A DNA stretch of 64,000 bases from Spirochaetota bacterium. Its GTDB lineage: Bacteria > Spirochaetota > UBA4802 > JAFGDQ01. Under the pieces are notes generated by a model. It was not told where the DNA came from. It saw only the letters and a list, made by a program, of their open reading frames with translations, and ran no database searches. Both the position numbers and the translations under genes were made by a program. How positions within the stretch are numbered: the stretch's first letter is position 1; each line of letters begins with the position of its first letter. The stretch spans positions 33,361 through 97,360 of the forward strand of contig JAFGSG010000063.1 in NCBI GenBank assembly GCA_016934735.1. Reading direction: 5' to 3'. This document shows, piece after piece, positions 1 through 64,000 of this stretch.

Positions 1-1
1 C

Positions 2-2335
2 AATCCTATACAGACAGTGGTAGTGGACAGAAACGGCAGAATAATAGAGTTCAATAAGGCAAAGGAAACATCCGGGGACAGAATGCCTCAAATAGGGAAT
101 ATAATGTATAAAGAATATGCCGCGCATCATAAGAACGATATGCATAAAGAGCTTATGGAATGCATTACATCCGGGGAAATGCGCGAATATCCCGAGCAGA
201 TCTACAGAGATAAAATTCTGTCCATTAAAATATCCCCATTCGAAGAAGGCGCTATTATCACAACACAGGATATCACTTTGCAAAAAAAAGCCGAAGAGGA
301 ACTTAGAAAAAGCGAAGTAAAATTCAGATTTATAACAGATAACATGCTTGATCTTGTTTCCATGTGCGACAGTGAAGACAGAATGACCTTTAAAAGCCCT
401 TCGCACGAACGGATATTAGGCTATAAAAACAACGAAATCCTTGGAAGAAAAATATATGAGGACGTTTATCCCGACGACGTTGCCGGGTTTAAAGAAAAAA
501 TTCAACTTTTAAAACACAGTTCAAAACCGGACTCCGCGATATACAGGCACAGGCATAATGACGGACATTATATCTGGCTTGAAACATACGGGCACGGCAT
601 TTTTACTCCTGAAAACGAATATATAGGTTCTATATTCTGTTCAAGGGATATTACTGCCCGGAAAAACGCGGAAGAAAAAATAGAACATCTGAATGAACTG
701 CTCTATGCAATAAAAAACGTGGATCAGCTTATTGCTCATGAAAAAAACATAAACAGGCTTCTACAGAGCATCTGCGACTGTCTTATCCAGTCAAGAGGGC
801 ACATGAACGCATGGATAGCATGTGCTGATTCAGGAGACAATATCATTGTAGCGTCTGCCCCGCAATTCAATAGCAAATCTTCAGCCTTTTTTAAAACGCA
901 AAAAAACATCAACTCCTTAAAATGCTTTAACTTAATCAAAGACAACTCTGGAATTGCAATCATCGGCGATATAGCATATTGCGAAGAATGCAGGCTGGTG
1001 GAACAGGACCAGACTGCCGATAGAATGGTTATCAGGCTTGAATACAATAATAAAATATACGGCCTTATGAATGTGGGCGTACTCCCGGAGTTTATACACG
1101 AAGAACAGGAAAAATCACTCTTGGAAGAAGTTGCAGGAGAAATAGCGTTTTGTTTATACAACAGCGAACTTGAAAAAGAAAAAAAAGAACTGCAAAAACA
1201 GCTCTACAGATCAGCCAGGCTTTCCGCTGTGGGGCAGCTTGCCGCAGGAATAGCACATGAATTCAACAACATGCTTTCCGTGATCCTTGGACATACGCAG
1301 CTTTCGCTGGAAGAAGATTCAATTGACGAGATTAAACAATCTTTAAAAGAGATAGAAAAAACAACTAAACGCGGAAGCGGTATTGTAACCAAACTGGCAG
1401 CGTTTGCAAAACCGAAAGAACCTGACTTCAAAAATCAGGACATCCACAGAATTATAGACGAAGTTATTTCATTGCAAAAGAAACAGCTGCATCTGGATTC
1501 CATTATTGTTGAAACAAAATACAATTCAAAGTCAAAAATATCCATGGACCGCGGCCAGATGGAGCAGGTATTTTTAAATCTACTAATAAATTCCATTCAT
1601 GCTATTAAGCCGAAAAGCAGAGGAAAGATAGTAATTACAACTGCTGACATAAACGGAGAAGTAGAAATCCGCTTTTCCGACAATGGAATAGGCATGGACA
1701 AAGAAGTAAAATCAAAGGTTTTTGATCCTTTTTTCACGACAAAAGGCGCGTGGGCCAAAGACGGCCTTGGAATATCCGGAACCGGCCTGGGACTTCCAAT
1801 TACCCATTCCATTATTAAACAGCATAATGGTACAATTACGGTCAAGAGCCAGAAAAACAAAGGCACAACCTTTATTATTTCACTGCCCATTGATATATCC
1901 AGCAGAGTTGCAGAAGAAATACCTGCTTATAATATTCCCAAACAGGATATTGAAAAAATGAAAAGAATGCGTATTCTTCTTGTTGATGACGAATATGAAA
2001 TGACCGATATATTTAAACATCTTTTTAAAAAGGCCGAATTTCAGAATTTCAAGACAGAAAACAACGGGGAAAAGGTTGTGTCTATTTTTAAAGAATTTAA
2101 GCCTGATATTGTCTTTCTTGATATTATTATGCCGCAAATGAACGGAGAAAAAATTTTTAAGGAGATCAAAACTCTCGATAATACTACCCCTATAGTATTC
2201 ATGAGCGGTAAAGTCGATTTTGAAAAAGACGCATACATTGAAAACGGTGCATTCGACTACATTCAAAAACCTTTTGAAATAAACCAAATATATACCATCC
2301 TTAACAAAATCAGAAAGACTGGAGACCAAAACTAA
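2..2335 (+). CDS. Hybrid sensor histidine kinase (PAS-PAS-GAF-HisKA-HATPase_c-REC). Probably 5'-truncated by the window edge: the track start at 17 is GTG and the frame is open to position 2.
   Basis: H-box ARLSAVGQLAAGIAHEFNNMLSVILGH. ATP-lid motifs DNGIGM, FDPFFTTKG, GTGLGLPITHSII. C-terminal receiver RILLVDDEYEM...FLDIIMP with the conserved Asp. Confidence 0.85.
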   Translation, partial: NPIQTVVVDRNGRIIEFNKAKETSGDRMPQIGNIMYKEYAAHHKNDMHKELMECITSGEMREYPEQIYRDKILSIKISPFEEGAIITTQDITLQKKAEEELRKSEVKFRFITDNMLDLVSMCDSEDRMTFKSPSHERILGYKNNEILGRKIYEDVYPDDVAGFKEKIQLLKHSSKPDSAIYRHRHNDGHYIWLETYGHGIFTPENEYIGSIFCSRDITARKNAEEKIEHLNELLYAIKNVDQLIAHEKNINRLLQSICDCLIQSRGHMNAWIACADSGDNIIVASAPQFNSKSSAFFKTQKNINSLKCFNLIKDNSGIAIIGDIAYCEECRLVEQDQTADRMVIRLEYNNKIYGLMNVGVLPEFIHEEQEKSLLEEVAGEIAFCLYNSELEKEKKELQKQLYRSARLSAVGQLAAGIAHEFNNMLSVILGHTQLSLEEDSIDEIKQSLKEIEKTTKRGSGIVTKLAAFAKPKEPDFKNQDIHRIIDEVISLQKKQLHLDSIIVETKYNSKSKISMDRGQMEQVFLNLLINSIHAIKPKSRGKIVITTADINGEVEIRFSDNGIGMDKEVKSKVFDPFFTTKGAWAKDGLGISGTGLGLPITHSIIKQHNGTITVKSQKNKGTTFIISLPIDISSRVAEEIPAYNIPKQDIEKMKRMRILLVDDEYEMTDIFKHLFKKAEFQNFKTENNGEKVVSIFKEFKPDIVFLDIIMPQMNGEKIFKEIKTLDNTTPIVFMSGKVDFEKDAYIENGAFDYIQKPFEINQIYTILNKIRKTGDQN

Positions 2336-2612
2336 CGATTTCGCGGTATTTTAAAAAATACCATACTAACACAACAAATTCATTGCTTAACACTGTAAAC
2401 TATATTGCGTTAATTTATAAATTTTAGTATTAAAATTTATAAATACTTGACAAAGAAATAATTCGTATTTATTTTTGTTCTCATTAAATTAATAGAAAAT
2501 ACTATTTTTATTATTTTGTTGCTTTTTTCGCGATTATTTTTAATATGCCGTTTATCAGCAAGCTTTAATTAAGCGAAGACTCACTATTTTCCCATAGGGG
2601 ACACGTTTTACC

Positions 2613-3950
2613 ATGAGAAATAAATGTGCTGATGCATACCAGGAAGTTCTCTCCACAGGCCGTCTAAACTCCGACAACTACACCTTGGCAGATTTTTACA
2701 CTATAGACAGCGATGACATTTTTACCAAGACTGTACCGTATTATGAATACGTCAAAGATTATAAAGAAAAAAAATACTATTCATATCAACGGCAGCTTGT
2801 TTCTGCATGCAATCATAGAGTAAAAGTGAAAGATCCATGGACCGGTGAAATAAAAGAAATGATAATGATGGGTTCTAATAACTATCTGGGTCTCATCACT
2901 CATCCAAAAGTTGTGGAAGCAGGCATTAATGCATATCAGCGGTATGGTTCCGGCGCAAGTTCCGCACCTCTTTTAAGCGGCACTTATGACATTACCCGTG
3001 AACTCGAGTTAAAGTTAGCAAAGTTTAAAGGCACTGAGGACGCGCTTGTTTTCTCAACCGGTTATTCCGCAAATGTTGGCACTATAAGCGCTCTGCTTAG
3101 GCCCGGTGATGTGGCCATAATAGACAAACTTGATCATGCAAGCATTATTGACGGGTGCAGGCTTTCCGGAGCAGATTTGCGGACATTCAAACACCAGGAT
3201 ATTGACAGCCTTGAAAAATGTCTTGAAACATGCAAAGACAAATATAAAGGAAAACTAATAATAGTCGACGGTGTTTATAGCATGGATGGTGACATTTGCC
3301 CTCTACCCGAAATAAAAAAAATGTCTGATAAATATGATGCTAGACTTATGGTTGATGATGCTCATGCGACCGGCGTTATAGGACTGTACGGGAAAGGTAC
3401 GGCTGAATATTTCAACATGGAAGATCATGTCGATTTGATCTTAGGCACTTTCAGTAAAACTCTCGGGGCTGTCGGAGGCTTTGTTGCCGCTTCAACAAAA
3501 GTAATAAATTATTTACGTTTTTACAGCCGTTCGTATTTCTTTTCTGCAGCTCTACCACCAAACATTTGTGCAACTGTGAAAGCAGCGATCGAAGTTATTG
3601 AAGAACAACCGGAACTTATTCAACAATTGCATAATAATGTTGAATATCTTCATAGCAAGTTGAAGAATCTTGGATTGCGTGTTACTCCTCCCGGAACCGG
3701 AATAATAACGGTCATTCTTAATGATGAAGTAACACTCCGAAAAATGAGCAAAGTAATCCATGAAAAAGGCCTTTTCATTAATCCTTTACCATTTCCGTCA
3801 GTGCCAAGAGGCGAACCGCGCTTTAAATTAAGTTTAATGGCTACGCATACGCAGGAAGCTTTAGACGAAGCAGCGAATATATTTGAAGAAGCGTGTAATG
3901 AATTTGATATTATAGAGTCCAAAGTTTATGCAATGTTAGCATCTGTTTGA
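2613..3950 (+). CDS. PLP-dependent alpha-oxoamine synthase family acyltransferase (BioF/KBL/serine palmitoyltransferase/CqsA-like), with an N-terminal extension of about 70 aa.
   Basis: GSNNYLGL glycine-rich motif. DDAHATGV. PLP-lysine motif GTFSKTLGAVGG. Length 445 aa. RBS agggga upstream. Confidence 0.85.
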   Translation: MRNKCADAYQEVLSTGRLNSDNYTLADFYTIDSDDIFTKTVPYYEYVKDYKEKKYYSYQRQLVSACNHRVKVKDPWTGEIKEMIMMGSNNYLGLITHPKVVEAGINAYQRYGSGASSAPLLSGTYDITRELELKLAKFKGTEDALVFSTGYSANVGTISALLRPGDVAIIDKLDHASIIDGCRLSGADLRTFKHQDIDSLEKCLETCKDKYKGKLIIVDGVYSMDGDICPLPEIKKMSDKYDARLMVDDAHATGVIGLYGKGTAEYFNMEDHVDLILGTFSKTLGAVGGFVAASTKVINYLRFYSRSYFFSAALPPNICATVKAAIEVIEEQPELIQQLHNNVEYLHSKLKNLGLRVTPPGTGIITVILNDEVTLRKMSKVIHEKGLFINPLPFPSVPRGEPRFKLSLMATHTQEALDEAANIFEEACNEFDIIESKVYAMLASV

Positions 3951-3960
3951 ATAATCCTTT

Positions 3961-5364
3961 ATGTATAAAAAAAACTCCAGTGATTTTTCAGCAGACTTTA
4001 TAATTATTGGTTCAGGTTTAGGTGGTCTTATTACCGCTGCATATCTAGCACGTGCAAAATACCGTGTACTAGTTCTTGAAAAAAATAGTGAAATAGGCGG
4101 TAAATGCGCAACACGTACGATAAATGGCTATAGATATGTCATCGGGGCAAATGGTTTCGGAAGCAGAACGGCTAGTATTTTACAAAATTTTGGAATCAAT
4201 ATAAAATGGATTCCAGCTTCATTTCATATCTATGGAAAAAATGGTTCCCTTAAATTTCCCTTCACATTTTTATCTTTCAAAGAACTTAAAACATTTGGAA
4301 TGAATTATTATTCAATTTTAAAAATGTGTGCTAAACTTGGTAAAACGATACTGTTGCCAAGTTTAGCAGGTAAAACATACCGTAATTATATCGATTATTT
4401 AATCGATGAGCCGGATGCAAAAGAGTTATTGTTCCTTGAAGCATGGTATGTCGGATCACATCCCGATTGGTTGTCTGCCTCTGCTTTAAAATTCTTTATG
4501 GGTACCTTCTATGGATTTAATAAACCTATTTATCCATTAAGTGGAGCGCAGGCTATTCCGATAGCACTTTCAGACTACATCAAAATTCATGGAGGTACTG
4601 TATTAACCAAACAGAATGTTACAAAAATTGGCATCGAAAATGGTACAGCAAAAGTAGTTCAGGTTGGTAGAGATTGGTTCTCTGCAAAATATGCAATAAT
4701 CAGCAATGCAGAAACTGCTCAAACACTTTCCATGCTTAACGATAAGAAGGAAATATTTCCAATAAAAAATAATTATTTATCTCCGAAAAGTGCATTCTCA
4801 TTTGCATTATTACTTTTGTCTTTAGATGCTAATAAAGCCCCTAAAACAATCGCTAATCCAAATCCTTCTCTAGAGACCAACTCTCCATTGCTTATCAGGC
4901 CTATATGTGAAATCATTGGTGAGCTAGAAAAAGGGGAAATCAACAATTCTCCGGTTTGTAATCTCGTGTTATCAGATCTTAAAGCGCAATTGATGAGTGG
5001 CGCCCGACTAACACATCTGCCTGTTCATGTATCAATTCTTTGGCCTCAAAAGCTGCAAAAAAAATTAAATCTTAAATCCCTAACTCAATCTATTTTAATA
5101 GAGATAAATAAACGATATCCAGGCTTTGCTGATGCAGTTACATCTTCCCAATGGTTAACCCCAACAGATTATAAAAAACGCTTTGATTTCTCAAGCAATC
5201 CAGCACCGATCCTTGAAACACCAACTTATACTAAACAATCTTGGAAATTGCCAGTAAATGGTCTTTATAATGTAGGTGCAACTGTTTTACCTTCAGGATC
5301 TCATACAGGAACAGCGATTGAATCAGGTCGCTTATGCGCTAAAGATATTTTAAATTACATCTAA
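3961..5364 (+). CDS. FAD/NAD(P)-binding oxidoreductase, phytoene-desaturase / amine-oxidase superfamily.
   Basis: N-terminal Rossmann dinucleotide motif IIIGSGLGGLITAAYLA...VLVLEKNSEIGGK. About 467 aa, as in the CrtI-like family. Starts 10 nt after the AOS stop, so likely co-transcribed. Confidence 0.7.
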   Translation: MYKKNSSDFSADFIIIGSGLGGLITAAYLARAKYRVLVLEKNSEIGGKCATRTINGYRYVIGANGFGSRTASILQNFGINIKWIPASFHIYGKNGSLKFPFTFLSFKELKTFGMNYYSILKMCAKLGKTILLPSLAGKTYRNYIDYLIDEPDAKELLFLEAWYVGSHPDWLSASALKFFMGTFYGFNKPIYPLSGAQAIPIALSDYIKIHGGTVLTKQNVTKIGIENGTAKVVQVGRDWFSAKYAIISNAETAQTLSMLNDKKEIFPIKNNYLSPKSAFSFALLLLSLDANKAPKTIANPNPSLETNSPLLIRPICEIIGELEKGEINNSPVCNLVLSDLKAQLMSGARLTHLPVHVSILWPQKLQKKLNLKSLTQSILIEINKRYPGFADAVTSSQWLTPTDYKKRFDFSSNPAPILETPTYTKQSWKLPVNGLYNVGATVLPSGSHTGTAIESGRLCAKDILNYI

Positions 5365-5419
5365 GTTAGCTTTTTATTTTTTTTCTCTAGTACCATTTAA
5401 TATCAAAAGGATAAAGGCC

Positions 5420-6589
5420 ATGCATGTAAAAGTATATAATAGCATTACAGAAATAGACGAAGAAAAATGGAATGCATTAATAGGGAGAAATCGCATTATC
5501 TGTTCTTTCAAATTTTTACTAGCTGTTGAAAAATCTCATATAAACGATTGTGAATATTACTATCCCGTTGTTTACGAAAATAATCAAATAATAGCTCATG
5601 CATGCACATATTCAATCACTACAGATTTGGATACACTTGCAAAAGGTATAAGTAAAAAAATAATTCAACTAATTCGCTTCTTCTGGAAAAATTTTTTAAA
5701 AATTAAATTTTTAGAGTGTGGTACACCAATAGCAATTGGAAATACAATATCTTTTGCTGAAAATATCGATAAAAAAAAAGCATTAAACATACTAGTGGAT
5801 TGTGTAGAGAAAATCGCAAATAACAGACGTTTAAATATTATTCTTTTCAGAGATTTTTACGAGGATGAAATTAACTTTTTTAACGATTTAAACAAAAAAA
5901 AATATAAAAAAGTAAATAATCTTCCTAATGCAATTCTTAAAGTAAAATGGAATAGTTTTGATGAATATATAAATGATCTCAGAAGTCATTATAGATATAA
6001 ATTTAATAAATATTTAAATAAAATAAAACAGGAAAAAATAAAAGTTGAATTATGTAATGATTTTATAGATATCGCTGAAAATCTTCAAACCTTATGGCAA
6101 AATGTTTATGATAATGCGAAAGAATACAAGAGAGAAATTCTTACAAAAGATTTTTTCATTTATTTGAATTCATATTTAAAAAATAAAGCAAAAATTATAT
6201 TATTGAAAAAAGATTTAAAAATTATCGGATTTGCATTATTATTAATCGATAATGATATCTTAAGGTTTATGTTTTCAGGAATTGATTATAAGTATAACAT
6301 TGAGCACTCTACATATTTTAATTCTCTTTTGTGTATTGTTAATCAAGCAATTATTGAACAAAAAAAAGAAATAGATATTGGCCTTACAACCTACATTCCG
6401 AAAATGAATGTTGGTGCAAAAATCGTAAATTTATATATGTATATAAAACACACAAACAGACTGCTTAATCCATTAATAACCAACCTCTTTACTATCATGA
6501 ATCCAAAAATAGAAATAAAAACAAATAATGTCTTTAAAGAAAAAATTGAAAATAAATTTGCAAAAAAATATTCGTTAATACATAATTAA
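5420..6589 (+). CDS. FemAB-like GNAT acyltransferase (Acetyltransf_6 / BioF2-associated family).
   Basis: About 390 aa. N-terminal EEKWNALI motif and overall layout typical of the FemAB-like GNAT family that is repeatedly found next to or fused with BioF2-like AOS genes. Extremely AT-rich and K/N/I-rich. Confidence 0.55.
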   Translation: MHVKVYNSITEIDEEKWNALIGRNRIICSFKFLLAVEKSHINDCEYYYPVVYENNQIIAHACTYSITTDLDTLAKGISKKIIQLIRFFWKNFLKIKFLECGTPIAIGNTISFAENIDKKKALNILVDCVEKIANNRRLNIILFRDFYEDEINFFNDLNKKKYKKVNNLPNAILKVKWNSFDEYINDLRSHYRYKFNKYLNKIKQEKIKVELCNDFIDIAENLQTLWQNVYDNAKEYKREILTKDFFIYLNSYLKNKAKIILLKKDLKIIGFALLLIDNDILRFMFSGIDYKYNIEHSTYFNSLLCIVNQAIIEQKKEIDIGLTTYIPKMNVGAKIVNLYMYIKHTNRLLNPLITNLFTIMNPKIEIKTNNVFKEKIENKFAKKYSLIHN

Positions 6590-6641
6590 TATAGTCTTAT
6601 AAAAATTACTTAATTATAATGGTTTTTCCGATAAAGATGTA

Positions 6642-8291
6642 ATGATAAATCCATTAAATACAAAAATGGAGCTCAGTGTTCGAGCTACCCATACTTTTTT
6701 TTTGGCTTTTGAAAAGCAATATGGGAAAAGTGAACTGACCAAACTTATTGATGGAACCGGAATGTCTTTGGATTACTTTGATGACGAAAATAACTGGATA
6801 TCATATGATTATTTCTGCCATGTATTAGATAAAATAGTTGATATTTCAGGTGATCCGAATTATGCATATAAACTTGGATTAACAGCAGCTAAAAGTAATA
6901 GCTGGGGACTAATAAAACTAATAATTACAACTTTTGTTAGCTGTACATATACATATAAAAAAGTAATCTCATTAAGTCCGAGATGGGCAAAAAGCGGGAA
7001 ATTTAACTTTTTAAAAATTAAAAAAAATAAGGCAACACTTGAATATAAATTACGAGAAGATTTAAAACAATATAAAAATAATTGTCTTAGCATACAAGGC
7101 CAATTAGCGTCTATCCCTACTTATTATAATCTCCCCCCTGCAAAAATACGCGAACTCCAATGCGCAGCAGATGGAGCAGATTCGTGCATTTACGAAATCA
7201 GCTGGAAAAATCCACCATATAAAAAAATGGGTTTTTATTTTTTTTTAGCAGGAATTGCATTCTCTATACTACTATATTATTTATACCGACATTCATTCAT
7301 TTCATTATCATTTATTCATGCACTGGTATTTATTATTATCCCGGCAGCAGGTTATTCAATATGGAAGCTGATAAACGATAAAGAAACAATTAAGGATAAT
7401 TATAAAAAAATTGAACAACAAAACGAAGTGCTTACAAAACACCTTGAAGAAATTGAAAAGCTTAACGAGATACTTCAAAACAAAGTTGAAGAAAAAACCA
7501 ATGAACTTCTGGCAAGCAATGACGATTTAAGAATGAAGATAACCGACCTTAAAAACAACGAGGATGAATTAATCAGATCGGGTAAAATGTCAATAATTGG
7601 GAAAATTTCCGAGGAAGTTGCGGATAAATTAAAAAAGCCTCTGAATAAAGTGCATAAAATACTGGCAGATGTAACAGGTAAAACTCACGAAGACACCATA
7701 AAGAGCAGTCTTACAGGCGCGCAAAGAGCAGCAGACAGATGTGAAAAAACGCTCAACGAACTTCTATCCTTTTCACATATCGGGAATAATTTATCTGTTC
7801 ATGGAGTAGATGTAAATAAATTAATCGAAGAGTGCGCGAATAAAGCAAATGAACAAATATCCAATCCGGATATCAAAATATGTACAAAATTTACAAATGA
7901 TCTGCCTATAATTTCGGCAGATTATAAGCAGATAGAACAAATTATAATGATTTTTATAACAAACGCTAATGACGCAATTAACGAGGCCTTAAAAAATAGC
8001 AATAAGAAAGAAGGTGAAATCTCAATACAGACATCCTTTCAGGACAATAATATCCTCATTGAAATTAAAGACACTGGATCCGGAATCCCCAACGAGGTAA
8101 TAAAAAAAATATTTGATCCATTTTTCTCCACAAAAAGTACGAGCAAAAGAAAAGGCATGGGCCTTACATTAAGCTATAACTATATTAAACAGCTTGGCGG
8201 AAAAATTGACGTAAAAAGCGATGAAGGCAAAGGTACTACATTTACAATTGCTTTTCCGGTAACGGAAAATAATAATACTTTTATTAAGTAA
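6642..8291 (+). CDS. Membrane-anchored histidine-kinase-like protein with a cytoplasmic XylR-A/V4R-like sensor domain. The phosphoacceptor His is replaced by Asp; the ATP-binding domain is intact.
   Basis: N-terminal ~195 aa ends ...NNCLSIQGQLASIPTYYNLPPAKIRELQCAADGADSCIYEISW, a V4R-like Cys motif. Two TM helices (FYFFLAGIAFSILLYYLY / ALVFIIIPAAGYSIW). DHp helix GKISEEVADKLKKPL aligns gaplessly with the paralog's AGVAHEINNPM. N-box NANDAI, G1 DTGSGI and G2 GMGLTL are present. Confidence 0.75.
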   Translation: MINPLNTKMELSVRATHTFFLAFEKQYGKSELTKLIDGTGMSLDYFDDENNWISYDYFCHVLDKIVDISGDPNYAYKLGLTAAKSNSWGLIKLIITTFVSCTYTYKKVISLSPRWAKSGKFNFLKIKKNKATLEYKLREDLKQYKNNCLSIQGQLASIPTYYNLPPAKIRELQCAADGADSCIYEISWKNPPYKKMGFYFFLAGIAFSILLYYLYRHSFISLSFIHALVFIIIPAAGYSIWKLINDKETIKDNYKKIEQQNEVLTKHLEEIEKLNEILQNKVEEKTNELLASNDDLRMKITDLKNNEDELIRSGKMSIIGKISEEVADKLKKPLNKVHKILADVTGKTHEDTIKSSLTGAQRAADRCEKTLNELLSFSHIGNNLSVHGVDVNKLIEECANKANEQISNPDIKICTKFTNDLPIISADYKQIEQIIMIFITNANDAINEALKNSNKKEGEISIQTSFQDNNILIEIKDTGSGIPNEVIKKIFDPFFSTKSTSKRKGMGLTLSYNYIKQLGGKIDVKSDEGKGTTFTIAFPVTENNNTFIK

Positions 8292-8322
8292 TTTTTTAAA
8301 ATTACGAAAAAATAGCAATTAT

Positions 8323-9945
8323 ATGAAACGCGAAGACCTGGACCCAAAACTCATAAAACTAGAACATAGTGTTAAAGCGATCGGCCATTTACTCCAATCA
8401 TTTGAAGCGGACTATGGCAAGGATGAGCTTGTTAAATTTATGGATAGAACAGGAATTCCGCTTGAATATTTTAACAACAAAAACAACTGGGTAAGCTTCG
8501 ACTATTTTCTGACTTTACTTGACCAACTTGTTGAACACACCGGAAATCCGCAAATAGCTTTTAAATACGGTTTAAACACTGTAAAATACGGCGATACATG
8601 GGGAATACTGAAAACACTTTTTACTATAATACCCTCACCCATGTATATGTATAAATCCGCAATTAGATTTAATGGCAGATATAGTAAAGTAACCATAAGT
8701 AAAATAAATGAACTAAATAAAAATAAAGTTATAATTGAATTTGGTTTTAAAGAAGGTTATAAAACTAATGTGAATAATTGTCTCAATATACAAGGAAGCC
8801 TTGTATCTCTACCAACATATTTTAACATGCCTGTTGCTGAAGTAAAAGAACTGCAATGTGCTGCCAAGGGCGCAGACACATGTGTTTACGAAGTAACATG
8901 GCAGGAAATAACCAATAAAAAAAATAAATTTTTTTCTTTACTTACGGGCATCTTTGCCGTATACTTATTGTACGCTGTAATCAATTGGTTCGGTTTAGAT
9001 ATAAACACATTAATTAAAATAATATTGTGTGCGATTCCAATCGCGTTCTACAGCGTGGGCCGCGCCATTGATTACAAAATGACAATACGCGACAACATGG
9101 AGGTAGCACAGGACCAGAACAAGGCGACAATTGAATCTCTGGAAAATGTTCAGGAAATAAACGAAGAACTTCAGAGAAACATCGACCGGAGAACCCAGGA
9201 ACTAAAAATTACCAACAGAAAACTTGCAGAAACAGTGATCCTCATACAAAAAAGCGAGCAAGACCTGCTGACAGCGGAAAGAATGGCAGGCATAGGACAG
9301 CTTGCCGCAGGCGTGGCCCACGAGATCAATAATCCAATGGGTGCTGTAAGAAACTACCTGCAGGATGTTCTGGAAGATATCCCTGATAATGATCCGCGGA
9401 GACAGGCTCTTATAGAAGCGGAGAAAGCCACAAAAGAAAGTAAGATATTAATAAACGACCTCCTGTCATTTTCAAGGACTTATGAGAATTTATATATTGT
9501 CGATATTGACGTTAACGAAGTACTGGAAAGGATCTGCGAGAGAATCAAGTTTTCAAATTTAAATATTAAAATTAATAAATACTTGACTCCCGGCATTCCT
9601 TTGATAAAATCAGACCAGATGCAGGTGAATCAGTCATTAAACAACATAATTCTAAATGCCTGCAACGCTATAAAAGAGAATGGATTGATCGCGGTAAGGA
9701 CTTCGTCCGGTCCGGAAGGCATCCATATCGAAGTAACAGATAACGGAGAAATAATTCCGCCGGATCTACTGGATAAATTTTTTGACCTGTCCGGTATGGA
9801 ATTTAAATGGGTGGGAAGAAAAGACCTTGAAATCGCGATGAGCTACAGCATAATTAAACGCTTTAACGGAGATATAACAGTAAGCAGTTCAGTTGAGAAC
9901 GGCACAATATTTAAAGTTCTAATTCCTTATATAATTAAAGTATAA
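8323..9945 (+). CDS. Paralogous membrane-anchored sensor histidine kinase with an XylR-A/V4R-like sensor domain. H-box intact; ATP-binding G1/G2 motifs degenerate.
   Basis: Sensor domain ...NNCLNIQGSLVSLPTYFNMPVAEVKELQCAAKGADTCVYEVTW. TM hairpin. H-box ERMAGIGQLAAGVAHEINNPMGAV. G1 reads DNGEII (second Gly lost). The G2 region reads GRKDLEIAMSYS instead of GxGLGL. Confidence 0.75.
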   Translation: MKREDLDPKLIKLEHSVKAIGHLLQSFEADYGKDELVKFMDRTGIPLEYFNNKNNWVSFDYFLTLLDQLVEHTGNPQIAFKYGLNTVKYGDTWGILKTLFTIIPSPMYMYKSAIRFNGRYSKVTISKINELNKNKVIIEFGFKEGYKTNVNNCLNIQGSLVSLPTYFNMPVAEVKELQCAAKGADTCVYEVTWQEITNKKNKFFSLLTGIFAVYLLYAVINWFGLDINTLIKIILCAIPIAFYSVGRAIDYKMTIRDNMEVAQDQNKATIESLENVQEINEELQRNIDRRTQELKITNRKLAETVILIQKSEQDLLTAERMAGIGQLAAGVAHEINNPMGAVRNYLQDVLEDIPDNDPRRQALIEAEKATKESKILINDLLSFSRTYENLYIVDIDVNEVLERICERIKFSNLNIKINKYLTPGIPLIKSDQMQVNQSLNNIILNACNAIKENGLIAVRTSSGPEGIHIEVTDNGEIIPPDLLDKFFDLSGMEFKWVGRKDLEIAMSYSIIKRFNGDITVSSSVENGTIFKVLIPYIIKV

Positions 9946-10016
9946 CCTTTTAACAATTTGTCGGATGTGGTTTTGTTCAATGCAAAATTGAACTATACTC
10001 AATAAGTTCATAAAAT

Positions 10017-10042
10017 AGCCCGGCCTTAGAGGGCTTTATGTT
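10017..10042 (+). terminator. Possible rho-independent terminator after the tandem kinase genes. Hand-derived coordinates, +/- 2 nt.
   Basis: agccc-ggccttaga-gggct stem-loop followed by ttatgtt. Confidence 0.35.
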
Positions 10043-10131
10043 CTTACTCAGTATATATTGCTATATATAATAGTTTATGCAAATGCCGGCAGAACACAAT
10101 TTAGTCAATCTTTGACACCCGGCCTGGTTGG

Positions 10132-10163
10132 TATTCCTTTTCACAGAAGCCGGAAAAGGAATA
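10132..10163 (+). promoter_or_regulatory. Perfect 10-bp inverted repeat (tattcctttt ... aaaaggaata) with a 12-nt spacer, about 50 bp upstream of the REC-PAS-HK-REC gene. Candidate operator or leader hairpin.
   Basis: Read directly: tattcctttt cacagaagccgg aaaaggaata. A TTGACA hexamer lies about 20 bp upstream. Confidence 0.3.
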
Positions 10164-10213
10164 TATCTTAGCGGATATATTTTACTTTAATGATTATTTC
10201 GAGGAATTAGAAA

Positions 10214-12127
10214 TTGAGTATTAAAAAAGAAGAACGAGTTAACCTCCTTTTAATCGAAGATGATATCGATTTTAAAACTTCATTAGCAAACCGACTTGCT
10301 AAAAATGACTGCAATGTCACAGCTGTCGGGTCTGCAGAAGAAGCGCTGGAATTAGTCGGTTCCGGAAACTACGAGGTAATAGTTTCCGATATTAAACTGG
10401 AAGGAATGGACGGGCTGGAATTTCTTTCCAGGATTAAAAAAATCAATGAAGATTTGCCCGTCATTCTCGTAACCGGGTATGCCAATCTTGATACGGCAAG
10501 ACAGGCGGTTGCCCTGAATGCCTATAACTATCTTCTTAAACCTCTGGAAAATATTTCCGATATACTGATACCAATTAAAAACGCCGTTCAAAGTTATAAG
10601 CTTCAAATCGAAAATAAAACACTAAAAGAACATTACGAAAATATTGTAACAAGTGTTCCTGACGGGATTTTAACAATAAACAGCTCTACTTTAAAAATTG
10701 AATCCGTAAATAAAACATTTTTGAAAATATTCAATACATCTGAAAAAGAAGTGCTGAATAAAAAAATTGATAAAATATTTGATAAAGAAGTTACTGATAA
10801 AATAAAATATCTCATGGAATCGCTCGGCCTGGACGGGAACGCTCTGTCTTTCGAGTGGCTCACATTAAACCAGAACGAAAAAATATTCTGGGCGAATATC
10901 ACGCTAAAAAGAGCTGTAATCGGCAAGAAGGAAAGCATCCTCATGGTTGTCTCGGATATCACCAATTTAAAGCGGGCGGAAGAAGATAAAAAAGAACTGG
11001 AAGTACAGTTCATCCAGATGCAGAAACAGGAAACTATCGGAAGCCTTACGGGAGGGATAGCACACGAATTCAACAATATACTTTCAATAATTTTGGGGCA
11101 TGCTCAGCTTTCTTTAAGTGAAAATGCCAGTCCTGAACTGAAAAAATCACTGACAGAAATTGAAAAAGCAACCATGCGCGGAAGCAGTTTAGTCGAGAAT
11201 ATGACTACATTCGCAAGCCCAAACCAGCCGGCTTTAATACCGCAGGATATCCGGGATAGCATTGACAGCGTTCTGCAGATGCAGGACAGGCAACTGCGTT
11301 TTCAGAATATTGAAATCGAAAAAAATTATTCCAATGAACTCGTTGCGCTATTCGATTCCGGTCAGATGGAACAGGCTATCTTAAATTTATTAATAAATTC
11401 CATGCATGCCATAAAACCGAAAGGGAAAGGCAAAATCTCAATAACCGTCCGCGATCTGGAAAATTCTATTGAGATAATCTTTCAGGATACCGGGATAGGC
11501 ATGAGTCAGGAAACGCAGGAAAAAATATTTGATCCTTTCTTTACAACCAAAGGCGCATACTCAAAAGACGAACATGATATATCCGGAACCGGATTGGGAC
11601 TCTCAGTAACAAATGCGATAATTAATCAGCATCATGGCTCAATTTCGGTTGGGAGCGAAGTGAATATCGGAACTACATTCAGAATAGGCATCCCTGCGGC
11701 AAAAACAGCCCTTGAAGAAAAAATAATAACGGCTGAATTATCACAAAACATCAACATGGAAAAGATCAGAAACCTCCGTATACTGCTTGTAGAAGATGAA
11801 GACGAAATAGTTAAATTGCTGAAACTAGTTTTTAAAAAGGCCGGATTAAAAAATTTTTTAATTGAACAAAACTCCAAAAAGGCAGTGAAAGCCTTTATTG
11901 ATTTTAACCCGGATATTGTTTTTATTGATCTGATAATGCCGGAAATGAACGGGAAACAGGTTTTTGAAGAAATAAAAAAAATAAATGAAAAAGTGCCTCT
12001 TGTGCTTATGAGCGGAAAAATTAATATAAAAAAGGAAGAACTTTCACAAATGGGTTCTTATGATTATATAAAAAAACCGTTCAATATAAACGATTTATAT
12101 AAAATCCTTGATAGAGTATCTTTATAA
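10214..12127 (+). CDS. Hybrid two-component protein REC-PAS-HisKA-HATPase_c-REC.
   Basis: N-terminal receiver LLLIEDD...VIVSDIKLEGMDG. H-box GSLTGGIAHEFNNILSIILGH. DTGIGM/GTGLGLSV. C-terminal receiver RILLVEDEDE...FIDLIMPEMNG, very similar to the C-terminus of the first kinase. Confidence 0.85.
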   Translation: MSIKKEERVNLLLIEDDIDFKTSLANRLAKNDCNVTAVGSAEEALELVGSGNYEVIVSDIKLEGMDGLEFLSRIKKINEDLPVILVTGYANLDTARQAVALNAYNYLLKPLENISDILIPIKNAVQSYKLQIENKTLKEHYENIVTSVPDGILTINSSTLKIESVNKTFLKIFNTSEKEVLNKKIDKIFDKEVTDKIKYLMESLGLDGNALSFEWLTLNQNEKIFWANITLKRAVIGKKESILMVVSDITNLKRAEEDKKELEVQFIQMQKQETIGSLTGGIAHEFNNILSIILGHAQLSLSENASPELKKSLTEIEKATMRGSSLVENMTTFASPNQPALIPQDIRDSIDSVLQMQDRQLRFQNIEIEKNYSNELVALFDSGQMEQAILNLLINSMHAIKPKGKGKISITVRDLENSIEIIFQDTGIGMSQETQEKIFDPFFTTKGAYSKDEHDISGTGLGLSVTNAIINQHHGSISVGSEVNIGTTFRIGIPAAKTALEEKIITAELSQNINMEKIRNLRILLVEDEDEIVKLLKLVFKKAGLKNFLIEQNSKKAVKAFIDFNPDIVFIDLIMPEMNGKQVFEEIKKINEKVPLVLMSGKINIKKEELSQMGSYDYIKKPFNINDLYKILDRVSL

Positions 12128-13537
12128 AGAATTCAGATATCCCTCTATTCCCTGAGCAGCCTGCCTTCCCTGCGAGATTGCCCTTACAACAAGCGAAGCT
12201 CCGGATGCAGAATCTCCTGCTGCGAAAATTCCGTCGATATTCGTCATATAATCCGCGTTAACTTTAATATTGCCCCGTGAATCAGTGCTAATCCCCATAT
12301 TCTTAATCAGTTCATGCTCAGCATGAAGAAATCCCATAGCGAGAAAAACAATGTCGGCTTTTATAGCAATATCAGTTCCGGGCAACTCTCTCATTCTATA
12401 GGAATATTTTTCATCGTAATACCATTCAACCTGCACTGCTGTGATGCTGCTAACTCTCCCGTTATCCCCATCGAATCTTTTTGTCAATATATTCCAATAT
12501 CTTTCACAGCCTTCTTCGTGAGAGCTTGATGTCTTTAAAAGTTTAGGCCAAAGCGGCCACGGTTCATCATCTGTTCTGTGCTCCGGCGGCTTAGGCAAAA
12601 GCTCTATCTGTGTTATATTTGCAGCGCCCTGCCTGTTTGCGGAACCGACACAGTCTGAACCCGTATCGCCGCCGCCTATAACCACAACGTTTTTATTATA
12701 TGCCCTTATGAGTTCCTGTTCGGGAATTACATCGCCTCTCACGATCTTATTCTGCTGGGTAAGATATTCCATAGCAAAATAAATACCGGTCAAGTCCCTG
12801 CCGGGTATCTCAAGGTTCCTCGGTTCACGCGCGCCGATTGTCAGACAAATTGCATCAAACTCGTCTTTTAATTTTAAAATATCACTGCCTATCCTCACAC
12901 CGGTTTTAACAATAAGACCTTCCTGTTTTAATATATTCACCCGCCTGTCAATTATGTTTTTGTTGAGTTTAAAATCCGGAATACCGAACCTTAAATAACC
13001 GCCGACACTGTCTTCAGCTTCATAAAGTACAACCGTATGCCCTGCTTTGTTTAAAATATCCGCACACGCAAGGCCTGCCGGGCCGCTGCCTATTACAGCT
13101 ATCCTTTTACCTGTCCTATTCTTCGGCGGCCTTGGCACAACATAACCCTCTTTGAACGCTTTTTCGATTACAAAAAGCTCATTATTTCTTATGGTTACCG
13201 CCTCGTCATTAATTGAAAGCACACATGATGCTTCGCACAAAGCAGGGCAAACGCGGCCGGTAAACTCAGGAAAATTATTTGTCTCCTGTAAAATTCCATA
13301 TGCTGCCTTATAATCTCCCCTGTAGATCATATCCTGCCACTCAGGCATCATATTCGAGACCGGACAGGCCCAATGACAGAAAGGGACTCCGCAATCCATG
13401 CACCTGGAAGCCTGAAGCTTTCTGGCCTGCTCCGGAAGTTCCTGTTCAACTTCATGATAATCCCTGACACGCTCCTCTATAGGCCTGTAGCCGCCTTCTT
13501 CCCGTTTTATGTTTAAAAAACCTGACGGATTACCCAT
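12122..13537 (-). CDS. gltD: Glutamate synthase (NADPH) small subunit.
   Basis: GRVCPALCEASCVL Fe-S motif. FAD/NAD(P) Rossmann motifs IAVIGSGPAGLACA and VVVIGGGDTGSDC. Its start overlaps the gltB stop. Confidence 0.85.
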   Translation of the reverse strand: MGNPSGFLNIKREEGGYRPIEERVRDYHEVEQELPEQARKLQASRCMDCGVPFCHWACPVSNMMPEWQDMIYRGDYKAAYGILQETNNFPEFTGRVCPALCEASCVLSINDEAVTIRNNELFVIEKAFKEGYVVPRPPKNRTGKRIAVIGSGPAGLACADILNKAGHTVVLYEAEDSVGGYLRFGIPDFKLNKNIIDRRVNILKQEGLIVKTGVRIGSDILKLKDEFDAICLTIGAREPRNLEIPGRDLTGIYFAMEYLTQQNKIVRGDVIPEQELIRAYNKNVVVIGGGDTGSDCVGSANRQGAANITQIELLPKPPEHRTDDEPWPLWPKLLKTSSSHEEGCERYWNILTKRFDGDNGRVSSITAVQVEWYYDEKYSYRMRELPGTDIAIKADIVFLAMGFLHAEHELIKNMGISTDSRGNIKVNADYMTNIDGIFAAGDSASGASLVVRAISQGRQAAQGIEGYLNSL

Positions 13538-16500
13538 TAGAATATTTCCTCCAATTGCTCTTCTTCCCTGATCTTCTTGAGCTTCTCATCGATCATAGAA
13601 ATTTTTATTTCATTCATAGCGCGTTTGTATTCAAACGAAATTACTTTGATAAACTTAGGAAGATAATCATACCAGTTCTTGAGTATATCTTTCGCGTTGC
13701 TGCTGTCCGTGTATTTAATATGTTTCTGAAGCAATTCCAGTATAAAATCCTGATCTTCATAATCCCTTACCTGTGACAATTCAACCATACCCTTGTTGCA
13801 GAAATAATCAAAATTGCCGTCCCTGTCCAATACATATGCAATCCCACCGCTCATGCCTGCTGCGAAGTTGCGGCCCACTCTGCCAAGCACTATTATGCGT
13901 CCGCCGGTCATGTATTCTGCGCAATGATCGCCGGTACCCTCAACAACCGCTGTTGCGCCGCTGTTTCGCACGCAGAAGCGTTCGCCCGCTATGCCGCGGA
14001 TAAAGGCTTCTCCCCCAGTAGCGCCGTATAGTACGGTGTTGCCGACTATTATGTTCTCCTCAGCTTTAAAGACTGAATCCCGCGAAGGCGTAACTATAAG
14101 CCTGCCGCCGGAAAGCCCCTTGCCGAGATAATCGTTGGAATCGCCTTCAAGGCGGAATGTGATTCCCTTTGCAAGAAAAGCGCCGAAGCTCTGCCCGGCA
14201 CTTCCGCGGAACACGCATTCAATGCTGTTGTCCGGAAGTCCGGCGTCACCGTATTTCCGGGAGATCTCATATGAAAGCATGGCGCCTGTAGCGCGGTCCG
14301 TATTGCTTACCTGCATTTCAATGTTTATCCGGCTTCTGTTTTCATCGCTCATTGCCGGCTTTGACTTTTCAATTAGCACTTTATCGAGAACATTTTCAAT
14401 CTTGTGTATCTGACATTCAATGCAGTAACCAGTATTCCTTCCGGCTTCCGGGGATCTGTAAAGTATCCCGGAAAGATCGACTTTCCCTGCTTTCCAGTGA
14501 TCAATATTTCTTGATATTAAGAGATCGGTTCTGCCGATGAGCTCATCAAATCTCCGTACTCCTATCATGGCCATAATCTCGCGTACTTCCCGCGTTAAAA
14601 ATGTAAAATAATTGATAAGATGCTCCGGCCTGCCTTTAAATCTTTTTCTTAGCTCAGGGTCCTGAGTGGCTATACCGACAGGGCATGTATTTATATGGCA
14701 TTTTCTCATCATCACGCATCCGAGGGAAATGAGCGTTCCTGTTCCGAAACCGAATTCCTCTGCACCCAGAAGCGCTGCAATGACAATGTCCCTGCCTGTT
14801 TTTAACTGACCGTCCGTCTGTAGGCGCACTCGTCCCCTGAGATTATTCCGGACTAGGGTCTGATGCGTCTCTGACAGGCCGAGCTCCCATGGCAGTCCCG
14901 CATGCTTTATTGAGCTTAAGGGGCTTGCGCCTGTGCCTCCGTCGTATCCGCTTATTAGAATATTGTCAGCATGCGCCTTGGCAACCCCGGCTGCGATAGT
15001 GCCTACTCCGGCTTCCGAAACGAGCTTAACGCTTATCCGCGCATTCGGATTGGCGTTCTTAAGATCGAATATCAGCTCCGCAAGATCCTCTATCGAATAA
15101 ATGTCATGATGAGGAGGAGGCGAAATTAGAGTAACACCCTGTGTGGAATAGCGCGTCTTTGCTATTATTCTGTCTATCTTGTGTCCTGGAAGCTGGCCGC
15201 CCTCGCCCGGCTTCGCTCCCTGAGCGATCTTAATCTGGATCTCATCCGCATTTGCAAGGTAATTGCTGGTCACTCCGAATCTGCCCGAAGCTACCTGCTT
15301 TATCGCGCTTCTGGCAAATGAGCAATCCTGACGCATAAGGAATCTACCCGGATCCTCTCCGCCTTCCCCGGAATTGCTTCTTCCGCAGATAGCATTCATG
15401 GCAACACCGATAGTTTCGTGCGCCTCCCTGCTTATCGACCCGTAAGACATTGCGCCTGTTGTCAGGCGTTTCAGAATACCGGGCAACGGTTCAACTTCCT
15501 CGACAGGAATCGGATTGTTCTTAAAATCAAGCAGACCTCTGATGACATGAGGCCTACGGTTGCTTTCATCCACAAGCCCGGAAAACTCTTTATACCTAGC
15601 GTAATCCGACGTGCGCACTGCCCACTGCAGAAGGCGTATTGTATCCGGGGTCCACGCATGCCTCTCGCCGCTCTTTCTGTACTGATACACACCCTGTGAT
15701 TCAAGAGAGGATATTTTTTGATAAGCTGATTCATGTTTCATCAGAGATTCTTTTGCAATTTCCTTTATTCCTATACCACCAATCCTTGAATCTGTTCCAG
15801 AAAAATATTTATCTATAACTTCTTTTCCAAGTCCCACTGCTTCGAATATCTGCGCACCCCGGTAGCTCCTAAGAGTGGAGGTACCCATTTTAGACAGCAC
15901 CTTCAGGAGACCCTTGTTTACAGCCTTGATATAATTATCAACCGCATGCTCACTGTCAATATCAGAAGATAATTTTCCACGTTTATATAAATCCTCTACT
16001 ACAGCGATCGCGCCATAAGGATTCACAGCGTCTGCGCCGTAACCGAAAAGAAGGGCAAAATGCATCACTTCCCTGGGTTCCGCCGACTCTATTACTAGCC
16101 CGGCCATTGTTCTCTTCCTGGATCTTATAAGATGATGATGCACACCGGCGCATGCAAGAAGAGACGGAACGGGCGCTTTATCGCAGCCGGTTTCCCTATC
16201 AGATATTATTATGATGGTATTTCCGCTATCAATACTTTCCTCTGCTTCAGCACACATCCTCTCGATAGCAGCTTCAAGACCGGATACGCCGTCACTGACA
16301 TTGAATGTTGCATCAATTACCGCTGGTCTGAAATTGGAATTGTTTATGTTTTTCAGCTTCTGAATATCCGGCTGAGAAAAAACCGGACTTGTAAATTTAA
16401 TTACCCTGCAAAGCTCCGGATCCCCGGATAGAATGTTTGTATATGAACCTATGAAACTGGTTAATGTCATGACAAGTTCTTCGCGTATTGAGTCAATGGG

Positions 16501-18072
16501 AGGATTTGTAACCTGCGCGAACATCTGCTTAAAATAATTGAACAAGGGCTGGGGCTTATCGGAAAAAACTGCAAGCGGAGTATCTGTTCCCATTGACCCT
16601 GTCGGTTCCTGGGCAGTCTGAGACATATGCAGAATAATGGTCTCGATATCTTCCCTCGTATACGCATTAACAATTTGCAATTCGAGCAGCTTAGTGCCGG
16701 AAATCTCAGCCGGAGGCTCATCTTTAGACATAATTTCCGAAAGAATGATTCTGTTCTCCTCAACCCATTTTTTATAGGGCTGCTGATGTGAAATTATGTC
16801 CTTGATCTCTTTATCGGGTATTATCCTTCCCTCCTCTGTATCGACGAGAAGCAGTTTGCCTGGCATAAGGCGTCCTTTGTAAATGATATCTTCCGGCGCA
16901 AATGTCTGCACCCCGACTTCCGAGCCCATTACGATCAGGTCATCTTTTACGATATAATATCTTGACGGCCTGAGACCGTTGCGGTCAAGAGTACCGCCTA
17001 CATACCTTCCGTCGCTGAATACAATAGAAGCCGGCCCGTCCCACGGCTCCATGAACGACGCGTGATATTCATAAAAATATTTTAGATCGTCAGGAATGGG
17101 GTTTTTATCATTCCAAGATTCCGGGATAAGCATCATTATAGCATGTGGAAGCGACCGGCCGGTCGCAGCAAGCATTTCAAGAGCATTATCAAGCGAAGCT
17201 GAATCGCTTTTACCAGGCTCAATTACAGGAAGAATTTTTTTTATACCGCTGCCAAATGGATCAGATTCAAAAAATGATTCCCTCGCCTGCATCCAGAACC
17301 TATTTCCTTTTATAGTATTTATTTCGCCGTTATGTGCAAGAAGCCTGAAAGGCTGAGCAAGGTCCCATGACGGGAATGTGTTCGTGCTGAATCTCGAATG
17401 AACAAGTGCGATCGAACTCGAAATCCTGTCAGATCTTAGATCCCGATAATATCTTTTCAGCTGTGAAGGCATCAGCATGCCTTTATACACAATAGTCTTT
17501 GAAGACAGGGAAGGGATATGGAACAGAGCCTTTTGTTTTAAATCAGAATGCCTGATTTTATTTTCAATTGACTTACGTATTATATATAATTTTCTCTCAA
17601 AAACATCCTGCTGAAGAGACCTCCCCGCAACGAACACCTGTTTGATAACGGGTTCAGAGCGTTTTGCAATTTCTCCAATAACGGAATTATCGACTTCTAT
17701 GTCTCTCCATAGTATTATTTTCTGACCTTCTTCTTCAGCTGCCTTATTGAATTCAGCGATACATTCCTCAGCCTCCCCGGAATCCCGAGGCAGGAATACA
17801 AGGCCTGTGCCGTACGATCCTGATCCGGGAATATTCTTTATTTCCTGTTTGTAAAATTCATGAGGGATCTGTAAAAGAATACCGGCGCCGTCGCCTGTCT
17901 TATTGTCAGCACCTTCCGCGCCCCTGTGCTCCATCCTCTCAAGCACTTCAAGCCCGCGCCTGATAATATTATTCGATTTTTCTCCTTTTATATGCGCTAC
18001 AAATCCGATTCCGCAGGAATCGTGCTCGTAGTCATTACTGTAAAGTCCTCTTGTAGTATTTCCCGGCATCAT
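13537..18072 (-). CDS. gltB: Glutamate synthase large subunit (Ntn amidotransferase, FMN/Fe-S and GXGXG domains).
   Basis: N-terminus ...[15 protein letters not shown] with the Ntn Cys. 1511 aa. Canonical large-subunit motifs throughout. Confidence 0.9.
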
Positions 18073-18236
18073 AATTTTATCACTTCGATTTTTAATAATT
18101 CCTTTATATTTAAAAATAATGGTACAATTTAATTATAGACAACATTATCTTAACAAGACAAATTTATATTGTCACTGTTGAAATAATTATATTTTACAAA
18201 AACATAAAATCAAACTAATTTTAAGGCAAATTAACA

Positions 18237-18270
18237 AAAATGCCTGCTGTTATAATGCAGCCGGCATTTT
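18237..18270 (-). terminator. Rho-independent terminator downstream of the amidotransferase-GXGXG gene. It separates the upstream operon from gltBD. Coordinates +/- 2 nt.
   Basis: aaaatgcc-tgctg-ttataa-tgcagcc-ggcatttt hairpin (8+4 bp) with T-tracts on both sides. Confidence 0.55.
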
Positions 18271-18305
18271 AAGCACCGCTTTTTATATGTTATTTGTTTT
18301 TTGTT

Positions 18306-20951
18306 CTACTCCCCTTCCCCGTATTCTTCATTCATTTCAAATTCATTGCTGGATAACACCGATGTTTTTATTGCCGATATTGTCCGGTAAACATCCCGGG
18401 GGTTCATTTTTTTCCCGTGTACATTCAATATATGATCATCTATTGATATTCCGAAAAGCCTTTCATTCTCCTTTAAATAGGGTAAAATCAATTCCCAGTC
18501 ACGGTTGGTAAAAGGCGATATTATTCCGCCGTTCAGTTGTTCATCGACAATTTTTTTAAACGGGTCGCGAACAAAAATCGCCCCGCCGGATGCGAGAGAA
18601 AACAGGTTCGAGCCCGGATAAGGGACATCCTGCGGTATTACGTTTCCGTCTTTATCAAACGCAAGCCCGTTAAGTATCACAAACCCGCCGCCATTGTACG
18701 GGTCTCCCGCCATAAATGATTCCGCGAGAAAATCGAGCGCGGTGCCGTTTATGACAACTCTGGGCTTCCCGACTGCATTAATAAGCGGACGTCCGGCAGC
18801 ATTGCCGAGAACATACACTTCACCGCCCTTTGCTCCGTACATAAATGTCTGTCCGACATCGCCGTAAATAACAAGTTTGCCCGACATCATAATCTGGCCA
18901 AGCTGGTCCTGTGCGTGTCCATGAACATGTACTTCAAGCCCGTCGATCCCTGATGCCAGATAGTCACCGCTGGAGCCGTACGAATCAATGCGCACACCGT
19001 TTGAATCTGATCCCAGGCCGCAGCCGAGAAAGCGCTGGCCGCGCTGGCCAAAGCAGATAAATTTCTTCCAGCCCAGGCTGTTTGCTCTTGATATTATCCC
19101 GGCAAATGAATTATCCCCTTCGGGATCGAATCCGTTCGCGTCCGCCACCAGAATTTTTTCGTCTTTTAATGGTGCGCGGAGCTTATTGCGCGAAGCAAAA
19201 TCTATTCTGCTGAAAATTCCTGATGGAATGCCGTTCATAACCGGTACAGATCTGTAAATAGTATCCAGTGCTTCAGATAGTATCTGCAGAACGGAGCGAT
19301 GACTTTTCTGCCCTGTGTCGTAACGCCTGTCAAAAAGCAATGTTAAAAGCTGTATTGCGGATTCTTTGACGGAATCGGATTTAGAAATCTCAATAAGCAT
19401 ATTGATATATGCTGCGATCTGAATATAATCCCATTTTAAAAAAGCATCCTTTGTAATTTCGAACAGCTTTTCAATATTGCCTTCTTTAAGAAGTTCTCCG
19501 GTTTCGGATTGTACGGAACTTTCGACTTTCACCGGGGAACATTCTTTTGTAAAATCGTTCGGCCTTTTATTTTTAGGCACATCTATGACGCGGCCGAACT
19601 TGTCTGTGCAATTGAGGCTCATTTTTCCCGGTGATGTTTCAGAGACAGTAAAAATAAAAGCGCCTCCGTCCGTATAGCTGCCCCCGCGCGCGTTCCAGTA
19701 ATTATCCGCGACGATCCCGAACCTTTTATCTTCTTTAGCCAGGCTTTCAAGGGTTGCGTCAATGGCCTGCTTTTCAGAACAGATAAGGCCGATTTCCACT
19801 TCGCCCTTCTGCAGGGCAAACACCTGAGGCCTTAGCATAGCCGTATCGGTGATGCCGATAAGCTGATACTGGCTGTTTTTCACATCTGTACGCGCGATGA
19901 TAAAAAACCAGGGGCCGTCCGGCGAGCCGTGTATATGAGTGTTCTGTATCTGGCGGTATATCTGCTTTTTCTCATCAGGCAGGTTGTCGAAATCCATTTC
20001 GCTTGTCGGCGCAAAAGCTTCAATAATATATTCAAGAGGATAGCCGTATATCCTGTTCAAAAGATCAAAGACCAGGATGGACACTTCGGTATCGGTTAGG
20101 AATAACGGGAACACATTCCGCTGTTTAAGATATTCGGATATGGAATAATAGTTAGCGAAATCCCCGTTATGGACGAGCGCTTCATCAAGGCCTATGAACG
20201 GGTGCGCGCCTCCCGGATGCCACATACGGCCCTTTGTCGGATAGCGCTGGTGGGCTATCCATATATGAGCGTCGAAATTCTCAAGTTTGTAATACTGCGC
20301 GACCTGTTCCGCGTAACCCACGATCTTGAGTATCATCATATTCCTGCCGTGGGAGAGTATAAAGGCTTTCTTATCCGTTATCGCACTGTACATCGCGTAA
20401 TTCAGCTTATAGGAATTCTGATAAATGAATTCTTCCTCCGTCCTGTCCATGCCGAGCATTTCCAGGCGGCGCTCTTTTCTGAAGGCCGAAAGCACTTCAG
20501 GTTTAACGCGCACAAAATACCTTTTTACCTGCGGAGGCTTAACTTCCAGGCCTTTTATATCCCGGTAATCGTCAATTGTCTCAACATAAGCCTCATGATC
20601 CACCCTGAAAAACGGCTTTATATACCTTGACTCCATTTCTCCGGTAAATGATTCATCAAGAATGGCTACCTGCAGCAAAAAATCTTCATCAAGCGTTTTA
20701 CGGTCAACTCCAAGCTTCCCGGGGCTCAGTCCTACCGCGGCCAGCCCGCCGCCTTTGCCGTTGCCCCTGTTATGCATCTGAATGGAAGGCTCAAAAATAT
20801 GCTTTCCGCTTACGGGGATATTACACGCAAACCCGGTAACCCCGCAGCCACCCTCCCCGGTTTCAAGTTCTTCTCTGCTGACTTTCTCCGCTGAATAGGG
20901 CAGTTCCTTTCGGCTTCTTAATATTTCGCGTGCGAAATTACGATTACTCAT
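18306..20951 (-). CDS. Fusion protein: class-II (Ntn) glutamine amidotransferase domain plus glutamate-synthase GXGXG domain. Equivalent to archaeal-type GltS domains 1+3.
   Basis: N-terminal region GGCGVTGF...HNGDFANYY is GATase-2-like. C-terminal QRGQRFLGCGLGSDSNGVRIDSYGSSGDYLASG...GGEVYVLGNAAGRP carries the GXGXG repeats. RBS gaggt upstream of the start. Confidence 0.75.
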   Translation of the reverse strand: MSNRNFAREILRSRKELPYSAEKVSREELETGEGGCGVTGFACNIPVSGKHIFEPSIQMHNRGNGKGGGLAAVGLSPGKLGVDRKTLDEDFLLQVAILDESFTGEMESRYIKPFFRVDHEAYVETIDDYRDIKGLEVKPPQVKRYFVRVKPEVLSAFRKERRLEMLGMDRTEEEFIYQNSYKLNYAMYSAITDKKAFILSHGRNMMILKIVGYAEQVAQYYKLENFDAHIWIAHQRYPTKGRMWHPGGAHPFIGLDEALVHNGDFANYYSISEYLKQRNVFPLFLTDTEVSILVFDLLNRIYGYPLEYIIEAFAPTSEMDFDNLPDEKKQIYRQIQNTHIHGSPDGPWFFIIARTDVKNSQYQLIGITDTAMLRPQVFALQKGEVEIGLICSEKQAIDATLESLAKEDKRFGIVADNYWNARGGSYTDGGAFIFTVSETSPGKMSLNCTDKFGRVIDVPKNKRPNDFTKECSPVKVESSVQSETGELLKEGNIEKLFEITKDAFLKWDYIQIAAYINMLIEISKSDSVKESAIQLLTLLFDRRYDTGQKSHRSVLQILSEALDTIYRSVPVMNGIPSGIFSRIDFASRNKLRAPLKDEKILVADANGFDPEGDNSFAGIISRANSLGWKKFICFGQRGQRFLGCGLGSDSNGVRIDSYGSSGDYLASGIDGLEVHVHGHAQDQLGQIMMSGKLVIYGDVGQTFMYGAKGGEVYVLGNAAGRPLINAVGKPRVVINGTALDFLAESFMAGDPYNGGGFVILNGLAFDKDGNVIPQDVPYPGSNLFSLASGGAIFVRDPFKKIVDEQLNGGIISPFTNRDWELILPYLKENERLFGISIDDHILNVHGKKMNPRDVYRTISAIKTSVLSSNEFEMNEEYGEGE

Positions 20952-21002
20952 GAAAAAACCTCGCTATATAACAGGTATGCGATTCACAAATGTTGTTTAT
21001 AT

Positions 21003-22538
21003 TCACAGTTCCAATATCCCGTTAAGTTTCCGGTTATGTATATGATCAATATGCGCAATAAGGTCCGTGCGCCCCGTGAGCTCAGTCACGCTTTTCATGT
21101 TAAGCCGCTTCAGTATGCGCATGAGCTGCCGCCGCCATGAAATATACATGTTTATGATGCGCTGAGTGCCCCATTCCAGGTTCATCAGATTAGTAAGTTC
21201 TTCGTCAGTCGTCGCTATGCCGCGCGCGCATCCCCTGCCGGATTCGCAGTGATGACAGCGTATGCACTCAAGCGCCACAAGATCGGCAGTGCCTATACAT
21301 ATTCCATCGGCTCCCATTGCTATTGCCTTTGCCATATCATATGCAGACCGTATGCCTCCGCTCGCAATGACTGTTATCTTATTGCGTATTCCTTCGGATG
21401 TAAGGAATTTGTGCACTTTGGGAATCGCGTATTCAATCGGCATCGCGATGTTCTTCTTGGCAATTTCCGGAGCCGCGCCTGTTCCCCCGTAGCTTCCGTC
21501 AAGATGGATGATATGCGCCCCTGCGTAATACGCGCCGACCGCCACCATGTCGACATCTGTCGGAGTGGACACTTTGATCGATACAAGCGTCTTCGGATTT
21601 ACTTCTTTTATCCAGTCCACGTGTTTCTTGTGATCTTCAACTGAATACACGCTGTGAAACGGAAAAGGAGAAAAAAGAGCAGTCCCTGGCACTGCCTGCC
21701 GCATGGCTGCTACACGCGGAGTCACCTTGTCACCCAGCAGGTGTCCGCCGAGGCCCGGTTTTGCTCCCTGTGCGTATTTGAATTCCACAATACGGACTCG
21801 TTTTATAGTTTCTTCCTTAACACCAAAAAGGCCGGTAGCTACCTGCGTGATTATATGATCGCTATATGGTATAAGTTCTTCGGGGAATCCTCCCTCGCCC
21901 GTGCAGCAGAACGTGCCCAGGTTTGTCGCAGCCCTAACACGAGAGAGCATTGTTACTATGCTGACAGAACCGAAAGACATCCCGCCCAGATATACGGGGA
22001 TCGGGATTGTTACTTCAGGCCTTGAGTCCTGTGAGTGGTTCAGATCTATAGCAGTTGAAATCCCGTCCAGGGATTCATTTTTAATATCATCCTCTTCCTT
22101 TTTGCTTTTTTCAGGGAAAAGTATTCCAATTTTATCGAATCCGCCGCCCGAATTGCCTGTTTTATAATTCAGATTAGCCGGCAATTCCCCTGAGGCAGCC
22201 ATATTCCATGTGGACGCAAGCAGTTCCGCGGGCCAGCGGCGGTCGCCAAGTACTTCAAACGAAGGATTTAATCTGAGTGATATTGCCTTTTCCGGGCATT
22301 TATTAACGCAATAATAATCATTTTTTGAGCAATCATATCCGATGCACAGATGATCGGATAAAGCTTTCGGTCTTTTCATTCCGGATTTAAATACAGCGTA
22401 AGGACAGACTTCAATGCATTTCCCGCAATTAGTGCAGGCCTTGTTTATAGTAATGAGATATTTTCCAAGAGCGTTGCGGAACCGGCTTGGCATTTCCTTT
22501 ACTTCAGGGAAAATAAAAGTTACTTTATTACTTGCCAT
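21003..22538 (-). CDS. Archaeal-type glutamate synthase domain-2 protein: N-terminal 2x[4Fe-4S] ferredoxin plus FMN-binding GltS TIM barrel.
   Basis: CTNCGKCIEVCP and CVNKCP cluster motifs. FMN-domain motifs AQGAKPGLGGHLLGDKVT, HLDGSYGGTGAAP and VIASGGIRSAYDMAKAIAMGADG. Confidence 0.8.
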   Translation of the reverse strand: MASNKVTFIFPEVKEMPSRFRNALGKYLITINKACTNCGKCIEVCPYAVFKSGMKRPKALSDHLCIGYDCSKNDYYCVNKCPEKAISLRLNPSFEVLGDRRWPAELLASTWNMAASGELPANLNYKTGNSGGGFDKIGILFPEKSKKEEDDIKNESLDGISTAIDLNHSQDSRPEVTIPIPVYLGGMSFGSVSIVTMLSRVRAATNLGTFCCTGEGGFPEELIPYSDHIITQVATGLFGVKEETIKRVRIVEFKYAQGAKPGLGGHLLGDKVTPRVAAMRQAVPGTALFSPFPFHSVYSVEDHKKHVDWIKEVNPKTLVSIKVSTPTDVDMVAVGAYYAGAHIIHLDGSYGGTGAAPEIAKKNIAMPIEYAIPKVHKFLTSEGIRNKITVIASGGIRSAYDMAKAIAMGADGICIGTADLVALECIRCHHCESGRGCARGIATTDEELTNLMNLEWGTQRIINMYISWRRQLMRILKRLNMKSVTELTGRTDLIAHIDHIHNRKLNGILEL

Positions 22539-23925
22539 TTATTAACCCCTTTATCCCCATTCCGGAAAATATTTCTTTTTCGAGTTCTTCAAAGAACATT
22601 GCCCTGCCCATTTCCCCGCGCATGCGTCTTATTTCCCGTATGCCCATTGCTCCCATCACCTCAAGGAGCTGGTTATGCCAGCCCGAAATAAGATTTCTTA
22701 TACGTGAAGCGCCCCAGGCATAGTCAATATTCTCAAGATCAACCGGACACGAAATCCCCTCTGTGCAGCGCCTGCATACCCTGCATTCCATCGCAACAAG
22801 CAGGGGGATGTCCACGGCGACTGCGTCAGCTCCGCAAATAACGAGTTTTGCCACATGCTCGGCCATTGCTACCCCACCTGATCCAATTAGCGTGACTTCA
22901 TCCCGAAGGCCGGCTTCAATTAAATGGGAATGTATCTGCCTGATCCTGTCCTTTATAAATAAAGGATCTTCGGCCTTTCCCATCCCGTTCTCGTTTGCTG
23001 TTAAATGTATAACTTCAGCTCCTTCCTTTGCGAGGGCGGCCGCCCGGACAGATGCGTTGCGGCTCAATCTGAATCTTATAAATATTACCAGGGCGGGATT
23101 GATTTTTTTTAAATGCTCCTGAATTGCCATTACGTTCCCGCTGTCCGGCAATTCGATGATTTTTAAACGCCGTATCATCTCTTTGCTCAATTTTAATACA
23201 TCATCATCGGCAAACAGTATTATATTTGGAACATATTCATCCATATCCGTCATAAAATCCGCCTGATGGATGACTGCAAAGGTACGTGTATTTCTTGCGG
23301 CTTCAAGAAAGGCAAGGTTGATTCCTTTCCCGCCGGGAGACCATGGTAATACATCAAATATAACCGGCAGCGGTATTTCAACAAGCGGCGGAGGAGACGA
23401 TATAAGTTTTCCGCCGGAATCAAACTCCAGAGACATTAGCTTCCTTCCAAGGTCAACAGTCGTACTGATATATTCGCGCCCATGAATGCCATCCCTTGTG
23501 GGACGTACAATCTCAGACATGTCCGTCCACATTGCGTCGAATCCCGGGCCCGAAAACGGGCCATGGTAGCCGCCCCCTGAAACCGGGACTCGTCCGTTCT
23601 CAGCCTGGTTCCAGATATTTTCAATGATCTCGGGAGTCCAGTAATTATCGCCAAGGGCTTTATACAAAGGATTGATTGATTTCTGTATAAGACGGTTAGG
23701 GCAGTTCTGGACGCATCTGAAGCAATCCATACAAGCCGTATCCAGGGAATCAAGCATTTGGCGCGAATCGAGACTTCTTTTTTCGTATACTTTATAAACG
23801 CAGTCCTTCTTAACGCAGCGCGCGCATTTTAAACAGCCTTCCTCCCATGCTATGATCCCGGCTTTGGTGATTGGCTTAAATCTGGCAGGAGTTGGTGATG
23901 TCAGAATATGATATTTGTGCGCCAC
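22528..23925 (-). CDS. Second, more divergent ferredoxin plus GltS-like FMN-domain paralog. GTG start; overlaps the downstream gene by 11 nt.
   Basis: CLKCARCVKKDC and CMDCFRCVQNCP cluster motifs. C-terminal LIGSGGVAMAEHVAKLVICGADAVAV resembles the GltS FMN-domain motif. Strong RBS aggagg. Confidence 0.65.
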   Translation of the reverse strand: MAHKYHILTSPTPARFKPITKAGIIAWEEGCLKCARCVKKDCVYKVYEKRSLDSRQMLDSLDTACMDCFRCVQNCPNRLIQKSINPLYKALGDNYWTPEIIENIWNQAENGRVPVSGGGYHGPFSGPGFDAMWTDMSEIVRPTRDGIHGREYISTTVDLGRKLMSLEFDSGGKLISSPPPLVEIPLPVIFDVLPWSPGGKGINLAFLEAARNTRTFAVIHQADFMTDMDEYVPNIILFADDDVLKLSKEMIRRLKIIELPDSGNVMAIQEHLKKINPALVIFIRFRLSRNASVRAAALAKEGAEVIHLTANENGMGKAEDPLFIKDRIRQIHSHLIEAGLRDEVTLIGSGGVAMAEHVAKLVICGADAVAVDIPLLVAMECRVCRRCTEGISCPVDLENIDYAWGASRIRNLISGWHNQLLEVMGAMGIREIRRMRGEMGRAMFFEELEKEIFSGMGIKGLINGK

Positions 23926-23935
23926 TTATATCCTC

Positions 23936-24859
23936 CTAATCCACGTCAGGCCTTTGAGCAAGACCTGCTTCTCTTACGATCTCCGGCACTGCATCTTCCC
24001 ATTCAATGGCCATGATATGAACACCATGCACCCCTTCAATTCCTTGTAATTCTTTGATAAGTTCAATGGTAATTTTAATTCCTTCTTTGCGCTGGTCGCC
24101 GGCAGGAACCGATTTCATTCGTTCTATGATCTCCGCAGGCACATCTATGCCTGCTACGTTTTTGCTCATATATTCAGCCATCCGGGCGGATTTGAGCGGG
24201 GTAATACCGCCCAGAATGAATACCTTCTTATGAAGACCGCGCTCCCTGATCTCGACCATCCATTCTTTAAATCGCCCGATATTATAAATGCACTGGGTCT
24301 GTATGAACTCCGCCCCGGCAGCGACTTTCTTGGCCAGACGCGCTGCCCTGTAATTTAATGGATCAGCAAATGGATTCTCAGCGGCACCGATAAAAAGATC
24401 AGGCGGCAGCGTAAGTTTTTCACCTCCGAGTATTACTCCCTGATCTCTCATTTTACGAACCGTCTGGATAAGTTGGATCGAATCTAGGTCGAATACTCCC
24501 TTTGCCTGCGGCTGGTTCCCGAAAGACTGATGATCGCCTGTCAGACAGAGAATATTGCGCAGCCCGAGAGCAGAGGCGCCCAGAATATCCGATTGAAGCG
24601 CAATGCGGTTGCGATCGCGGGTTACCATCTGAAGCACCGGCTCCAGTCCTTCATTTTTCAGCAGCACGCATGAAGCCATGCTGGAAAGCCGGACGACACC
24701 CGTCTGGTTATCTGTCACATTGACGCTGTCCACGAATCCTTTCAGCGTCTTTCCTTTGTCCTGAACGGCCTTCGGGTCTGCTCCTTTCGGCGGGCCGCAC
24801 TCGGATGTCACGGCAAAATGGCCCTTTTCCAGTATTTTTTTTAACCGGCTGCTTGTCAT
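23936..24859 (-). CDS. metF: Methylenetetrahydrofolate reductase. The start is placed at an internal Met that has an RBS and an ATGA overlap with the metV stop. The track ORF extends to 24913.
   Basis: MTHFR TIM-barrel motifs FAVTSECGPPKG, VNVTDNQTG and CLTGDHQS. gagagagg RBS before the Met at 24859. Confidence 0.8.
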   Translation of the reverse strand: MTSSRLKKILEKGHFAVTSECGPPKGADPKAVQDKGKTLKGFVDSVNVTDNQTGVVRLSSMASCVLLKNEGLEPVLQMVTRDRNRIALQSDILGASALGLRNILCLTGDHQSFGNQPQAKGVFDLDSIQLIQTVRKMRDQGVILGGEKLTLPPDLFIGAAENPFADPLNYRAARLAKKVAAGAEFIQTQCIYNIGRFKEWMVEIRERGLHKKVFILGGITPLKSARMAEYMSKNVAGIDVPAEIIERMKSVPAGDQRKEGIKITIELIKELQGIEGVHGVHIMAIEWEDAVPEIVREAGLAQRPDVD

Positions 24860-25521
24860 ATGCTTTGATCCTCTCTCATTATTTTCCTGGGGCCCTTGCC
24901 CATCTTTGACCAATCCACAGGTTCATATATCTTTTCGAGCCTGCCGAGCTCACCCTTTTCTTCCAGCCGCGTAATAATGAGATTCCACGCACATGGCAGT
25001 TCCGGATCTACTTCGCAGTTGCCGTCTTTTGATCCGCCGCAGGGTCCGTTAAAAAGACTCTTTGAGCACCGGGTGACCGGGCAGATTGCCGCGAAATCCC
25101 CCAGCTTGCAATCGCCGCATGCCCTGCAGTTTTCGATCCATAATCCGGGTTCTTTTGTCTGTCCGATAAAAGTTGTATTCAGGGCAGGAAAAATTTTTGC
25201 AACAGGAAAAATTTCGGCAAGAGCCTGAACGCCGGCGCCGCATCCAAGCGAGAGTACTGCTTCATAATTTTCTATGATGCCGGTAAGCTGGTCGATGAAT
25301 TCATAAACGCATTGCCGGTCAATTGTCATTTCCTTTATCTCGATTTCCCGCTTTCTGTTTTTTGCATCAATACGAAGAGCCGAAGCGAGCAGCCCTACTT
25401 CTTTCTCGCCCCCGGATGCGCACTCCGCTACGCATGTACCGCAGCCTACAATTAGGATTTTTTTGAATGGAGCGATCATTCCCCTGATCTCTTCCATGGG
25501 TTTTCTTACGGCAGTAATCAT
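24856..25521 (-). CDS. metV: MetV-type Cys-rich MTHFR-associated subunit (MTHFR_C domain).
   Basis: Multiple Cys motifs: CGTCVAEC, CRACGDCKLGDFAAICPVTRC and CGGSKDGNCEVDPELPC. Lies immediately upstream of metF, as in acetogen metVF operons. Confidence 0.65.
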   Translation of the reverse strand: MITAVRKPMEEIRGMIAPFKKILIVGCGTCVAECASGGEKEVGLLASALRIDAKNRKREIEIKEMTIDRQCVYEFIDQLTGIIENYEAVLSLGCGAGVQALAEIFPVAKIFPALNTTFIGQTKEPGLWIENCRACGDCKLGDFAAICPVTRCSKSLFNGPCGGSKDGNCEVDPELPCAWNLIITRLEEKGELGRLEKIYEPVDWSKMGKGPRKIMREDQSI

Positions 25522-25642
25522 TGCTTTACTCCTCGCAGTGTCTTTTAATAAATCATCTTAACTGATTTTCCCATTCCTAAAAGCATAAACGAATCGATAA
25601 AACAGTTAATTATTATAATATTATAAATAACAGTCAAAGCTT

Positions 25643-26023
25643 TCAGCCAAGTAATTCACGTGTTAGTTTATCAACTGTATAATTATTCCCGGCTTTGAGA
25701 CGGATAAGCTCAAGCATTCCGCGTTCAAGTCCGATTTCTTCGATCAAGTTCTGCGTATATAACAGTCTTTTTCGTGCGCGGATATTACCTTCTCTATAGC
25801 GGCACGCCCCTTCCGGGCATGTGACAACATAAACCTTATCCGCGCCGGATTCAATCGCGCGCATCAGGTGCAGCGGTTCTATCCGTCCGCTGCATGGAAT
25901 CGGAAAAAATCTGATCTGAGGTCCGAATTCTTTTTCAATGGAACGCCGGTTAACATCCTGATTTTTATCTATCTGCTGGCAAAAGAAAATTGCGTATTTT
26001 TTTCCTGCATTCGTTTTCTTCAT
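25643..26023 (-). CDS. mvhD: MvhD/FlpD-like [2Fe-2S] hydrogenase-delta-type electron-transfer protein.
   Basis: PCSGRIEP...GADKVYVVTCPEGACRYREGN signature of the FlpD/MvhD family. 126 aa. Confidence 0.7.
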   Translation of the reverse strand: MKKTNAGKKYAIFFCQQIDKNQDVNRRSIEKEFGPQIRFFPIPCSGRIEPLHLMRAIESGADKVYVVTCPEGACRYREGNIRARKRLLYTQNLIEEIGLERGMLELIRLKAGNNYTVDKLTRELLG

Positions 26024-26839
26024 AAATATACCGTTATAATTATTTCATTTATGTTTAAAAAAAGACGTCCTCAAAGACGCCCGTAGTATATAATAAAATT
26101 ATGCCAATTTTACGGATTCCCTCTGGATCAGCCTCCGGTGATAACGTACTGACCTCCATTCGGCGCCAGTGGAAAATTTTATTTCAAAGCGCTATCACGA
26201 ATCAATTGAAGAACAATCCCGATCCAAACTTCGGGCTATTTCCCATTGAAATAAATTAATATAACACTCTTATTGTATTTATTAAAGTTTAATATTAACA
26301 CAATAAAATAGACTGGTAAACAAAAATATTAAAATACAGAGAGTCTGTTTTCCTTTGTATTATATTATCCAGATCTTTTCAAAATAAACAGATTTACAAC
26401 CGAAAAAACTTTAAAATATTACAGCCATGTTAATTTTTTATTCCGCTATAATACCACCGGTTTTACCGGTTGTTGTTTATTATCTGTTTCAAAATGATTA
26501 ATACGAGCAGGTTATTAACTGGATAAATGTCAAATTATCAGGATTTAAAAAAATAAGGCTGAGTGGCTGCGTAAATGGAATTATTAATGGATATTTATAT
26601 AATAAAATATCCTAAATATAAAAAAATATCTTCTGGAAAAGTATTAAGTTTTTCTGCTCCGTTGGTATCATAATTCTCTTTTCTCTGAATTTTGTTCTTT
26701 TAATATGTGCGTTTATTATTTACAGATGGTAATATCGATAAAATTTTTTGGTAAGTCGAATAAAAAATAAACCCCCGCTAAAAGAGGAGGTTTATTTTTT
26801 ATTTATAATAAGATAGTTTCTCTTATTTTAAAAATTAAT

Positions 26840-28195
26840 TTATACAATCCCCCCAGCAAGCATTGCCTTCGCAACTTTAACAAATCCGGCAATGTTGGCG
26901 CCCATTACATAGTCGCCTTTTTTACCGTATGTCTCAGAAGCGCTCAGGCATGCCTTGTGGATATTCTTCATGATTTCCTTCAGCCTGGAATCAACTTCTT
27001 CTCTGCTCCATGAAAGCCTCATGCTGTTCTGCGACATCTCAAGTCCTGATGTGGCCACTCCGCCTGCATTAGCAGCTTTTCCCGGTCCATAAAGTATGTT
27101 GTTATCCTGATAAATCTTGATTGCGTCAGGAGAAGATGGCATATTTGCACCCTCTGAAACACAAATACATCCGGTCTTAGCCATATTCTCTGCATTCTTG
27201 CCGCTGATTTCGTTCTGGGTAGCGGATGGGAATGCAACATCGACCTTTATTCCCTGTTCTCTTAAAACGTCCCAAACACTCAGGCCGTTGAAATATTTTA
27301 CTTTATATTTATCTGCATATTCTTTTATTCTTCCGCGTCTTATATTCTTCAAATCCATTATAAAATTCAGCTTATCGCCGTCGATTCCTTTCTCATCAAT
27401 TATTGTACCGTCAGAATCGCTGAGTGATATGACCTTGCCGCCAAGCTGGCTGACCTTTTCAACCGTATATTGAGCAACATTGCCTGAGCCGCTTACGGCA
27501 CAAACCTTGCCGTTAAGGTCCTTCCCTCTCGTCGCCAGCATTTCAGCTGCAAAATAAGTAGCGCCGTATCCGGTAGCTTCCGGTCTGATAAGACTTCCGC
27601 CGTATTCAAGCGCTTTGCCGGTCAATACGCCAGTATGCTCATTAACTATTTTTTTATAATATCCGAACATGAATCCGATTTCGCGTCCGCCTACTCCGAT
27701 GTCGCCCGCAGGCACGTCAATATCGGGACCGATATATTTAAATAATTCGCGCATAAATGACTGAGTAAACCTCATGACTTCCATGTCCGATTTGCCCTTT
27801 GGATCGAAATCCGAGCCTCCCTTTGCTCCGCCCATCGGAAGCGTTGTAAGCGAATTTTTAAAGATCTGTTCGAATCCCAGGAATTTGATAATGCCCAGGT
27901 TTACCGACGGATGGAATCTGAGACCTCCCTTATATGGTCCGATTGCATTTGTAAACTGCACTCTAAAACCTCTGTTAACCTGCACTTCTCCCTTATCGTC
28001 AACCCACGGCACGCGGAACATAATTACCCTGTCCGGCTCAACGATTCTTTCATAGATCTTTGCCTTAACAAACTCCGGATGCTTTGCAATAGTCGGTTCA
28101 AGCGTATACATTACTTCTTCAACAGCCTGATGAAATTCCTTTTGCTCCGGATCTCGTTTCTTTACTTTGTCGATTATTTCATTGATTAATGACAT
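26840..28195 (-). CDS. gdhA: NADP-specific glutamate dehydrogenase.
   Basis: GGAKGGSDFDPKGKSD and Rossmann motif GSGNVAQY. 451 aa. Confidence 0.9.
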   Translation of the reverse strand: MSLINEIIDKVKKRDPEQKEFHQAVEEVMYTLEPTIAKHPEFVKAKIYERIVEPDRVIMFRVPWVDDKGEVQVNRGFRVQFTNAIGPYKGGLRFHPSVNLGIIKFLGFEQIFKNSLTTLPMGGAKGGSDFDPKGKSDMEVMRFTQSFMRELFKYIGPDIDVPAGDIGVGGREIGFMFGYYKKIVNEHTGVLTGKALEYGGSLIRPEATGYGATYFAAEMLATRGKDLNGKVCAVSGSGNVAQYTVEKVSQLGGKVISLSDSDGTIIDEKGIDGDKLNFIMDLKNIRRGRIKEYADKYKVKYFNGLSVWDVLREQGIKVDVAFPSATQNEISGKNAENMAKTGCICVSEGANMPSSPDAIKIYQDNNILYGPGKAANAGGVATSGLEMSQNSMRLSWSREEVDSRLKEIMKNIHKACLSASETYGKKGDYVMGANIAGFVKVAKAMLAGGIV

Positions 28196-28565
28196 TTCTT
28201 AATCCTTTCCTTGATTTACTTAAAATTTTTACTCGTGATGGGGAAAAAACCTGCTCTTTCAACAGGATTTCATTTAACCTCATGCTACTGACGAATATTA
28301 TATAATATATTGATCATCCATAAAAATTCATTTGCCGCCCCTGTCAACAAATATAGCCCCCCACAATACACCGATTTGTTACAATTATGTTAAATTTTAA
28401 TCTATTTGTAATATTAATTATTTATTTATTTCCAATATAGTAAAAGTTAATTTACCGGTTATTATTATAGATTTAACCGAATTAAAAATATTATTATATC
28501 TTCCATGCAATAATACTTATTGCCACAAAGAAAAAACTGTATAAGTAGTAATAGAAAATTATAAA

Positions 28566-31151
28566 ATGAAATCGATAATTACAGTAAGTACAGGTATCAA
28601 TGGCCTTGATACAATATTGAACAATCTCCATCTGGGCGATAATGTCGTTTGGCAGGTTGATTCCATAGATGATTACAAGCATTTTTTAACTCCATATATT
28701 GACAATGCACTTCAGCAAAACAGAAAAATAATTTATTTCAGATTTGCAAATCATGAACCGCTGATCAATGACAACGGCCGCATCCATATCTTCAATCTCA
28801 ATGCATATAGCGGATTTGAGTCCTTCTCAAAAAAAATTTATACCATTATCACGGAAATGGGCGAGGAAGTGTTTTATATTTTTGATTGTCTGTCATCGCT
28901 TCTTTCCGCCTGGGCCACAGATCTGATGATCGGCAACTTCTTTGTTATTACATGTCCATATCTTTATAAATTAAATACTCTTGCATATTTTGCCATATAC
29001 CGTAACTGTCACAATTATAAAACCATTGCAAGAATCAGAGAGACAACCCAGGTACTTATCGATGTATACAGTGCTGACAATAATTTTTATGTACATCCGC
29101 TTAAAGTAGAAAACCGTTATTCTCCCACAATGTTTTTTCCGCATCTTAACAAGGGCAATGAATTTATTCCGATAACAAATAGCAATGATGCAGTCAATTT
29201 TATTAATTTCATTCAAAAAAGAGACTCTGAGAGCACTCTCAGAAATCTGGATTTCTGGGACCAGCTTTTTCTTGATGCTGAAAATTTATTAAAAACGCAT
29301 GCATCGCCTGAAGAGAAAAGAACAATGGTGGAACAGCTCTGCAGAATGATGATAGGCCGCGATGAAAGAATATTAAAGCTTGCAAATGATAATTTTTCAC
29401 TCGAGTTTATGCTTAATTTAAAAGACCGCCTTATAGGTACAGGATACATCGGCGGAAAATCCGTGGGCCTTCTCATTTCCAGAATGATCCTTCAGAATGA
29501 TGCCGAACGCGACTGGAATAGCCTTCTCGAGCCTCACGACTCCTATTATATCGGTTCAGATGTTTTTTATTCATATATTGTACAGAACGGCTGGTGGGAA
29601 CTATTCATGAAGCAGAAATCACCTGAGCATTATTTTGAAGCGGGATTCGAGCTTCAGAAAAAAATGCTCGATGGGGATTTCCCTGATCAGATAAAAGAGC
29701 ATTTACAATACGTTATAGAATACTTCGGCCAGTCTCCGATCATAATCCGTTCAAGCAGTCTTCTTGAGGACGCGTACGGGAATGCCTTTGCAGGCAAATA
29801 TGAGAGCTTTTTCTGCGTAAACCAGGGTTCGCCCCAGCAGAGGTACAAGAACTTTACGGCAACCATGCGCAGGATATACGCAAGCACGATGAATGAAGAC
29901 GCTCTCTCGTACAGACTGCAGCGCGGACTCGATCAGATGGACGAACAGATGGCGCTTCTCGTCATGCGTGTATCCGGCACTCATCATAAACATTACTTTT
30001 TCCCTGATATCGGCGGTGTAGGTTTGTCGTATAATACGTATGTGTGGAACAGCAGCATCAAGCCGGAGTCCGGGATGCTGAGGCTTGTTTACGGGCTCGG
30101 AACGCGCGCAGTAGGCCGTGTTGAGGGGGATTATCCGCGCATCGTCGCACTCGATTCTCCGGAAAAACTTCCCATTGCAAACGACGACATAAGAAGATTT
30201 TCCCAGCATAAAGTGGATGTTCTGGACATAATGGAAAATACGTTAAAAACAGTGGCCTTTGACCATCTGTTGGATGAGGACCTCAACTTAAATCTTGACT
30301 ATATTGCGGAGAAAGATCTGGACGCAGTTCGGAAAATGAAAGATATGGGCATTGAGGGCAAAGAACCGTGGATCATTAATTACAGGCGTTTGTTCAGCGA
30401 TCTGTCCTTTACCGATGATATGAAACAAATGCTTAAAAAACTTGAGAAGATTTATAATTATCCGGTTGATATTGAATTCACAGTAAATTTCAGTTCACAG
30501 GATCGATGCAGGATAAACCTTCTTCAGTGCAGGCCGCATCAGATCGCAGGTATGGATGGCCATGTGAAAATACCGGCCGATATTCCGCCGGAAAAAATTA
30601 TTTTCAAATCAAAGAGCAATTTTTTAGGAGGCAGCGTTTCCAGGCCCATCAAACAGATTATATATATTGATCCTTCCGGTTATAACGCACTGACAATAAC
30701 GGAAAAGCATGATATCGCTCGCCTCGTAGGCAAGCTGAACAGACAGATAACCGACCGCGAAAACCGCCAGACAATGCTTCTCGGCCCCGGGCGCTGGGGT
30801 ACTACAACACCCTCGCTCGGCGTGCCTGTGCGTTTCGCGGAAATCAACAATGTGAGAGTGCTGGTGGAAATCGCGCGCATGAGCGAAGACATCATGCCGG
30901 AGCTTTCTTACGGGAGCCATTTTTTTCTTGATCTGGTTGAGACTAATATTTTTTATATTGCCCTTTTCCCCGAAAACAAAGAAGTATTCTTTAATATTGA
31001 TTTTTTAAACAGTCAGAATAATAAATTAGCAGATCTTGTTCCCGACGACAAACATTACGAAAATATAGTAAGGGTCTATGACTTTCCTTCATTAAGAATA
31101 CAGATCATGTCGGATATTATATCACAGGATATAGTATGCTTTATTAAATAA
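28566..31151 (+). CDS. PEP/pyruvate-binding (PPDK_N, ATP-grasp-like) domain protein with a degenerate, Walker-A-less KaiC/RecA-like N-terminus.
   Basis: Central motif IIIRSSSLLEDAYGNAFAGKYESF is the PPDK_N signature. N-terminal TGINGLDTIL...GDNVVWQVDS resembles KaiC/RecA but has no GxxGxGKT. No His-swivel (GGRTSH) motif is visible. Confidence 0.55.
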   Translation: MKSIITVSTGINGLDTILNNLHLGDNVVWQVDSIDDYKHFLTPYIDNALQQNRKIIYFRFANHEPLINDNGRIHIFNLNAYSGFESFSKKIYTIITEMGEEVFYIFDCLSSLLSAWATDLMIGNFFVITCPYLYKLNTLAYFAIYRNCHNYKTIARIRETTQVLIDVYSADNNFYVHPLKVENRYSPTMFFPHLNKGNEFIPITNSNDAVNFINFIQKRDSESTLRNLDFWDQLFLDAENLLKTHASPEEKRTMVEQLCRMMIGRDERILKLANDNFSLEFMLNLKDRLIGTGYIGGKSVGLLISRMILQNDAERDWNSLLEPHDSYYIGSDVFYSYIVQNGWWELFMKQKSPEHYFEAGFELQKKMLDGDFPDQIKEHLQYVIEYFGQSPIIIRSSSLLEDAYGNAFAGKYESFFCVNQGSPQQRYKNFTATMRRIYASTMNEDALSYRLQRGLDQMDEQMALLVMRVSGTHHKHYFFPDIGGVGLSYNTYVWNSSIKPESGMLRLVYGLGTRAVGRVEGDYPRIVALDSPEKLPIANDDIRRFSQHKVDVLDIMENTLKTVAFDHLLDEDLNLNLDYIAEKDLDAVRKMKDMGIEGKEPWIINYRRLFSDLSFTDDMKQMLKKLEKIYNYPVDIEFTVNFSSQDRCRINLLQCRPHQIAGMDGHVKIPADIPPEKIIFKSKSNFLGGSVSRPIKQIIYIDPSGYNALTITEKHDIARLVGKLNRQITDRENRQTMLLGPGRWGTTTPSLGVPVRFAEINNVRVLVEIARMSEDIMPELSYGSHFFLDLVETNIFYIALFPENKEVFFNIDFLNSQNNKLADLVPDDKHYENIVRVYDFPSLRIQIMSDIISQDIVCFIK

Positions 31152-31207
31152 AAACATCTGACAGATATCCCGGTATACAGCTGTCCGTTTCATTCACAGG
31201 CAGACTA

Positions 31208-31864
31208 TTATATACCCATTAGCCCCAACAATTTCTCCGGCTTATCAATTATTTGTTTTGCTCCGTATCTGGTCAGATCATCCTTGCTTCGATACCCCCA
31301 CAAAACCCCGACAGGATACATCCCTGCATTGACTGCAGTCTGCATGTCTGTACCGCTGTCTCCGACAAAAATCATCTGTGCTGGATTTGATGAAAGCTTT
31401 TCTGCAATAACGAGTGCAGCAGATGGATCAGGTTTTTTAGGGATGCCCGGCATTTCTCCCCGCACATCATTAAAATAATCGCTGCCGAAAAAATGCTGCA
31501 CCATCTGCACTGTAAATACATGCAGTTTATTGGATAATACTGCTGTTTGTATTTGATTGGCTTTCAGCTTATTTAAAAGCTCCGGAATGCCTCCATAGGC
31601 CTTTGTTTTTTTAGTCCAGTTGTCGCTGTATATATTGCGAAAATTTGAAACACATCTTTTTACCAGTTCTTCACTTTTGATGTCAGGAGGGAGTGCGCGA
31701 GTAACCAGATTCTCAACGCCGTTTCCTACTAATTGCAGATATGTTTGAATATCATGAACCGGATAGCCCATGGATTTGAGTGTATCATTCATTGAATCGC
31801 CGAGATCCTGTATTGTATCCAGGAGTGTTCCGTCAAGATCAAATATAATGGCCTTATATTTCAT
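31208..31864 (-). CDS. HAD-superfamily phosphatase (phosphoglycolate-phosphatase-like).
   Basis: Motif I IIFDLDGTLLDT. About 218 aa. C-terminal GDSGTD motif. Confidence 0.75.
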   Translation of the reverse strand: MKYKAIIFDLDGTLLDTIQDLGDSMNDTLKSMGYPVHDIQTYLQLVGNGVENLVTRALPPDIKSEELVKRCVSNFRNIYSDNWTKKTKAYGGIPELLNKLKANQIQTAVLSNKLHVFTVQMVQHFFGSDYFNDVRGEMPGIPKKPDPSAALVIAEKLSSNPAQMIFVGDSGTDMQTAVNAGMYPVGVLWGYRSKDDLTRYGAKQIIDKPEKLLGLMGI

Positions 31865-31951
31865 GCCGCGACTTTAAAGTCCATAGATAAAATGAGTCAA
31901 TTATACCGGCTCTTCTGAACCTATAGATAAATAAAATTCTATCAGATTCGG

Positions 31952-34900
31952 TCATTTAATATCTTTATGATAAGCCTGTATTGATTTCACATCCCCAACA
32001 CCGTTCTTCTTTAAATATTCCCTGATACCCTCCGCTGCAGCTTTTGCAGCAGCTGTTGTTGTTATGTACGGGATCTTATACCTGATAGCCGCTTTTCTGA
32101 TGTAGGAATCGTCATACATACCGCTTTTCCCGATAGGCGTATTGATAATCAGATCGATCTCTTTATTGTGTATGGCATCTACAATATTAGGTCTTCCCTC
32201 GTATACTTTTTTAATATGAACAGAAGGAACTTTATTGTCAGCTAAAAATTTATACGTATGCTCAGTCGCCAGTATATTAAAGCCTGCCTTGTTAAGCGTA
32301 CGCGCCGTTCCAAGAATATCCTTCTTGTCCCTGTCTGTCACGGTAATAAGCACATGACCGCCAAGAGGCAACCTCTGCCCCGCAGCTTCCTGAGATTTAA
32401 AATAGGCGGCTCCAAAAGAATCCGCAATTCCGAGGACTTCTCCCGTTGATTTCATTTCCGGCCCAAGAGTCGGATCAACTTCCGGAAACATATTAAATGG
32501 AAACACGGACTCTTTAACACCGATGTGGGAATACGTTTTCTGCTTAAGCTTCATATCTTTCAATTTTTTCCCCAGCATAAGCTGTGTTGCGATGCGGGCC
32601 ATCTGCACCCCTGTTACCTTCGATACCAGCGGAACTGTTCTGCTTGCCCTTGGATTTGCTTCAAGAATGTAAACCGTATCATGTGCTATGGCGTATTGAA
32701 TATTCATAAGCCCCACTACCTTTAATTCCACCGCCAGCTTCCTTGTGTATTCATTGATTGTCTGAATATGCTTTTTTGAAAGAGTGCCCGGAGGAATGGC
32801 GCAGGCGCTGTCGCCTGAGTGAATGCCGGCCAGTTCAATATGCTCCATAATCGACGGAACAAATGCGTCCTCTCCATCTGCTATCGCGTCGGCTTCTGCT
32901 TCGATCGCATCTTCCAGAAATTTATCGATCAGTATCGGACGGCCGGGCGAAATATCAATGGCCGCGTTGATGTATGCAGTCAACATATCCTCATCGTATA
33001 CAATTTCCATACCTCTTCCGCCAAGCACATACGACGGCCTTACCATGAGAGGGTATCCGATTTTGTGTGCAGCAGATAATGCTTCCTCTATGTTCACTGC
33101 AGTGTCGCTCTCCGGCTGAGGTATGCCGAGCTTGTCTATGACGTTCTTAAAGCGCTTTCTGTCTTCAGCAAGGTCAATGCTTTCGGTAGATGTACCGAGT
33201 ATCTTTACGCCCGCATCCTCTAGCTCCTTTGCTATATTAAGAGGTGTCTGCCCCCCGAATTGAACTATAACGCCCACAGGCATTTCGTTTTGATATATGC
33301 TGAGAACATCTTCCACTGTCAGAGGCTCAAAATATAGCTTATCTGATGTATCATAGTCGGTAGATACTGTTTCCGGATTGCAATTAACCATAATCGATTC
33401 ATATCCTTCATCACGCAATGCAAACGCGGCATGAACACATGTATAGTCAAATTCAATTCCCTGCCCTATCCTGTTCGGTCCGCCGCCGAGTATCATCACT
33501 TTTGGTTTATCGTCAACCTTAACCTCATTAATAGCATTATATGTTGAATAATAATAGGCAGCGTCAGCTCCACTCACTGGCACTGAGCACCAGGCCTCTG
33601 ATTTGCCAAGAAATATCCTCTTATCTCTTATTTCATCCTCGCGAAGTCCGAGAATCTGCGCCAGGTATCTGTCGGAAAAACCGTCTTCTTTAGCCTTAAC
33701 CAGCAGATTGTCAGGAGGTATCTTCCCTTTATGTTTTAACAGCTCTTCTTCAATGTCCACCAGTTCTTTCATTTGTCCGATAAACCAGTGTTTGATTTTT
33801 GTTTTCTCAAACAGCTCATCTACAGATGCGCCTTTTCTCAAGGCCTCATACATGATGAACTGCCTTTCCGATGATGGCTCTTTCAGCAGAACCATGAGTT
33901 CGTTAAGCGGAAGCTGATTAAAATTTTTAGCGAAACCAAGGCCGTAGCGCTTATTCTCAAGCGACCTTATCGCTTTCTGAAATGCCTCCTTATAAGTCTT
34001 ACCAATGCTCATTACCTCTCCGACAGCTTTCATCTGTGTTCCGAGTCTGTCCTCTGCTTCCTTGAATTTTTCAAACGCCCAGCGCGCGAATTTTATTACT
34101 ACATAGTCCCCGGAAGGGACATAGTTATCAAGTGTGCCGCCGCGATAGTACGGGATATCTTTCAGAGTGTAACCGCCTGCCAGTTTCGCTGAAATGAGCG
34201 CTATCGGAAAACCTGTTGCCTTTGAAGCAAGCGCAGATGAGCGCGATGTTCTCGGATTTATCTCAATAACAACAATACGGCCGTCAGCAGGATTATGGGC
34301 GAACTGCACGTTTGTACCGCCGATAACCTGAATTGCTTCAACGATCCTGTACGAGTACTCCTGGAGTTTCCTCTGCAGGTCTTCGGAGATCGTAAGCATT
34401 GGAGCGGAGCAGAATGAGTCACCTGTATGAACACCCATAGGATCGATATTCTCAATAAAGCAAACTGTAATCATTTTATTGTCAGCATCGCGCACAACTT
34501 CAAGTTCCAGTTCCTCCCAGCCGATTACCGATTCCTCAATAAGCACCTGGCCGATAAGGCTGGCAGATATTCCTCTGCTGACTATTGTGCTGAGTTCTTC
34601 CTTGTTGTATGCAATTCCCCCACCCGTGCCTCCCATTGTGTAAGCAGGCCTTACGATTACAGGAAATCCCAGCTTTTCAGCAATCGCCAGTGCCTCTTCG
34701 AATGAATATGCAAGCTCACTCACCGGCATGGGAATGCCTAATTTATTCATGGTTTTTTTGAACTCGCTTCTGTCTTCGCCGCGTTCAATTGCATCCGCCT
34801 GAACACCTATTATGCTAACTCCGTATTTCTCAAGTATGCCCCGTTTTGCGAGTTCCGCAGACAAATTCAGCCCGGTCTGTCCGCCAAGATTTGACAGTAA

Positions 34901-35167
34901 ACCTTCGGGCTTTTCTTTCTTGATTATTTTTTCAAGCACTTCAATTGTAAGGGGTTCAACATACGTAGCATCGGCCATTCCGGGATCAGTCATTATTGTG
35001 GCCGGATTTGAATTGACCAGAACTATCTTGTAGCCCGCAGATCTAAGCGCCTTGCAGGCCTGGGTTCCGGAATAATCAAATTCGCATGCCTGGCCTATAA
35101 TAATCGGGCCCGATCCGATGATTAAAACTTTATTTATACCGTTGATTTTTTTTATCTGTTGTTTCAT
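31952..35167 (-). CDS. carB: Carbamoyl-phosphate synthase large subunit. The start is placed at an internal Met with an RBS (aagga). The track ORF extends to 35209.
   Basis: Duplicated ATP-grasp halves, IIGSGPIIIGQACEFDYSG and ILGGGPNRIGQGIEFDY. C-terminal MGS-like domain. About 1070 aa. Confidence 0.9.
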   Translation of the reverse strand: MKQQIKKINGINKVLIIGSGPIIIGQACEFDYSGTQACKALRSAGYKIVLVNSNPATIMTDPGMADATYVEPLTIEVLEKIIKKEKPEGLLSNLGGQTGLNLSAELAKRGILEKYGVSIIGVQADAIERGEDRSEFKKTMNKLGIPMPVSELAYSFEEALAIAEKLGFPVIVRPAYTMGGTGGGIAYNKEELSTIVSRGISASLIGQVLIEESVIGWEELELEVVRDADNKMITVCFIENIDPMGVHTGDSFCSAPMLTISEDLQRKLQEYSYRIVEAIQVIGGTNVQFAHNPADGRIVVIEINPRTSRSSALASKATGFPIALISAKLAGGYTLKDIPYYRGGTLDNYVPSGDYVVIKFARWAFEKFKEAEDRLGTQMKAVGEVMSIGKTYKEAFQKAIRSLENKRYGLGFAKNFNQLPLNELMVLLKEPSSERQFIMYEALRKGASVDELFEKTKIKHWFIGQMKELVDIEEELLKHKGKIPPDNLLVKAKEDGFSDRYLAQILGLREDEIRDKRIFLGKSEAWCSVPVSGADAAYYYSTYNAINEVKVDDKPKVMILGGGPNRIGQGIEFDYTCVHAAFALRDEGYESIMVNCNPETVSTDYDTSDKLYFEPLTVEDVLSIYQNEMPVGVIVQFGGQTPLNIAKELEDAGVKILGTSTESIDLAEDRKRFKNVIDKLGIPQPESDTAVNIEEALSAAHKIGYPLMVRPSYVLGGRGMEIVYDEDMLTAYINAAIDISPGRPILIDKFLEDAIEAEADAIADGEDAFVPSIMEHIELAGIHSGDSACAIPPGTLSKKHIQTINEYTRKLAVELKVVGLMNIQYAIAHDTVYILEANPRASRTVPLVSKVTGVQMARIATQLMLGKKLKDMKLKQKTYSHIGVKESVFPFNMFPEVDPTLGPEMKSTGEVLGIADSFGAAYFKSQEAAGQRLPLGGHVLITVTDRDKKDILGTARTLNKAGFNILATEHTYKFLADNKVPSVHIKKVYEGRPNIVDAIHNKEIDLIINTPIGKSGMYDDSYIRKAAIRYKIPYITTTAAAKAAAEGIREYLKKNGVGDVKSIQAYHKDIK

Positions 35168-35504
35168 TCGTGAATATTCCTTTTGGTTGGGAGGGATTTT
35201 GCGAAGCATACTAATAAAAATCTATCAAGGGAGTCAAGTAAAACTTTTTTATTATTTTATACGAAAAGCAGCTTGACAGGATTTACATGTTTTCCTGAGA
35301 TTACTAAAATAATAGGTCTTAAGTTATTCCGTTAGTTCGGCTGCAGGGGATATTTGTCACTTATTAAAAATATACTGCTTCTGCCGGAATTACAATTTTT
35401 GTCTGGTTTAACCAGTTTAAGCTTATTATTAATTATTTTGCAAAATATTAAATATTGTAGTATAATAATTTAATTTTAATTCTGACTTTTTATAGGAGTA
35501 AATA

Positions 35505-36353
35505 ATGCATAAAGAAAATAAACAGAGTGGATTTTCAGGAGCTTCCAAATATGTCCTGGATGAAGAGCTTGCCAAGATCGTAAATATTTCGATGGCACTC
35601 GAAATGCCCCTGCTGCTCAAGGGAGAGCCCGGTACGGGGAAGACAATGCTGGCTCACGCAATTGCCGAAACCACAAACATGAAGCTAATCATTCTTAATG
35701 TTAAATCGAGTATGAAGCTTATCGACGCTCTTTATCAATATGACACTCTTACTCGCTTGAATGACAGCCGCTTCGGCGATTCAAAAAGAGACGTCAGCAA
35801 TATCGAGGAATATATCAAGATGGGCAAGATAGGACAAGCTTTTACTTCAGACGAAAGAGTGATTCTCCTAATAGATGAAATCGATAAGGCCGACACGGAT
35901 TTTCAGGATGACATGCTGGATGTCCTTGATCAGATGCAGTTTGACATTATTGAGATTGACAGGACCATGAAAGCAAAACACCGCCCTGTCATAATCATTA
36001 CATCGAATGCAAAAAAAGATCTCTCCGATCCGTTTCTCGGACGCTGCAATTTCCATCACATCGCGTTCCCCGAACCGGATATGATGAGAAAGATAGTACA
36101 GGTACATTTCCCGAATATCGATAAGGAATTGCTTGACAGCGCAATAAAAACCTTTTACCGCCTTCGCGAAATAAGAGGCATCGAAAAAAAACCCGCAACC
36201 CGCGAACTGATCAACTGGATAAGAGCTCTTAAGGCAGATCCCGATTTTAAAATCAAGGACCTTAAAGGCGATATGCCGTTTCTGGGAATCCTGTTTAAAA
36301 AAAGCCCTGACTATATGACTGCACAACATACTGTTGCACGGTTTAAGGATTAA
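35505..36353 (+). CDS. MoxR/CoxD-like AAA+ ATPase.
   Basis: Walker A GEPGTGKT. Walker B LLIDEIDKAD. About 280 aa, typical of MoxR. Confidence 0.75.
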   Translation: MHKENKQSGFSGASKYVLDEELAKIVNISMALEMPLLLKGEPGTGKTMLAHAIAETTNMKLIILNVKSSMKLIDALYQYDTLTRLNDSRFGDSKRDVSNIEEYIKMGKIGQAFTSDERVILLIDEIDKADTDFQDDMLDVLDQMQFDIIEIDRTMKAKHRPVIIITSNAKKDLSDPFLGRCNFHHIAFPEPDMMRKIVQVHFPNIDKELLDSAIKTFYRLREIRGIEKKPATRELINWIRALKADPDFKIKDLKGDMPFLGILFKKSPDYMTAQHTVARFKD

Positions 36354-36361
36354 ACAGTAAT

Positions 36362-37555
36362 ATGTTTATAGATTTCTTTTTTTTACTAAAAAAAGTAGGC
36401 ATTCCTGTTTCACCGACCTCTTTTTTAAGGCTTCATAAAGCTTTAAGCATGGGTATAATCAATTCCACTGATGATTTTTATACAGGCGCCCGCTCCATAC
36501 TTGTGAAAAGTGAAAAATATTTCGACCTCTACGATCAGGTTTTCGCGCATCAATTTAAAGGCGTTGAGTTAAAGGAGCCGGAAGAATTTGAATTAACCGA
36601 GATAGCACAAGCCATGCTTCAGGAATGGCTGAAGGACCCGAAGGGGCTCGCGAACGCACTGGGCATAAACATGGATGAACTTAAGCATTTAAGCCCTGAA
36701 GAGTTGATAAAATACTTTCTCGACCGTTTGAAAGAACAGACCGGAGAACATCACGGCGGGAAAAAATGGATCGGCACAAGAGGTTTTTCCCCGGTCGGCC
36801 ATTCAGGATATCATCCTGGTGGCATGAGAGTAGGCGGAGTATCCATGAATAAATCGGCAATTAAGGTTGCAATGGACCGGAGATACCGCGATTACTCACA
36901 GATGGGACCGATGACACCGTCACAGATAGGCGAGGCACTTAAAAGACTGCGCAACATGGTCCCGCACGGCCCAAAGGACAGGATAAATATCGATAAGACT
37001 ATTTACGAAACCATGAAAAAAGCCGGCGAGATCGAAATAATATACGACCGCAGTTTAAAGGACAGGCTCAAAGTAATACTTGCCATAGACAACGGCGGGT
37101 GGTCAATGGATCCTTATATTGAACTGGTACAGACTCTTTTTAATTACGCGCGCGCCCAATTCAAAGACATTAAAACATTTTTCTTTCACAACACAATTTA
37201 CGATTACCTGTGGGAGGATCCGCAAAGACGCTCAAGACCGTTCCCGGTCGATGATTTAGTTCGGCTCGACCCTGAAACAAGATTCATAATATTGGGGGAT
37301 GCGAGCATGGCTCCCTATGAGTTGACATATACTGACGGATCAATCCATATGGAAGAGCGGTCCGGAAAGCCCAGCGATGAAAGATTAAGATTTATTGCTA
37401 AAACATTCCCGCATTCAGTCTGGATAAATCCGGTAATATCCGAAGAATGGAACTACACCCATACGATCCATCTTATACAGCAGATATTCCCGATGTTCGA
37501 ACTGACTCTTGAAGGTCTAGAGAAAGCGGTTAGTTATATAATGAAAAAGAACTGA
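36362..37555 (+). CDS. VWA-domain protein, CoxE-like partner of the MoxR ATPase.
   Basis: Immediately downstream of the MoxR gene (8-nt gap). N-terminal MFIDFFFLLKK.GIPVS...LR pattern and C-terminal VWA-like region LAIDNGGWSMD. Confidence 0.55.
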   Translation: MFIDFFFLLKKVGIPVSPTSFLRLHKALSMGIINSTDDFYTGARSILVKSEKYFDLYDQVFAHQFKGVELKEPEEFELTEIAQAMLQEWLKDPKGLANALGINMDELKHLSPEELIKYFLDRLKEQTGEHHGGKKWIGTRGFSPVGHSGYHPGGMRVGGVSMNKSAIKVAMDRRYRDYSQMGPMTPSQIGEALKRLRNMVPHGPKDRINIDKTIYETMKKAGEIEIIYDRSLKDRLKVILAIDNGGWSMDPYIELVQTLFNYARAQFKDIKTFFFHNTIYDYLWEDPQRRSRPFPVDDLVRLDPETRFIILGDASMAPYELTYTDGSIHMEERSGKPSDERLRFIAKTFPHSVWINPVISEEWNYTHTIHLIQQIFPMFELTLEGLEKAVSYIMKKN

Positions 37556-37593
37556 TAAATATACTGATGCGAAAGAAGGTTTATCAATAAAAA

Positions 37594-38322
37594 ATGCTTC
37601 ATCTAAAAAGCGCTACACTGCATCCGGAAATATTTCCATCCGAAGAACTGTACCCTTTCAATCTTCAGGTACTTCAAAATTTAAGGCTGATTGAATTCAC
37701 TGATCCGGTCACATTATTTGCAGGTGAAAACGGGACAGGCAAGTCCACATTCCTGGAAGCACTAACTAAAAAATGCGGGATACATATCTGGAAAGATGCC
37801 GAAAGATCCAGATCAAGCCACAGCCCCTATGAAGGGAAGCTGTATAATTTTCTTTCGCTGGACTGGACAAACGGGCCGGTGCCGGGTACATTTTTCGGGG
37901 CAAGCATATTTCAGCATTTTGCATGCATGCTCGACGAATGGGCTGCCGCAGATCCGGGACAGTTTTACTACTTCGGGGGCAAGTCCCTTTTAACGCAGTC
38001 GCACGGGCAGTCGCTAATGTCGTTTTTCAGAAACCGCTACAGCATAAAAGGGCTTTATTTTCTCGATGAACCGGAAACAGCCCTGTCTCCCCGCAGTCAG
38101 CTTGAGTTGCTCGATATTATTATAAAAAGCGGCAGGGAAAACGCTCAATTTATTATAGCTACGCATTCTCCAATCATTCTTGCATGCCCGGATGCAGTTA
38201 TATACAACTTTGATGATTCAGCAGTTAAACAAATAAATTATGAAGATTCTTCCCATTACAAAATCTATAAAAGTTTCATGGAAGATAGGAATAAATTTTT
38301 AAAAAATAAAAAATTAAGCTAA
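37594..38322 (+). CDS. Small ABC/AAA_21-type P-loop ATPase (predicted ATPase, COG3910-like).
   Basis: Walker A GENGTGKST. Walker B/D-loop FLDEPETALSP. H-motif IATHSP. 242 aa. Confidence 0.6.
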   Translation: MLHLKSATLHPEIFPSEELYPFNLQVLQNLRLIEFTDPVTLFAGENGTGKSTFLEALTKKCGIHIWKDAERSRSSHSPYEGKLYNFLSLDWTNGPVPGTFFGASIFQHFACMLDEWAAADPGQFYYFGGKSLLTQSHGQSLMSFFRNRYSIKGLYFLDEPETALSPRSQLELLDIIIKSGRENAQFIIATHSPIILACPDAVIYNFDDSAVKQINYEDSSHYKIYKSFMEDRNKFLKNKKLS

Positions 38323-38337
38323 TTATTTATATTTATT

Positions 38338-39297
38338 TTAATCCTGCTCGCTCGGTGTACTGCCTGCAAATGTATGATCAAGAGCATCCGGATTATAAGC
38401 AACAGGGGGGTGATAGTATTTGAAGAATGTTGAGAATCCTCTACGCCACGAACCTTCAGGGATAACGCTTTCGGAAACTATACTTAGATTGAACGCAAAT
38501 CCTATATAAGCATGCCTTGTTTTATAACGATAACTAGAATCTGAAAACCAGTAGCCCCTGGTGTAATAACCGAAATCTATCTGGAAAAATTTTGCCGGTG
38601 TATCCTGAATGTACGGAATCCCGCTCATCTTAAGAGCCAATAAAAATTTTTGCCCTGTAACATCGCTTGTAAATTCTAGCCATTTCTCCGGCCTTTGATT
38701 CCTGTGATCTTTAGAAGGCCAGTATTCCATCTGAAATCCTATCAACCTGTCAAGCGGAGGATACATATCCAATGCCATTGCAATAATGCCGCCTCCCAGA
38801 TTCCACACCATATCTCCCCATGCAAATCCGTATGTGTCCCCGAAACCATCCCCGATCTCAATGCCAAGACCCATCAATTGCCCGAAGAGAAAGCCTTTGA
38901 AAGCTGCCCAGTTCGTCGCATCGCCGCTCTTCTCAAAAGCGTAAGAGCCGACTCTGGAAATCAAATATATGCCCCAGGTATGACCGAGCTTATCTGCTCC
39001 GCCTGTATACGAGTCCTGCTCCAATCCCCATCCGTCATTTTCAAAATGCCATTTGGATGCAGTCCCCCAGCCCCATGCGCCTATTCCCCAGCCGATAATT
39101 ATTACAGGCACACTTCCGAAAAGCCAGTACTCGGTAGCATAGCTCTTTTTAACAGGAAACTGTGTTTCATCCACGGCCTGCTCCTGGAGAAGCGTCTGTT
39201 CTTCTGCCAGAGCCTGTGAATTCCCGTATGCAAAAATTAAAATTATTAAAACTGCTGAGAAAAATTTAATAGTCATATTTTTCTTCATGTGTGTCAC
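38338..39297 (-). CDS. Secreted Trp/Gly-rich hypothetical protein.
   Basis: Signal peptide MKKNMTIKFFSAVLIILIFAYGNSQALA. W/G-rich repeats GWGIGAWGWG and GFAWGDMVW. Confidence 0.5.
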   Translation of the reverse strand: MTHMKKNMTIKFFSAVLIILIFAYGNSQALAEEQTLLQEQAVDETQFPVKKSYATEYWLFGSVPVIIIGWGIGAWGWGTASKWHFENDGWGLEQDSYTGGADKLGHTWGIYLISRVGSYAFEKSGDATNWAAFKGFLFGQLMGLGIEIGDGFGDTYGFAWGDMVWNLGGGIIAMALDMYPPLDRLIGFQMEYWPSKDHRNQRPEKWLEFTSDVTGQKFLLALKMSGIPYIQDTPAKFFQIDFGYYTRGYWFSDSSYRYKTRHAYIGFAFNLSIVSESVIPEGSWRRGFSTFFKYYHPPVAYNPDALDHTFAGSTPSEQD

Positions 39298-40385
39298 ATT
39301 TCATTTCCCGCTGAATTATCTTTCTCAATATTATTAAACTTATCCTGGCTGTCATTGGCAAATCCGATTATATTAAGACTGATCTTAGCAAATAACCTGA
39401 AATCGATTCCAGGGGGCTCCATTCCGTATAAATTTGAAGTGAACATTACATCAACGATTTCCTTGTATCTTAACAGATTATAATCGAATCTTATACGGTT
39501 AAGAAAATTTTTCCTTTTTAAATAAAAAATATGCGAATCCTGATGGAAATAATTATGATTGTAAAAACACTGATAAGATAACTCAAAGCTATTTCCGGAA
39601 TAGCCGAACATGCCACTCCCGGCATGCCCATAAGTGGATGCTTCAAAATTCTGTGAAAAGGTGCTTAAATAATACGCCGCCTCAATAAAAAATCCCTTGT
39701 AGATAAATCCTAGAACCGGTGAGTTTACAATATCCTGTTCAATCCTAACCGGATGAGTATCTTTATTAAGCTGTCCTCCTTTGTGATGATAATGATCAAA
39801 AAATTTGTAATAAAAATATTCCGAAAAATTATGTTTCAAAAGAAGACCTGCAGTAAATTCTTCCGGATGTTCTTCAGTGTCAAGTCTGATCCAGTCGAGA
39901 AAAACAGAAACATCAATTGTTTTCTTATGCAAAGTAAATTTTAATCCGGATGATACCGGTCTTTGCTCAAAGAAGAGAAATTCATTGTAAATCGTATTCG
40001 AATAACGCATTAAATTAGGAAAATTCCCGATAATAAATTCCGAGTCGTTCCATGGGAAAAATACCGCATTTATATAAGGATACATTTTTTCAGGTTGTTT
40101 ATCTTTACCATACTGTACATAAATATGTTTATACCAGCCTCCGGCATTAACCTGAAGGGGCGCAGTACTCACCTGAAGGTATGGTATAAATATATGGCCG
40201 AGGTTGGTCCTGCCAGGATAAGGATGGTCATCGTACTCAAGATTGGCAAGATCGATATACTGATCCAGTTGTATAGTTATTGAATTAATATGTTCCGAAG
40301 TAAAAATTTCAGCAAATAAATGAGGATATGATAAAAAATAAATAATAAAAAAAATAATTATTTTTAATTTTACTGGATTTGACAT
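39294..40385 (-). CDS. Secreted Tyr/Phe-rich hypothetical protein.
   Basis: N-terminal hydrophobic signal KLKIIIFFIIYFLSYPHLFA. No recognisable catalytic motif. Confidence 0.45.
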   Translation of the reverse strand: MSNPVKLKIIIFFIIYFLSYPHLFAEIFTSEHINSITIQLDQYIDLANLEYDDHPYPGRTNLGHIFIPYLQVSTAPLQVNAGGWYKHIYVQYGKDKQPEKMYPYINAVFFPWNDSEFIIGNFPNLMRYSNTIYNEFLFFEQRPVSSGLKFTLHKKTIDVSVFLDWIRLDTEEHPEEFTAGLLLKHNFSEYFYYKFFDHYHHKGGQLNKDTHPVRIEQDIVNSPVLGFIYKGFFIEAAYYLSTFSQNFEASTYGHAGSGMFGYSGNSFELSYQCFYNHNYFHQDSHIFYLKRKNFLNRIRFDYNLLRYKEIVDVMFTSNLYGMEPPGIDFRLFAKISLNIIGFANDSQDKFNNIEKDNSAGNEM

Positions 40386-40482
40386 AAAGGATTTCTTTTC
40401 ATTATTCTTTCAAATGATTATACCCGGCTTTTTTTACAAGACTATAAGTTATCACAAAAATAAATTTTTTCCTGATAATAAT

Positions 40483-41646
40483 TTAGTGCGCATCCTTATG
40501 AATATTGTCAATAATAGCCTGTACAGCCGGATTTATAAATACGATGCTGACTTTATAATCACCGTCAAAACAGCGGTCAAGGGCGCGGTTTATTATCCGC
40601 ATCGGATCAAGCAGAAATGAAAAAATTGTGCCGTAAACGCTGTTGGGCATACAATTTTCAATGTATATGCTGGTCTGATGGAACGCCTCGCCCGCGAGTG
40701 CTCCACCGAATGCAGTAAAGACCATGTCGTTGCCGGAAGTCTGCTCGCGCCATTCACCGATATACTCCCAAATTAAGCTGCCGGTGAATGCCCACGCGGT
40801 TGAAGCAAGTATTCCATACTCATTGCTGCGCGCAGTCTGATAATAAACTGCGCCGGCATAAATATGATAGATCGTATTTGTCCTGAACGCGTTCGAATCC
40901 CAATACCAGCCGTCGCGGAAGCGCGGTCCGACGTCTTTCCACCTGTATTTATAACGCCAGTCTTCCATGTTAGCATCTTTATTGATCCAGTAATTTGCCA
41001 TGCCTACTCCTGTTAATAAAGTAAGTTCGCTGAGAGTTCTTACGAAACGATGAGTAGGTGAAAATCCGGTATTGACGATAAGTTCATAGCCGCTTACATT
41101 CGATATATTGTCATCTTCATATATCACACTTACTTTCTCGATAGCGCCGGGAAAGCCAGCCGTACCTGCTTCAGCAAGGGCATCAGGGATCGTTGAAGTT
41201 CGCACTGCCTCTGCAAAGGCGATCATGCTACGGATGGACTTTTCTGTGCGGTAGGTATCTTCACGCGGCACATCCCATCCGATCAGGACATTACGCTTAA
41301 ACGAATCAACAGAAAACAGATTAAACGAAGCCGGTTTGGCACCGTCCTTTTCTTTTTCTTTTAAACCGCTCATAAGAGAGAAATCGAAGTTAGTATAGGT
41401 TCGCTTGCTATTGATATCAGAAAACGGGATATATTCTGCTGAAAAATTATTACCGGTAAAAAACCCGGAATCGAGCATTGTTTTCAGCACAGGAAAATTC
41501 ACCGCAGTATCGGTTAAAATAATCTTCCTGCTTTTACTGTCTTCAGCATAGGCGCAATACGCGCTAAACGCAATGAACAGTAATATTGATACTGTCTTAT
41601 ATAGATAAAATTTAAATAAATGGCCTTGCACTCTGTATTGCTCCAT
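40483..41646 (-). CDS. Secreted Trp-rich hypothetical protein; possible paralog of the 38338-39297 gene.
   Basis: Signal peptide. W-rich segments WRYKYRWKDVGPRFRDGWYWDSNAF, similar in character to the 38338 gene product. Confidence 0.45.
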   Translation of the reverse strand: MEQYRVQGHLFKFYLYKTVSILLFIAFSAYCAYAEDSKSRKIILTDTAVNFPVLKTMLDSGFFTGNNFSAEYIPFSDINSKRTYTNFDFSLMSGLKEKEKDGAKPASFNLFSVDSFKRNVLIGWDVPREDTYRTEKSIRSMIAFAEAVRTSTIPDALAEAGTAGFPGAIEKVSVIYEDDNISNVSGYELIVNTGFSPTHRFVRTLSELTLLTGVGMANYWINKDANMEDWRYKYRWKDVGPRFRDGWYWDSNAFRTNTIYHIYAGAVYYQTARSNEYGILASTAWAFTGSLIWEYIGEWREQTSGNDMVFTAFGGALAGEAFHQTSIYIENCMPNSVYGTIFSFLLDPMRIINRALDRCFDGDYKVSIVFINPAVQAIIDNIHKDAH

Positions 41647-41648
41647 AC

Positions 41649-42974
41649 CTAAAAATAATTTCTAAATTCGATTATTAGCCGGTTCCAGTCATGAGTCCTG
41701 GTTTTATCATAAAGCATGCTCTCTATCTTCCAACGCTCATACTGAATGCTCATTATGACATCAGAAGTAATATAATACCCCATAGATCCCTTGAATATAT
41801 GAAGCATATCATATAAATCATCCGAGATAACCGGAAAGAAAAAATAATAATTATAACCGGCTTCAAAACGGAATCCGTAAACATGATCCGCACAAAGTAC
41901 AAGCCGTACGGGCAGAGTATAACTGAAGTAGTAATTCTGTTTGCGATACTTTATTGAACGAAATGCCGGGCTCATGTCCTGTTCTTCCTCTTCTGTAATA
42001 CCTGCATAGAAAAGCGAAGAAGGTCCGACGCCCATTCCTGCTCCCAGCATTATTCCTGCCGAATATAAAGCCGGCCCGTTCCTACGGGAAATGAGCATAT
42101 TCAACTGTAAAGCGCGCCAGATCGCGTATTGAATATAAGGCTGCGTATGCGTAACAGGCCTGTCCCATTTCATAGTTGAGTCGCTGAAGCCCGGCCTGAA
42201 ATATTCAAGGCCATTAAAAAAACCGTACATGAAACGCGTGCCGTGTTCTGCTGAACCGAAATATTTATTTTTACCGTAAATCAGCAAATCAATATTGAAA
42301 AAATTTTCCCGTACTATGCTTGCCCAGTCTAAATAAACATTAAAGGCCGTATAATCGCCGAAGGCAAGAGTCGTGTCCCTGAGCAATATCCTTGCCGAAG
42401 GATCGTATTCAAGCTGCCAGGACAAATGCAGGTTCCCCTTGGCATATGCAGGAAAAAACTCTCTGCCGTCATGAGTACGGGAATAACCGAATGAGAATAT
42501 AGAGGAAAAAGCCCTGCGGAAATCGCCAATGCCCTTCTCCGCCGCTGCGAACGGTACAACTACGGAAAGAGCATGTTCGCGCAGACGGCTGTCATCACTG
42601 ACAATACTGCCCGGAAGCCTTAAGACTTTCTGCGTCTGTACTCCATTCTTACTAATCGCAACTGTAAAATTATAAAGCCCGGCATCATATACAGTCTCAA
42701 TCTTCAACAGCATCTCGTCATAACGGCCCCCCAGCCGGAAAGCCATTATTTGACTGCCGTCTATCGTTGTGATCCATCCGAATTTTTTTAAAAAATCACT
42801 GCATTGATTTACTAAATATTCAGTTCTCTCTTCAGGGGAAACAATCTTTTTTTGGGTAATTTCTTTGTTAATTGCCGATTCTTTGGACTCTGGATATAAA
42901 GGAACACTATTGAATAAAAGAATAAAAGAGATCAAAAAAAATAGACTTACTTGAATCGCGGATTTCATTTTCAT
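41649..42974 (-). CDS. Putative outer-membrane beta-barrel protein.
   Basis: Signal peptide MKMKSAIQVSLFFLISFILLFNSVPLYP. Alternating aromatic strands. C-terminal ...EFRNYF with a terminal Phe, typical of OMP beta-barrels. Confidence 0.45.
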   Translation of the reverse strand: MKMKSAIQVSLFFLISFILLFNSVPLYPESKESAINKEITQKKIVSPEERTEYLVNQCSDFLKKFGWITTIDGSQIMAFRLGGRYDEMLLKIETVYDAGLYNFTVAISKNGVQTQKVLRLPGSIVSDDSRLREHALSVVVPFAAAEKGIGDFRRAFSSIFSFGYSRTHDGREFFPAYAKGNLHLSWQLEYDPSARILLRDTTLAFGDYTAFNVYLDWASIVRENFFNIDLLIYGKNKYFGSAEHGTRFMYGFFNGLEYFRPGFSDSTMKWDRPVTHTQPYIQYAIWRALQLNMLISRRNGPALYSAGIMLGAGMGVGPSSLFYAGITEEEEQDMSPAFRSIKYRKQNYYFSYTLPVRLVLCADHVYGFRFEAGYNYYFFFPVISDDLYDMLHIFKGSMGYYITSDVIMSIQYERWKIESMLYDKTRTHDWNRLIIEFRNYF

Positions 42975-43057
42975 TTTTATAAAATAATTTTTTCATAACC
43001 TTATGCTTTTATTTCTGGTGATTGGTATTAATTTCGCATGATAATGTCAATAACTTT

Positions 43058-44056
43058 TCATACGCGCGGCTGAGCATCAACATTAAGATCGTCTGTAATG
43101 TCCGCATAAAAATATTTACAGGCTATGCCTGCCACCATTGCTGCATTATCTGTACAGAGCACAGGCGAAGGTATTATAAGTCTTTCATCTTCAGCTTTTG
43201 CCTCATGAAGCATGACCCTTAATCTGCCGTTAGCAGCAACGCCCCCTGCAATGACAATATCTTTTATGTTGTATTGCCTTGCCGCTTTGTATACTTTCCG
43301 GGCGAGAATTTCAAGGGCTCTTTCCTGAAAACTATACACTATCCCGGCTTTATCCGCATTGGGATTTTTCTTAATATAATTTACGACAGCGGTCTTTAAA
43401 CCGCTGTAGCTGAACCGAAAGTCCGTAGAATCCGCCAGGATTTTCGGGAATAGCTTTTTTTTAGTTTTTGACTGCGAAGCCAGTTTCTCGATGATCGGCC
43501 CCCCGGGATAGCCCAGATTCAGGTACTTGGCAACTTTATCGAAAGCTTCACCTGCGGCATCGTCAGCTGTTCTGCCGAGAAGTTCCATATCCCCGATACC
43601 TCTGACAATATATAGATTTGTGTTTCCTCCTGATACGAGAAGGCCCATGAAGGGATAAACAGGTTCTATTCCTTCTAGAAAAGGTGCATAAAGATGAGCT
43701 TCAAGATGATTGACCGCAATCAAAGGAATGCGAAGAGAATATGAAACAGCTTTTGCCGACTGGAGAGCAATGAGAAGCGAACCAACCAGACCCGGCCTTG
43801 CAGTCGCGGCTACATACTTAAGGCCGGAAAACTTTACACCTGCTTCTCTTAAAGCGATTTTTATAATTTTATTTATTACTTCAAGATGAGCCCTTGACGC
43901 GATTTCAGGCACAACGCCGAAATATTCCCTGTGAAGATCAATCTGACTTTTTATAATATTAGAAAGAATCCGTTTCCCGTTAAGTACAACCGAAGCGGAA
44001 GTTTCATCACAAGAGCTTTCAAGGCCAAGTCCGACAATATCTTTTTTCAGTTCCAT
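43058..44056 (-). CDS. tsaD: tRNA N6-adenosine threonylcarbamoyltransferase.
   Basis: N-terminus ILGLESSCDETSASVV. Kae1/YgjD-family motifs. 332 aa. Confidence 0.9.
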   Translation of the reverse strand: MELKKDIVGLGLESSCDETSASVVLNGKRILSNIIKSQIDLHREYFGVVPEIASRAHLEVINKIIKIALREAGVKFSGLKYVAATARPGLVGSLLIALQSAKAVSYSLRIPLIAVNHLEAHLYAPFLEGIEPVYPFMGLLVSGGNTNLYIVRGIGDMELLGRTADDAAGEAFDKVAKYLNLGYPGGPIIEKLASQSKTKKKLFPKILADSTDFRFSYSGLKTAVVNYIKKNPNADKAGIVYSFQERALEILARKVYKAARQYNIKDIVIAGGVAANGRLRVMLHEAKAEDERLIIPSPVLCTDNAAMVAGIACKYFYADITDDLNVDAQPRV

Positions 44057-44072
44057 GTATTACACGGCAGCA

Positions 44073-45446
44073 TTAAATACTATTAATTATCCTGACCGCT
44101 TCTACAAGCTGATTATCGAACTCAAGGTCATAAAGAGGGCTTTTTGCAAATTTATTCATCTCACGTTTTAAAATAAATCCGGCACTTCTTTCCGAAACAA
44201 AATATTTCTTTTCTTTAAGCAATGCCATAAATTTTGCCCGGGTCGTATGGCTGTATTCTTTATAATCTTTCAAAAAATCTTCCATGATTTTTTCTTTATA
44301 AATTTGTTTTATAATTTCAGATTCCTCTTTGGATATTTCCTCAGCCTTGACAGCATAATCCGGAGTAATGCCTTTCCCGTGTATGGAAATCCCTGAAGGA
44401 GTGTAATATTTTGCTATGGTAAGCGTAACACCGATATTATCGTTAAGATTAAAAAACTTCTGAACAGATCCCTTGCCGAAAGTTTTAGCGCCGACAAGCT
44501 TCCCTCTGTTATTGTCTTTCATTGCTCCTGAAAAAATCTCCGAAGCTGAAGCGCTTCCGTTATTTACAAGTACTATCAACCTCCCTTTATAAAGAGGCTC
44601 GATCTCCGACCTGAACTCGGAAACATTTGCCGTGCCTTCTCTTCCCTTGGTCGAAACAATCAATTTGTCTTTTTCAAGGAAATACTCACTGATCTTTATG
44701 GCTTTATCCAGAAGCCCTCCCGGATTATATCTCAGATCCACAATTACTCTTTCAACTCCGTTTTTCCTGAAACTGATTAAAGCTTCTTCAACATCTTTTG
44801 CAGTCTGCTCACTGAACACTTTAATTTTCAAATACCCGATCTTATCGTATTCCTTTAATATACCATAAGCAACTGTTTCAATTTTAATCGGCGCTCTTTC
44901 AATTATAAAATCAATAGGCTCATTATATCCTGCGCGTCTGATCGTCAATTTCACTTTTGTATGCGGCAGACCTTTTATCATCTTTATAATATCGGATAAT
45001 TCCTTATCCTTAGTGGACACATCATCTATTTTAACGATCACATCTTCGGATAATATGCCGGCATTCATCGCGGGCGTATCTTCAATCGGAGATATGACAA
45101 CTATCTCGCTGTCCTTTATGGTCACCTCTATACCAACCCCGACAAACTTTCCTGTTGTGTCTTCTTTTAAGGCAATGTAAGCATCTTCATCCAGAAATCT
45201 GGAATAAGGATCATTAAGCGAGCTTATAATTCCGCGTATAGCGCCATAAAAAATATTTTTATTATTCGGTATTTCTACGAAATTTGTCTTTATTGTCTGG
45301 TATACCTGATGAAAATAATCAAGATACCTGTGCGCAGGCTCTTCTTCAGCTCTAACCTGAGCCGATATATTTATACCGAAAAATACGCCAAATAAAAAAG
45401 TAATTACAGCCAGATGTATCTTTAATTCTTTTATTCGTTTAATCAT
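44073..45446 (-). CDS. ctpA: Carboxyl-terminal processing (tail-specific, S41) protease with PDZ domain.
   Basis: S41 catalytic region LVNNGSASASEIFSGAMKDNNRGKLVGAKTFGKG. Signal peptide. Confidence 0.85.
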   Translation of the reverse strand: MIKRIKELKIHLAVITFLFGVFFGINISAQVRAEEEPAHRYLDYFHQVYQTIKTNFVEIPNNKNIFYGAIRGIISSLNDPYSRFLDEDAYIALKEDTTGKFVGVGIEVTIKDSEIVVISPIEDTPAMNAGILSEDVIVKIDDVSTKDKELSDIIKMIKGLPHTKVKLTIRRAGYNEPIDFIIERAPIKIETVAYGILKEYDKIGYLKIKVFSEQTAKDVEEALISFRKNGVERVIVDLRYNPGGLLDKAIKISEYFLEKDKLIVSTKGREGTANVSEFRSEIEPLYKGRLIVLVNNGSASASEIFSGAMKDNNRGKLVGAKTFGKGSVQKFFNLNDNIGVTLTIAKYYTPSGISIHGKGITPDYAVKAEEISKEESEIIKQIYKEKIMEDFLKDYKEYSHTTRAKFMALLKEKKYFVSERSAGFILKREMNKFAKSPLYDLEFDNQLVEAVRIINSI

Positions 45447-45493
45447 ATAGCCTCAATTTCAAATTATGTTTATATGAACTTTGTTCTCAGATT

Positions 45494-45763
45494 TTATTCG
45501 ACAAATATCTTATTATATTTGTCATTATGATTTTTCTTCATGAATGCTTTAAATTCTTCAATGGTAAAATTATTCGCTGATAAAAGCTCAGCCAGTATTT
45601 TTTCTCTCTGGGAAATCGACTGTTTCTCATCAAAGCTTTCCTCAAATTCCCTGCGCAGATATTCCTGCCATAGAATAGAAAATTCTTTTTCTGTCAGACT
45701 TTTTTTTGAGCAGCCCGACAAGGCAATTATGGCGACCATAAGCATAATCATGGTTTTTTTCAT
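45494..45763 (-). CDS. Small lipoprotein, hypothetical.
   Basis: Lipobox LSGCSKKS after a hydrophobic signal. Confidence 0.4.
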   Translation of the reverse strand: MKKTMIMLMVAIIALSGCSKKSLTEKEFSILWQEYLRREFEESFDEKQSISQREKILAELLSANNFTIEEFKAFMKKNHNDKYNKIFVE

Positions 45764-45885
45764 ATTATTCCTTCTGTGAAATTATTTCTTAATGATAAAA
45801 TATTTATAAATTTAATAAATTATTCATTTCCGATTAATAATAAGATAATACATAACCTGTGTCAATGCATTTTGTTTCCAGTTGC

Positions 45886-46491
45886 TCACTGCTCTTCATT
45901 CCTTAGAATAATTGACGAAAATCGTGTCAGGATTGAGGCAGTCATTCCCCATATTTCAAATCCATTGTATGAATAATAGTAAACCTTTCTGTGTTCCCCG
46001 TCAAAAAAATAATCTTCAACCTTATAATATTCTTTATTGTAAAAAATAGAAAGGGGAGCTTCAAAACATTCTTCGATCTCGTCTGCATTTATTATATAGT
46101 CATACGGATATTTGATTGAGCCTATAAATGTATGAACATGAAAATCAGATATAGAAATTATTTCATCAAACTCTCCGATGATTTCTATATCGCCTGGTTT
46201 GATACCTGTCTCTTCATACGTTTCTCTTAAAGCTGTATCCAGAAAGCTTCTATCGATCTTTTCCACTGCTCCGCCCGGGAATGAAATCTGTCCTTTGTGG
46301 TTACTGACACTCTGTGTTCTCTTCGTTAGAAAAACATGAGCTTCGTTATTTTTATTCAATAAGAGCATCAGTACAGCAGCAGAAACCGAACCACTTTTCT
46401 CAACTTGTAATTTTTCTCTATTTTCAAGCCTGCGTTTTATTTCCTTTTTAAAATCGGTAAAATAATTTTCATTAGTAAAATACAAATTCAT
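45886..46491 (-). CDS. NUDIX hydrolase (CoA-pyrophosphatase-like).
   Basis: Nudix box GGAVEKIDRSFLDTALRETYEETGI. Confidence 0.75.
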   Translation of the reverse strand: MNLYFTNENYFTDFKKEIKRRLENREKLQVEKSGSVSAAVLMLLLNKNNEAHVFLTKRTQSVSNHKGQISFPGGAVEKIDRSFLDTALRETYEETGIKPGDIEIIGEFDEIISISDFHVHTFIGSIKYPYDYIINADEIEECFEAPLSIFYNKEYYKVEDYFFDGEHRKVYYYSYNGFEIWGMTASILTRFSSIILRNEEQ

Positions 46492-46693
46492 TTATAATCT
46501 CCAAAATATTAAGAACAATCGTTATAAACGAAGGACTAATTGTCAAGTTTGATTATACTTGTATGCCAATCCGGCTTACAAATTTCCGACAGGATTACTA
46601 TTTCAAGATAACAAATAAAAATAATCTTGAATTTTCATAGCAAATACTAATCAATTACTTAATAATTTTTAATTACTATTTTATCCGGAGATA

Positions 46694-47221
46694 TTGATGT
46701 TTATTAACGATGACAAAACGTACGGTTTAACAAAATACGCCAAGCTGCTGATAGTCTTCGCGGGTTTAATCATTGGATTTATTATATCAAGGGTATTTTT
46801 TATTGTGCCATTTACCGCGCAGGACAATTCAATGAATCCGAATATTGCCAAAGGCGATTATTTATTAATTTTAAAAATCACTTCCCCGGAAGAAGGCGAT
46901 ACAGTATTGGTTAAAAGCCCCGTAGAGCCAGGCAGGGTAATTTTAAAACGATTGATCGCAAGAGGAGAAAAGATCATTGAGATAAAAAATAAAAAAACAT
47001 TTATTAATAATATTGAATTTATTCCGAAATGGAATCTGCAATCAATAGACAAACGTGTTTTCCCGGAATATTTTAATCACAGAGATAACTTGCCGCAAAT
47101 AAAAATATTAAAAAGCGAGATTTTTGTAATGGGAGATAATTTTGATTATAGCTTCGACAGCCGCAATTTTGGCGCGATAGACGAAGGCCAGATTATAGGG
47201 AAAATGATATATAAATTCTAA
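46694..47221 (+). CDS. lepB: Signal peptidase I.
   Basis: Ser motif QDNSMNPNI. Lys box GDYLLI. GDNFDYSFDSRNFG. Confidence 0.8.
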   Translation: MMFINDDKTYGLTKYAKLLIVFAGLIIGFIISRVFFIVPFTAQDNSMNPNIAKGDYLLILKITSPEEGDTVLVKSPVEPGRVILKRLIARGEKIIEIKNKKTFINNIEFIPKWNLQSIDKRVFPEYFNHRDNLPQIKILKSEIFVMGDNFDYSFDSRNFGAIDEGQIIGKMIYKF

Positions 47222-47224
47222 TTT

Positions 47225-48787
47225 TTACTCCCACTCAATTGTGCTCGGTGGTTTTGAAGAGATATCATAAACAACCCTGTTGACTCCCTTGACTTCGTTT
47301 ATGATCCTGTTCGAGATTGTCCTTAAGAGGCCTTCAGGCAAATACGCCCAGTCCGCTGTCATTGCATCCACCGATGTCACCCCCCTGATTGCAATTACGT
47401 TTTCGTAAGTGCGTTTATCACCCATTACGCCAACGGACTTTACAGGTAAAAATACTGCAAAAATCTGCCACAGTCTATCGTATAATCCGGCTTTTTTTAT
47501 TTCACCAACAAGTATATCATCCGCGTTCTGAAGAATCCCGATTCTTTCCTTTGTTACGTCTCCTATGATCCTGATTGCAAGACCCGGCCCCGGAAACGGA
47601 TGTCTGTATATTATTTCATCCGGCATTCCAAGCTCTTTACCCAGAATCCTGACTTCATCCTTGAACAATTCTTTCAGCGGCTCAATTACCCTGCCTGATT
47701 TTATCAGCTTAAGTACTTCCGGTACCCGGTTATGATGGCTCTTAATAGTATCCGACGGGCCCTTGGTAGATACAGACTCGATTACATCAGGGTACAGAGT
47801 ACCCTGCGCGAGAAAATCGAACTGTCCGATCTTCCTTGCTTCCTGTAAAAATACCTTGATAAACTCCCTGCCGATTATCTTTCTTTTCCTTTCCGGATTT
47901 TCGACACCCTTGAGTTTCCTTAAAAATCTCTCCGACGCGTCAACATAAATTATATTTAAATCAAGATTCTCTTTAAATCTTTTAATGACGATCTCCGCCT
48001 CATTTTTTCTGAGCACGCCGTTGTTCACAAAAACCGGGAACAGCCTGTCTCCGACCGCCTTTTTTAAAAGCACTGCCGCGACCGATGAATCCACGCCGCC
48101 CGAAAGCCCAAGAAGAACGCTTCCGTTCCCGACCTCCTTTCTTACCGAGTCTATCGCCTGCGCAACGAACGACTTCATCGACCAATTGCCCCTGAATCCG
48201 CATATATCGAAAAGAAAGTTTTTCAGTACTTTTTTCCCGCTCACGGTATGATATACTTCAGGATGAAACTGTACACCGTAAATTTTTTCTTTGCTGTTTT
48301 CTATTGCAGCAACTTCCGCATTTTTTGAGCTTGCAAGGATTTTGAATCCGGACGGTGGAGCCGTAACCTTATCGCCATGGCTCATCCACACAGTCTCTTT
48401 TGACTTTAAACCTTTGAATAAAGAGGATTTTCCCCTGATATCTATTACCGCCCTGCCGTATTCTTTTTGGTTCGAAGCTTCCAGCTTTCCGTGAAAAGCG
48501 TCTGTTATAATATAAAGCCCATAGCATATTCCCAGAACTGGAATGCCGAGCTTGAATATCCCGGCAGAAATACGCGGCGCATTCTTTTCATATATTGAAG
48601 AAGGTCCGCCTGAAAGAATTATAGCCCCAGGATTTTCATCTTTAATTCTTTCTAGAGAATAATTATATGGGACTATCTCTGCATAGACCTTCAATTCACG
48701 AACCGATCTGGCAATTAATTGCGTGTATTGCGAACCGAAATCAAGAATGCAGACTTTTTCATCAGCTTTTGCTGCAGGTATTGTCAT
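47225..48787 (-). CDS. guaA: GMP synthase (glutamine-hydrolysing).
   Basis: GATase-1 domain plus ATP-pyrophosphatase motif LSGGVDSSV. C-terminal ...IEWE. Confidence 0.9.
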   Translation of the reverse strand: MTIPAAKADEKVCILDFGSQYTQLIARSVRELKVYAEIVPYNYSLERIKDENPGAIILSGGPSSIYEKNAPRISAGIFKLGIPVLGICYGLYIITDAFHGKLEASNQKEYGRAVIDIRGKSSLFKGLKSKETVWMSHGDKVTAPPSGFKILASSKNAEVAAIENSKEKIYGVQFHPEVYHTVSGKKVLKNFLFDICGFRGNWSMKSFVAQAIDSVRKEVGNGSVLLGLSGGVDSSVAAVLLKKAVGDRLFPVFVNNGVLRKNEAEIVIKRFKENLDLNIIYVDASERFLRKLKGVENPERKRKIIGREFIKVFLQEARKIGQFDFLAQGTLYPDVIESVSTKGPSDTIKSHHNRVPEVLKLIKSGRVIEPLKELFKDEVRILGKELGMPDEIIYRHPFPGPGLAIRIIGDVTKERIGILQNADDILVGEIKKAGLYDRLWQIFAVFLPVKSVGVMGDKRTYENVIAIRGVTSVDAMTADWAYLPEGLLRTISNRIINEVKGVNRVVYDISSKPPSTIEWE

Positions 48788-49320
48788 TCCTTCCCCTTCA
48801 GATCATTTATATATTTCATATAACCCTTTGCATTCAGATCTTTGTTCTTTGCATCAATATTATCCGCCATATTTTCTCTGTATCCGGCTAATTTTAAGGA
48901 ATATTCTTCATTGTTTAAAGCTAAAATGCTCAAAGCGAAAAGAGCAGCATTTCCCCCGCCGGCCTTGCCCGAAGGCATTGCAGCTACCGGTATACCTGAA
49001 GGCATCTGAATAATAGAAAGGATGGAATCAAGACCTCCTGCAATGTTTGTCTCAATCGGCACACCGATTACGGGAAGAACAGTATATGCTGCCACAACCC
49101 CCGGAAGATGAGCCGCACCGCCTGCGGCAGCAATAATTACGCTTATACCGCGTTCTTTAGCCGACCTGACCCATTCTTTGGTTTTATCCGGTGTCCTGTG
49201 AGCAGATGATATTACAATCTCGAAATTAACTCCGAATTTTTCAAGTATGTTAAAGCATTCCGAAATCCTGGGCAGATCGGAATCACTGCCAATAATGACA
49301 CCGATTTCAGGCATAAACAC
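48784..49320 (-). CDS. purE: N5-carboxyaminoimidazole ribonucleotide mutase.
   Basis: IGVIIGSDSDLP and AGGAAHLPGV motifs. Overlaps the guaA start by 4 nt. Confidence 0.85.
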   Translation of the reverse strand: MFMPEIGVIIGSDSDLPRISECFNILEKFGVNFEIVISSAHRTPDKTKEWVRSAKERGISVIIAAAGGAAHLPGVVAAYTVLPVIGVPIETNIAGGLDSILSIIQMPSGIPVAAMPSGKAGGGNAALFALSILALNNEEYSLKLAGYRENMADNIDAKNKDLNAKGYMKYINDLKGKE

Positions 49321-49564
49321 CTCACAAAAATTTAATTATTTTCCAGGCTGAAAAATTGATTATTCGTTAATTTAATCCTGTTAAAAAAACAATACTAAAT
49401 AATATTTTAAAAAAATTCTGTAAAGAATTTTATTCATCCGTTTATAATCTATTTTATGAAAAATGTCTTGCATTTTTCATAAAATTTTTAAATACATACG
49501 GAACTTAAAAGACGAACAAAGTAACATCTTAACCGCGACTATTGCTGTCAGAAAAAGGAGAACG

Positions 49565-50620
49565 ATGAAAATAATATCATATTTTTATAAATTTATCTTT
49601 ATTTTAATTTGCATATCCCCCATAACCGGCTGTTCAAAAGATGCTGCAGATAAATTAAATGACAGCATAGAATTATACAGCCATGAAGATACTACAAAAG
49701 CAAAGATCCGCATAGAAGACTCACTGATCAATTCAGCTCTTATTAGAAAATTTAAAGGACATATCTTTTCATATGGAGAAAATATTATATTTTACAGACA
49801 GAAGAAAACGCTTTATTTTGCCTATCCGCAGGAATTCGATATTGAAATAAATGAAAACTATAACCTGATAAGTTATGATCCCGAACCTGATCAACTGGGC
49901 TTATCTAACGGATATGACATTAAAATATATACTTCCAAAGGTAAACTAATAAAAACATGCGGCCCAGCACCGGATGATAAGTCCATAAAATCTTTTACCA
50001 TTAGCAATAATAATATTTATTATTACAAAGATAAAAAAATCTATGCTTACGATCTGGTATCGGATGATGTAAAACTATTGGCAAACGACAAATCCGCAAA
50101 TGCTTTCAATAAGGAAGCGTATAATGTTAAATTTTATAAAACAGAAAATTTATTGGGTATTGTTACCGGGATTGCAGGCAAATATTATTTAAACGTTTTA
50201 GATTTAAATAACAATTTAATGATATTAACTGATTTAAATATGGCCTCTTCAAAACTATATTTTCAGAATAATGAATTATTTTTAATCAGAGGAAGCGCCG
50301 GCAAATATTTATTAGCCAGGCTTTCTCTTCCATCAAAAAAAATACAAAATCTGTTTGAATTTAAAAATTTAACCGATATTGAATTTTTCGCAGCCGGATT
50401 ACTATTTGAAGACAATGATGGATTAAAACTCATTGAATATGGAAAACCATATAATTATAAAATTCCTTTCCGGTACGGATTATCCGGACAGTGCGGAGGC
50501 AGGCCTGTTATAATATATTTGGATGAATATTACATAATTGATCCGGCAGTATTTTTAGAAAAAATTACTTTAATAAATAATAGGATACCTTCTCTTTTTG
50601 AAGAGACAGTTAAAAAATAA
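49565..50620 (+). CDS. Lipoprotein, hypothetical (Tyr-rich). The start is placed at the internal Met with an aaggag RBS. The track ORF starts at 49463.
   Basis: MKIISYFYKFIFILICISPITGCS lipobox. No recognisable enzyme motif. Confidence 0.45.
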   Translation: MKIISYFYKFIFILICISPITGCSKDAADKLNDSIELYSHEDTTKAKIRIEDSLINSALIRKFKGHIFSYGENIIFYRQKKTLYFAYPQEFDIEINENYNLISYDPEPDQLGLSNGYDIKIYTSKGKLIKTCGPAPDDKSIKSFTISNNNIYYYKDKKIYAYDLVSDDVKLLANDKSANAFNKEAYNVKFYKTENLLGIVTGIAGKYYLNVLDLNNNLMILTDLNMASSKLYFQNNELFLIRGSAGKYLLARLSLPSKKIQNLFEFKNLTDIEFFAAGLLFEDNDGLKLIEYGKPYNYKIPFRYGLSGQCGGRPVIIYLDEYYIIDPAVFLEKITLINNRIPSLFEETVKK

Positions 50621-50766
50621 CAGGAATGTCTTCTTAGTCTTCTTAATTGTATATAGTTCAACCAGTTTACAGTACTACCTGATATTATTATTCGGACTCA
50701 TGCCGACACATGCGAGTAACGAACGCAAATTTTCGCGTAAGATAGTTCGCTGATAACTAAATGACA

Positions 50767-51222
50767 TTATCTGTTCCTCCACTCTCTCTGCATTTCTCGG
50801 TCCACATCCCTTTTCTGAATTGCCCTTCTTTTATCATACTTCGCTTTTCCTTTTCCCAATCCCAGCAGGACTTTTATTTTCCCGTTCTTAAAATACATCT
50901 GAAGCGGGACAAGAGTCAGCCCCTTTTCCTTTAATTTTCCCGTTAGCCTTTTTATTTCCTGTTTATGCAGCAATAGTTTTCTATCCCTGAGCGGTTCATG
51001 ATTAAAACGGTTGCCTTTCTCGTATTCTGAAATATTAACATTCACAATGAACATCTCACTGTTTATAATTCTCGCATAACCGTCTTCGATGTTAGCTTTT
51101 TTCATACGAAGAGCTTTTACTTCAGTTCCGGTCAGTACAATACCTGCCTCAAATGTATCCAGTATTTCGTATTCAAACCGCGCTTTTTTATTATTCACAA
51201 TCTGCACAACTTTTTCCTGCAT
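50767..51222 (-). CDS. smpB: SsrA-binding protein.
   Basis: N-terminus NKKARFEYEILDTFEAGIVLTGTEVKALR. 151 aa. Confidence 0.9.
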   Translation of the reverse strand: MQEKVVQIVNNKKARFEYEILDTFEAGIVLTGTEVKALRMKKANIEDGYARIINSEMFIVNVNISEYEKGNRFNHEPLRDRKLLLHKQEIKRLTGKLKEKGLTLVPLQMYFKNGKIKVLLGLGKGKAKYDKRRAIQKRDVDREMQREWRNR

Positions 51223-51405
51223 CAGAGCTTCTCCGTAAAAAATTTAAATAACTTTTAAATATCCGATAAGCAGGTGCAATTTACAACTATAAAATTTATA
51301 AAATAAAATAAAACAGTATCCGATTATTATTTTGACATTCTTAATAATTTAGAATATAATTTTTTATAAAAATTGTTATCCTGCTCTTGATTACATAAGA
51401 AACTT

Positions 51406-52983
51406 ATGTTAGAGAATACTGATAAAATCCTGAAAGTGCTTATTGTCGAAGATCAAAAATCAAGTGATATTTTTTTAACTGAACTTTTATTAAAGTCAAA
51501 AAGCTATACTTTTGCCATTGAGTCCGTGGATTCTCTCTCTACCGCTATTGAAAAACTGGAGACCGTCAAATTTGATATTATACTTCTGGATCTGAACCTG
51601 CCGGACAGCACAAATCTGAATACACTGAATGCCATAATTACGAAAAATCCTTCAGTACCCATTATTGTAATAACAGGTAAATATGCAGATGATATAAGTT
51701 CCCAAGCAATTTCGTGCAGAGCACAGGACTTTCTCGTTAAGGGAGATTTTGACGGCAACCTGCTTGATAAAACAATAGGTTTTGCAATTGAGCGGAAAAT
51801 TTTAGAAAGGAATATGATCAATAAAGAACGGGAATTCAGAATGATGATCGAAAACGGATCGGATATAATTTCAATAATCGGCACTGACGGACTCATTTTA
51901 TATAAAAATCCGTCTGTAAAAAACCAGCTTGAATATGACCCGATTGATTTGATAGGCAGAAATATTTTCAGATTCATCCATCCTGATGACAAGCAAATAC
52001 TGATAAACGAATATACTGGCCTTATAAAAAACCTATATTCCACTCTTGTGAAGGAATATAGATTTAAAACTAAAAATAATTCATGGCGCATACTGGAATC
52101 AAAATTTAACCCCATATTTGATGAACACGGCAGCGTGTCGTGCGTAATTATTAATTCAAGAGATATAACTGAACGGAAACAAGCTGAAGATGAAATAAAG
52201 ACACATAAAAACAATCTTGAGGAATTAATTAAAGAACGGACTTTTGAGCTTATGTATTCGCGGGAAATGTCGGAAGCTGCCAATAGGGCAAAAAGCGAAT
52301 TTATTGCCAACATGAGCCATGAGCTTAGAACTCCCCTGAATTCGATAATCGGATTCTCCAAATTAATGGAAACAGGATATAATCCTGATACTTATTATGA
52401 TTATCTCGATAACATAAAAAATTCGGGGTCCCGTCTTCTTGAAATGATTAATAATATTTTAGACCTTATTAAAATTGATGCCGGAAAAATTAAATTCAAA
52501 AAAAGGCCTGTTAGAATAGATACAATTATTAATTCCTGCATTAATACCATCAGAGAAACAACAGAAATGAAAAATCGAAGAATAGAATATATAAACGATA
52601 ACGGCAATCCGGAGATTCTCGGAGATGAAAGCAGACTGGAGCAAATGTTCCTACAGCTTCTATCCAATGCCGTTAAATTTACACAAAATGATGGCCTTAT
52701 AAAAATCGACAGCCGAATAAAAAGTAAGTCTATTGAAGTCAATATTACCGATAATGGAATAGGGATAAAAACAGAATTCCAAAGTCGCATTTTTAACGCG
52801 TTTCAAATGGGGGAACTGGGATTAATTCGGGAAAATAAGGGAGCAGGCATTGGCCTGAGTATTGTAAAAAAAATTATCGATGCCCACGACGGATTGATCT
52901 CAATAATAAGCAAAGAAGGCAAAGGCAGCACATTCATAATCACTATTCCCATAATCACAGCGCAAGTCACGAATCATCATTAA
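51406..52983 (+). CDS. Receiver-PAS-histidine kinase (REC-PAS-HisKA-HATPase_c).
   Basis: Receiver VLIVEDQ...LLDLNLPDS. H-box FIANMSHELRTPLNSIIGF. GAGIGLSIVKKII. Confidence 0.85.
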   Translation: MLENTDKILKVLIVEDQKSSDIFLTELLLKSKSYTFAIESVDSLSTAIEKLETVKFDIILLDLNLPDSTNLNTLNAIITKNPSVPIIVITGKYADDISSQAISCRAQDFLVKGDFDGNLLDKTIGFAIERKILERNMINKEREFRMMIENGSDIISIIGTDGLILYKNPSVKNQLEYDPIDLIGRNIFRFIHPDDKQILINEYTGLIKNLYSTLVKEYRFKTKNNSWRILESKFNPIFDEHGSVSCVIINSRDITERKQAEDEIKTHKNNLEELIKERTFELMYSREMSEAANRAKSEFIANMSHELRTPLNSIIGFSKLMETGYNPDTYYDYLDNIKNSGSRLLEMINNILDLIKIDAGKIKFKKRPVRIDTIINSCINTIRETTEMKNRRIEYINDNGNPEILGDESRLEQMFLQLLSNAVKFTQNDGLIKIDSRIKSKSIEVNITDNGIGIKTEFQSRIFNAFQMGELGLIRENKGAGIGLSIVKKIIDAHDGLISIISKEGKGSTFIITIPIITAQVTNHH

Positions 52984-53010
52984 TTCATTAATTTATACGG
53001 AGATTAAATA

Positions 53011-54285
53011 ATGACCGCAAAAACGGAGAAACTATCAACTAATAGCCAAAATATAATTCACCCTAAAAATCCCATTTTAATACTTGAAGATGTGAAGGAA
53101 AATCAGATTCTCTTAAAAGAGCTTTGCAGGAATATGGGGCTTCCCAGCGAAATCGCAGAAAACGGGCAGGAAGGGCTTGACATCATTGAGGAAAAAACTT
53201 TTTCCATTTTTATTGTAGATTTAATGATGCCTGTAATGGACGGAAAAACATTTATTAAAAAGCTTAAACAAAAAATACCCAATGCAGTTATACTTATTCA
53301 AACCGCACTGGACTCCTCTGAAACCATCATAGAAATCATGAAATTAGGTGTTTTTGATTATATTATCAAACCATTGGATCCTGAAGTATTCCAGAAAGTT
53401 ATTAAAAAAAGCATTGAATACAAACATCTGAAAGATATGGAAAAAGACTTAGCAGACAGTGCGCCGCTTAAAATACGCAATCAGCTCGAATGGCTTAATT
53501 ACAAAGAAGACAGGAGAATAACTGCAAAGGATTATGCCGAGATTAAATCAATATATAATCTAAAAACTTCATTAATGCAGGGAAAGGGATTCGGATCTCT
53601 TCTCAGCATAATTGATATTATTCTAAACACAAAAAAAGAAAAGGGAGCAGATTACTTAATAAATAAAGAATTACTTGATCTGCTGCTTGATAATTACGAA
53701 ACATGCAACACCCAGTTGAACTGGCTTCATGAAATTTCAAATTTACTCGAAAACTTATTTGTTGTAAAAGAAAGCGACTCAGCTGAATTAATCGCAGCAA
53801 TACCCGGCATGTTAACTGAAGTTGCTCCTTACATGAAGAATAAAAATCTAAAAATAACATTCCCTGAGCTTAATACAAAGTGCAGATTGAATTTAAACCT
53901 TGAAAAAATGTCTTTAATAATTGAGGAACTTATTATCAATGCCTATAAATATTCCGTCACCGGAAGCGTTATCAATATATTTTCTTATATTAAAGAAGCA
54001 TATTTATGGATTTGCGTAATGAATGAAGTAAGTGAAAAACCATATGGCGGGATTCCCCAAAAATACGAAAAGCTTGTTCTTGAACCGTTTTTCAGAGTAG
54101 CGCCTCCTGACGAAAGCATCAGCAAAGTAGAAAAATTCAGCCTCGGCCTTGGATTAACGGTTGTCGATAACATAACCAGAAAGCATGGCGGCTTGTTCCT
54201 GATACAGGATGTCAGAAACCATATAGACAATCAGACCAAACTCAGCGTGCTTGCACAAATTATGCTACCTGTTGTTGTTGAATAA
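53011..54285 (+). CDS. Receiver domain protein with a C-terminal HATPase_c-like domain and no recognisable H-box.
   Basis: Receiver ILILEDV...IVDLMMPVMDG. C-terminal GLGLTVVDNITRKHGG ATP-lid-like segment. No HExxxP motif in the linker. Confidence 0.65.
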   Translation: MTAKTEKLSTNSQNIIHPKNPILILEDVKENQILLKELCRNMGLPSEIAENGQEGLDIIEEKTFSIFIVDLMMPVMDGKTFIKKLKQKIPNAVILIQTALDSSETIIEIMKLGVFDYIIKPLDPEVFQKVIKKSIEYKHLKDMEKDLADSAPLKIRNQLEWLNYKEDRRITAKDYAEIKSIYNLKTSLMQGKGFGSLLSIIDIILNTKKEKGADYLINKELLDLLLDNYETCNTQLNWLHEISNLLENLFVVKESDSAELIAAIPGMLTEVAPYMKNKNLKITFPELNTKCRLNLNLEKMSLIIEELIINAYKYSVTGSVINIFSYIKEAYLWICVMNEVSEKPYGGIPQKYEKLVLEPFFRVAPPDESISKVEKFSLGLGLTVVDNITRKHGGLFLIQDVRNHIDNQTKLSVLAQIMLPVVVE

Positions 54286-54292
54286 AACAATG

Positions 54293-56248
54293 TTAGCTAT
54301 AACCTCCGGATGAAATAACTTTACGCAAACTGTTTTTTACAGCGAATATCCCTCCAAATGATATTAAAATTGTTCCAAGCCAGACAAGCCACACGAACCT
54401 TTTAAATGATACCTCTACTATAACGGCATCCGGATGGACAATTGTATTTACCCCAAGCTTTTTCAGCTTGCCATCAGCGCCTGTTTTTTTCTCAATTCCA
54501 CCCGGGCTTCCTTTATATTCCACGGGGGATATATAAATATCTTTAAAAAATCCATAATCTACATAAGGCTCTCTGATAATAGTATCCATCTTTTCGCATA
54601 TATAGTAAGGAGTTTGTATTTCATTTACTTTCTTATTTTTAAGATACTCAAATTTTAATTTGTCTAATCCCGGCTTTTCCAAACCCTTAAAAATTAATTT
54701 TATTGAACCTATCTCGGATTCAATATTTTTTATCAGAATTTTTTGAATTGAATATGAATGCAGATTCGAACTGATTATGCCGAGAATCAAAAGTCCAAGT
54801 CCAAGATGCGCCAAACGCGATGCTGCTGAATAAGACGATCTTTGCATTACAATTTCCGGAACATGCTGAATTATTATAAAAAAAGCCAGAATTGATAAGA
54901 TATAAGAAGATAAATCTGATGTATAAAAAAGATTGAAAAACACTCCGCAGACAAGAGACAGAAAAGATATTATTATCAGACTGATAAACCTTCTCTTTTT
55001 CGGAGTCCTGTAAATTCCTGCGATGATTATTGTTGCTAAAATTAATATTCCGAAAGGCTTTGAAATACCATTATAGAATTTCACGGTTACGGCAGATGCA
55101 TTTGTTAAAAAAATTTGCGATATAACAGGCATTGAAGTTCCGATTAAAACAAAAAACGAATAAAATGAAAGCAGGATAATCCCATAATTTACTATATTAA
55201 TTTCTGATAATATTTTATCTTCAAACGGAACTGTTTTAATATTCCGGCATCTTATTAATAACAAAGAAATGCCAACAATAAAAAAGATAAAAATATATAA
55301 TAATAACCAGCTATTTGACTCAAGTCCGCTGAATGAATGGACGGAAAAATCGGATAATATTCCGCTTCTTGTAAGGAAAGTGGCATAAAAAACCAGCACA
55401 AGGCTTATAACAGCGAGAAAAAGGTTCGTTTTAATTAATAGATCCTTCTTTTTTTGCAGAATAAGCCCATGCATCAGCGCAATCATTGTCAGCCATGGTA
55501 TAAGCGACGAATTCTCAACCGGATCCCAGCCCCAGTACCCGCCCCATCCGAGAACCTTATATGCCCAGTAAGCTCCGAGGAATATTCCGATACCGAGGCT
55601 TGCCACGCAAAAAACTACCCACTTATACGTTTTCAATACCCAATCCGAATAATCATTTCTTATAAGTCCCGCTATTGCGTATGCAAACGGAACACTGGCA
55701 GATGCGTATCCCAGAAAAAGCACAGGAGGATGAATTATCATCCATGGATTTTGCAGCAGAGGATTCAGCCCTGACCCATCAACCGGAATTTGGTTAGGCA
55801 AAATATTGATATTAGTCTGCCATATGGATTCAAAAGGACTATGCTTGAATAAAAGAATTAATAAAAATATTTGAGTCAGAATAATAACAGACGATACTAT
55901 ATCTGAAAAATCATCTTTTATTCTTTTAATTATTGCGCCGATTATAAAAAGAAAAAATACCCACAGAAGAAATGTGCCCTCCTGTCCTGCCCAGAAGGCA
56001 GCAGCCTTATAAATAACATGCAAATCTTTAGATGAATAATTATAGACATAGCTGAAATCAAATCTGTCTGTAAGGAATGCCGTAAAAAGAAGAACTACTG
56101 AAAAAGCAATCAACAAACCGGATGCATAAAATAATATATCCAATGCTTTTGGATATTCTTTTTTTAAAACGAGAATTATACAATTAAAAACAAACAGGAT
56201 CGAAGACACTACAAGCGAAGACACAATTAAAAAAGTACCGATATGCAT
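54293..56248 (-). CDS. ccmF: Cytochrome c-type biogenesis protein CcmF (haem lyase component).
   Basis: WWD domain GWGGYWGWDPVEN. 651 aa polytopic membrane protein. Confidence 0.8.
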   Translation of the reverse strand: MHIGTFLIVSSLVVSSILFVFNCIILVLKKEYPKALDILFYASGLLIAFSVVLLFTAFLTDRFDFSYVYNYSSKDLHVIYKAAAFWAGQEGTFLLWVFFLFIIGAIIKRIKDDFSDIVSSVIILTQIFLLILLFKHSPFESIWQTNINILPNQIPVDGSGLNPLLQNPWMIIHPPVLFLGYASASVPFAYAIAGLIRNDYSDWVLKTYKWVVFCVASLGIGIFLGAYWAYKVLGWGGYWGWDPVENSSLIPWLTMIALMHGLILQKKKDLLIKTNLFLAVISLVLVFYATFLTRSGILSDFSVHSFSGLESNSWLLLYIFIFFIVGISLLLIRCRNIKTVPFEDKILSEINIVNYGIILLSFYSFFVLIGTSMPVISQIFLTNASAVTVKFYNGISKPFGILILATIIIAGIYRTPKKRRFISLIIISFLSLVCGVFFNLFYTSDLSSYILSILAFFIIIQHVPEIVMQRSSYSAASRLAHLGLGLLILGIISSNLHSYSIQKILIKNIESEIGSIKLIFKGLEKPGLDKLKFEYLKNKKVNEIQTPYYICEKMDTIIREPYVDYGFFKDIYISPVEYKGSPGGIEKKTGADGKLKKLGVNTIVHPDAVIVEVSFKRFVWLVWLGTILISFGGIFAVKNSLRKVISSGGYS

Positions 56249-56279
56249 AAAGAATTCTCCGAAAAATTAAAACCGCACC

Positions 56280-56654
56280 CTATTGAACCTTGCTGTATTT
56301 TGAAGGACATTTAACCAAAATTTTATTTGCTTTAAAAATATTTTTCTCCCTGATGTAACTCCCCTGCACCACTATTTGATCCGCTTCCTCCATATTGTTG
56401 GGTTTTACACCTTTATACTGTACATTTAATAAATAACCATCAGCATCGTTAAGATTAAAAATTAAAAATCCTTCTTCGTATTTTATCAGCTTTAATTTAT
56501 TGATTTTTCCAATCACCTGAACATGATTTCCTGACTCAATTGCTTCTTTAAACGATACATAAGGCGTAATTATATTATCCATCGAATAAATCGAATAAAG
56601 TGCAATGCCTGCGCTTAAAATTAAAATACAAATTATGATTATTTTATTTCTCAT
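56280..56654 (-). CDS. ccmE: Haem chaperone CcmE, variant with a C-terminal CxxxY haem-binding motif.
   Basis: N-terminal TM anchor plus OB-fold length. C-terminus ...ILVKCPSKYSKVQ, i.e. C-P-S-K-Y where E. coli has H-D-E-N-Y. Confidence 0.7.
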   Translation of the reverse strand: MRNKIIIICILILSAGIALYSIYSMDNIITPYVSFKEAIESGNHVQVIGKINKLKLIKYEEGFLIFNLNDADGYLLNVQYKGVKPNNMEEADQIVVQGSYIREKNIFKANKILVKCPSKYSKVQ

Positions 56655-56868
56655 CCAGCTTTTTTTCTAATCCTTTCACTTTTCTGTTTAAATAAAAAAG
56701 ATACAGGCTAAGTGCGATCCATGTCAATAGAACTATCAGCATCACCTTAAAGATCACTGCACTGTTATCTGCGGAATTGATTGTGCCGGAATCAGCAGCA
56801 AGAAAATCCTTTAATAAAAAGAAAACAACAACAGTAAAGATAATTATAATATGATCAATTCTTTTCAT
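56644..56868 (-). CDS. ccmD: CcmD-like small single-TM protein.
   Basis: 74 aa. One TM helix. Positioned between ccmC and ccmE. C-terminal charged tail. Confidence 0.45.
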   Translation of the reverse strand: MKRIDHIIIIFTVVVFFLLKDFLAADSGTINSADNSAVIFKVMLIVLLTWIALSLYLFYLNRKVKGLEKKLDEK

Positions 56869-57526
56869 ATTCTTTTTCTTTGATCCTTTGATGAATTTTT
56901 GACAATCTGCCGGCTATGGAAAGCAAATAAAAAAATAAGAAAGTAAAACTCACTGATGATGCTAATAAAGTAATTTTCATTCTATCATCTAATTTAACTG
57001 CAATATCCGGATTAATTATTGTATCTGGATGAAGAGACGTATATACTCTGGGAACGATAAATATTAAAAACGGTACAGCGGCCATAGCGATAACAAGATA
57101 TGATGATGCAAGCTTTCCACGGGAAGGATTATCCGCGAGGGCAGTGCTAAGGCTGAAATACGCAACATATATTAGCAGTAGAATAATAATCGAAGTCTGG
57201 CGGGGATCCCAATTCCAGTACGCGCCCCAGCTTATCTTTGACCATAGTGAGCCTGTGATTACTGTCAGGATCATAAAAATCATTCCTAAAACCGCGGAGT
57301 TATACGCCTTCTCATCAATAAGAAAAAATTTTTTTTTCTTATCATACAAATATATTATTGAATAAACTCCTGAAATAATAAAAGCAAGAGTAGATACCCA
57401 GGCTAGCGGAACATGAAAATATAATATCCTGCCCGCATCTCCCAGGATTTCAGCAGGCGGCGCCCACATGAAAGCCAGGTAAATTGAAAGCGGCATCAGA
57501 AAATAAAAAAAATTTAATATTATCAT
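56855..57526 (-). CDS. ccmC: Haem exporter protein CcmC.
   Basis: WWD motif WGAYWNWDPRQTS. About 220 aa, multi-TM. Confidence 0.8.
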   Translation of the reverse strand: MIILNFFYFLMPLSIYLAFMWAPPAEILGDAGRILYFHVPLAWVSTLAFIISGVYSIIYLYDKKKKFFLIDEKAYNSAVLGMIFMILTVITGSLWSKISWGAYWNWDPRQTSIIILLLIYVAYFSLSTALADNPSRGKLASSYLVIAMAAVPFLIFIVPRVYTSLHPDTIINPDIAVKLDDRMKITLLASSVSFTFLFFYLLSIAGRLSKIHQRIKEKEYEKN

Positions 57527-57580
57527 TCTAATTAGAATTTAACCGTAACTGTTCAGGTATCCTTAGCAGTTGCATTTAAT

Positions 57581-58285
57581 CTATTCTTCAAGCCAAATGT
57601 GTGCAAATAATAAATACGATATTACCGTAATTACTACGGAATATGCAAACAGAAAAATAATATTATTACTGCCCTCGCAGCCGGTTTTACTTAAGGCAAT
57701 AAATGTAGAGTCGACTGATGTCCAGATGACGGGAAGGACAACAGGGAAAGAAATAACAGTAAAGAGCGGCCCTTTACCTTTCGCTTTTGCAGTTATAGCT
57801 GCCAGTATGGCAGTCGAGGCCGACATCGCAAGGCCGCCCGCGAACATTGTTAAGATAAAAGAACTCAGCGATTTAATGTCCAGCTGTAAAAAAAATATAT
57901 ATAAAGGAATTATTACAATCTGTAAAATTAAAAATAAGGTGACATTAAACAAAAGCTTTGAAGCAAAAATAACATCCGGCTTTGCGTTTAATCTTAAAAA
58001 AAGCGCAGTCTCCTGTTCCTCTTCTCTTGTAAAAATATGCGGAAGCCCGCTCATCGCGCTGAAAAATAATATTATCCATAATATTATTGCCTGAATTTTT
58101 TGAGGAATCAGAATACCGCCTGATGCAAGACTTATTGAAAGAGTAGAAATTACAGCGAACGAAATTGATACATAGATAGAATATCGGTTTCTGAATTCTA
58201 CCATGTAGTCTTTTTTAAGATTCTCAAAAACGCGTTTTTTCAAGATTGATCCTGCTATCACAAATGCCAGCCTCTTCATTTTCAT
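57581..58285 (-). CDS. ccmB: Haem exporter permease CcmB. The start may be at an internal Met near 58204, because the track ORF overlaps ccmA by 62 nt.
   Basis: About 6 predicted TM helices. Position after ccmA. Confidence 0.65.
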   Translation of the reverse strand: MKMKRLAFVIAGSILKKRVFENLKKDYMVEFRNRYSIYVSISFAVISTLSISLASGGILIPQKIQAIILWIILFFSAMSGLPHIFTREEEQETALFLRLNAKPDVIFASKLLFNVTLFLILQIVIIPLYIFFLQLDIKSLSSFILTMFAGGLAMSASTAILAAITAKAKGKGPLFTVISFPVVLPVIWTSVDSTFIALSKTGCEGSNNIIFLFAYSVVITVISYLLFAHIWLEE

Positions 58286-58868
58286 TAAATGCGATAATTA
58301 CGATCTTTTGAGATTTAACAGATTCTACAAGAGAATATACAGCATCCTTTCCATTATTGTCAAGGTTTGAAGTTGGTTCATCAAGAATCAGTATATGCGG
58401 ATTATGAAGGAAAGCGATTATTAATCGCATTCTTTGCTTCATGCCGGAAGAATAATATTTCAGTCTTTTATTCCTGTCATTGTATAAATCAAATTTATTC
58501 AGAAGACCGTTAAATCGTTCCACAAAACATTTTTTATTATTGCTATTGCTGATAAATGAATTAAATGCAAATTCGAGATTCTCAAGAGCGGTCAGCTCTC
58601 CATAAGGATTTATTTTCGGACTGGAGAAACCAATGTGATCCCGAATGCAGGATATTCCCGCTTCAGTGCCGTCTGCCTCGCATATCAGTTCACCTGATGT
58701 CGGCTTCTGTATACCCGCGATTATCTCCAGTAAAGTCGATTTGCCTGAACCATTCTGTCCGATTACCGCAAGTGATTTCGATGTACTTATTGAGAATTCC
58801 ATATTTTGAAATACGGTATGACTGCCGTATCTCTTTGCGAGGCTCTTTGCTTTAATATTTACTAACAT
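58224..58868 (-). CDS. ccmA: Haem exporter ATP-binding protein CcmA.
   Basis: Walker A GQNGSGKSTLL. ABC signature SSGMKQR. Walker B LILDEP. Confidence 0.8.
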   Translation of the reverse strand: MLVNIKAKSLAKRYGSHTVFQNMEFSISTSKSLAVIGQNGSGKSTLLEIIAGIQKPTSGELICEADGTEAGISCIRDHIGFSSPKINPYGELTALENLEFAFNSFISNSNNKKCFVERFNGLLNKFDLYNDRNKRLKYYSSGMKQRMRLIIAFLHNPHILILDEPTSNLDNNGKDAVYSLVESVKSQKIVIIAFNENEEAGICDSRINLEKTRF

Positions 58869-58929
58869 TTGTTAAATCGACTTTTTAATTTTTAGCAAAT
58901 CCCTGTTTCCGGAAGTATTAATATAAAAT

Positions 58930-58955
58930 GGGCTGTTAAAAGGTTTCAACAGCCC
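58930..58955 (-). terminator. Rho-independent terminator after flgE. Coordinates +/- 2 nt.
   Basis: gggctgtt-aaaaggtttc-aacagccc, an 8-bp perfect stem with an A/T-rich flank on both sides. Confidence 0.5.
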
Positions 58956-58989
58956 ATCATTAAAATTAAAATTTATAACTCAATAATAC

Positions 58990-60363
58990 TTACCTTTTAA
59001 GATTTATCAGTTCCTGAAGCATCTGATCCGATGTCACTATTGTTCTCGAGTTAGCCTGGAATCCGCGCTGTGTAATAATCATGTCGGTAAACTGCTCGGA
59101 AAGATCAACGTTAGACATTTCAAGCGTCCCTGCCGCTATCTTGCCTCTGCCCGCTTCCGAAGCAGCACCGATGTTCGGCGTGCCGGAGTTATTCGATGTT
59201 TCGAAGAGATTCTCGCCGTTAGCAGTCAGCCCGCCCGGATTTGTAAATACCGCCATACCTACCTGGCCTATAGTTTCCTTTGTGCCGTTGGAATACACTC
59301 CTGTTATAACACCGGAATCATCAATATTGAATGCCTCCATGTATCCCATGGTAAACCCGTTCTGCTCAACTGCTTTTGTAGTTGATGGGCTGGAGTATTG
59401 AGTAATGCCCTCAACAAGTCCTGCCTTGCCTAAATCCATTGCTATATTTCTGACAGTAGGATCCCCGGCGACCCTGTATTTAAAATTAACCGCTATGCTA
59501 CCCTGGTTTAGTTCGTCCGGGCTTCCTTCATCCGCTGCGGAGATAAGCCTTCCGTCAGGAGAAAAGCGCAGATTCATCCTGTTGGATGTATTAGTCTGGT
59601 CCGGCTGGTTTGCTCCCGCGGTTACATCAAGAGTAACGGGGCCGATAGAGCCTGTAATTGCAGCTGATGCAGTCCACTGATTGGGCGCTGTTTTCCAGAA
59701 TGTAAGAGTAAGCCTGTGCGGATCACCCAGCTTGTCATACACATCAATGTTGGTAGTTACTCCTGCCGAAGCCCTCATCGCACCTGTGGCATTCAAAGGT
59801 ATCACAGGCATCTTGGAATCAAGATTACATTTATATTTTATATAATCAGTTTCTTTTGCTTCAACCTTTCCGTAAATAGGTACTATTAAATCTTCTACAG
59901 TTCCGGAAGTATTAACGACTTTTTCGCCTCTTTCGTTTCTTGTTGCCATCCAGCCCTGAACCCTTAATCCGTTTGCCGGACTTACCATTGTACCGTCTTT
60001 ATCCAGCGTAAAATTTCCGGCTCTTGTATAGTATTTTTTATCGCCCTTTGCTGTTATAAAAAAACCGTCACCTGATATTGCCAGGTCAGTCTGATTGCCT
60101 GTTGTCTGCAGGCTTCCCTGAGTGAAAAGCCTGTCAATCGAAGCTATCATCATTCCAAGGCCGACCTGTTTTGGATTCACGCCTCCCTTATTCTCTTCCG
60201 GCTTCGCTGCGCCTGCGATGGTCTGCGACAGCATATCCTGGAAAGTTACTCTGCTAGTTTTAAACCCGTATGTGTTTACATTGGAGATATTGTTGCCGAC
60301 AACGTCCATCCTGGTTTGATGGTTTTTTAATCCGGATACACCGGAAAAAAGTGATCTCATCAT
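58990..60363 (-). CDS. flgE: Flagellar hook protein.
   Basis: N-terminus MMRSLFSGVSGLKNHQTRMDVVGNNISNVNTYGFK. C-terminus ...TSDQMLQELINLKR. Confidence 0.9.
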   Translation of the reverse strand: MMRSLFSGVSGLKNHQTRMDVVGNNISNVNTYGFKTSRVTFQDMLSQTIAGAAKPEENKGGVNPKQVGLGMMIASIDRLFTQGSLQTTGNQTDLAISGDGFFITAKGDKKYYTRAGNFTLDKDGTMVSPANGLRVQGWMATRNERGEKVVNTSGTVEDLIVPIYGKVEAKETDYIKYKCNLDSKMPVIPLNATGAMRASAGVTTNIDVYDKLGDPHRLTLTFWKTAPNQWTASAAITGSIGPVTLDVTAGANQPDQTNTSNRMNLRFSPDGRLISAADEGSPDELNQGSIAVNFKYRVAGDPTVRNIAMDLGKAGLVEGITQYSSPSTTKAVEQNGFTMGYMEAFNIDDSGVITGVYSNGTKETIGQVGMAVFTNPGGLTANGENLFETSNNSGTPNIGAASEAGRGKIAAGTLEMSNVDLSEQFTDMIITQRGFQANSRTIVTSDQMLQELINLKR

Positions 60364-60503
60364 GGCGATTTTGCTCCTGAATCAAAAAAAATTTTTAAAA
60401 ATTTATTTCTCTCAATCCCTTCTGGAAGCACGATTTCAAAATGATTTTTCTCAAATCGAACTTCTTCAGGAATTTTGCCCAGCACGTCAGGCGGGACTCA
60501 CTG

Positions 60504-61049
60504 TTAATTAACTTTACCCTGTCCGTCTGCCTTATTAGTATCGTTAGTTTTTATATTATCTTTAGCAGTATTATTATTGCTTTCATTTATTTTTCCGGTT
60601 TTATTATCAGGCTCATTTGTGTAAACAGCATGTATATCATTTAAACCGATTTCCCTTCCGTTTACCGTAAGTCTTATTTCGTTATTTTTATAAAATATAG
60701 AAGTTACAAGACCTTCAACCTTTATGCCGGTTACCGGATCAAATGCCTTTACGTTTTTCCCGAGCAGAGAATACGCTTCCGCTGATCTTGAGGTTTTATT
60801 AAGCTCCTGAACAGATTTGTTTACATTCGTCATCTGCTCCAGCGCGGAGAATTGTGCCATCTGAGATATGAACTCCTTATTCTCCATCGGCTGGGTCGGG
60901 TCCTGATGTCTAAGTTCAGTTACTAATAACTTTAAAAACGCATCCTTATCCAAATTTTCATTCCCAACCTTATTTTTCCTGGGGGAATTCATTATATTGA
61001 TATTTTCATTTTTTATAGAATTGTTAATCACTGCTGTATTATTTTCCAT
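60504..61049 (-). CDS. flgD: Flagellar hook capping / assembly protein.
   Basis: KDAFLKLLVTELRHQDPTQPMENKEFISQMAQFSALEQM. Confidence 0.8.
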   Translation of the reverse strand: MENNTAVINNSIKNENINIMNSPRKNKVGNENLDKDAFLKLLVTELRHQDPTQPMENKEFISQMAQFSALEQMTNVNKSVQELNKTSRSAEAYSLLGKNVKAFDPVTGIKVEGLVTSIFYKNNEIRLTVNGREIGLNDIHAVYTNEPDNKTGKINESNNNTAKDNIKTNDTNKADGQGKVN

Positions 61050-61070
61050 TGATAGCGCCTCCGTTATTCC

Positions 61071-62546
61071 TTATATTATTAAATCGATTTCGCCATTGTG
61101 CACATATAATGAATTCGACTCATATTCCGCACCTGCCGCAACCGTCTGCCTTCTGCCTGCTGAATGTAAAGCAGCTTCTTTGTTAAAATCGAATAACGAT
61201 TTCTTTTCATCTCTGACATTAACATTAAAATTCCCGACAGATATTCCGTCTTCCTGCAGCCTGTCTATTATAGTCTGAATATTTTCAAGAAGGGCTTCTT
61301 TAGCTTCTATGCTGTCCACTAAAAATCTGCCCATTACTACACCATGTTCAAGATTAAGGTTTACATTCACCCTGCCGAGAGATTCGGGATGCAGTCTTAT
61401 GGAAAAGCTCCCGTTGCCGCTGTCCCGAACTACTATTTTCGCGTTCAGCAAAATTGTATTCAGCTCATTGCCGAAAGAATTTCTTTTCTCAGCACCCGGG
61501 TTGCCGCTTTTTTGCAATACACCCGCACCTTCAATATCCTTTTTAAGAAAAGAGAAGCTAAAACTGGATGTGTTATCCCTTGCCTGCGATCCTTCGTTTT
61601 TATCACCAGCCGATATTTCGCTGAATAATTTCTGATTATTTATATCTTTATTTTCATTAAGAGATTCGAAATTTTTACTGATAACATTTTCAAGTTTTTG
61701 ATTATTTAAATGCTGTCTTATCTCATTAACCAGCCTGGAAATCTGTTTTTTTAAAATCCCGATATCTGATGATTCAATAATATTTTCCGGGTCTTTAATA
61801 TTGCGGGCATCATTGCTTCTAAAATTCTTATGGCCTATGCGTGCGTGCGCTGTCTCCAGCAGATTTCTTAATCTTTCGAGCATTTTTTTTAATTCATGCC
61901 CGTTTAAAGCAATGTGCGGATTTTTATCCGTAACAATATTTTTATTATTCTTTTGCTCAAGAAAATCTTTTAATTCCGAAAGCGTTGTCCTGATATCCTG
62001 GATCTGCTTCTTGTCAAAATGCAGGCCCTTAATCAGATTTAATAAAAAATTAATCTCTTTCAGCAGTACAGGAATATCATCACGAATATCTTCATTTTGA
62101 TTTTTTATTGTATTTTCCTGAGCGTTTTTCTGTATTCTTTCCTTTTGTTCTAATTTATCTTCGCTTTTATTTTTACTTTTTACGCCCGGTTCAGCATTAT
62201 CTGTTTTATGAATATCTTCCTGCCCGCTACTATGAAAACTATTATTTCCTCTAATTGTTTTATCATCATCTGCAATTTGTCTATTCCCGCCTTTAATTGA
62301 TGTATCCAGTCTTTCAAACGACGGATTTTCCGAATTATTTTTGTCTATATTAGATATGTCATTCTTTTCATGATTGATTATTTGATTCTCATTTGAATTT
62401 ACGCTGTAAAGATTATCCTGAAGAAAGCTGTCGAAACTCCGGGATGAGGCAGATAAATCTTTAATTAATCCGTTGAGATCCGACGGAGATGCCGAAGCTG
62501 AATTTCCTAAAGACTTTAATATACTGATACTGGAACAATACTGCAT
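61071..62546 (-). CDS. fliK: Flagellar hook-length control protein.
   Basis: Low-complexity N/K-rich body. Conserved Flg_hook C-terminal region SFSIRLHPESLGRVNVNLNLEHGVVMGRFLVDS. Position upstream of flgD-flgE. Confidence 0.7.
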   Translation of the reverse strand: MQYCSSISILKSLGNSASASPSDLNGLIKDLSASSRSFDSFLQDNLYSVNSNENQIINHEKNDISNIDKNNSENPSFERLDTSIKGGNRQIADDDKTIRGNNSFHSSGQEDIHKTDNAEPGVKSKNKSEDKLEQKERIQKNAQENTIKNQNEDIRDDIPVLLKEINFLLNLIKGLHFDKKQIQDIRTTLSELKDFLEQKNNKNIVTDKNPHIALNGHELKKMLERLRNLLETAHARIGHKNFRSNDARNIKDPENIIESSDIGILKKQISRLVNEIRQHLNNQKLENVISKNFESLNENKDINNQKLFSEISAGDKNEGSQARDNTSSFSFSFLKKDIEGAGVLQKSGNPGAEKRNSFGNELNTILLNAKIVVRDSGNGSFSIRLHPESLGRVNVNLNLEHGVVMGRFLVDSIEAKEALLENIQTIIDRLQEDGISVGNFNVNVRDEKKSLFDFNKEAALHSAGRRQTVAAGAEYESNSLYVHNGEIDLII

Positions 62547-62666
62547 TAAATAATTCCTGTTGTTTATCTCAAATGTAACCAGGTAACGGCTGCAAAACCA
62601 TCACTGATTATTAATATCGATCTGATATATGATAAACTGAATGAAAATTATTTAAAAAATATATTT

Positions 62667-62695
62667 CGGGAACCTTTATTTATTAAAGGTTCCCG
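62667..62695. terminator. Strong bidirectional rho-independent terminator between trxA and fliK. Coordinates +/- 2 nt.
   Basis: cgggaaccttta-tttat-taaaggttcccg, a 12-bp perfect stem with T/A-rich tracts on both sides. Confidence 0.7.
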
Positions 62696-62710
62696 TGAGG
62701 AATTTTTGTT

Positions 62711-63025
62711 TTATTGAAGTTTATTTTTTAATACATTCTCAGGCTGGGTACCAATCATTCTTTCAATCTCTTTCCCGTCTTCAAAAAGAATGAGTGTGGG
62801 TATTGACTGTATGGAATATTTGCCGGCGATTTCCTGATTTTCGTCAGTGTTTACTTTTACGATCTTTGCCTTAATTTCACCGGATTGTGTTAGTTTCTCG
62901 AGTATTGGAGACTGCATTCTGCAGGGGCCGCACCATGGAGCCCAGAAGTCTACAAGCACTTTTCCCTTTGCGTCCAAAACCTCTGTTTTAAAGTTATTGT
63001 TATTTATTTCAGTTAAATTTGCCAT
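62711..63025 (-). CDS. trxA: Thioredoxin. The start is placed at the Met preceded by an aggagg RBS. The track ORF extends to 63043.
   Basis: Active site WAPWCGPC. Confidence 0.9.
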   Translation of the reverse strand: MANLTEINNNNFKTEVLDAKGKVLVDFWAPWCGPCRMQSPILEKLTQSGEIKAKIVKVNTDENQEIAGKYSIQSIPTLILFEDGKEIERMIGTQPENVLKNKLQ

Positions 63026-63159
63026 AAATCCTCCTATTACCAATGTAACATATTTAAATTATCAGTAAAATTATAACAAGTGTCAAATATAATATTACTA
63101 AAACAATGTTAAAAATTACTAACGGAATACGCGATACCGGCCTTCAGATTAAATAAAAA

Positions 63160-64000
63160 TTATCCCATCTTTTCAAGATTCGCATACTTTTCTAAAAATG
63201 TTTTACTTCTGCCGTTAAAGCTTATTGTAAGCTTAATATTGTCGCCATTACCCTTTATGCCTGTCACTATTCCTGTTCCATATTTCGGGTGCATAACAAT
63301 TTCTCTTACCAAAAAACGGCTGCTATTCCTGCTGTCACTGCTATAATTATCATCAACTGTCTCAATCCTGCTGTAACCGGAGTCTGACCTTCCGTAATCA
63401 AACGTGTTCACTGTTCTGGAGGCGAATTCGCCGGAAAAATATTCAGCGGGTTCAAGTAATTCTTCCGGAATTTCGTGTATAAATCTTGAAGGAATTTTAT
63501 ATCTAAGTTCACTGAAGCTTCTCCTCATCCCGGCGTTTGTAATATACAACTTGTTCATGGCACGTGTGATCCCGACATAACAGAGTCTTCTCTCTTCTTC
63601 AAGCCCTTCCTCTGTATCACTTGACATGCTGTGCGGAAATGTTCCATCCTCCATACCTGTTAAAAAGACAACCGGGAACTCAAGGCCCTTCGCGATATGT
63701 ACAGTCATAAGAGTAATTGCTCCTGTTTCATCAACTAGAGCAGGGTCCTCTTCGGATGAAAGAAGTGAAACAGTCTGCAGAAATTCATCCAGCGTTACCC
63801 GCATGTTCATTGCTTCATAATCATAAATACTGTTTAAAAACTCGGCGATGTTCTCAAGCCTTGCCCTGCTTTCAAGCGTATCTTCATCCTCCAGGTTTTT
63901 TTTATAACCGGATGTCTCTATAATCCCGGATACAAAATCTGCAAGGCTTAATTTATCCGGAATATCCTTTGCCGTTTCCATCCCGTCCTTAATAATCTTC
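63160..64000 (-). CDS. UvrD/PcrA-family DNA helicase, C-terminal part. 5' end lies beyond the window; the frame is open to the edge.
   Basis: Motif VI-like LMTVHIAKGLEFPVVFLTG. C-terminal UvrD-type Tudor-like tail. Confidence 0.7.
   Translation of the reverse strand, partial: KIIKDGMETAKDIPDKLSLADFVSGIIETSGYKKNLEDEDTLESRARLENIAEFLNSIYDYEAMNMRVTLDEFLQTVSLLSSEEDPALVDETGAITLMTVHIAKGLEFPVVFLTGMEDGTFPHSMSSDTEEGLEEERRLCYVGITRAMNKLYITNAGMRRSFSELRYKIPSRFIHEIPEELLEPAEYFSGEFASRTVNTFDYGRSDSGYSRIETVDDNYSSDSRNSSRFLVREIVMHPKYGTGIVTGIKGNGDNIKLTISFNGRSKTFLEKYANLEKMG

What the first reader, a model, noticed from the sequence alone, without database searches (positions are those of the whole stretch)
18306..26023. 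MvhD-MetV-MetF co-operonic with archaeal-type split glutamate-synthase modules: possible non-canonical electron-transfer partner set for MTHFR
One minus-strand gene string with overlapping or near-overlapping junctions (ATGA overlap metV/metF; the metF stop overlaps the next gene's RBS; an 11-nt overlap at 22528-22538) runs mvhD -> metV -> metF -> Fd+GltS-FMN paralog -> Fd+GltS-FMN -> GATase+GXGXG. A strong terminator at 18237-18270 then separates it from gltBD.

From established knowledge, in acetogens MetFV pairs with HdrABC+MvhD or RnfC-like partners, and no HdrA is encoded here. The downstream genes instead carry flavin/Fe-S domains of the glutamate-synthase family.

Two readings are possible. 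One is a coincidental juxtaposition of a complete archaeal-type GltS (domains 1+3 fused, domain 2 duplicated) with MetFV. The other is that the GltS-like FMN/Fe-S paralogs act as electron input for methylene-THF reduction.
Basis: partly seen in the sequence, partly recalled or inferred. Interest (0 to 1): 0.65.

Follow-up and report, generated by a model that had tools for sequence, protein, structure and literature searches.

The report
Glutamate synthase operon wired to MTHFR
A six-gene operon found in hundreds of anaerobic bacterial species joins a split glutamate synthase to a methylene-tetrahydrofolate reductase through small iron-sulfur proteins; I found no description of this pairing, and it may be a new way of feeding electrons into nitrogen assimilation.

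Summary
The linkage is not coincidental. The order mvhD-metV-metF-p465-p511-p881 recurs, tightly coupled, in at least 43 of the 80 best species-level loci, drawn from at least 579 genomes that carry a p465 relative. These loci span many phyla and have unrelated flanks.

p511 and p881 keep all catalytic motifs of a glutamine-dependent glutamate synthase (GOGAT). p465 is a full-length paralog of p511 that has lost the 2-oxoglutarate/FMN loops but kept its Fe-S sites. p465-p511-p881 is the invariant trio, and in this family MvhD always sits upstream of it.

MetVF is one of several alternative partner modules. The others are HdrCB with HdrA, HdrL or a NuoF-like protein, and a GlcD-type FAD dehydrogenase fused to p465.

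Flanking genes (glnA, PII, amt, glnD, carAB, gdhA, gltBD) and ANTAR/GnfR-like leader attenuators place the operon in nitrogen assimilation, not acetogenesis.

Best reading: one Fe-S-wired enzyme in which MetVF and the GOGAT site are connected through MvhD and p465. The direction of electron flow is unresolved. Either methyl-THF feeds GOGAT (slightly preferred) or both are sinks of a common donor.

I found no description of this cassette in the searchable literature. It is a new variant of known kinds, with interest about 0.7.

The parts
26056..26082 (-). Leader hairpin GGGCGUCU-UUGA-GGACGUCU followed by U7, about 40 nt upstream of the mvhD ATG. Candidate transcription attenuator.
   Evidence: Terminator scan. 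Fold of -9.9 kcal/mol, z = -3.3. The same hairpin and U-run sit at about -40 in L003, L004, L009-L011 and others. No Rfam family matches.
25643..26023 (-). mvhD (FlpD family, 126 aa), a presumed [2Fe-2S] electron-transfer subunit.
   Evidence: PF02662, 77.6 bits. Four conserved Cys. It lies upstream of p465 in every locus whose sequence reaches that far, including loci without metVF.
24856..25521 (-). metV (221 aa), the Cys-rich Fe-S partner of MetF.
   Evidence: PF12225, 121.7 bits. Cys motifs are invariant in 59 sequences. ATGA overlap with metF.
23936..24859 (-). metF (307 aa), methylene-tetrahydrofolate reductase flavoprotein.
   Evidence: PF02219, full-length match, 135.7 bits; NF006396 MTHFR half, 238.8 bits. 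The equivalents of E. coli E28 and Q183 are invariant or nearly so, and the TGD motif (D120 equivalent) is conserved.
22528..23925 (-). p465: an N-terminal 2x[4Fe-4S] domain plus a degenerate GltS FMN-barrel that keeps the CxxCxxCx5C cluster motif. A catalytically dead paralog of p511 and a proposed electron-entry adaptor.
   Evidence: hhalign against the p511 family: probability 100%, with a 43-residue deletion over the QGAKPG...SPFPFH loop; GEGG and GGTGA are lost. Pfam matches only the C-terminal half. 64-71% identical across phyla. Fusions to p511 and to a GlcD-type dehydrogenase exist.
21003..22538 (-). p511: an N-terminal 2x[4Fe-4S] domain plus the complete GltS FMN/2-oxoglutarate (synthase) domain. 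The catalytic subunit.
   Evidence: PF01645, 311 bits. Aligned to Azospirillum GltS residues 856-1172 with Q934, K937 and R957 equivalents, the FMN-phosphate motifs and the Cys cluster conserved. These residues are invariant in 71 sequences.
18306..20951 (-). p881: a class-II (Ntn) glutamine amidotransferase, a variable linker of about 150 aa, and a GXGXG beta-helix domain (GltS domains 1 and 3 fused).
   Evidence: PF01493, 49.5 bits; weak GATase_6, GlmS and PurF hits. Invariant GGCGV(T)G with Cys36 after a 35-aa propeptide, plus HNRGNG, QRYPT, HNGDFANY and TDTEV.
18237..18270 (-). Terminator-like hairpin with a U-tract that ends the operon before the gltB promoter region.
   Evidence: Sequence. 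Fold of -17.5 kcal/mol. Promoter-like hexamers at 18213-18186 and 18161-18132.

Best explanation
The six genes form one operon for one iron-sulfur-wired enzyme whose catalytic heart is a glutamine-dependent glutamate synthase.
- p881 hydrolyses glutamine.
- p511 makes 2-iminoglutarate and reduces it at its FMN.
- p465 is a dead duplicate of p511 that has kept only its three Fe-S sites. Together with MvhD it serves as the electron-entry adaptor of p511.

In other lineages the same adaptor carries obvious electron-donor modules: a GlcD-type FAD dehydrogenase fused to p465, or HdrCB with HdrA, HdrL or a NuoF-like protein. Here it carries MetV-MetF.

I therefore read MetF as the flavoprotein at the far end of the wire. 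Most likely methyl-THF is oxidised at MetF, and the electrons run MetV -> MvhD -> p465 -> p511-FMN to drive glutamate synthesis. This would be a methyl-THF-dependent GOGAT. From textbook potentials (about -200 mV for the donor, -130 mV or higher for the acceptor) it would be exergonic.

Shown:
- The conserved operon and its tightly spaced or overlapping junctions.
- Intact catalytic motifs in p511, p881 and MetF.
- Loss of catalytic motifs in p465.
- The interchangeable partner modules and the fusions.
- The nitrogen-assimilation neighbourhood and leaders.

Inferred: physical assembly of all six proteins, the path of the electrons, and above all their direction.
For: Conservation of the unit:
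- Six-gene order conserved with unrelated flanks.
- At least 579 species genomes carry p465.
- Junctions are short: metV/metF median -4 nt, metF/p465 15 nt, p465/p511 3 nt.

Catalytic state of the parts:
- p511 and p881 motifs are intact.
- p465 has lost the QGAKPG loop, GEGG and GGTGA but keeps its Fe-S motifs.

Modularity:
- p465-p511 fusion proteins exist (P0127, P0132).
- GlcD-like-Fer4-p465 fusions exist and sit next to p511, glnA and p881.
- Cassettes without metVF carry hdrC-hdrB plus an HdrA-like or NuoF-like gene.
- The arrangement types map onto clades of the core tree.

Nitrogen context:
- glnA, PII, amt, glnD or carAB occur in the flanks of 32 of 78 loci; gdhA and gltBD flank the cassette in the window.
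- ANTAR dual-hexaloop leaders resembling the Geobacter GnfR motif were found in 27 of 74 leaders, against 1.3 expected (PMC8934654, PMC2995071).
- GAF-ANTAR genes lie nearby.
- Nitrogen control of a housekeeping MTHFR would be odd, which argues that MetVF serves the GOGAT.

Biochemistry: MetVF enzymes have no NAD(P)H site, and the reverse reaction (methyl-THF oxidation) has been measured for the A. woodii RnfC2-MetVF enzyme (PMC8760232).
Against: - In every characterised MTHFR type, MetVF is the terminal reductase and the variable partners are its inputs (PMC8760232).
- Minimal cassettes (L042, L055, L082) work with mvhD-p465-p511-p881 alone, so the core can obtain electrons without MetVF.
- The Chloroflexota variant has both metF and hdrCB-hdrL, which would be two donors under this model.
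- Some host lineages, such as Syntrophus-like MAGs, may lack an independent source of methyl-THF. This could not be tested.
- No complex prediction was possible, and the AF2 model of p465 was poor (pLDDT 58).
- Whether the host genomes have a second metF is unknown.
Confidence: 0.38

Rival explanations
1. Shared-sink (hub) model. This is the same wired complex, but both flavin sites are terminal reductases. An external low-potential donor enters at the MvhD/p465/ferredoxin-domain hub. The donor would be reduced ferredoxin or an Hdr-type NAD(P)H module encoded elsewhere. From the hub the electrons are distributed to p511 (2-iminoglutarate to glutamate) and, through MetV, to MetF (methylene-THF to methyl-THF). 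On this view the cassette is a further MTHFR type beyond the four known ones, whose input module is shared with a GOGAT.
For: - It matches all known MetVF biochemistry: MetVF is a terminal reductase, reduced ferredoxin works in vitro, and MetVF-HdrCBA-MvhD is a known complex (PMC8760232).
- It explains the minimal cassettes and the Chloroflexota variant (metF plus hdrCB-hdrL in cis) with a single logic.
- Ferredoxin-type domains are present on p465 and p511.
Against: - There is no obvious benefit in wiring two independent anabolic reductases together.
- It does not explain why an MTHFR should sit behind nitrogen-responsive ANTAR attenuators and among glnA, amt and PII genes.
- The other modules at this position (GlcD-like, Hdr, NuoF-like) are donors.
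Confidence: 0.3
2. Flavin-based electron bifurcation. The strongly exergonic GOGAT reaction, the MTHFR reaction, or both form the high-potential branch of an Hdr-type bifurcating complex. NAD(P)H or methyl-THF would be the donor, with ferredoxin or NAD+ as the low-potential acceptor. The Hdr part is in cis in some lineages and in trans or absent in the window.
For: - MvhD is otherwise known only from Hdr-type complexes.
- hdrC-hdrB plus HdrA-like, HdrL or NuoF-like genes directly follow p881 in L029, L039, L064, L072, L078 and L081.
- The Moorella MetVF-HdrCBA-MvhD enzyme still lacks its second acceptor (PMC8760232).
Against: - No HdrA is present in the 64-kb window or within 10 kb on either side in most canonical cassettes.
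- Both substrates encoded in the cassette are high-potential acceptors.
- The anabolic flux is small.
Confidence: 0.15
3. Co-transcription only. A ferredoxin-dependent split GOGAT (with MvhD and p465) and an ordinary MetVF MTHFR are separate enzymes that merely share an operon.
For: - Operons can combine unrelated anabolic genes.
- MetVF can be absent, or placed after p881 (L023, L024, L026, L028), without loss of the core.
Against: - metVF is inserted between mvhD and p465, not at an operon end. This holds in at least 43 loci across phyla.
- The junctions overlap or are about 15 nt.
- All six proteins are 60-80% identical between Spirochaetota, Nitrospirota and Deltaproteobacteria, so the cassette moves as a unit.
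- Pairwise distances of all six families correlate, r = 0.77-0.94. No outside control gene was available for this comparison.
Confidence: 0.1
4. The GltS-like trio is not a GOGAT but performs other amine chemistry related to C1 metabolism. An example would be an N-methylglutamate-synthase-like enzyme, which is also built from GltS domains 1, 2 and 3. MetF would act on the C1 product.
For: GltS-domain trios are known to have been recruited for methylamine metabolism (my own knowledge; not tested here). MetF is a C1 enzyme.
Against: - The Ntn Cys and glutamine-site motifs, and the QGAKPG...R 2-oxoglutarate motifs, are invariant.
- The neighbours are glnA, PII, amt and glnD. No methylamine genes (gmaS, mgd) appeared among the 25 commonest flank families, of which the 22 I identified by inspection or Pfam included none.
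- glnA is embedded in the GlcD variant.
Confidence: 0.04

Closest known systems
Type IV MTHFR, MetVF-HdrCBA-MvhD of Moorella thermoacetica (Mock et al. 2014, as summarised in PMC8760232)
   Same: MetV, MetF and MvhD are encoded together. MetF has no NAD(P)H site. MvhD is the presumed Fe-S link between MetV and a larger flavin/Fe-S partner. Minority variants of the present cassette also carry hdrC, hdrB and an HdrA-like or HdrL gene in cis.
   Different: The window has no HdrABC. The partner next to MvhD is a split glutamate synthase with a dead paralog. The context is nitrogen assimilation, not the Wood-Ljungdahl gene cluster.
Type II MetVF MTHFR (Clostridium ljungdahlii, C. formicoaceticum, Thermoanaerobacter kivui; PMC8760232, PMC8515935)
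   Same: A translationally coupled MetV-MetF pair with conserved Cys motifs and MTHFR catalytic residues.
   Different: The type II enzyme is a free-standing (MetVF)2 with no MvhD and no GltS-like partners.
Split ('archaeal-type') glutamate synthase with GltS domains on separate polypeptides and an N-terminal ferredoxin domain on the FMN subunit (my own knowledge)
   Same: The FMN domain with an N-terminal 2x[4Fe-4S] domain (p511). The GATase and GXGXG domains are encoded apart from it. There is no GltD and no central domain.
   Different: Domains 1 and 3 are fused in one 881-aa protein. There is an extra catalytically dead copy of domain 2 (p465). MvhD is obligatory. Partner modules (MetVF, Hdr, GlcD-like) are optional.
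Bacterial NADPH-GOGAT GltBD (encoded next door at 12122-18072)
   Same: The same chemistry is predicted. The same catalytic motifs are present in the GATase, FMN and GXGXG domains. A flavoprotein plus an Fe-S chain feeds the FMN site.
   Different: In GltBD the donor module is GltD (FAD, NADPH). Here that position is taken by MvhD and p465 plus MetVF. The four domains are not in one chain.
F420-dependent or FrhB-linked glutamate synthases of methanogens and ANME archaea (mentioned in PMC9012536)
   Same: The principle that split GltS cores are combined with different lineage-specific electron-input modules.
   Different: Different input module (FrhB and F420 there). Those systems have no MvhD, no p465 and no MetVF.

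Membership tests
Glutamine-dependent glutamate synthase (GltS/GOGAT), split type | Class-II (Ntn) amidotransferase domain with an N-terminal catalytic Cys and glutamine-site motifs. | tested here: met
   p881 has invariant GGCGV(T)G (Cys36 after a 35-aa propeptide), HNRGNG, QRYPT, HNGDFANY and TDTEV in 59 sequences. Weak GlmS and PurF matches. The Pfam GATase_6 score (22.1) is below its cut-off (27).
Glutamine-dependent glutamate synthase (GltS/GOGAT), split type | Synthase domain with the FMN and 2-oxoglutarate motifs (GEGG, QGAKPG..GG, Arg, GGTGA, GG..GAD..GT) and a Cys cluster. | tested here: met
   Met for p511: PF01645, 311 bits; alignment to 1EA0 residues 856-1172; motifs invariant. Not met for p465, which has the loop deleted and the motifs replaced.
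Glutamine-dependent glutamate synthase (GltS/GOGAT), split type | GXGXG beta-helix domain. | tested here: met
   PF01493, 49.5 bits against a cut-off of 32.5, at p881 residues 639-811.
Glutamine-dependent glutamate synthase (GltS/GOGAT), split type | Enzymatic formation of two glutamate from glutamine, 2-oxoglutarate and 2 electrons. | not testable with these tools
   Only inferred, from the motifs and from the glnA, PII, amt and glnD neighbourhood.
MetVF-type methylene-THF reductase | MetF TIM-barrel flavoprotein with the catalytic Glu, Asp and Gln. | tested here: met
   PF02219, profile positions 1-287 of 287, 135.7 bits. The E28 equivalent is invariant (63 of 63), the Q183 equivalent is found in 61 of 63, and the TGD motif is conserved.
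MetVF-type methylene-THF reductase | An adjacent Cys-rich MetV (PF12225) partner. | tested here: met
   121.7 bits. ATGA overlap in the window; median -4 nt in 58 loci.
Type III or type IV MTHFR complexes | An RnfC2 or HdrCBA input module encoded with metVF. | tested here: not met
   No Hdr or Rnf domain in the 39 window ORFs scanned. HdrCB with HdrL or an HdrA-like protein occurs in cis only in variant loci L029, L072, L078 and L081.
Hdr/Mvh-type flavin-based electron-bifurcating complexes | MvhD ([2Fe-2S], FlpD family) together with a bifurcating HdrA flavoprotein. | tested here: inconclusive
   MvhD is present. HdrA is absent from the window.
Bacterial NADPH-GOGAT (GltBD) | A single alpha chain with a central domain, plus a GltD beta subunit. 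| tested here: not met
   The cassette has no GltD. p465 is closer to the FMN domain (E = 1.3e-4) than to the central domain (E = 0.012). True gltBD lies next door.
ANTAR-regulated leaders (for the operon's 5' region) | Two hairpins with hexaloops (A at position 1, G at position 4), the second overlapping the 5' arm of an intrinsic terminator. | tested here: inconclusive
   Clearly present in many deltaproteobacterial-type loci, such as L004, L007, L010 and L011 (definition from PMC8934654). The window's own leader has the terminator but no recognisable hexaloop pair.

The most novel reading that the evidence does not exclude
The p465/p511/p881 core is a high-potential electron sink (GOGAT) that anaerobes plug into donors which cannot reduce NAD+ unaided. 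Methyl-THF would enter through MetVF-MvhD, and a lactate- or hydroxyacid-type substrate through the fused GlcD-like module. In the Hdr-bearing variants the core would be plugged into a bifurcating module. The window's operon would then encode a methyl-THF:(2-oxoglutarate + glutamine) oxidoreductase. That enzyme activity has not been described, and it would directly couple one-carbon catabolism to nitrogen assimilation.
Probability: 0.3. Interest if true: 0.85.

Novelty: new variant of a known kind. Interest (0 to 1): 0.7.

Why it matters
The physiological electron partners of MetVF-type MTHFRs are an open problem in anaerobe bioenergetics: there is the "energetic dilemma" of type II enzymes and the unknown second acceptor of the Moorella type IV enzyme (PMC8760232). 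The electron donor of split, GltD-less glutamate synthases in bacteria is also poorly defined.

This cassette hard-links the two enzymes in hundreds of species of sulfate reducers, syntrophs, Nitrospirota, Chloroflexota and Spirochaetota. Its natural variants (MetVF, Hdr/NuoF-like, GlcD-like) amount to a ready-made comparative experiment.

It offers a concrete, purifiable candidate complex for three tests:
- Whether MetVF can act as an input dehydrogenase.
- Whether GOGAT can be a bifurcation partner.
- How MvhD works outside Hdr complexes.

It also corrects database annotation. p465 is currently labelled "hypothetical" or "ferredoxin", and p511 "alpha-hydroxy-acid oxidizing protein".

Tried and rejected
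- Riboswitch in the 800-nt leader: Rfam at gathering and at E <= 10 found nothing credible in the window or in seven related loci.
- Sigma-54 promoters upstream of mvhD: only 3 of 74 leaders have a TGGCA-N6-7-TGC match. Dropped.
- p465 as the counterpart of the GltB "central domain": rejected. hhalign gives E = 0.012 and probability 3.6% against the central domain, versus E = 1.3e-4 against the FMN domain. p465 is also a full-length paralog of p511.
- AF2 model of p465 from a 20-sequence alignment: mean pLDDT 58, with the N-terminal 150 residues unmodelled. Foldseek then gave only generic FMN TIM barrels, with TM-scores of 0.3-0.4. This adds nothing beyond the sequence analysis.
- Mirror-tree correlation of the six families (r = 0.77-0.94): consistent with co-inheritance but uninformative without an outside control gene.
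- MvhD identity as a marker of MetVF presence: not clean. A MetVF-containing clade also has divergent MvhD.
- Solved structures: none exists for MetV or for any such complex.
- Literature: nine full-text searches combining MetV, MetF, MvhD, FlpD, GltB, GOGAT, HdrA and bifurcation terms found no description of the linkage. One search was badly designed and wasted.

Full report
**1. What is in the window**

The window is part of a 119.7-kb contig of a Spirochaetota MAG; its proteins are NCBI MBN2402231-39. On the minus strand lie gdhA (26840-28195), then six genes, then gltB (13537-18072) and gltD (12122-13537). All three flanking genes score above the NCBIfam equivalog cut-offs.

The six genes are:
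- mvhD (FlpD family).
- metV (PF12225).
- metF (PF02219, full length; the real start is the ATG at 24859).
- A 465-aa protein (p465) with a ferredoxin dicluster domain and only the C-terminal half of the GltS synthase domain.
- A 511-aa protein (p511) with a ferredoxin domain and the complete synthase domain.
- An 881-aa protein (p881) with an Ntn-amidotransferase part and a GXGXG part.

A bulged hairpin with a U-tract follows p881, and promoter-like hexamers precede gltB. No Hdr or Rnf protein is encoded among the 39 larger ORFs I scanned.

**2. The linkage is conserved, so it is not a coincidence**

p465 has thousands of detectable homologs. The best 120 are 64-98% identical and about 460 aa long. 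Where sources name them, they come from Deltaproteobacteria, Nitrospirota, Syntrophorhabdaceae and Dissulfurispiraceae.

Three look-ups of such homologs showed the identical six-gene order with unrelated flanks.

The best 80 were fetched with 10 kb on each side. They come from Leptospirales, Thermodesulfovibrionia/Nitrospirota, Syntrophorhabdaceae, Syntrophus, Desulfobacteraceae, Desulfatiglandales, Desulfomonilaceae, Desulfarculaceae, Dehalococcoidia/Chloroflexota, Sedimentisphaerales, Latescibacterota, Abyssobacteria and Desantisbacteria.

Mapping the window proteins onto them gave these results:
- 43 loci have all six complete genes in the window's order.
- About a dozen more have the same order but are cut by contig ends.
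- Median spacers are -4 nt (metV/metF, 58 of 58 at 30 nt or less), 15 nt (metF/p465), 3 nt (p465/p511), 63 nt (p511/p881) and 73 nt (mvhD/metV).

All six proteins of the window are 65-82% identical to those of Nitrospirota and deltaproteobacterial loci. In a tree of the concatenated core, the two spirochaete loci nest inside that clade. The cassette has therefore moved between phyla as a unit.

**3. What each part can and cannot do**

*p511.* It aligns to Azospirillum GltS residues 856-1172. It keeps GEGG, the QGAKPG..GG loop with the Lys and Gln, the following Arg, GGTGA, the FMN-phosphate motifs and the Cys cluster. These are invariant in 71 sequences.

*p881.* It keeps an invariant GGCGV(T)G. 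Its Cys36 would become the N-terminal nucleophile after removal of a 35-residue propeptide, as happens in bacterial GltB (my own knowledge). It also keeps the HNRGNG, QRYPT, HNGDFANY and TDTEV motifs typical of class-II amidotransferases, and a GXGXG domain. Together, p511 and p881 look like a working glutamine-dependent GOGAT.

*p465.* By profile-profile alignment it is a full-length paralog of p511 (probability 100%, 27% identity over 438 columns), with these differences:
- A 43-residue deletion lies exactly over YAQGAKPGLGGH...SPFPFHSVYSVE.
- IHQAD replaces TGEGG.
- ANENGMGKAE replaces GSYGGTGAAP.
- It retains two CxxCxxCxxxC(P)-type motifs in the N-terminal domain and the CxxCxxCx5C motif of the barrel.

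It is not the GltB central domain. Its most conserved feature is a roughly 50-residue segment (VSGxGYxGPFSGPGFDxMWTDMSEIVRPTRDGIHGREYIST) that is nearly invariant across phyla. This segment is unexplained.

MetV and MvhD keep their Cys patterns.

**4. Which genes belong together**

The invariant set is p465-p511-p881. In this family mvhD lies upstream of p465 in every locus whose sequence reaches that far. MetVF is the variable element:
- metVF lies between mvhD and p465 in most loci.
- metVF lies after p881 in four loci (L023, L024, L026, L028).
- metVF is absent in at least eight loci. In these, mvhD directly precedes p465, and the Pfam FlpD assignment was confirmed.

What follows p881 in the metVF-less cassettes is informative:
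- L029 has hdrC-like, hdrB-like and a 1016-aa HdrA-like gene.
- L039 has a polyferredoxin, an hdrB-like gene and a NuoF-like NADH-binding protein.
- L064 has an hdrC-like gene before the contig ends.
- L042, L055 and L082 have nothing related.

In Dehalococcoidales, Chloroflexota and Sedimentisphaerales (L072, L078, L081) the order is mvhD-metF (without metV)-p465-p511-p881-hdrC-hdrB-hdrL. HdrL here is a protein of at least 1434 aa that joins HdrA-like and GltD-like NAD(P)H-binding parts. The same kind of HdrL-MvhD pair was described in Desulfobacterium autotrophicum (PMC2702500).

An all-against-library search showed about 270 clusters (at 50% identity) of p465-like proteins at E <= 1e-30. 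It also revealed fusions:
- p465-p511 in one chain (P0127, P0132).
- A GlcD-type FAD dehydrogenase plus an Fe-S dicluster domain fused to the N-terminus of p465 (P0143, P0151, and about 20 clusters).
- A 2508-aa protein (P0265) carrying a GlcD-like FAD domain, an Fe-S domain, a p465-like part and a full synthase domain in that order, alongside a second giant p465-like protein of 3016 aa (P0268) whose domains were not scanned.

The genomic contexts of the fusions are GlcD-Fer4-p465 / p511 / glnA / p881 (L083, L084). In an Acidobacteriota MAG the order is GlcD-Fer4 / p465 / p511 / p881 with no mvhD (L085).

So p465 physically belongs with p511. It sits between p511 and whatever redox module the lineage uses. 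Those modules are interchangeable: MvhD-MetVF, MvhD with Hdr or NuoF-like proteins, or a GlcD-like dehydrogenase.

**5. Physiological context**

I clustered all flanking ORFs of the 78 non-redundant loci. The commonest neighbours are:
- Glutamine synthetase (19 loci, five of them directly upstream on the same strand).
- PII (14), carA (13), amt (10), glnD (10).
- A class-I amidotransferase (9), carB (8).
- GlmS, NAD synthase and GatB/amidase.

32 of the 78 loci have at least one of glnA, PII, amt, glnD or carAB within 10 kb. No Wood-Ljungdahl or methionine genes were among the 25 commonest families, of which I identified 22.

The window itself has gdhA, gltBD and carB nearby. A contig whose p465 is 80% identical has the same synteny but no gltBD.

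The leaders point the same way. Many deltaproteobacterial-type loci have, in order:
- A sigma-70-like promoter.
- A hairpin GGCAC-AxxGxx-GUGUC.
- A hairpin GAC-A(A/G)(A/G)G(G/A)C-GUC, whose 3' arm is the 5' arm of a GGCGUC...GACGCC-U6 terminator.

This is the ANTAR dual-hexaloop target (PMC8934654). The second hairpin resembles the CAGGCAANGGCGCC element of the GnfR-controlled nifH, glnK and amtB leaders of Geobacter (PMC2995071).

A loose scan found such pairs in 27 of 74 leaders, against 1.3 in shuffles. GAF-ANTAR genes lie beside four cassettes.

The window and its closest relative L003 keep the terminator about 40 nt before the mvhD start, but I could not recognise hexaloops in either.

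**6. How it probably works**

*Firm part.* The operon encodes a split GOGAT whose FMN subunit is fed through an adaptor made of its own dead paralog (p465) and MvhD. A complete MetVF MTHFR is attached to that adaptor.

*Open part.* The direction of electron flow is not settled.

I slightly prefer MetVF as the donor: methyl-THF -> MetF -> MetV -> MvhD -> p465 -> p511-FMN -> 2-iminoglutarate. The reasons are:
- The other modules at this position are dehydrogenases, that is, donors.
- A two-flavin enzyme joined by an Fe-S chain normally has one donor site and one acceptor site.
- The whole operon, metVF included, is embedded in the nitrogen regulon.
- The potentials fit. From textbook values, methylene/methyl-THF is about -200 mV, similar to lactate/pyruvate. 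The couple 2-oxoglutarate + NH4+/glutamate is about -130 mV, and more positive once glutamine hydrolysis is counted.

The nearly equal rival is a hub model in which an external donor feeds both reductases. That donor would be reduced ferredoxin, which type II MetVF enzymes accept in vitro (PMC8760232), or an Hdr module encoded elsewhere. The hub model is closer to known MetVF biochemistry. It also explains the minimal cassettes and the metF-plus-Hdr variants more simply.

A bifurcating role is conceivable for the Hdr-bearing variants. Mere co-transcription is unlikely, given where metVF is inserted.

**7. Comparison with what is known, and novelty**

Four MTHFR types are recognised in acetogens: MetF alone; MetVF; MetVF with RnfC2; and MetVF with HdrCBA and MvhD (PMC8760232). 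None involves glutamate synthase.

Known GOGAT input modules are ferredoxin, GltD and, in archaea, F420-linked FrhB homologs (PMC9012536). None is MvhD or MetVF.

Nine full-text searches found no mention of the cassette. Databases label p465 "hypothetical protein" or "ferredoxin", and p511 "alpha-hydroxy-acid oxidizing protein".

I therefore rate it a new variant of known kinds. It is widespread, modular and directly testable.

**8. Limits**
- No multimer prediction was possible.
- There was no access to the rest of the host genomes.
- The single-chain model of p465 was poor.
- Redox potentials, and some family lore (propeptide processing, archaeal GltS organisation, N-methylglutamate synthase), come from my own knowledge.

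Noticed in passing
window 26056-26082 (minus strand); L003 7876-7902: A terminator-like hairpin (GGGCGUC...GACGUC plus a U-run) sits about 40 nt upstream of the mvhD start. It occurs in the window and in the closest relative, and a U-run at about -40 recurs in loci from other phyla. It is probably an attenuator. No Rfam family matches it, and no ANTAR hexaloops are recognisable in the two spirochaete leaders.
   Followed up: partly
L004, L007, L009, L010, L011, L015, L019, L020, L047, L048, L051, L061, L076 (60-140 nt upstream of mvhD): ANTAR-type dual-hexaloop motif: GGCAC-AxxGxx-GUGUC, then GAC-AxxGxC-GUC overlapping a GGCGUC/GACGCC terminator, downstream of a sigma-70-like promoter. The second hairpin resembles the GnfR element of Geobacter nifH, glnK and amtB leaders. 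GAF-ANTAR protein genes lie near the cassette in L022, L029, L048 and L061.
   Followed up: partly
L072 15633-21386; L078 9231-15010; L081 15598-18190; L029 8219-13066; L039 15554-21217: Variants of the cassette are followed by hdrC-like and hdrB-like genes, and then by an HdrL-type giant protein (HdrA-like plus GltD-like), an HdrA-like protein, or a NuoF-like protein. In the Chloroflexota and Planctomycetota variant, metF is present without metV.
   Followed up: partly
L083 9001-18210; L084 9001-19472; L085 9001-16711; proteins P0143, P0151, P0265, P0268: A GlcD-type FAD-linked dehydrogenase with an Fe-S dicluster domain is fused to, or directly precedes, p465 in Chloroflexota, Anaerolineae and Acidobacteriota. 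There is no MvhD, and glnA lies inside the operon. Giant proteins of 2508 and 3016 aa exist; Pfam scanning of the 2508-aa one shows a GlcD-like FAD domain, an Fe-S domain, a p465-like part and a synthase domain in one chain. The substrate of the GlcD-like module is unknown.
   Followed up: partly
window 22528-23925, p465 residues about 112-156: A roughly 50-residue segment (VSGGGYHGPFSGPGFDAMWTDMSEIVRPTRDGIHGREYISTT) is almost invariant across phyla, although the barrel behind it is degenerate. AF2 gives it low confidence. Its function, as an interface or as a site, is unexplained.
   Followed up: no
window 12122-18072 compared with the contig of P0004: A contig whose p465 is 80% identical has the same synteny: carB, a PPDK_N-domain protein, gdhA, the cassette, then histidine kinases. 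It lacks gltBD. The NADPH-GOGAT genes therefore seem to have been inserted into, or lost from, the position next to the cassette. gltB also follows the cassette in L003, L044 and L067.
   Followed up: no
window 25522-25642: The 119-nt mvhD-metV spacer contains a promoter-like TTGACT-17-AATAAT (10 of 12 matches). An internal promoter for metV-metF-p465-p511-p881 cannot be excluded.
   Followed up: no
window 6642-12127 and 51406-54285: There are several hybrid histidine kinase and response-regulator genes, three of them in a row next to gltD. Some might be nitrogen-related sensors. This was not examined.
   Followed up: no
L008 15924-19164: A second, distant GltS-FMN-like gene (27% identical to p511) lies next to a GltD-like gene, a few kb downstream of the cassette in a Dissulfurispiraceae MAG.
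   Followed up: no

Follow-up and report, generated by a model that had tools for sequence, protein, structure and literature searches.

The closest described counterparts of the locus presented here belong to System I*, a variant of the cytochrome c maturation (Ccm) machinery that has been known and experimentally studied since 2006-2010 (Allen 2006; Goddard 2010; Stevens 2011) and is widespread. In this variant a cysteine of CcmE binds haem covalently, and the system works without CcmH or CcmG (PMC3601427, PMC9084895). The lack of CcmH was part of the original description of System I*; it is not characteristic of it, since around one third of the bacteria with a Cys-type CcmE have CcmH (Stevens et al. 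2011, PMC3601427). The taxa that Stevens et al. listed in 2011 were mainly delta-proteobacteria, Chloroflexi, and Firmicutes, and CPSKY is the majority motif of Cys-type CcmE in published work. The Desulfovibrio ccm operon works in Escherichia coli without CcmH or CcmG (PMC3601427). In archaea with a Cys-type CcmE, ccmG and ccdA lie at separate loci, and both are dispensable in Methanosarcina (PMC9084895). The haem-cysteine adduct on CcmE and the transfer of haem to CxxCH apocytochromes have been demonstrated for Desulfovibrio and Methanosarcina only (PMC3601427, PMC9084895). Our search of the literature on spirochaete CcmE and on the CPSKY motif found nothing specific to spirochaetes.

We analyzed a stretch of 64 kb from an uncultured Spirochaetota bacterium, hereafter the window, and found in it an intact ccmABCDEF operon with a Cys-type CcmE. 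Given how widespread the variant is, this is a correct but ordinary finding. By homology, we put at roughly 85% the probability that the operon encodes a working Ccm system of the System I* type. Its six contiguous ORFs, all intact and all matching their families, lie on the minus strand and span exactly positions 58868 to 54293 of the window in the canonical order ccmA-B-C-D-E-F, as the initial annotation had proposed. The NCBIfam equivalog scores fall below the curated cutoffs for all of them except CcmD, because these proteins diverge from the proteobacterial models.

The stop codon of ccmF (54293-54295) is 7 nt from that of a convergent plus-strand gene (53011-54285), which encodes a response-regulator receiver and HATPase protein, is not part of the system, and sets its 3' boundary; the earlier remark that a convergent gene directly follows ccmF, with no ccmGH attached, is thus borne out. 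Upstream, a terminator-like hairpin on the minus strand (58927-58958, with a 14-bp stem and then a T-rich tail) occupies part of the gap from the end of flgE to the beginning of ccmA, and a promoter-like TTGAAA-18-TATATT overlaps it. Both are consensus matches, and together they may set ccm apart from the flagellar genes. Horizontal acquisition of ccmABCDEF finds no support: its GC content (0.34-0.36) is the same as that of its neighbours and, among the matches listed, the closest relatives are all Spirochaetota.

The assignment to System I* depends first on CcmE (56280-56654, minus strand, 124 aa, PF03100 CcmE at 1.3e-14), which is annotated as such in the NCBI record. The protein has a membrane helix (residues 2-25), an OB-fold barrel (44-115), and a tail with the motif K115-C116-P-S-K-Y120, its C-terminus reading ...ILVKCPSKYSKVQ. 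The codons for C116 to Y120, computed from the ORF coordinates, are at 56297-56311 on the minus strand. The Cys-x3-Tyr motif noted initially is therefore present, although VKCPSKY stops four residues before the C-terminus and is not the end of the protein. HMMER aligned VKCPSKY onto AKH130DENY134 of E. coli CcmE (8ce8_E, 1sr3_A) and onto TKCP of the D. vulgaris CcmE structure (2kct_A). In this comparison with HxxxY and CxxxY references, which the initial annotation had put forward as a check, Cys116 fills the His130 column, where the canonical His-type CcmE has H-x3-Y, and Tyr120 that of Tyr134. A histidine a few residues away could in principle have taken the place of His130. However, the only histidine of CcmE is H44, far from the motif, so no nearby residue can replace it; the only other cysteine is C9, in the membrane helix. 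The KCPSKY motif, Cys116 included, is invariant in 120 out of 120 homologues and in an alignment of 33 homologues (A1). The AlphaFold model of CcmE (pLDDT 89.7) comprises the membrane helix, the OB barrel, and the C-terminal tail, with Cys116 directly after the last strand as in System I*, and its top PDB matches are CcmE structures (8ce8_E, 1lm0, 1sr3, 1j6q, 2kct).

The genes upstream of ccmE encode the putative haem-delivery module. The ABC ATPase subunit CcmA (58224-58868, minus strand, 214 aa, PF00005 ABC_tran at 2.5e-26) has a Walker A motif GQNGSGKST at residue 37, a signature SSGMKQR at 140, and a Walker B motif ILILDEP at 159. Its match to the ccmA model TIGR01189 (3.8e-27) is under the equivalog cutoff, as for all ABC hits, and its identity hence relies on its position in the operon. 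The longest ORF of ccmB, the ABC membrane subunit (57581-58285, minus strand, 234 aa, PF03379 CcmB at 3.6e-18), overlaps ccmA by 62 nt, which suggests that the true start may be later; CcmB has around 219 aa in relatives. In the WWD haem-handling protein CcmC (56855-57526, minus strand, 223 aa, PF01578 at 1e-25, TIGR01191 at 4.1e-33, 7f02_C at 2e-14), His38, the motif W100GAYWNWDPRQT, and His166 correspond in the alignment to His60, WWD, and His184 of E. coli, so that the WWD motif and the two flanking histidines expected of CcmABC(D) haem delivery in System I* are in place. CcmD (56644-56868, minus strand, 74 aa) matches the CcmD family model TIGR04391 with 29.4 bits, for a cutoff of 24, and has its helix and charged tail at residues 43-72, after a signal-peptide-like N-terminal extension. 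An alignment with the ORFs of spirochaete relatives revealed that this extension is common among them, a minor curiosity.

The last gene, ccmF (54293-56248, minus strand), encodes a putative haem lyase of 651 aa with matches to PF01578 (1.3e-34) and, at residues 319-638, to the CcmF_C domain (PF16327, 1.8e-13). Its WWD motif, W235GGYWGWDPVEN, is flanked by His173 and His304, while membrane helices contain His260 and His481: this is the set of WWD motif, two periplasmic histidines, and two membrane histidines expected of a System I* lyase. All four histidines align with histidines of Thermus CcmF (6zmq_A), which matches residues 48-578 at 1e-54. We take H173, H260, H304, and H481 to be equivalent to H173, H261, H303, and H491 of E. 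coli CcmF. The gene could instead encode a dedicated lyase of the NrfE or CcsA type. The best NCBIfam match of the protein is indeed the NrfE subfamily (TIGR03145, 269 bits, against 260 bits for the CcmF/NrfE model TIGR00353), and NCBI calls the product 'cytochrome c biogenesis protein CcsA'. However, the two scores are essentially equal and far under their cutoffs (927 and 569), nrfA, nrfF, and nrfG were not found nearby, and the window has neither the nrfF/nrfG genes nor the CxxCK nitrite reductase that would accompany an NrfEFG system. In System II (CcsBA), CcsA has around 300 aa, works with a CcsB partner, and there is no CcmE. Here, the protein is 651 aa long, carries CcmF_C, aligns with Thermus CcmF over 531 residues, lacks a CcsB partner, and is encoded by the last gene of a complete ccmABCDE-F operon. 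A dedicated lyase is therefore very improbable, the protein is best regarded as a general CcmF, and the NCBI 'CcsA' label is wrong.

In canonical System I, ccmG and ccmH follow ccmF in the operon, which is not the case here. Pfam searches of the ORFs of at least 90 aa, two giant ones excepted, identified no ccmG, ccmH, ccmI, or ccdA/dsbD in the 64-kb window, and neither a six-frame motif scan nor a tblastn probe identified ccmG, ccmH, ccmI, or ccdA; the CcmG probe had a positive control and the CcmH probe had none. Four six-frame matches to [LIVM]RCxxC (at 59026, 32030, 19828, and 21263) were rejected as CcmH, because they run antisense to flgE or carB, or else fall within or overlap genes of the glutamate-synthase-like kind. 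A thioredoxin (62711-63043) was rejected as CcmG: with 104-110 aa, a WCGPC motif, no membrane anchor, and a PF00085 match at 1.3e-30, it is a cytoplasmic TrxA. The initial annotation had taken a Cys-type CcmE together with the absence of CcmH as the definition of System I*. The assignment holds, given the cysteine in the His130 column, the CPSKY motif, and the lack of ccmGH in 64 kb, but the absence of CcmH does not define the class, as around one third of its bacterial members have CcmH.

To place the operon among its relatives, we compared the 80 closest CcmF loci among the matches listed, which number at least 80. A neighbouring CcmE was found at 67 of them, in every case with CPSKY or CPTKY. 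The 80 loci span at least eight phyla, including Spirochaetota, Acidobacteriota, Ignavibacteriota, Bacteroidota, Calditrichota, Chloroflexota, Bacillota, and Desulfobacterota, and the description of the variant as one of archaea and some sulfate reducers was thus too narrow. Far from being rare, the combination of a Cys-type CcmE and a stand-alone ccmABC(D)EF operon is, among the loci listed, the usual state in a very large clade. The same six-gene layout occurs in 8 of the 10 Spirochaetota-like loci listed (L001, L002, L004-L009), the other two (L003, L012) being incomplete. Some ORFs near ccm in these loci proved unrelated to it: a trio of around 300, 600, and 200 aa in L002 (seen also in L006) corresponds in L002 to NAD kinase, RecN, and a metallopeptidase, and ORFs of similar size in L008 are FrhB/POR subunits.

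These comparisons bear on whether the Cys-type CcmE serves an otherwise complete Ccm system, with ccmH and/or ccmG/ccdA elsewhere in the genome and needed, in which case the operon alone would not be CcmH-independent. Such an arrangement would have precedents in the one third of Cys-CcmE bacteria that have CcmH (Stevens et al. 2011, PMC3601427), in the separate ccmG and ccdA loci of Cys-CcmE archaea (PMC9084895), and in five Chloroflexota loci with a CPSKY CcmE where a CcmG-like ORF lies 1.3-1.5 kb downstream of ccmF; moreover, the absence of ccmG, ccmH, and ccdA covers 64 kb of the genome. Nevertheless, none of the 80 related loci listed has a CcmH-like ORF within 10 kb of ccmF, with the CcmH probe run without a positive control, and CcmG-like ORFs, searched with a positively controlled probe, are missing from the window and from the 10-kb flanks of every Spirochaetota locus listed. 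Besides, the Desulfovibrio operon is active in E. coli without these partners (PMC3601427), and Methanosarcina can do without ccmG and ccdA (PMC9084895). We thus consider a need for distant partners unlikely. The CcmF of this operon probably acts without a CcmH partner, as in the Desulfovibrio and Methanosarcina systems, and the six genes would then suffice.

The window contains no gene for a c-type cytochrome substrate, and CxxCH occurs in it just once, in a glutamate-synthase-like Fe-S protein that is cytoplasmic. The neighbouring genes (MetF/MetV/MvhD and glutamate-synthase-like Fe-S proteins) point to an anaerobe of a fermentative or acetogen-like type. Both observations would fit an operon that is a relic, or that serves haem export or detoxification in an organism making no c-type cytochromes. 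Yet the six ORFs are intact, every catalytic residue is conserved, and the operon is kept in Spirochaetota MAGs even though CcmF is no more than 40-47% identical (among the matches listed), which implies purifying selection. Relatives also tie it to cytochromes and haem: it adjoins a 5-haem cytochrome in L007 and a hemA-C-D-B-L cluster in L001. A relic or a haem exporter is hence scarcely credible, and the substrates of this cytochrome c maturation system are presumably encoded elsewhere in the genome. The finding suggests that c-type cytochromes are produced by the spirochaete MAGs carrying the operon, several of which come from anaerobic digesters and sediments. This is relevant to claims about how they contribute to extracellular or interspecies electron transfer. 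As it stands, the result adds Spirochaetota to the phyla carrying System I*, with little weight beyond bookkeeping. A broader reading is tentative, and we give it somewhat less than an even chance: ccmABCDEF would be all that this Spirochaetota lineage, probably an anaerobic one, uses to mature its c-type cytochromes, CcmH, CcmG, and CcdA being absent genome-wide, and the lineage-specific CcmD, which has a putative signal peptide and a variable periplasmic linker, might add a function beyond that of canonical CcmD. If true, this would extend CcmH-independent haem ligation and electron transfer by c-type cytochromes to a phylum usually deemed cytochrome-poor.

By analogy with the described systems, the machinery may work as follows. 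CcmC would bind haem in its WWD domain, with His38 on one side and His166 on the other, and present it to CcmE, the membrane-anchored periplasmic chaperone, where Cys116, in place of a histidine, would bond covalently to a haem vinyl and Tyr120 would provide the axial ligand. Release of holo-CcmE would fall to the CcmAB ATPase, with CcmD assisting. CcmF would then take the CcmE-borne haem into its own WWD domain (His173/His304), reduce it via a membrane b-haem (His260/His481), and ligate it to the CxxCH of Sec-exported apocytochromes.

Relative to canonical System I (E. coli CcmABCDEFGH, 8CE8/7F02; Thermus CcmF, 6ZMQ), the locus shares the six core proteins, their order, folds, and WWD/His residues, together with the tyrosine of CcmE (Tyr120, Tyr134 in E. 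coli). It differs by Cys116 in place of the haem-binding His130 and by ccmG and ccmH not following ccmF. The CcmABCEF1F2 system of Methanosarcina acetivorans (PMC9084895) also has a CxxxY CcmE, whose cysteine is needed for haem attachment in the archaeon, and lacks CcmH and CcmI, as does our window; its lyase works alone. However, archaea have no CcmD, a CcmF split in two genes, and scattered genes, whereas here CcmD is present and a single CcmF of 651 aa belongs to one operon. The System I* of Desulfovibrio desulfuricans/vulgaris (Allen et al. 2006 FEBS Lett; Goddard et al. 2010 JBC; 2KCT) differs in that it is from Desulfobacterota, whereas the Spirochaetota system is known from its genes alone, in canonical A-B-C-D-E-F order, with no CcmI-like TPR gene seen in the window and with a signal-peptide-like extension on CcmD. 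The sequence similarity to the 2KCT CcmE is also low, with a phmmer E of 0.0016 across 56 residues of the query. Like the locus described here, this system is bacterial and includes ccmD, lacks ccmH and ccmG in the operon, keeps the WWD motifs and histidines of CcmC and CcmF, and has the CcmE cysteine in a C-P-x-x-Y motif straight after the OB barrel.

Six contiguous ORFs on the minus strand fill positions 54293-58868. Pfam and NCBIfam profile matches identify them as CcmA (ABC_tran, 2.5e-26), CcmB (PF03379, 3.6e-18), CcmC (56855-57526; PF01578, 1e-25; TIGR01191, 4.1e-33), CcmD (56644-56868; TIGR04391, 29.4 bits versus a cutoff of 24), CcmE (PF03100, 1.3e-14), and CcmF (54293-56248; PF01578, 1.3e-34; CcmF_C, 1.8e-13). 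This is the canonical A-B-C-D-E-F order claimed by the initial annotation, which also placed a convergent gene directly after ccmF. Indeed, a response-regulator/HATPase gene (53011-54285, plus strand) faces ccmF with a stop-to-stop gap of 7 nt. Hybrid histidine kinase/response-regulator genes are unusually frequent in the window: its 64 kb contain six (17-2335, 6642-12127, and 51406-54285, plus strand), two of which face the 3' end of ccmF. The ccmA gene is directly preceded, in the same orientation, by a flagellar fliK-flgD-flgE operon (58990-62546). Between the end of flgE and the start of ccmA lies a hairpin resembling a terminator (58958-58927; 14-bp stem), by which the ccm genes look like a transcription unit of their own, as judged only from a consensus match. 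Taken at their longest, the ccmA and ccmB ORFs share 62 nt (58224-58285). The early start of ccmB may be genuine, since CcmB of the related locus L009 has a similar N-terminal extension (RRSLNFVIRGLIL versus MKRLAFVIAGSIL), although the extension may simply mirror the conserved 3' end of ccmA.

CcmE has 124 aa and ends in ILVKCPSKYSKVQ. In HMMER alignments, V-K-C116-P-S-K-Y120 falls on A-K-H130-D-E-N-Y134 of E. coli CcmE (8ce8_E, 1sr3_A), and V-K-C116-P also falls on T-K-C-P of the Desulfovibrio vulgaris CcmE structure 2kct_A. The initial annotation was correct in describing a ccm operon with a Cys-type CcmE. A nearby histidine aligning with His130 in place of the cysteine was considered, and it does not apply because H44 is the single histidine of the protein. 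The AlphaFold model (33 homologues in the alignment, mean pLDDT 89.7) predicts a membrane helix (2-25) followed by an OB-type barrel (strands 44-115), with Cys116 directly after the final strand, within a less ordered tail. Its top PDB matches are the CcmE structures 8ce8_E, 1lm0, 1sr3, 1j6q, and 2kct. KCPSKY was present in 120 of the 120 CcmE homologues among the matches listed, a figure biased by the word-indexed search, which prefers sequences containing that word. Scanning genomes with CcmF instead is free of this bias: CcmE adjoins CcmF in 67 of the best 80 loci listed, and carries CPSKY or CPTKY in all 67.

In CcmC, His38, WGAYWNWDPRQT, and His166 align with His60, the WWD motif, and His184 of the E. 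coli protein (7f02_C, 2e-14). Residues 48-578 of CcmF align with Thermus thermophilus CcmF (6zmq_A, 1e-54), with conservation of the WWD motif WGGYWGWDPVEN and of histidines 173, 260, 304, and 481, which correspond in E. coli CcmF to two periplasmic histidines and two that ligate the b-haem. From its sequence, the Ccm machinery looks catalytically intact. CcmE, CcmF, and FlgE are identical to MBN2402262, MBN2402261, and MBN2402267 of a Spirochaetes/Spirochaetota MAG in NCBI. CcmE is already correctly annotated there. CcmF bears the product name 'cytochrome c biogenesis protein CcsA', which we reject given the operon context, its CcmF_C domain, and its alignment with Thermus CcmF. Besides the separate ccmD gene downstream, CcmC itself gives a weak hit to the CcmD family model (TIGR04391, 19.3 bits versus a cutoff of 24) at residues 189-216, which form its last helix and charged tail.

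The CcmD ORFs of the window and five relatives (L001 9257-9622, L002 5836-6150, L005 3565-3912, L006 9308-9616, and L012 9257-9526) have 74-121 aa; canonical 'alt' CcmD models have around 36 aa. In these six, the CcmD helix is preceded by a signal-peptide-like N-terminal segment (e.g. MKRIDHIIIIFTVVVFFLL) and a variable, poorly conserved linker. The long form may be real, since CcmD of L005 has no internal Met where the alternative start would be.

Among the matches listed, the nearest CcmF are from Spirochaetota and Leptospirales MAGs (40-47% identity), followed by Calditrichota, Zixibacteria, Acidobacteriota, Ignavibacteriota, Bacteroidota, Chloroflexota, Bacillota, Desulfobacterota, and others. 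Of the ten Spirochaetota-like loci, eight (L001, L002, L004-L009) have ccmABC(D)EF and two (L003, L012) are incomplete; thioredoxin-like or LRCxxC neighbours are absent within 10 kb in all ten. In L007, a 452-aa c554/c7-like cytochrome with five CxxCH motifs (5762-7120) ends 7 nt before ccmA. In L001, the closest genome relative listed, a gene for a HemX-like Cytochrom_C_asm protein comes after ccmF, and next hemA, hemC, cobA/hemD, hemB, and hemL (12262-18687); haem maturation and tetrapyrrole synthesis genes thereby share a single cluster. Both neighbourhoods are compatible with a haem-handling, cytochrome-maturing role. The smpB gene immediately follows ccmF in L007 (12079-12537) and lies 3 kb downstream of it in the window (50767-51222), where two response-regulator/histidine-kinase genes intervene. 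Directly upstream of ccmA, L004 (6475-7125) and L009 (6844-7479) encode a protein of around 215 aa with two CDGSH iron-sulfur domains and Fer4_19, which is absent from the window.

Pfam scans of all window ORFs of at least 90 aa, except two giant ones, matched no CcmG, CcmH, CcmI, or CcdA/DsbD, and no c-type cytochrome. The lone CxxCH of the window sits in a cytoplasmic glutamate-synthase-domain Fe-S protein, and each [LIVM]RCxxC hit in the six frames lies within an unrelated gene or antisense to one. We also ran a rough BLAST probe with approximate E. coli CcmG and CcmH sequences. With the former, the Spirochaetota loci and the window gave no CcmG-like ORF other than a cytoplasmic TrxA (62711-63043); its positive control came from five Chloroflexota loci (L051, L061, L066, L071, and L074), each with a CcmG-like thioredoxin ORF 1.3-1.5 kb downstream of ccmF. 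With the latter, which had no positive control, no CcmH-like ORF was found in the window or the 80 loci. Since the five Chloroflexota loci have a CPSKY-type CcmE, Cys-CcmE and CcmG loss are not strictly coupled. Some thiol-redox or CcmH partner encoded elsewhere in the genome is conceivable, if rather unlikely.

Elsewhere in the window, a minus-strand block (12122-26023; GC of 0.43-0.49 versus 0.29-0.39 across most of the window) encodes a GltD-like protein, a 1511-aa ORF presumed to be GltB, three glutamate-synthase-domain/GXGXG Fe-S proteins, MetF (MTHFR), MetV (DUF5981), and MvhD/FlpD. The block is reminiscent of an electron-bifurcating MTHFR/oxidoreductase module of the anaerobe type. Four successive minus-strand ORFs (38338-42974) have signal-peptide-like N-termini; one matches DUF2279 (predicted periplasmic lipoprotein), another DUF3943, and the remaining two gave no Pfam hit.

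Stevens et al. 2011 describe System I*, the Cys-CcmE variant of System I, in which the CcmE cysteine binds haem covalently; in E. coli, the operon from Desulfovibrio supports cytochrome c maturation with neither CcmH nor CcmG (PMC3601427). They also report CcmH in about one third of the bacteria with Cys-CcmE. In Methanosarcina, haem attachment to CcmE needs Cys120, and CcmABCEF suffice for maturation, ccmG and ccdA being dispensable (2022 eLife, PMC9084895). The window operon has all the sequence-level features of System I*, whereas it departs from canonical System I in the histidine, and identities as NrfEFG or CcsBA were rejected. The System I* classification of the initial annotation was essentially right. 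This variant has already been described and characterised by experiment, and it is evidently very widespread; what is new here is only the host phylum and a small oddity, the signal-peptide-like N-terminal segment and linker of CcmD.
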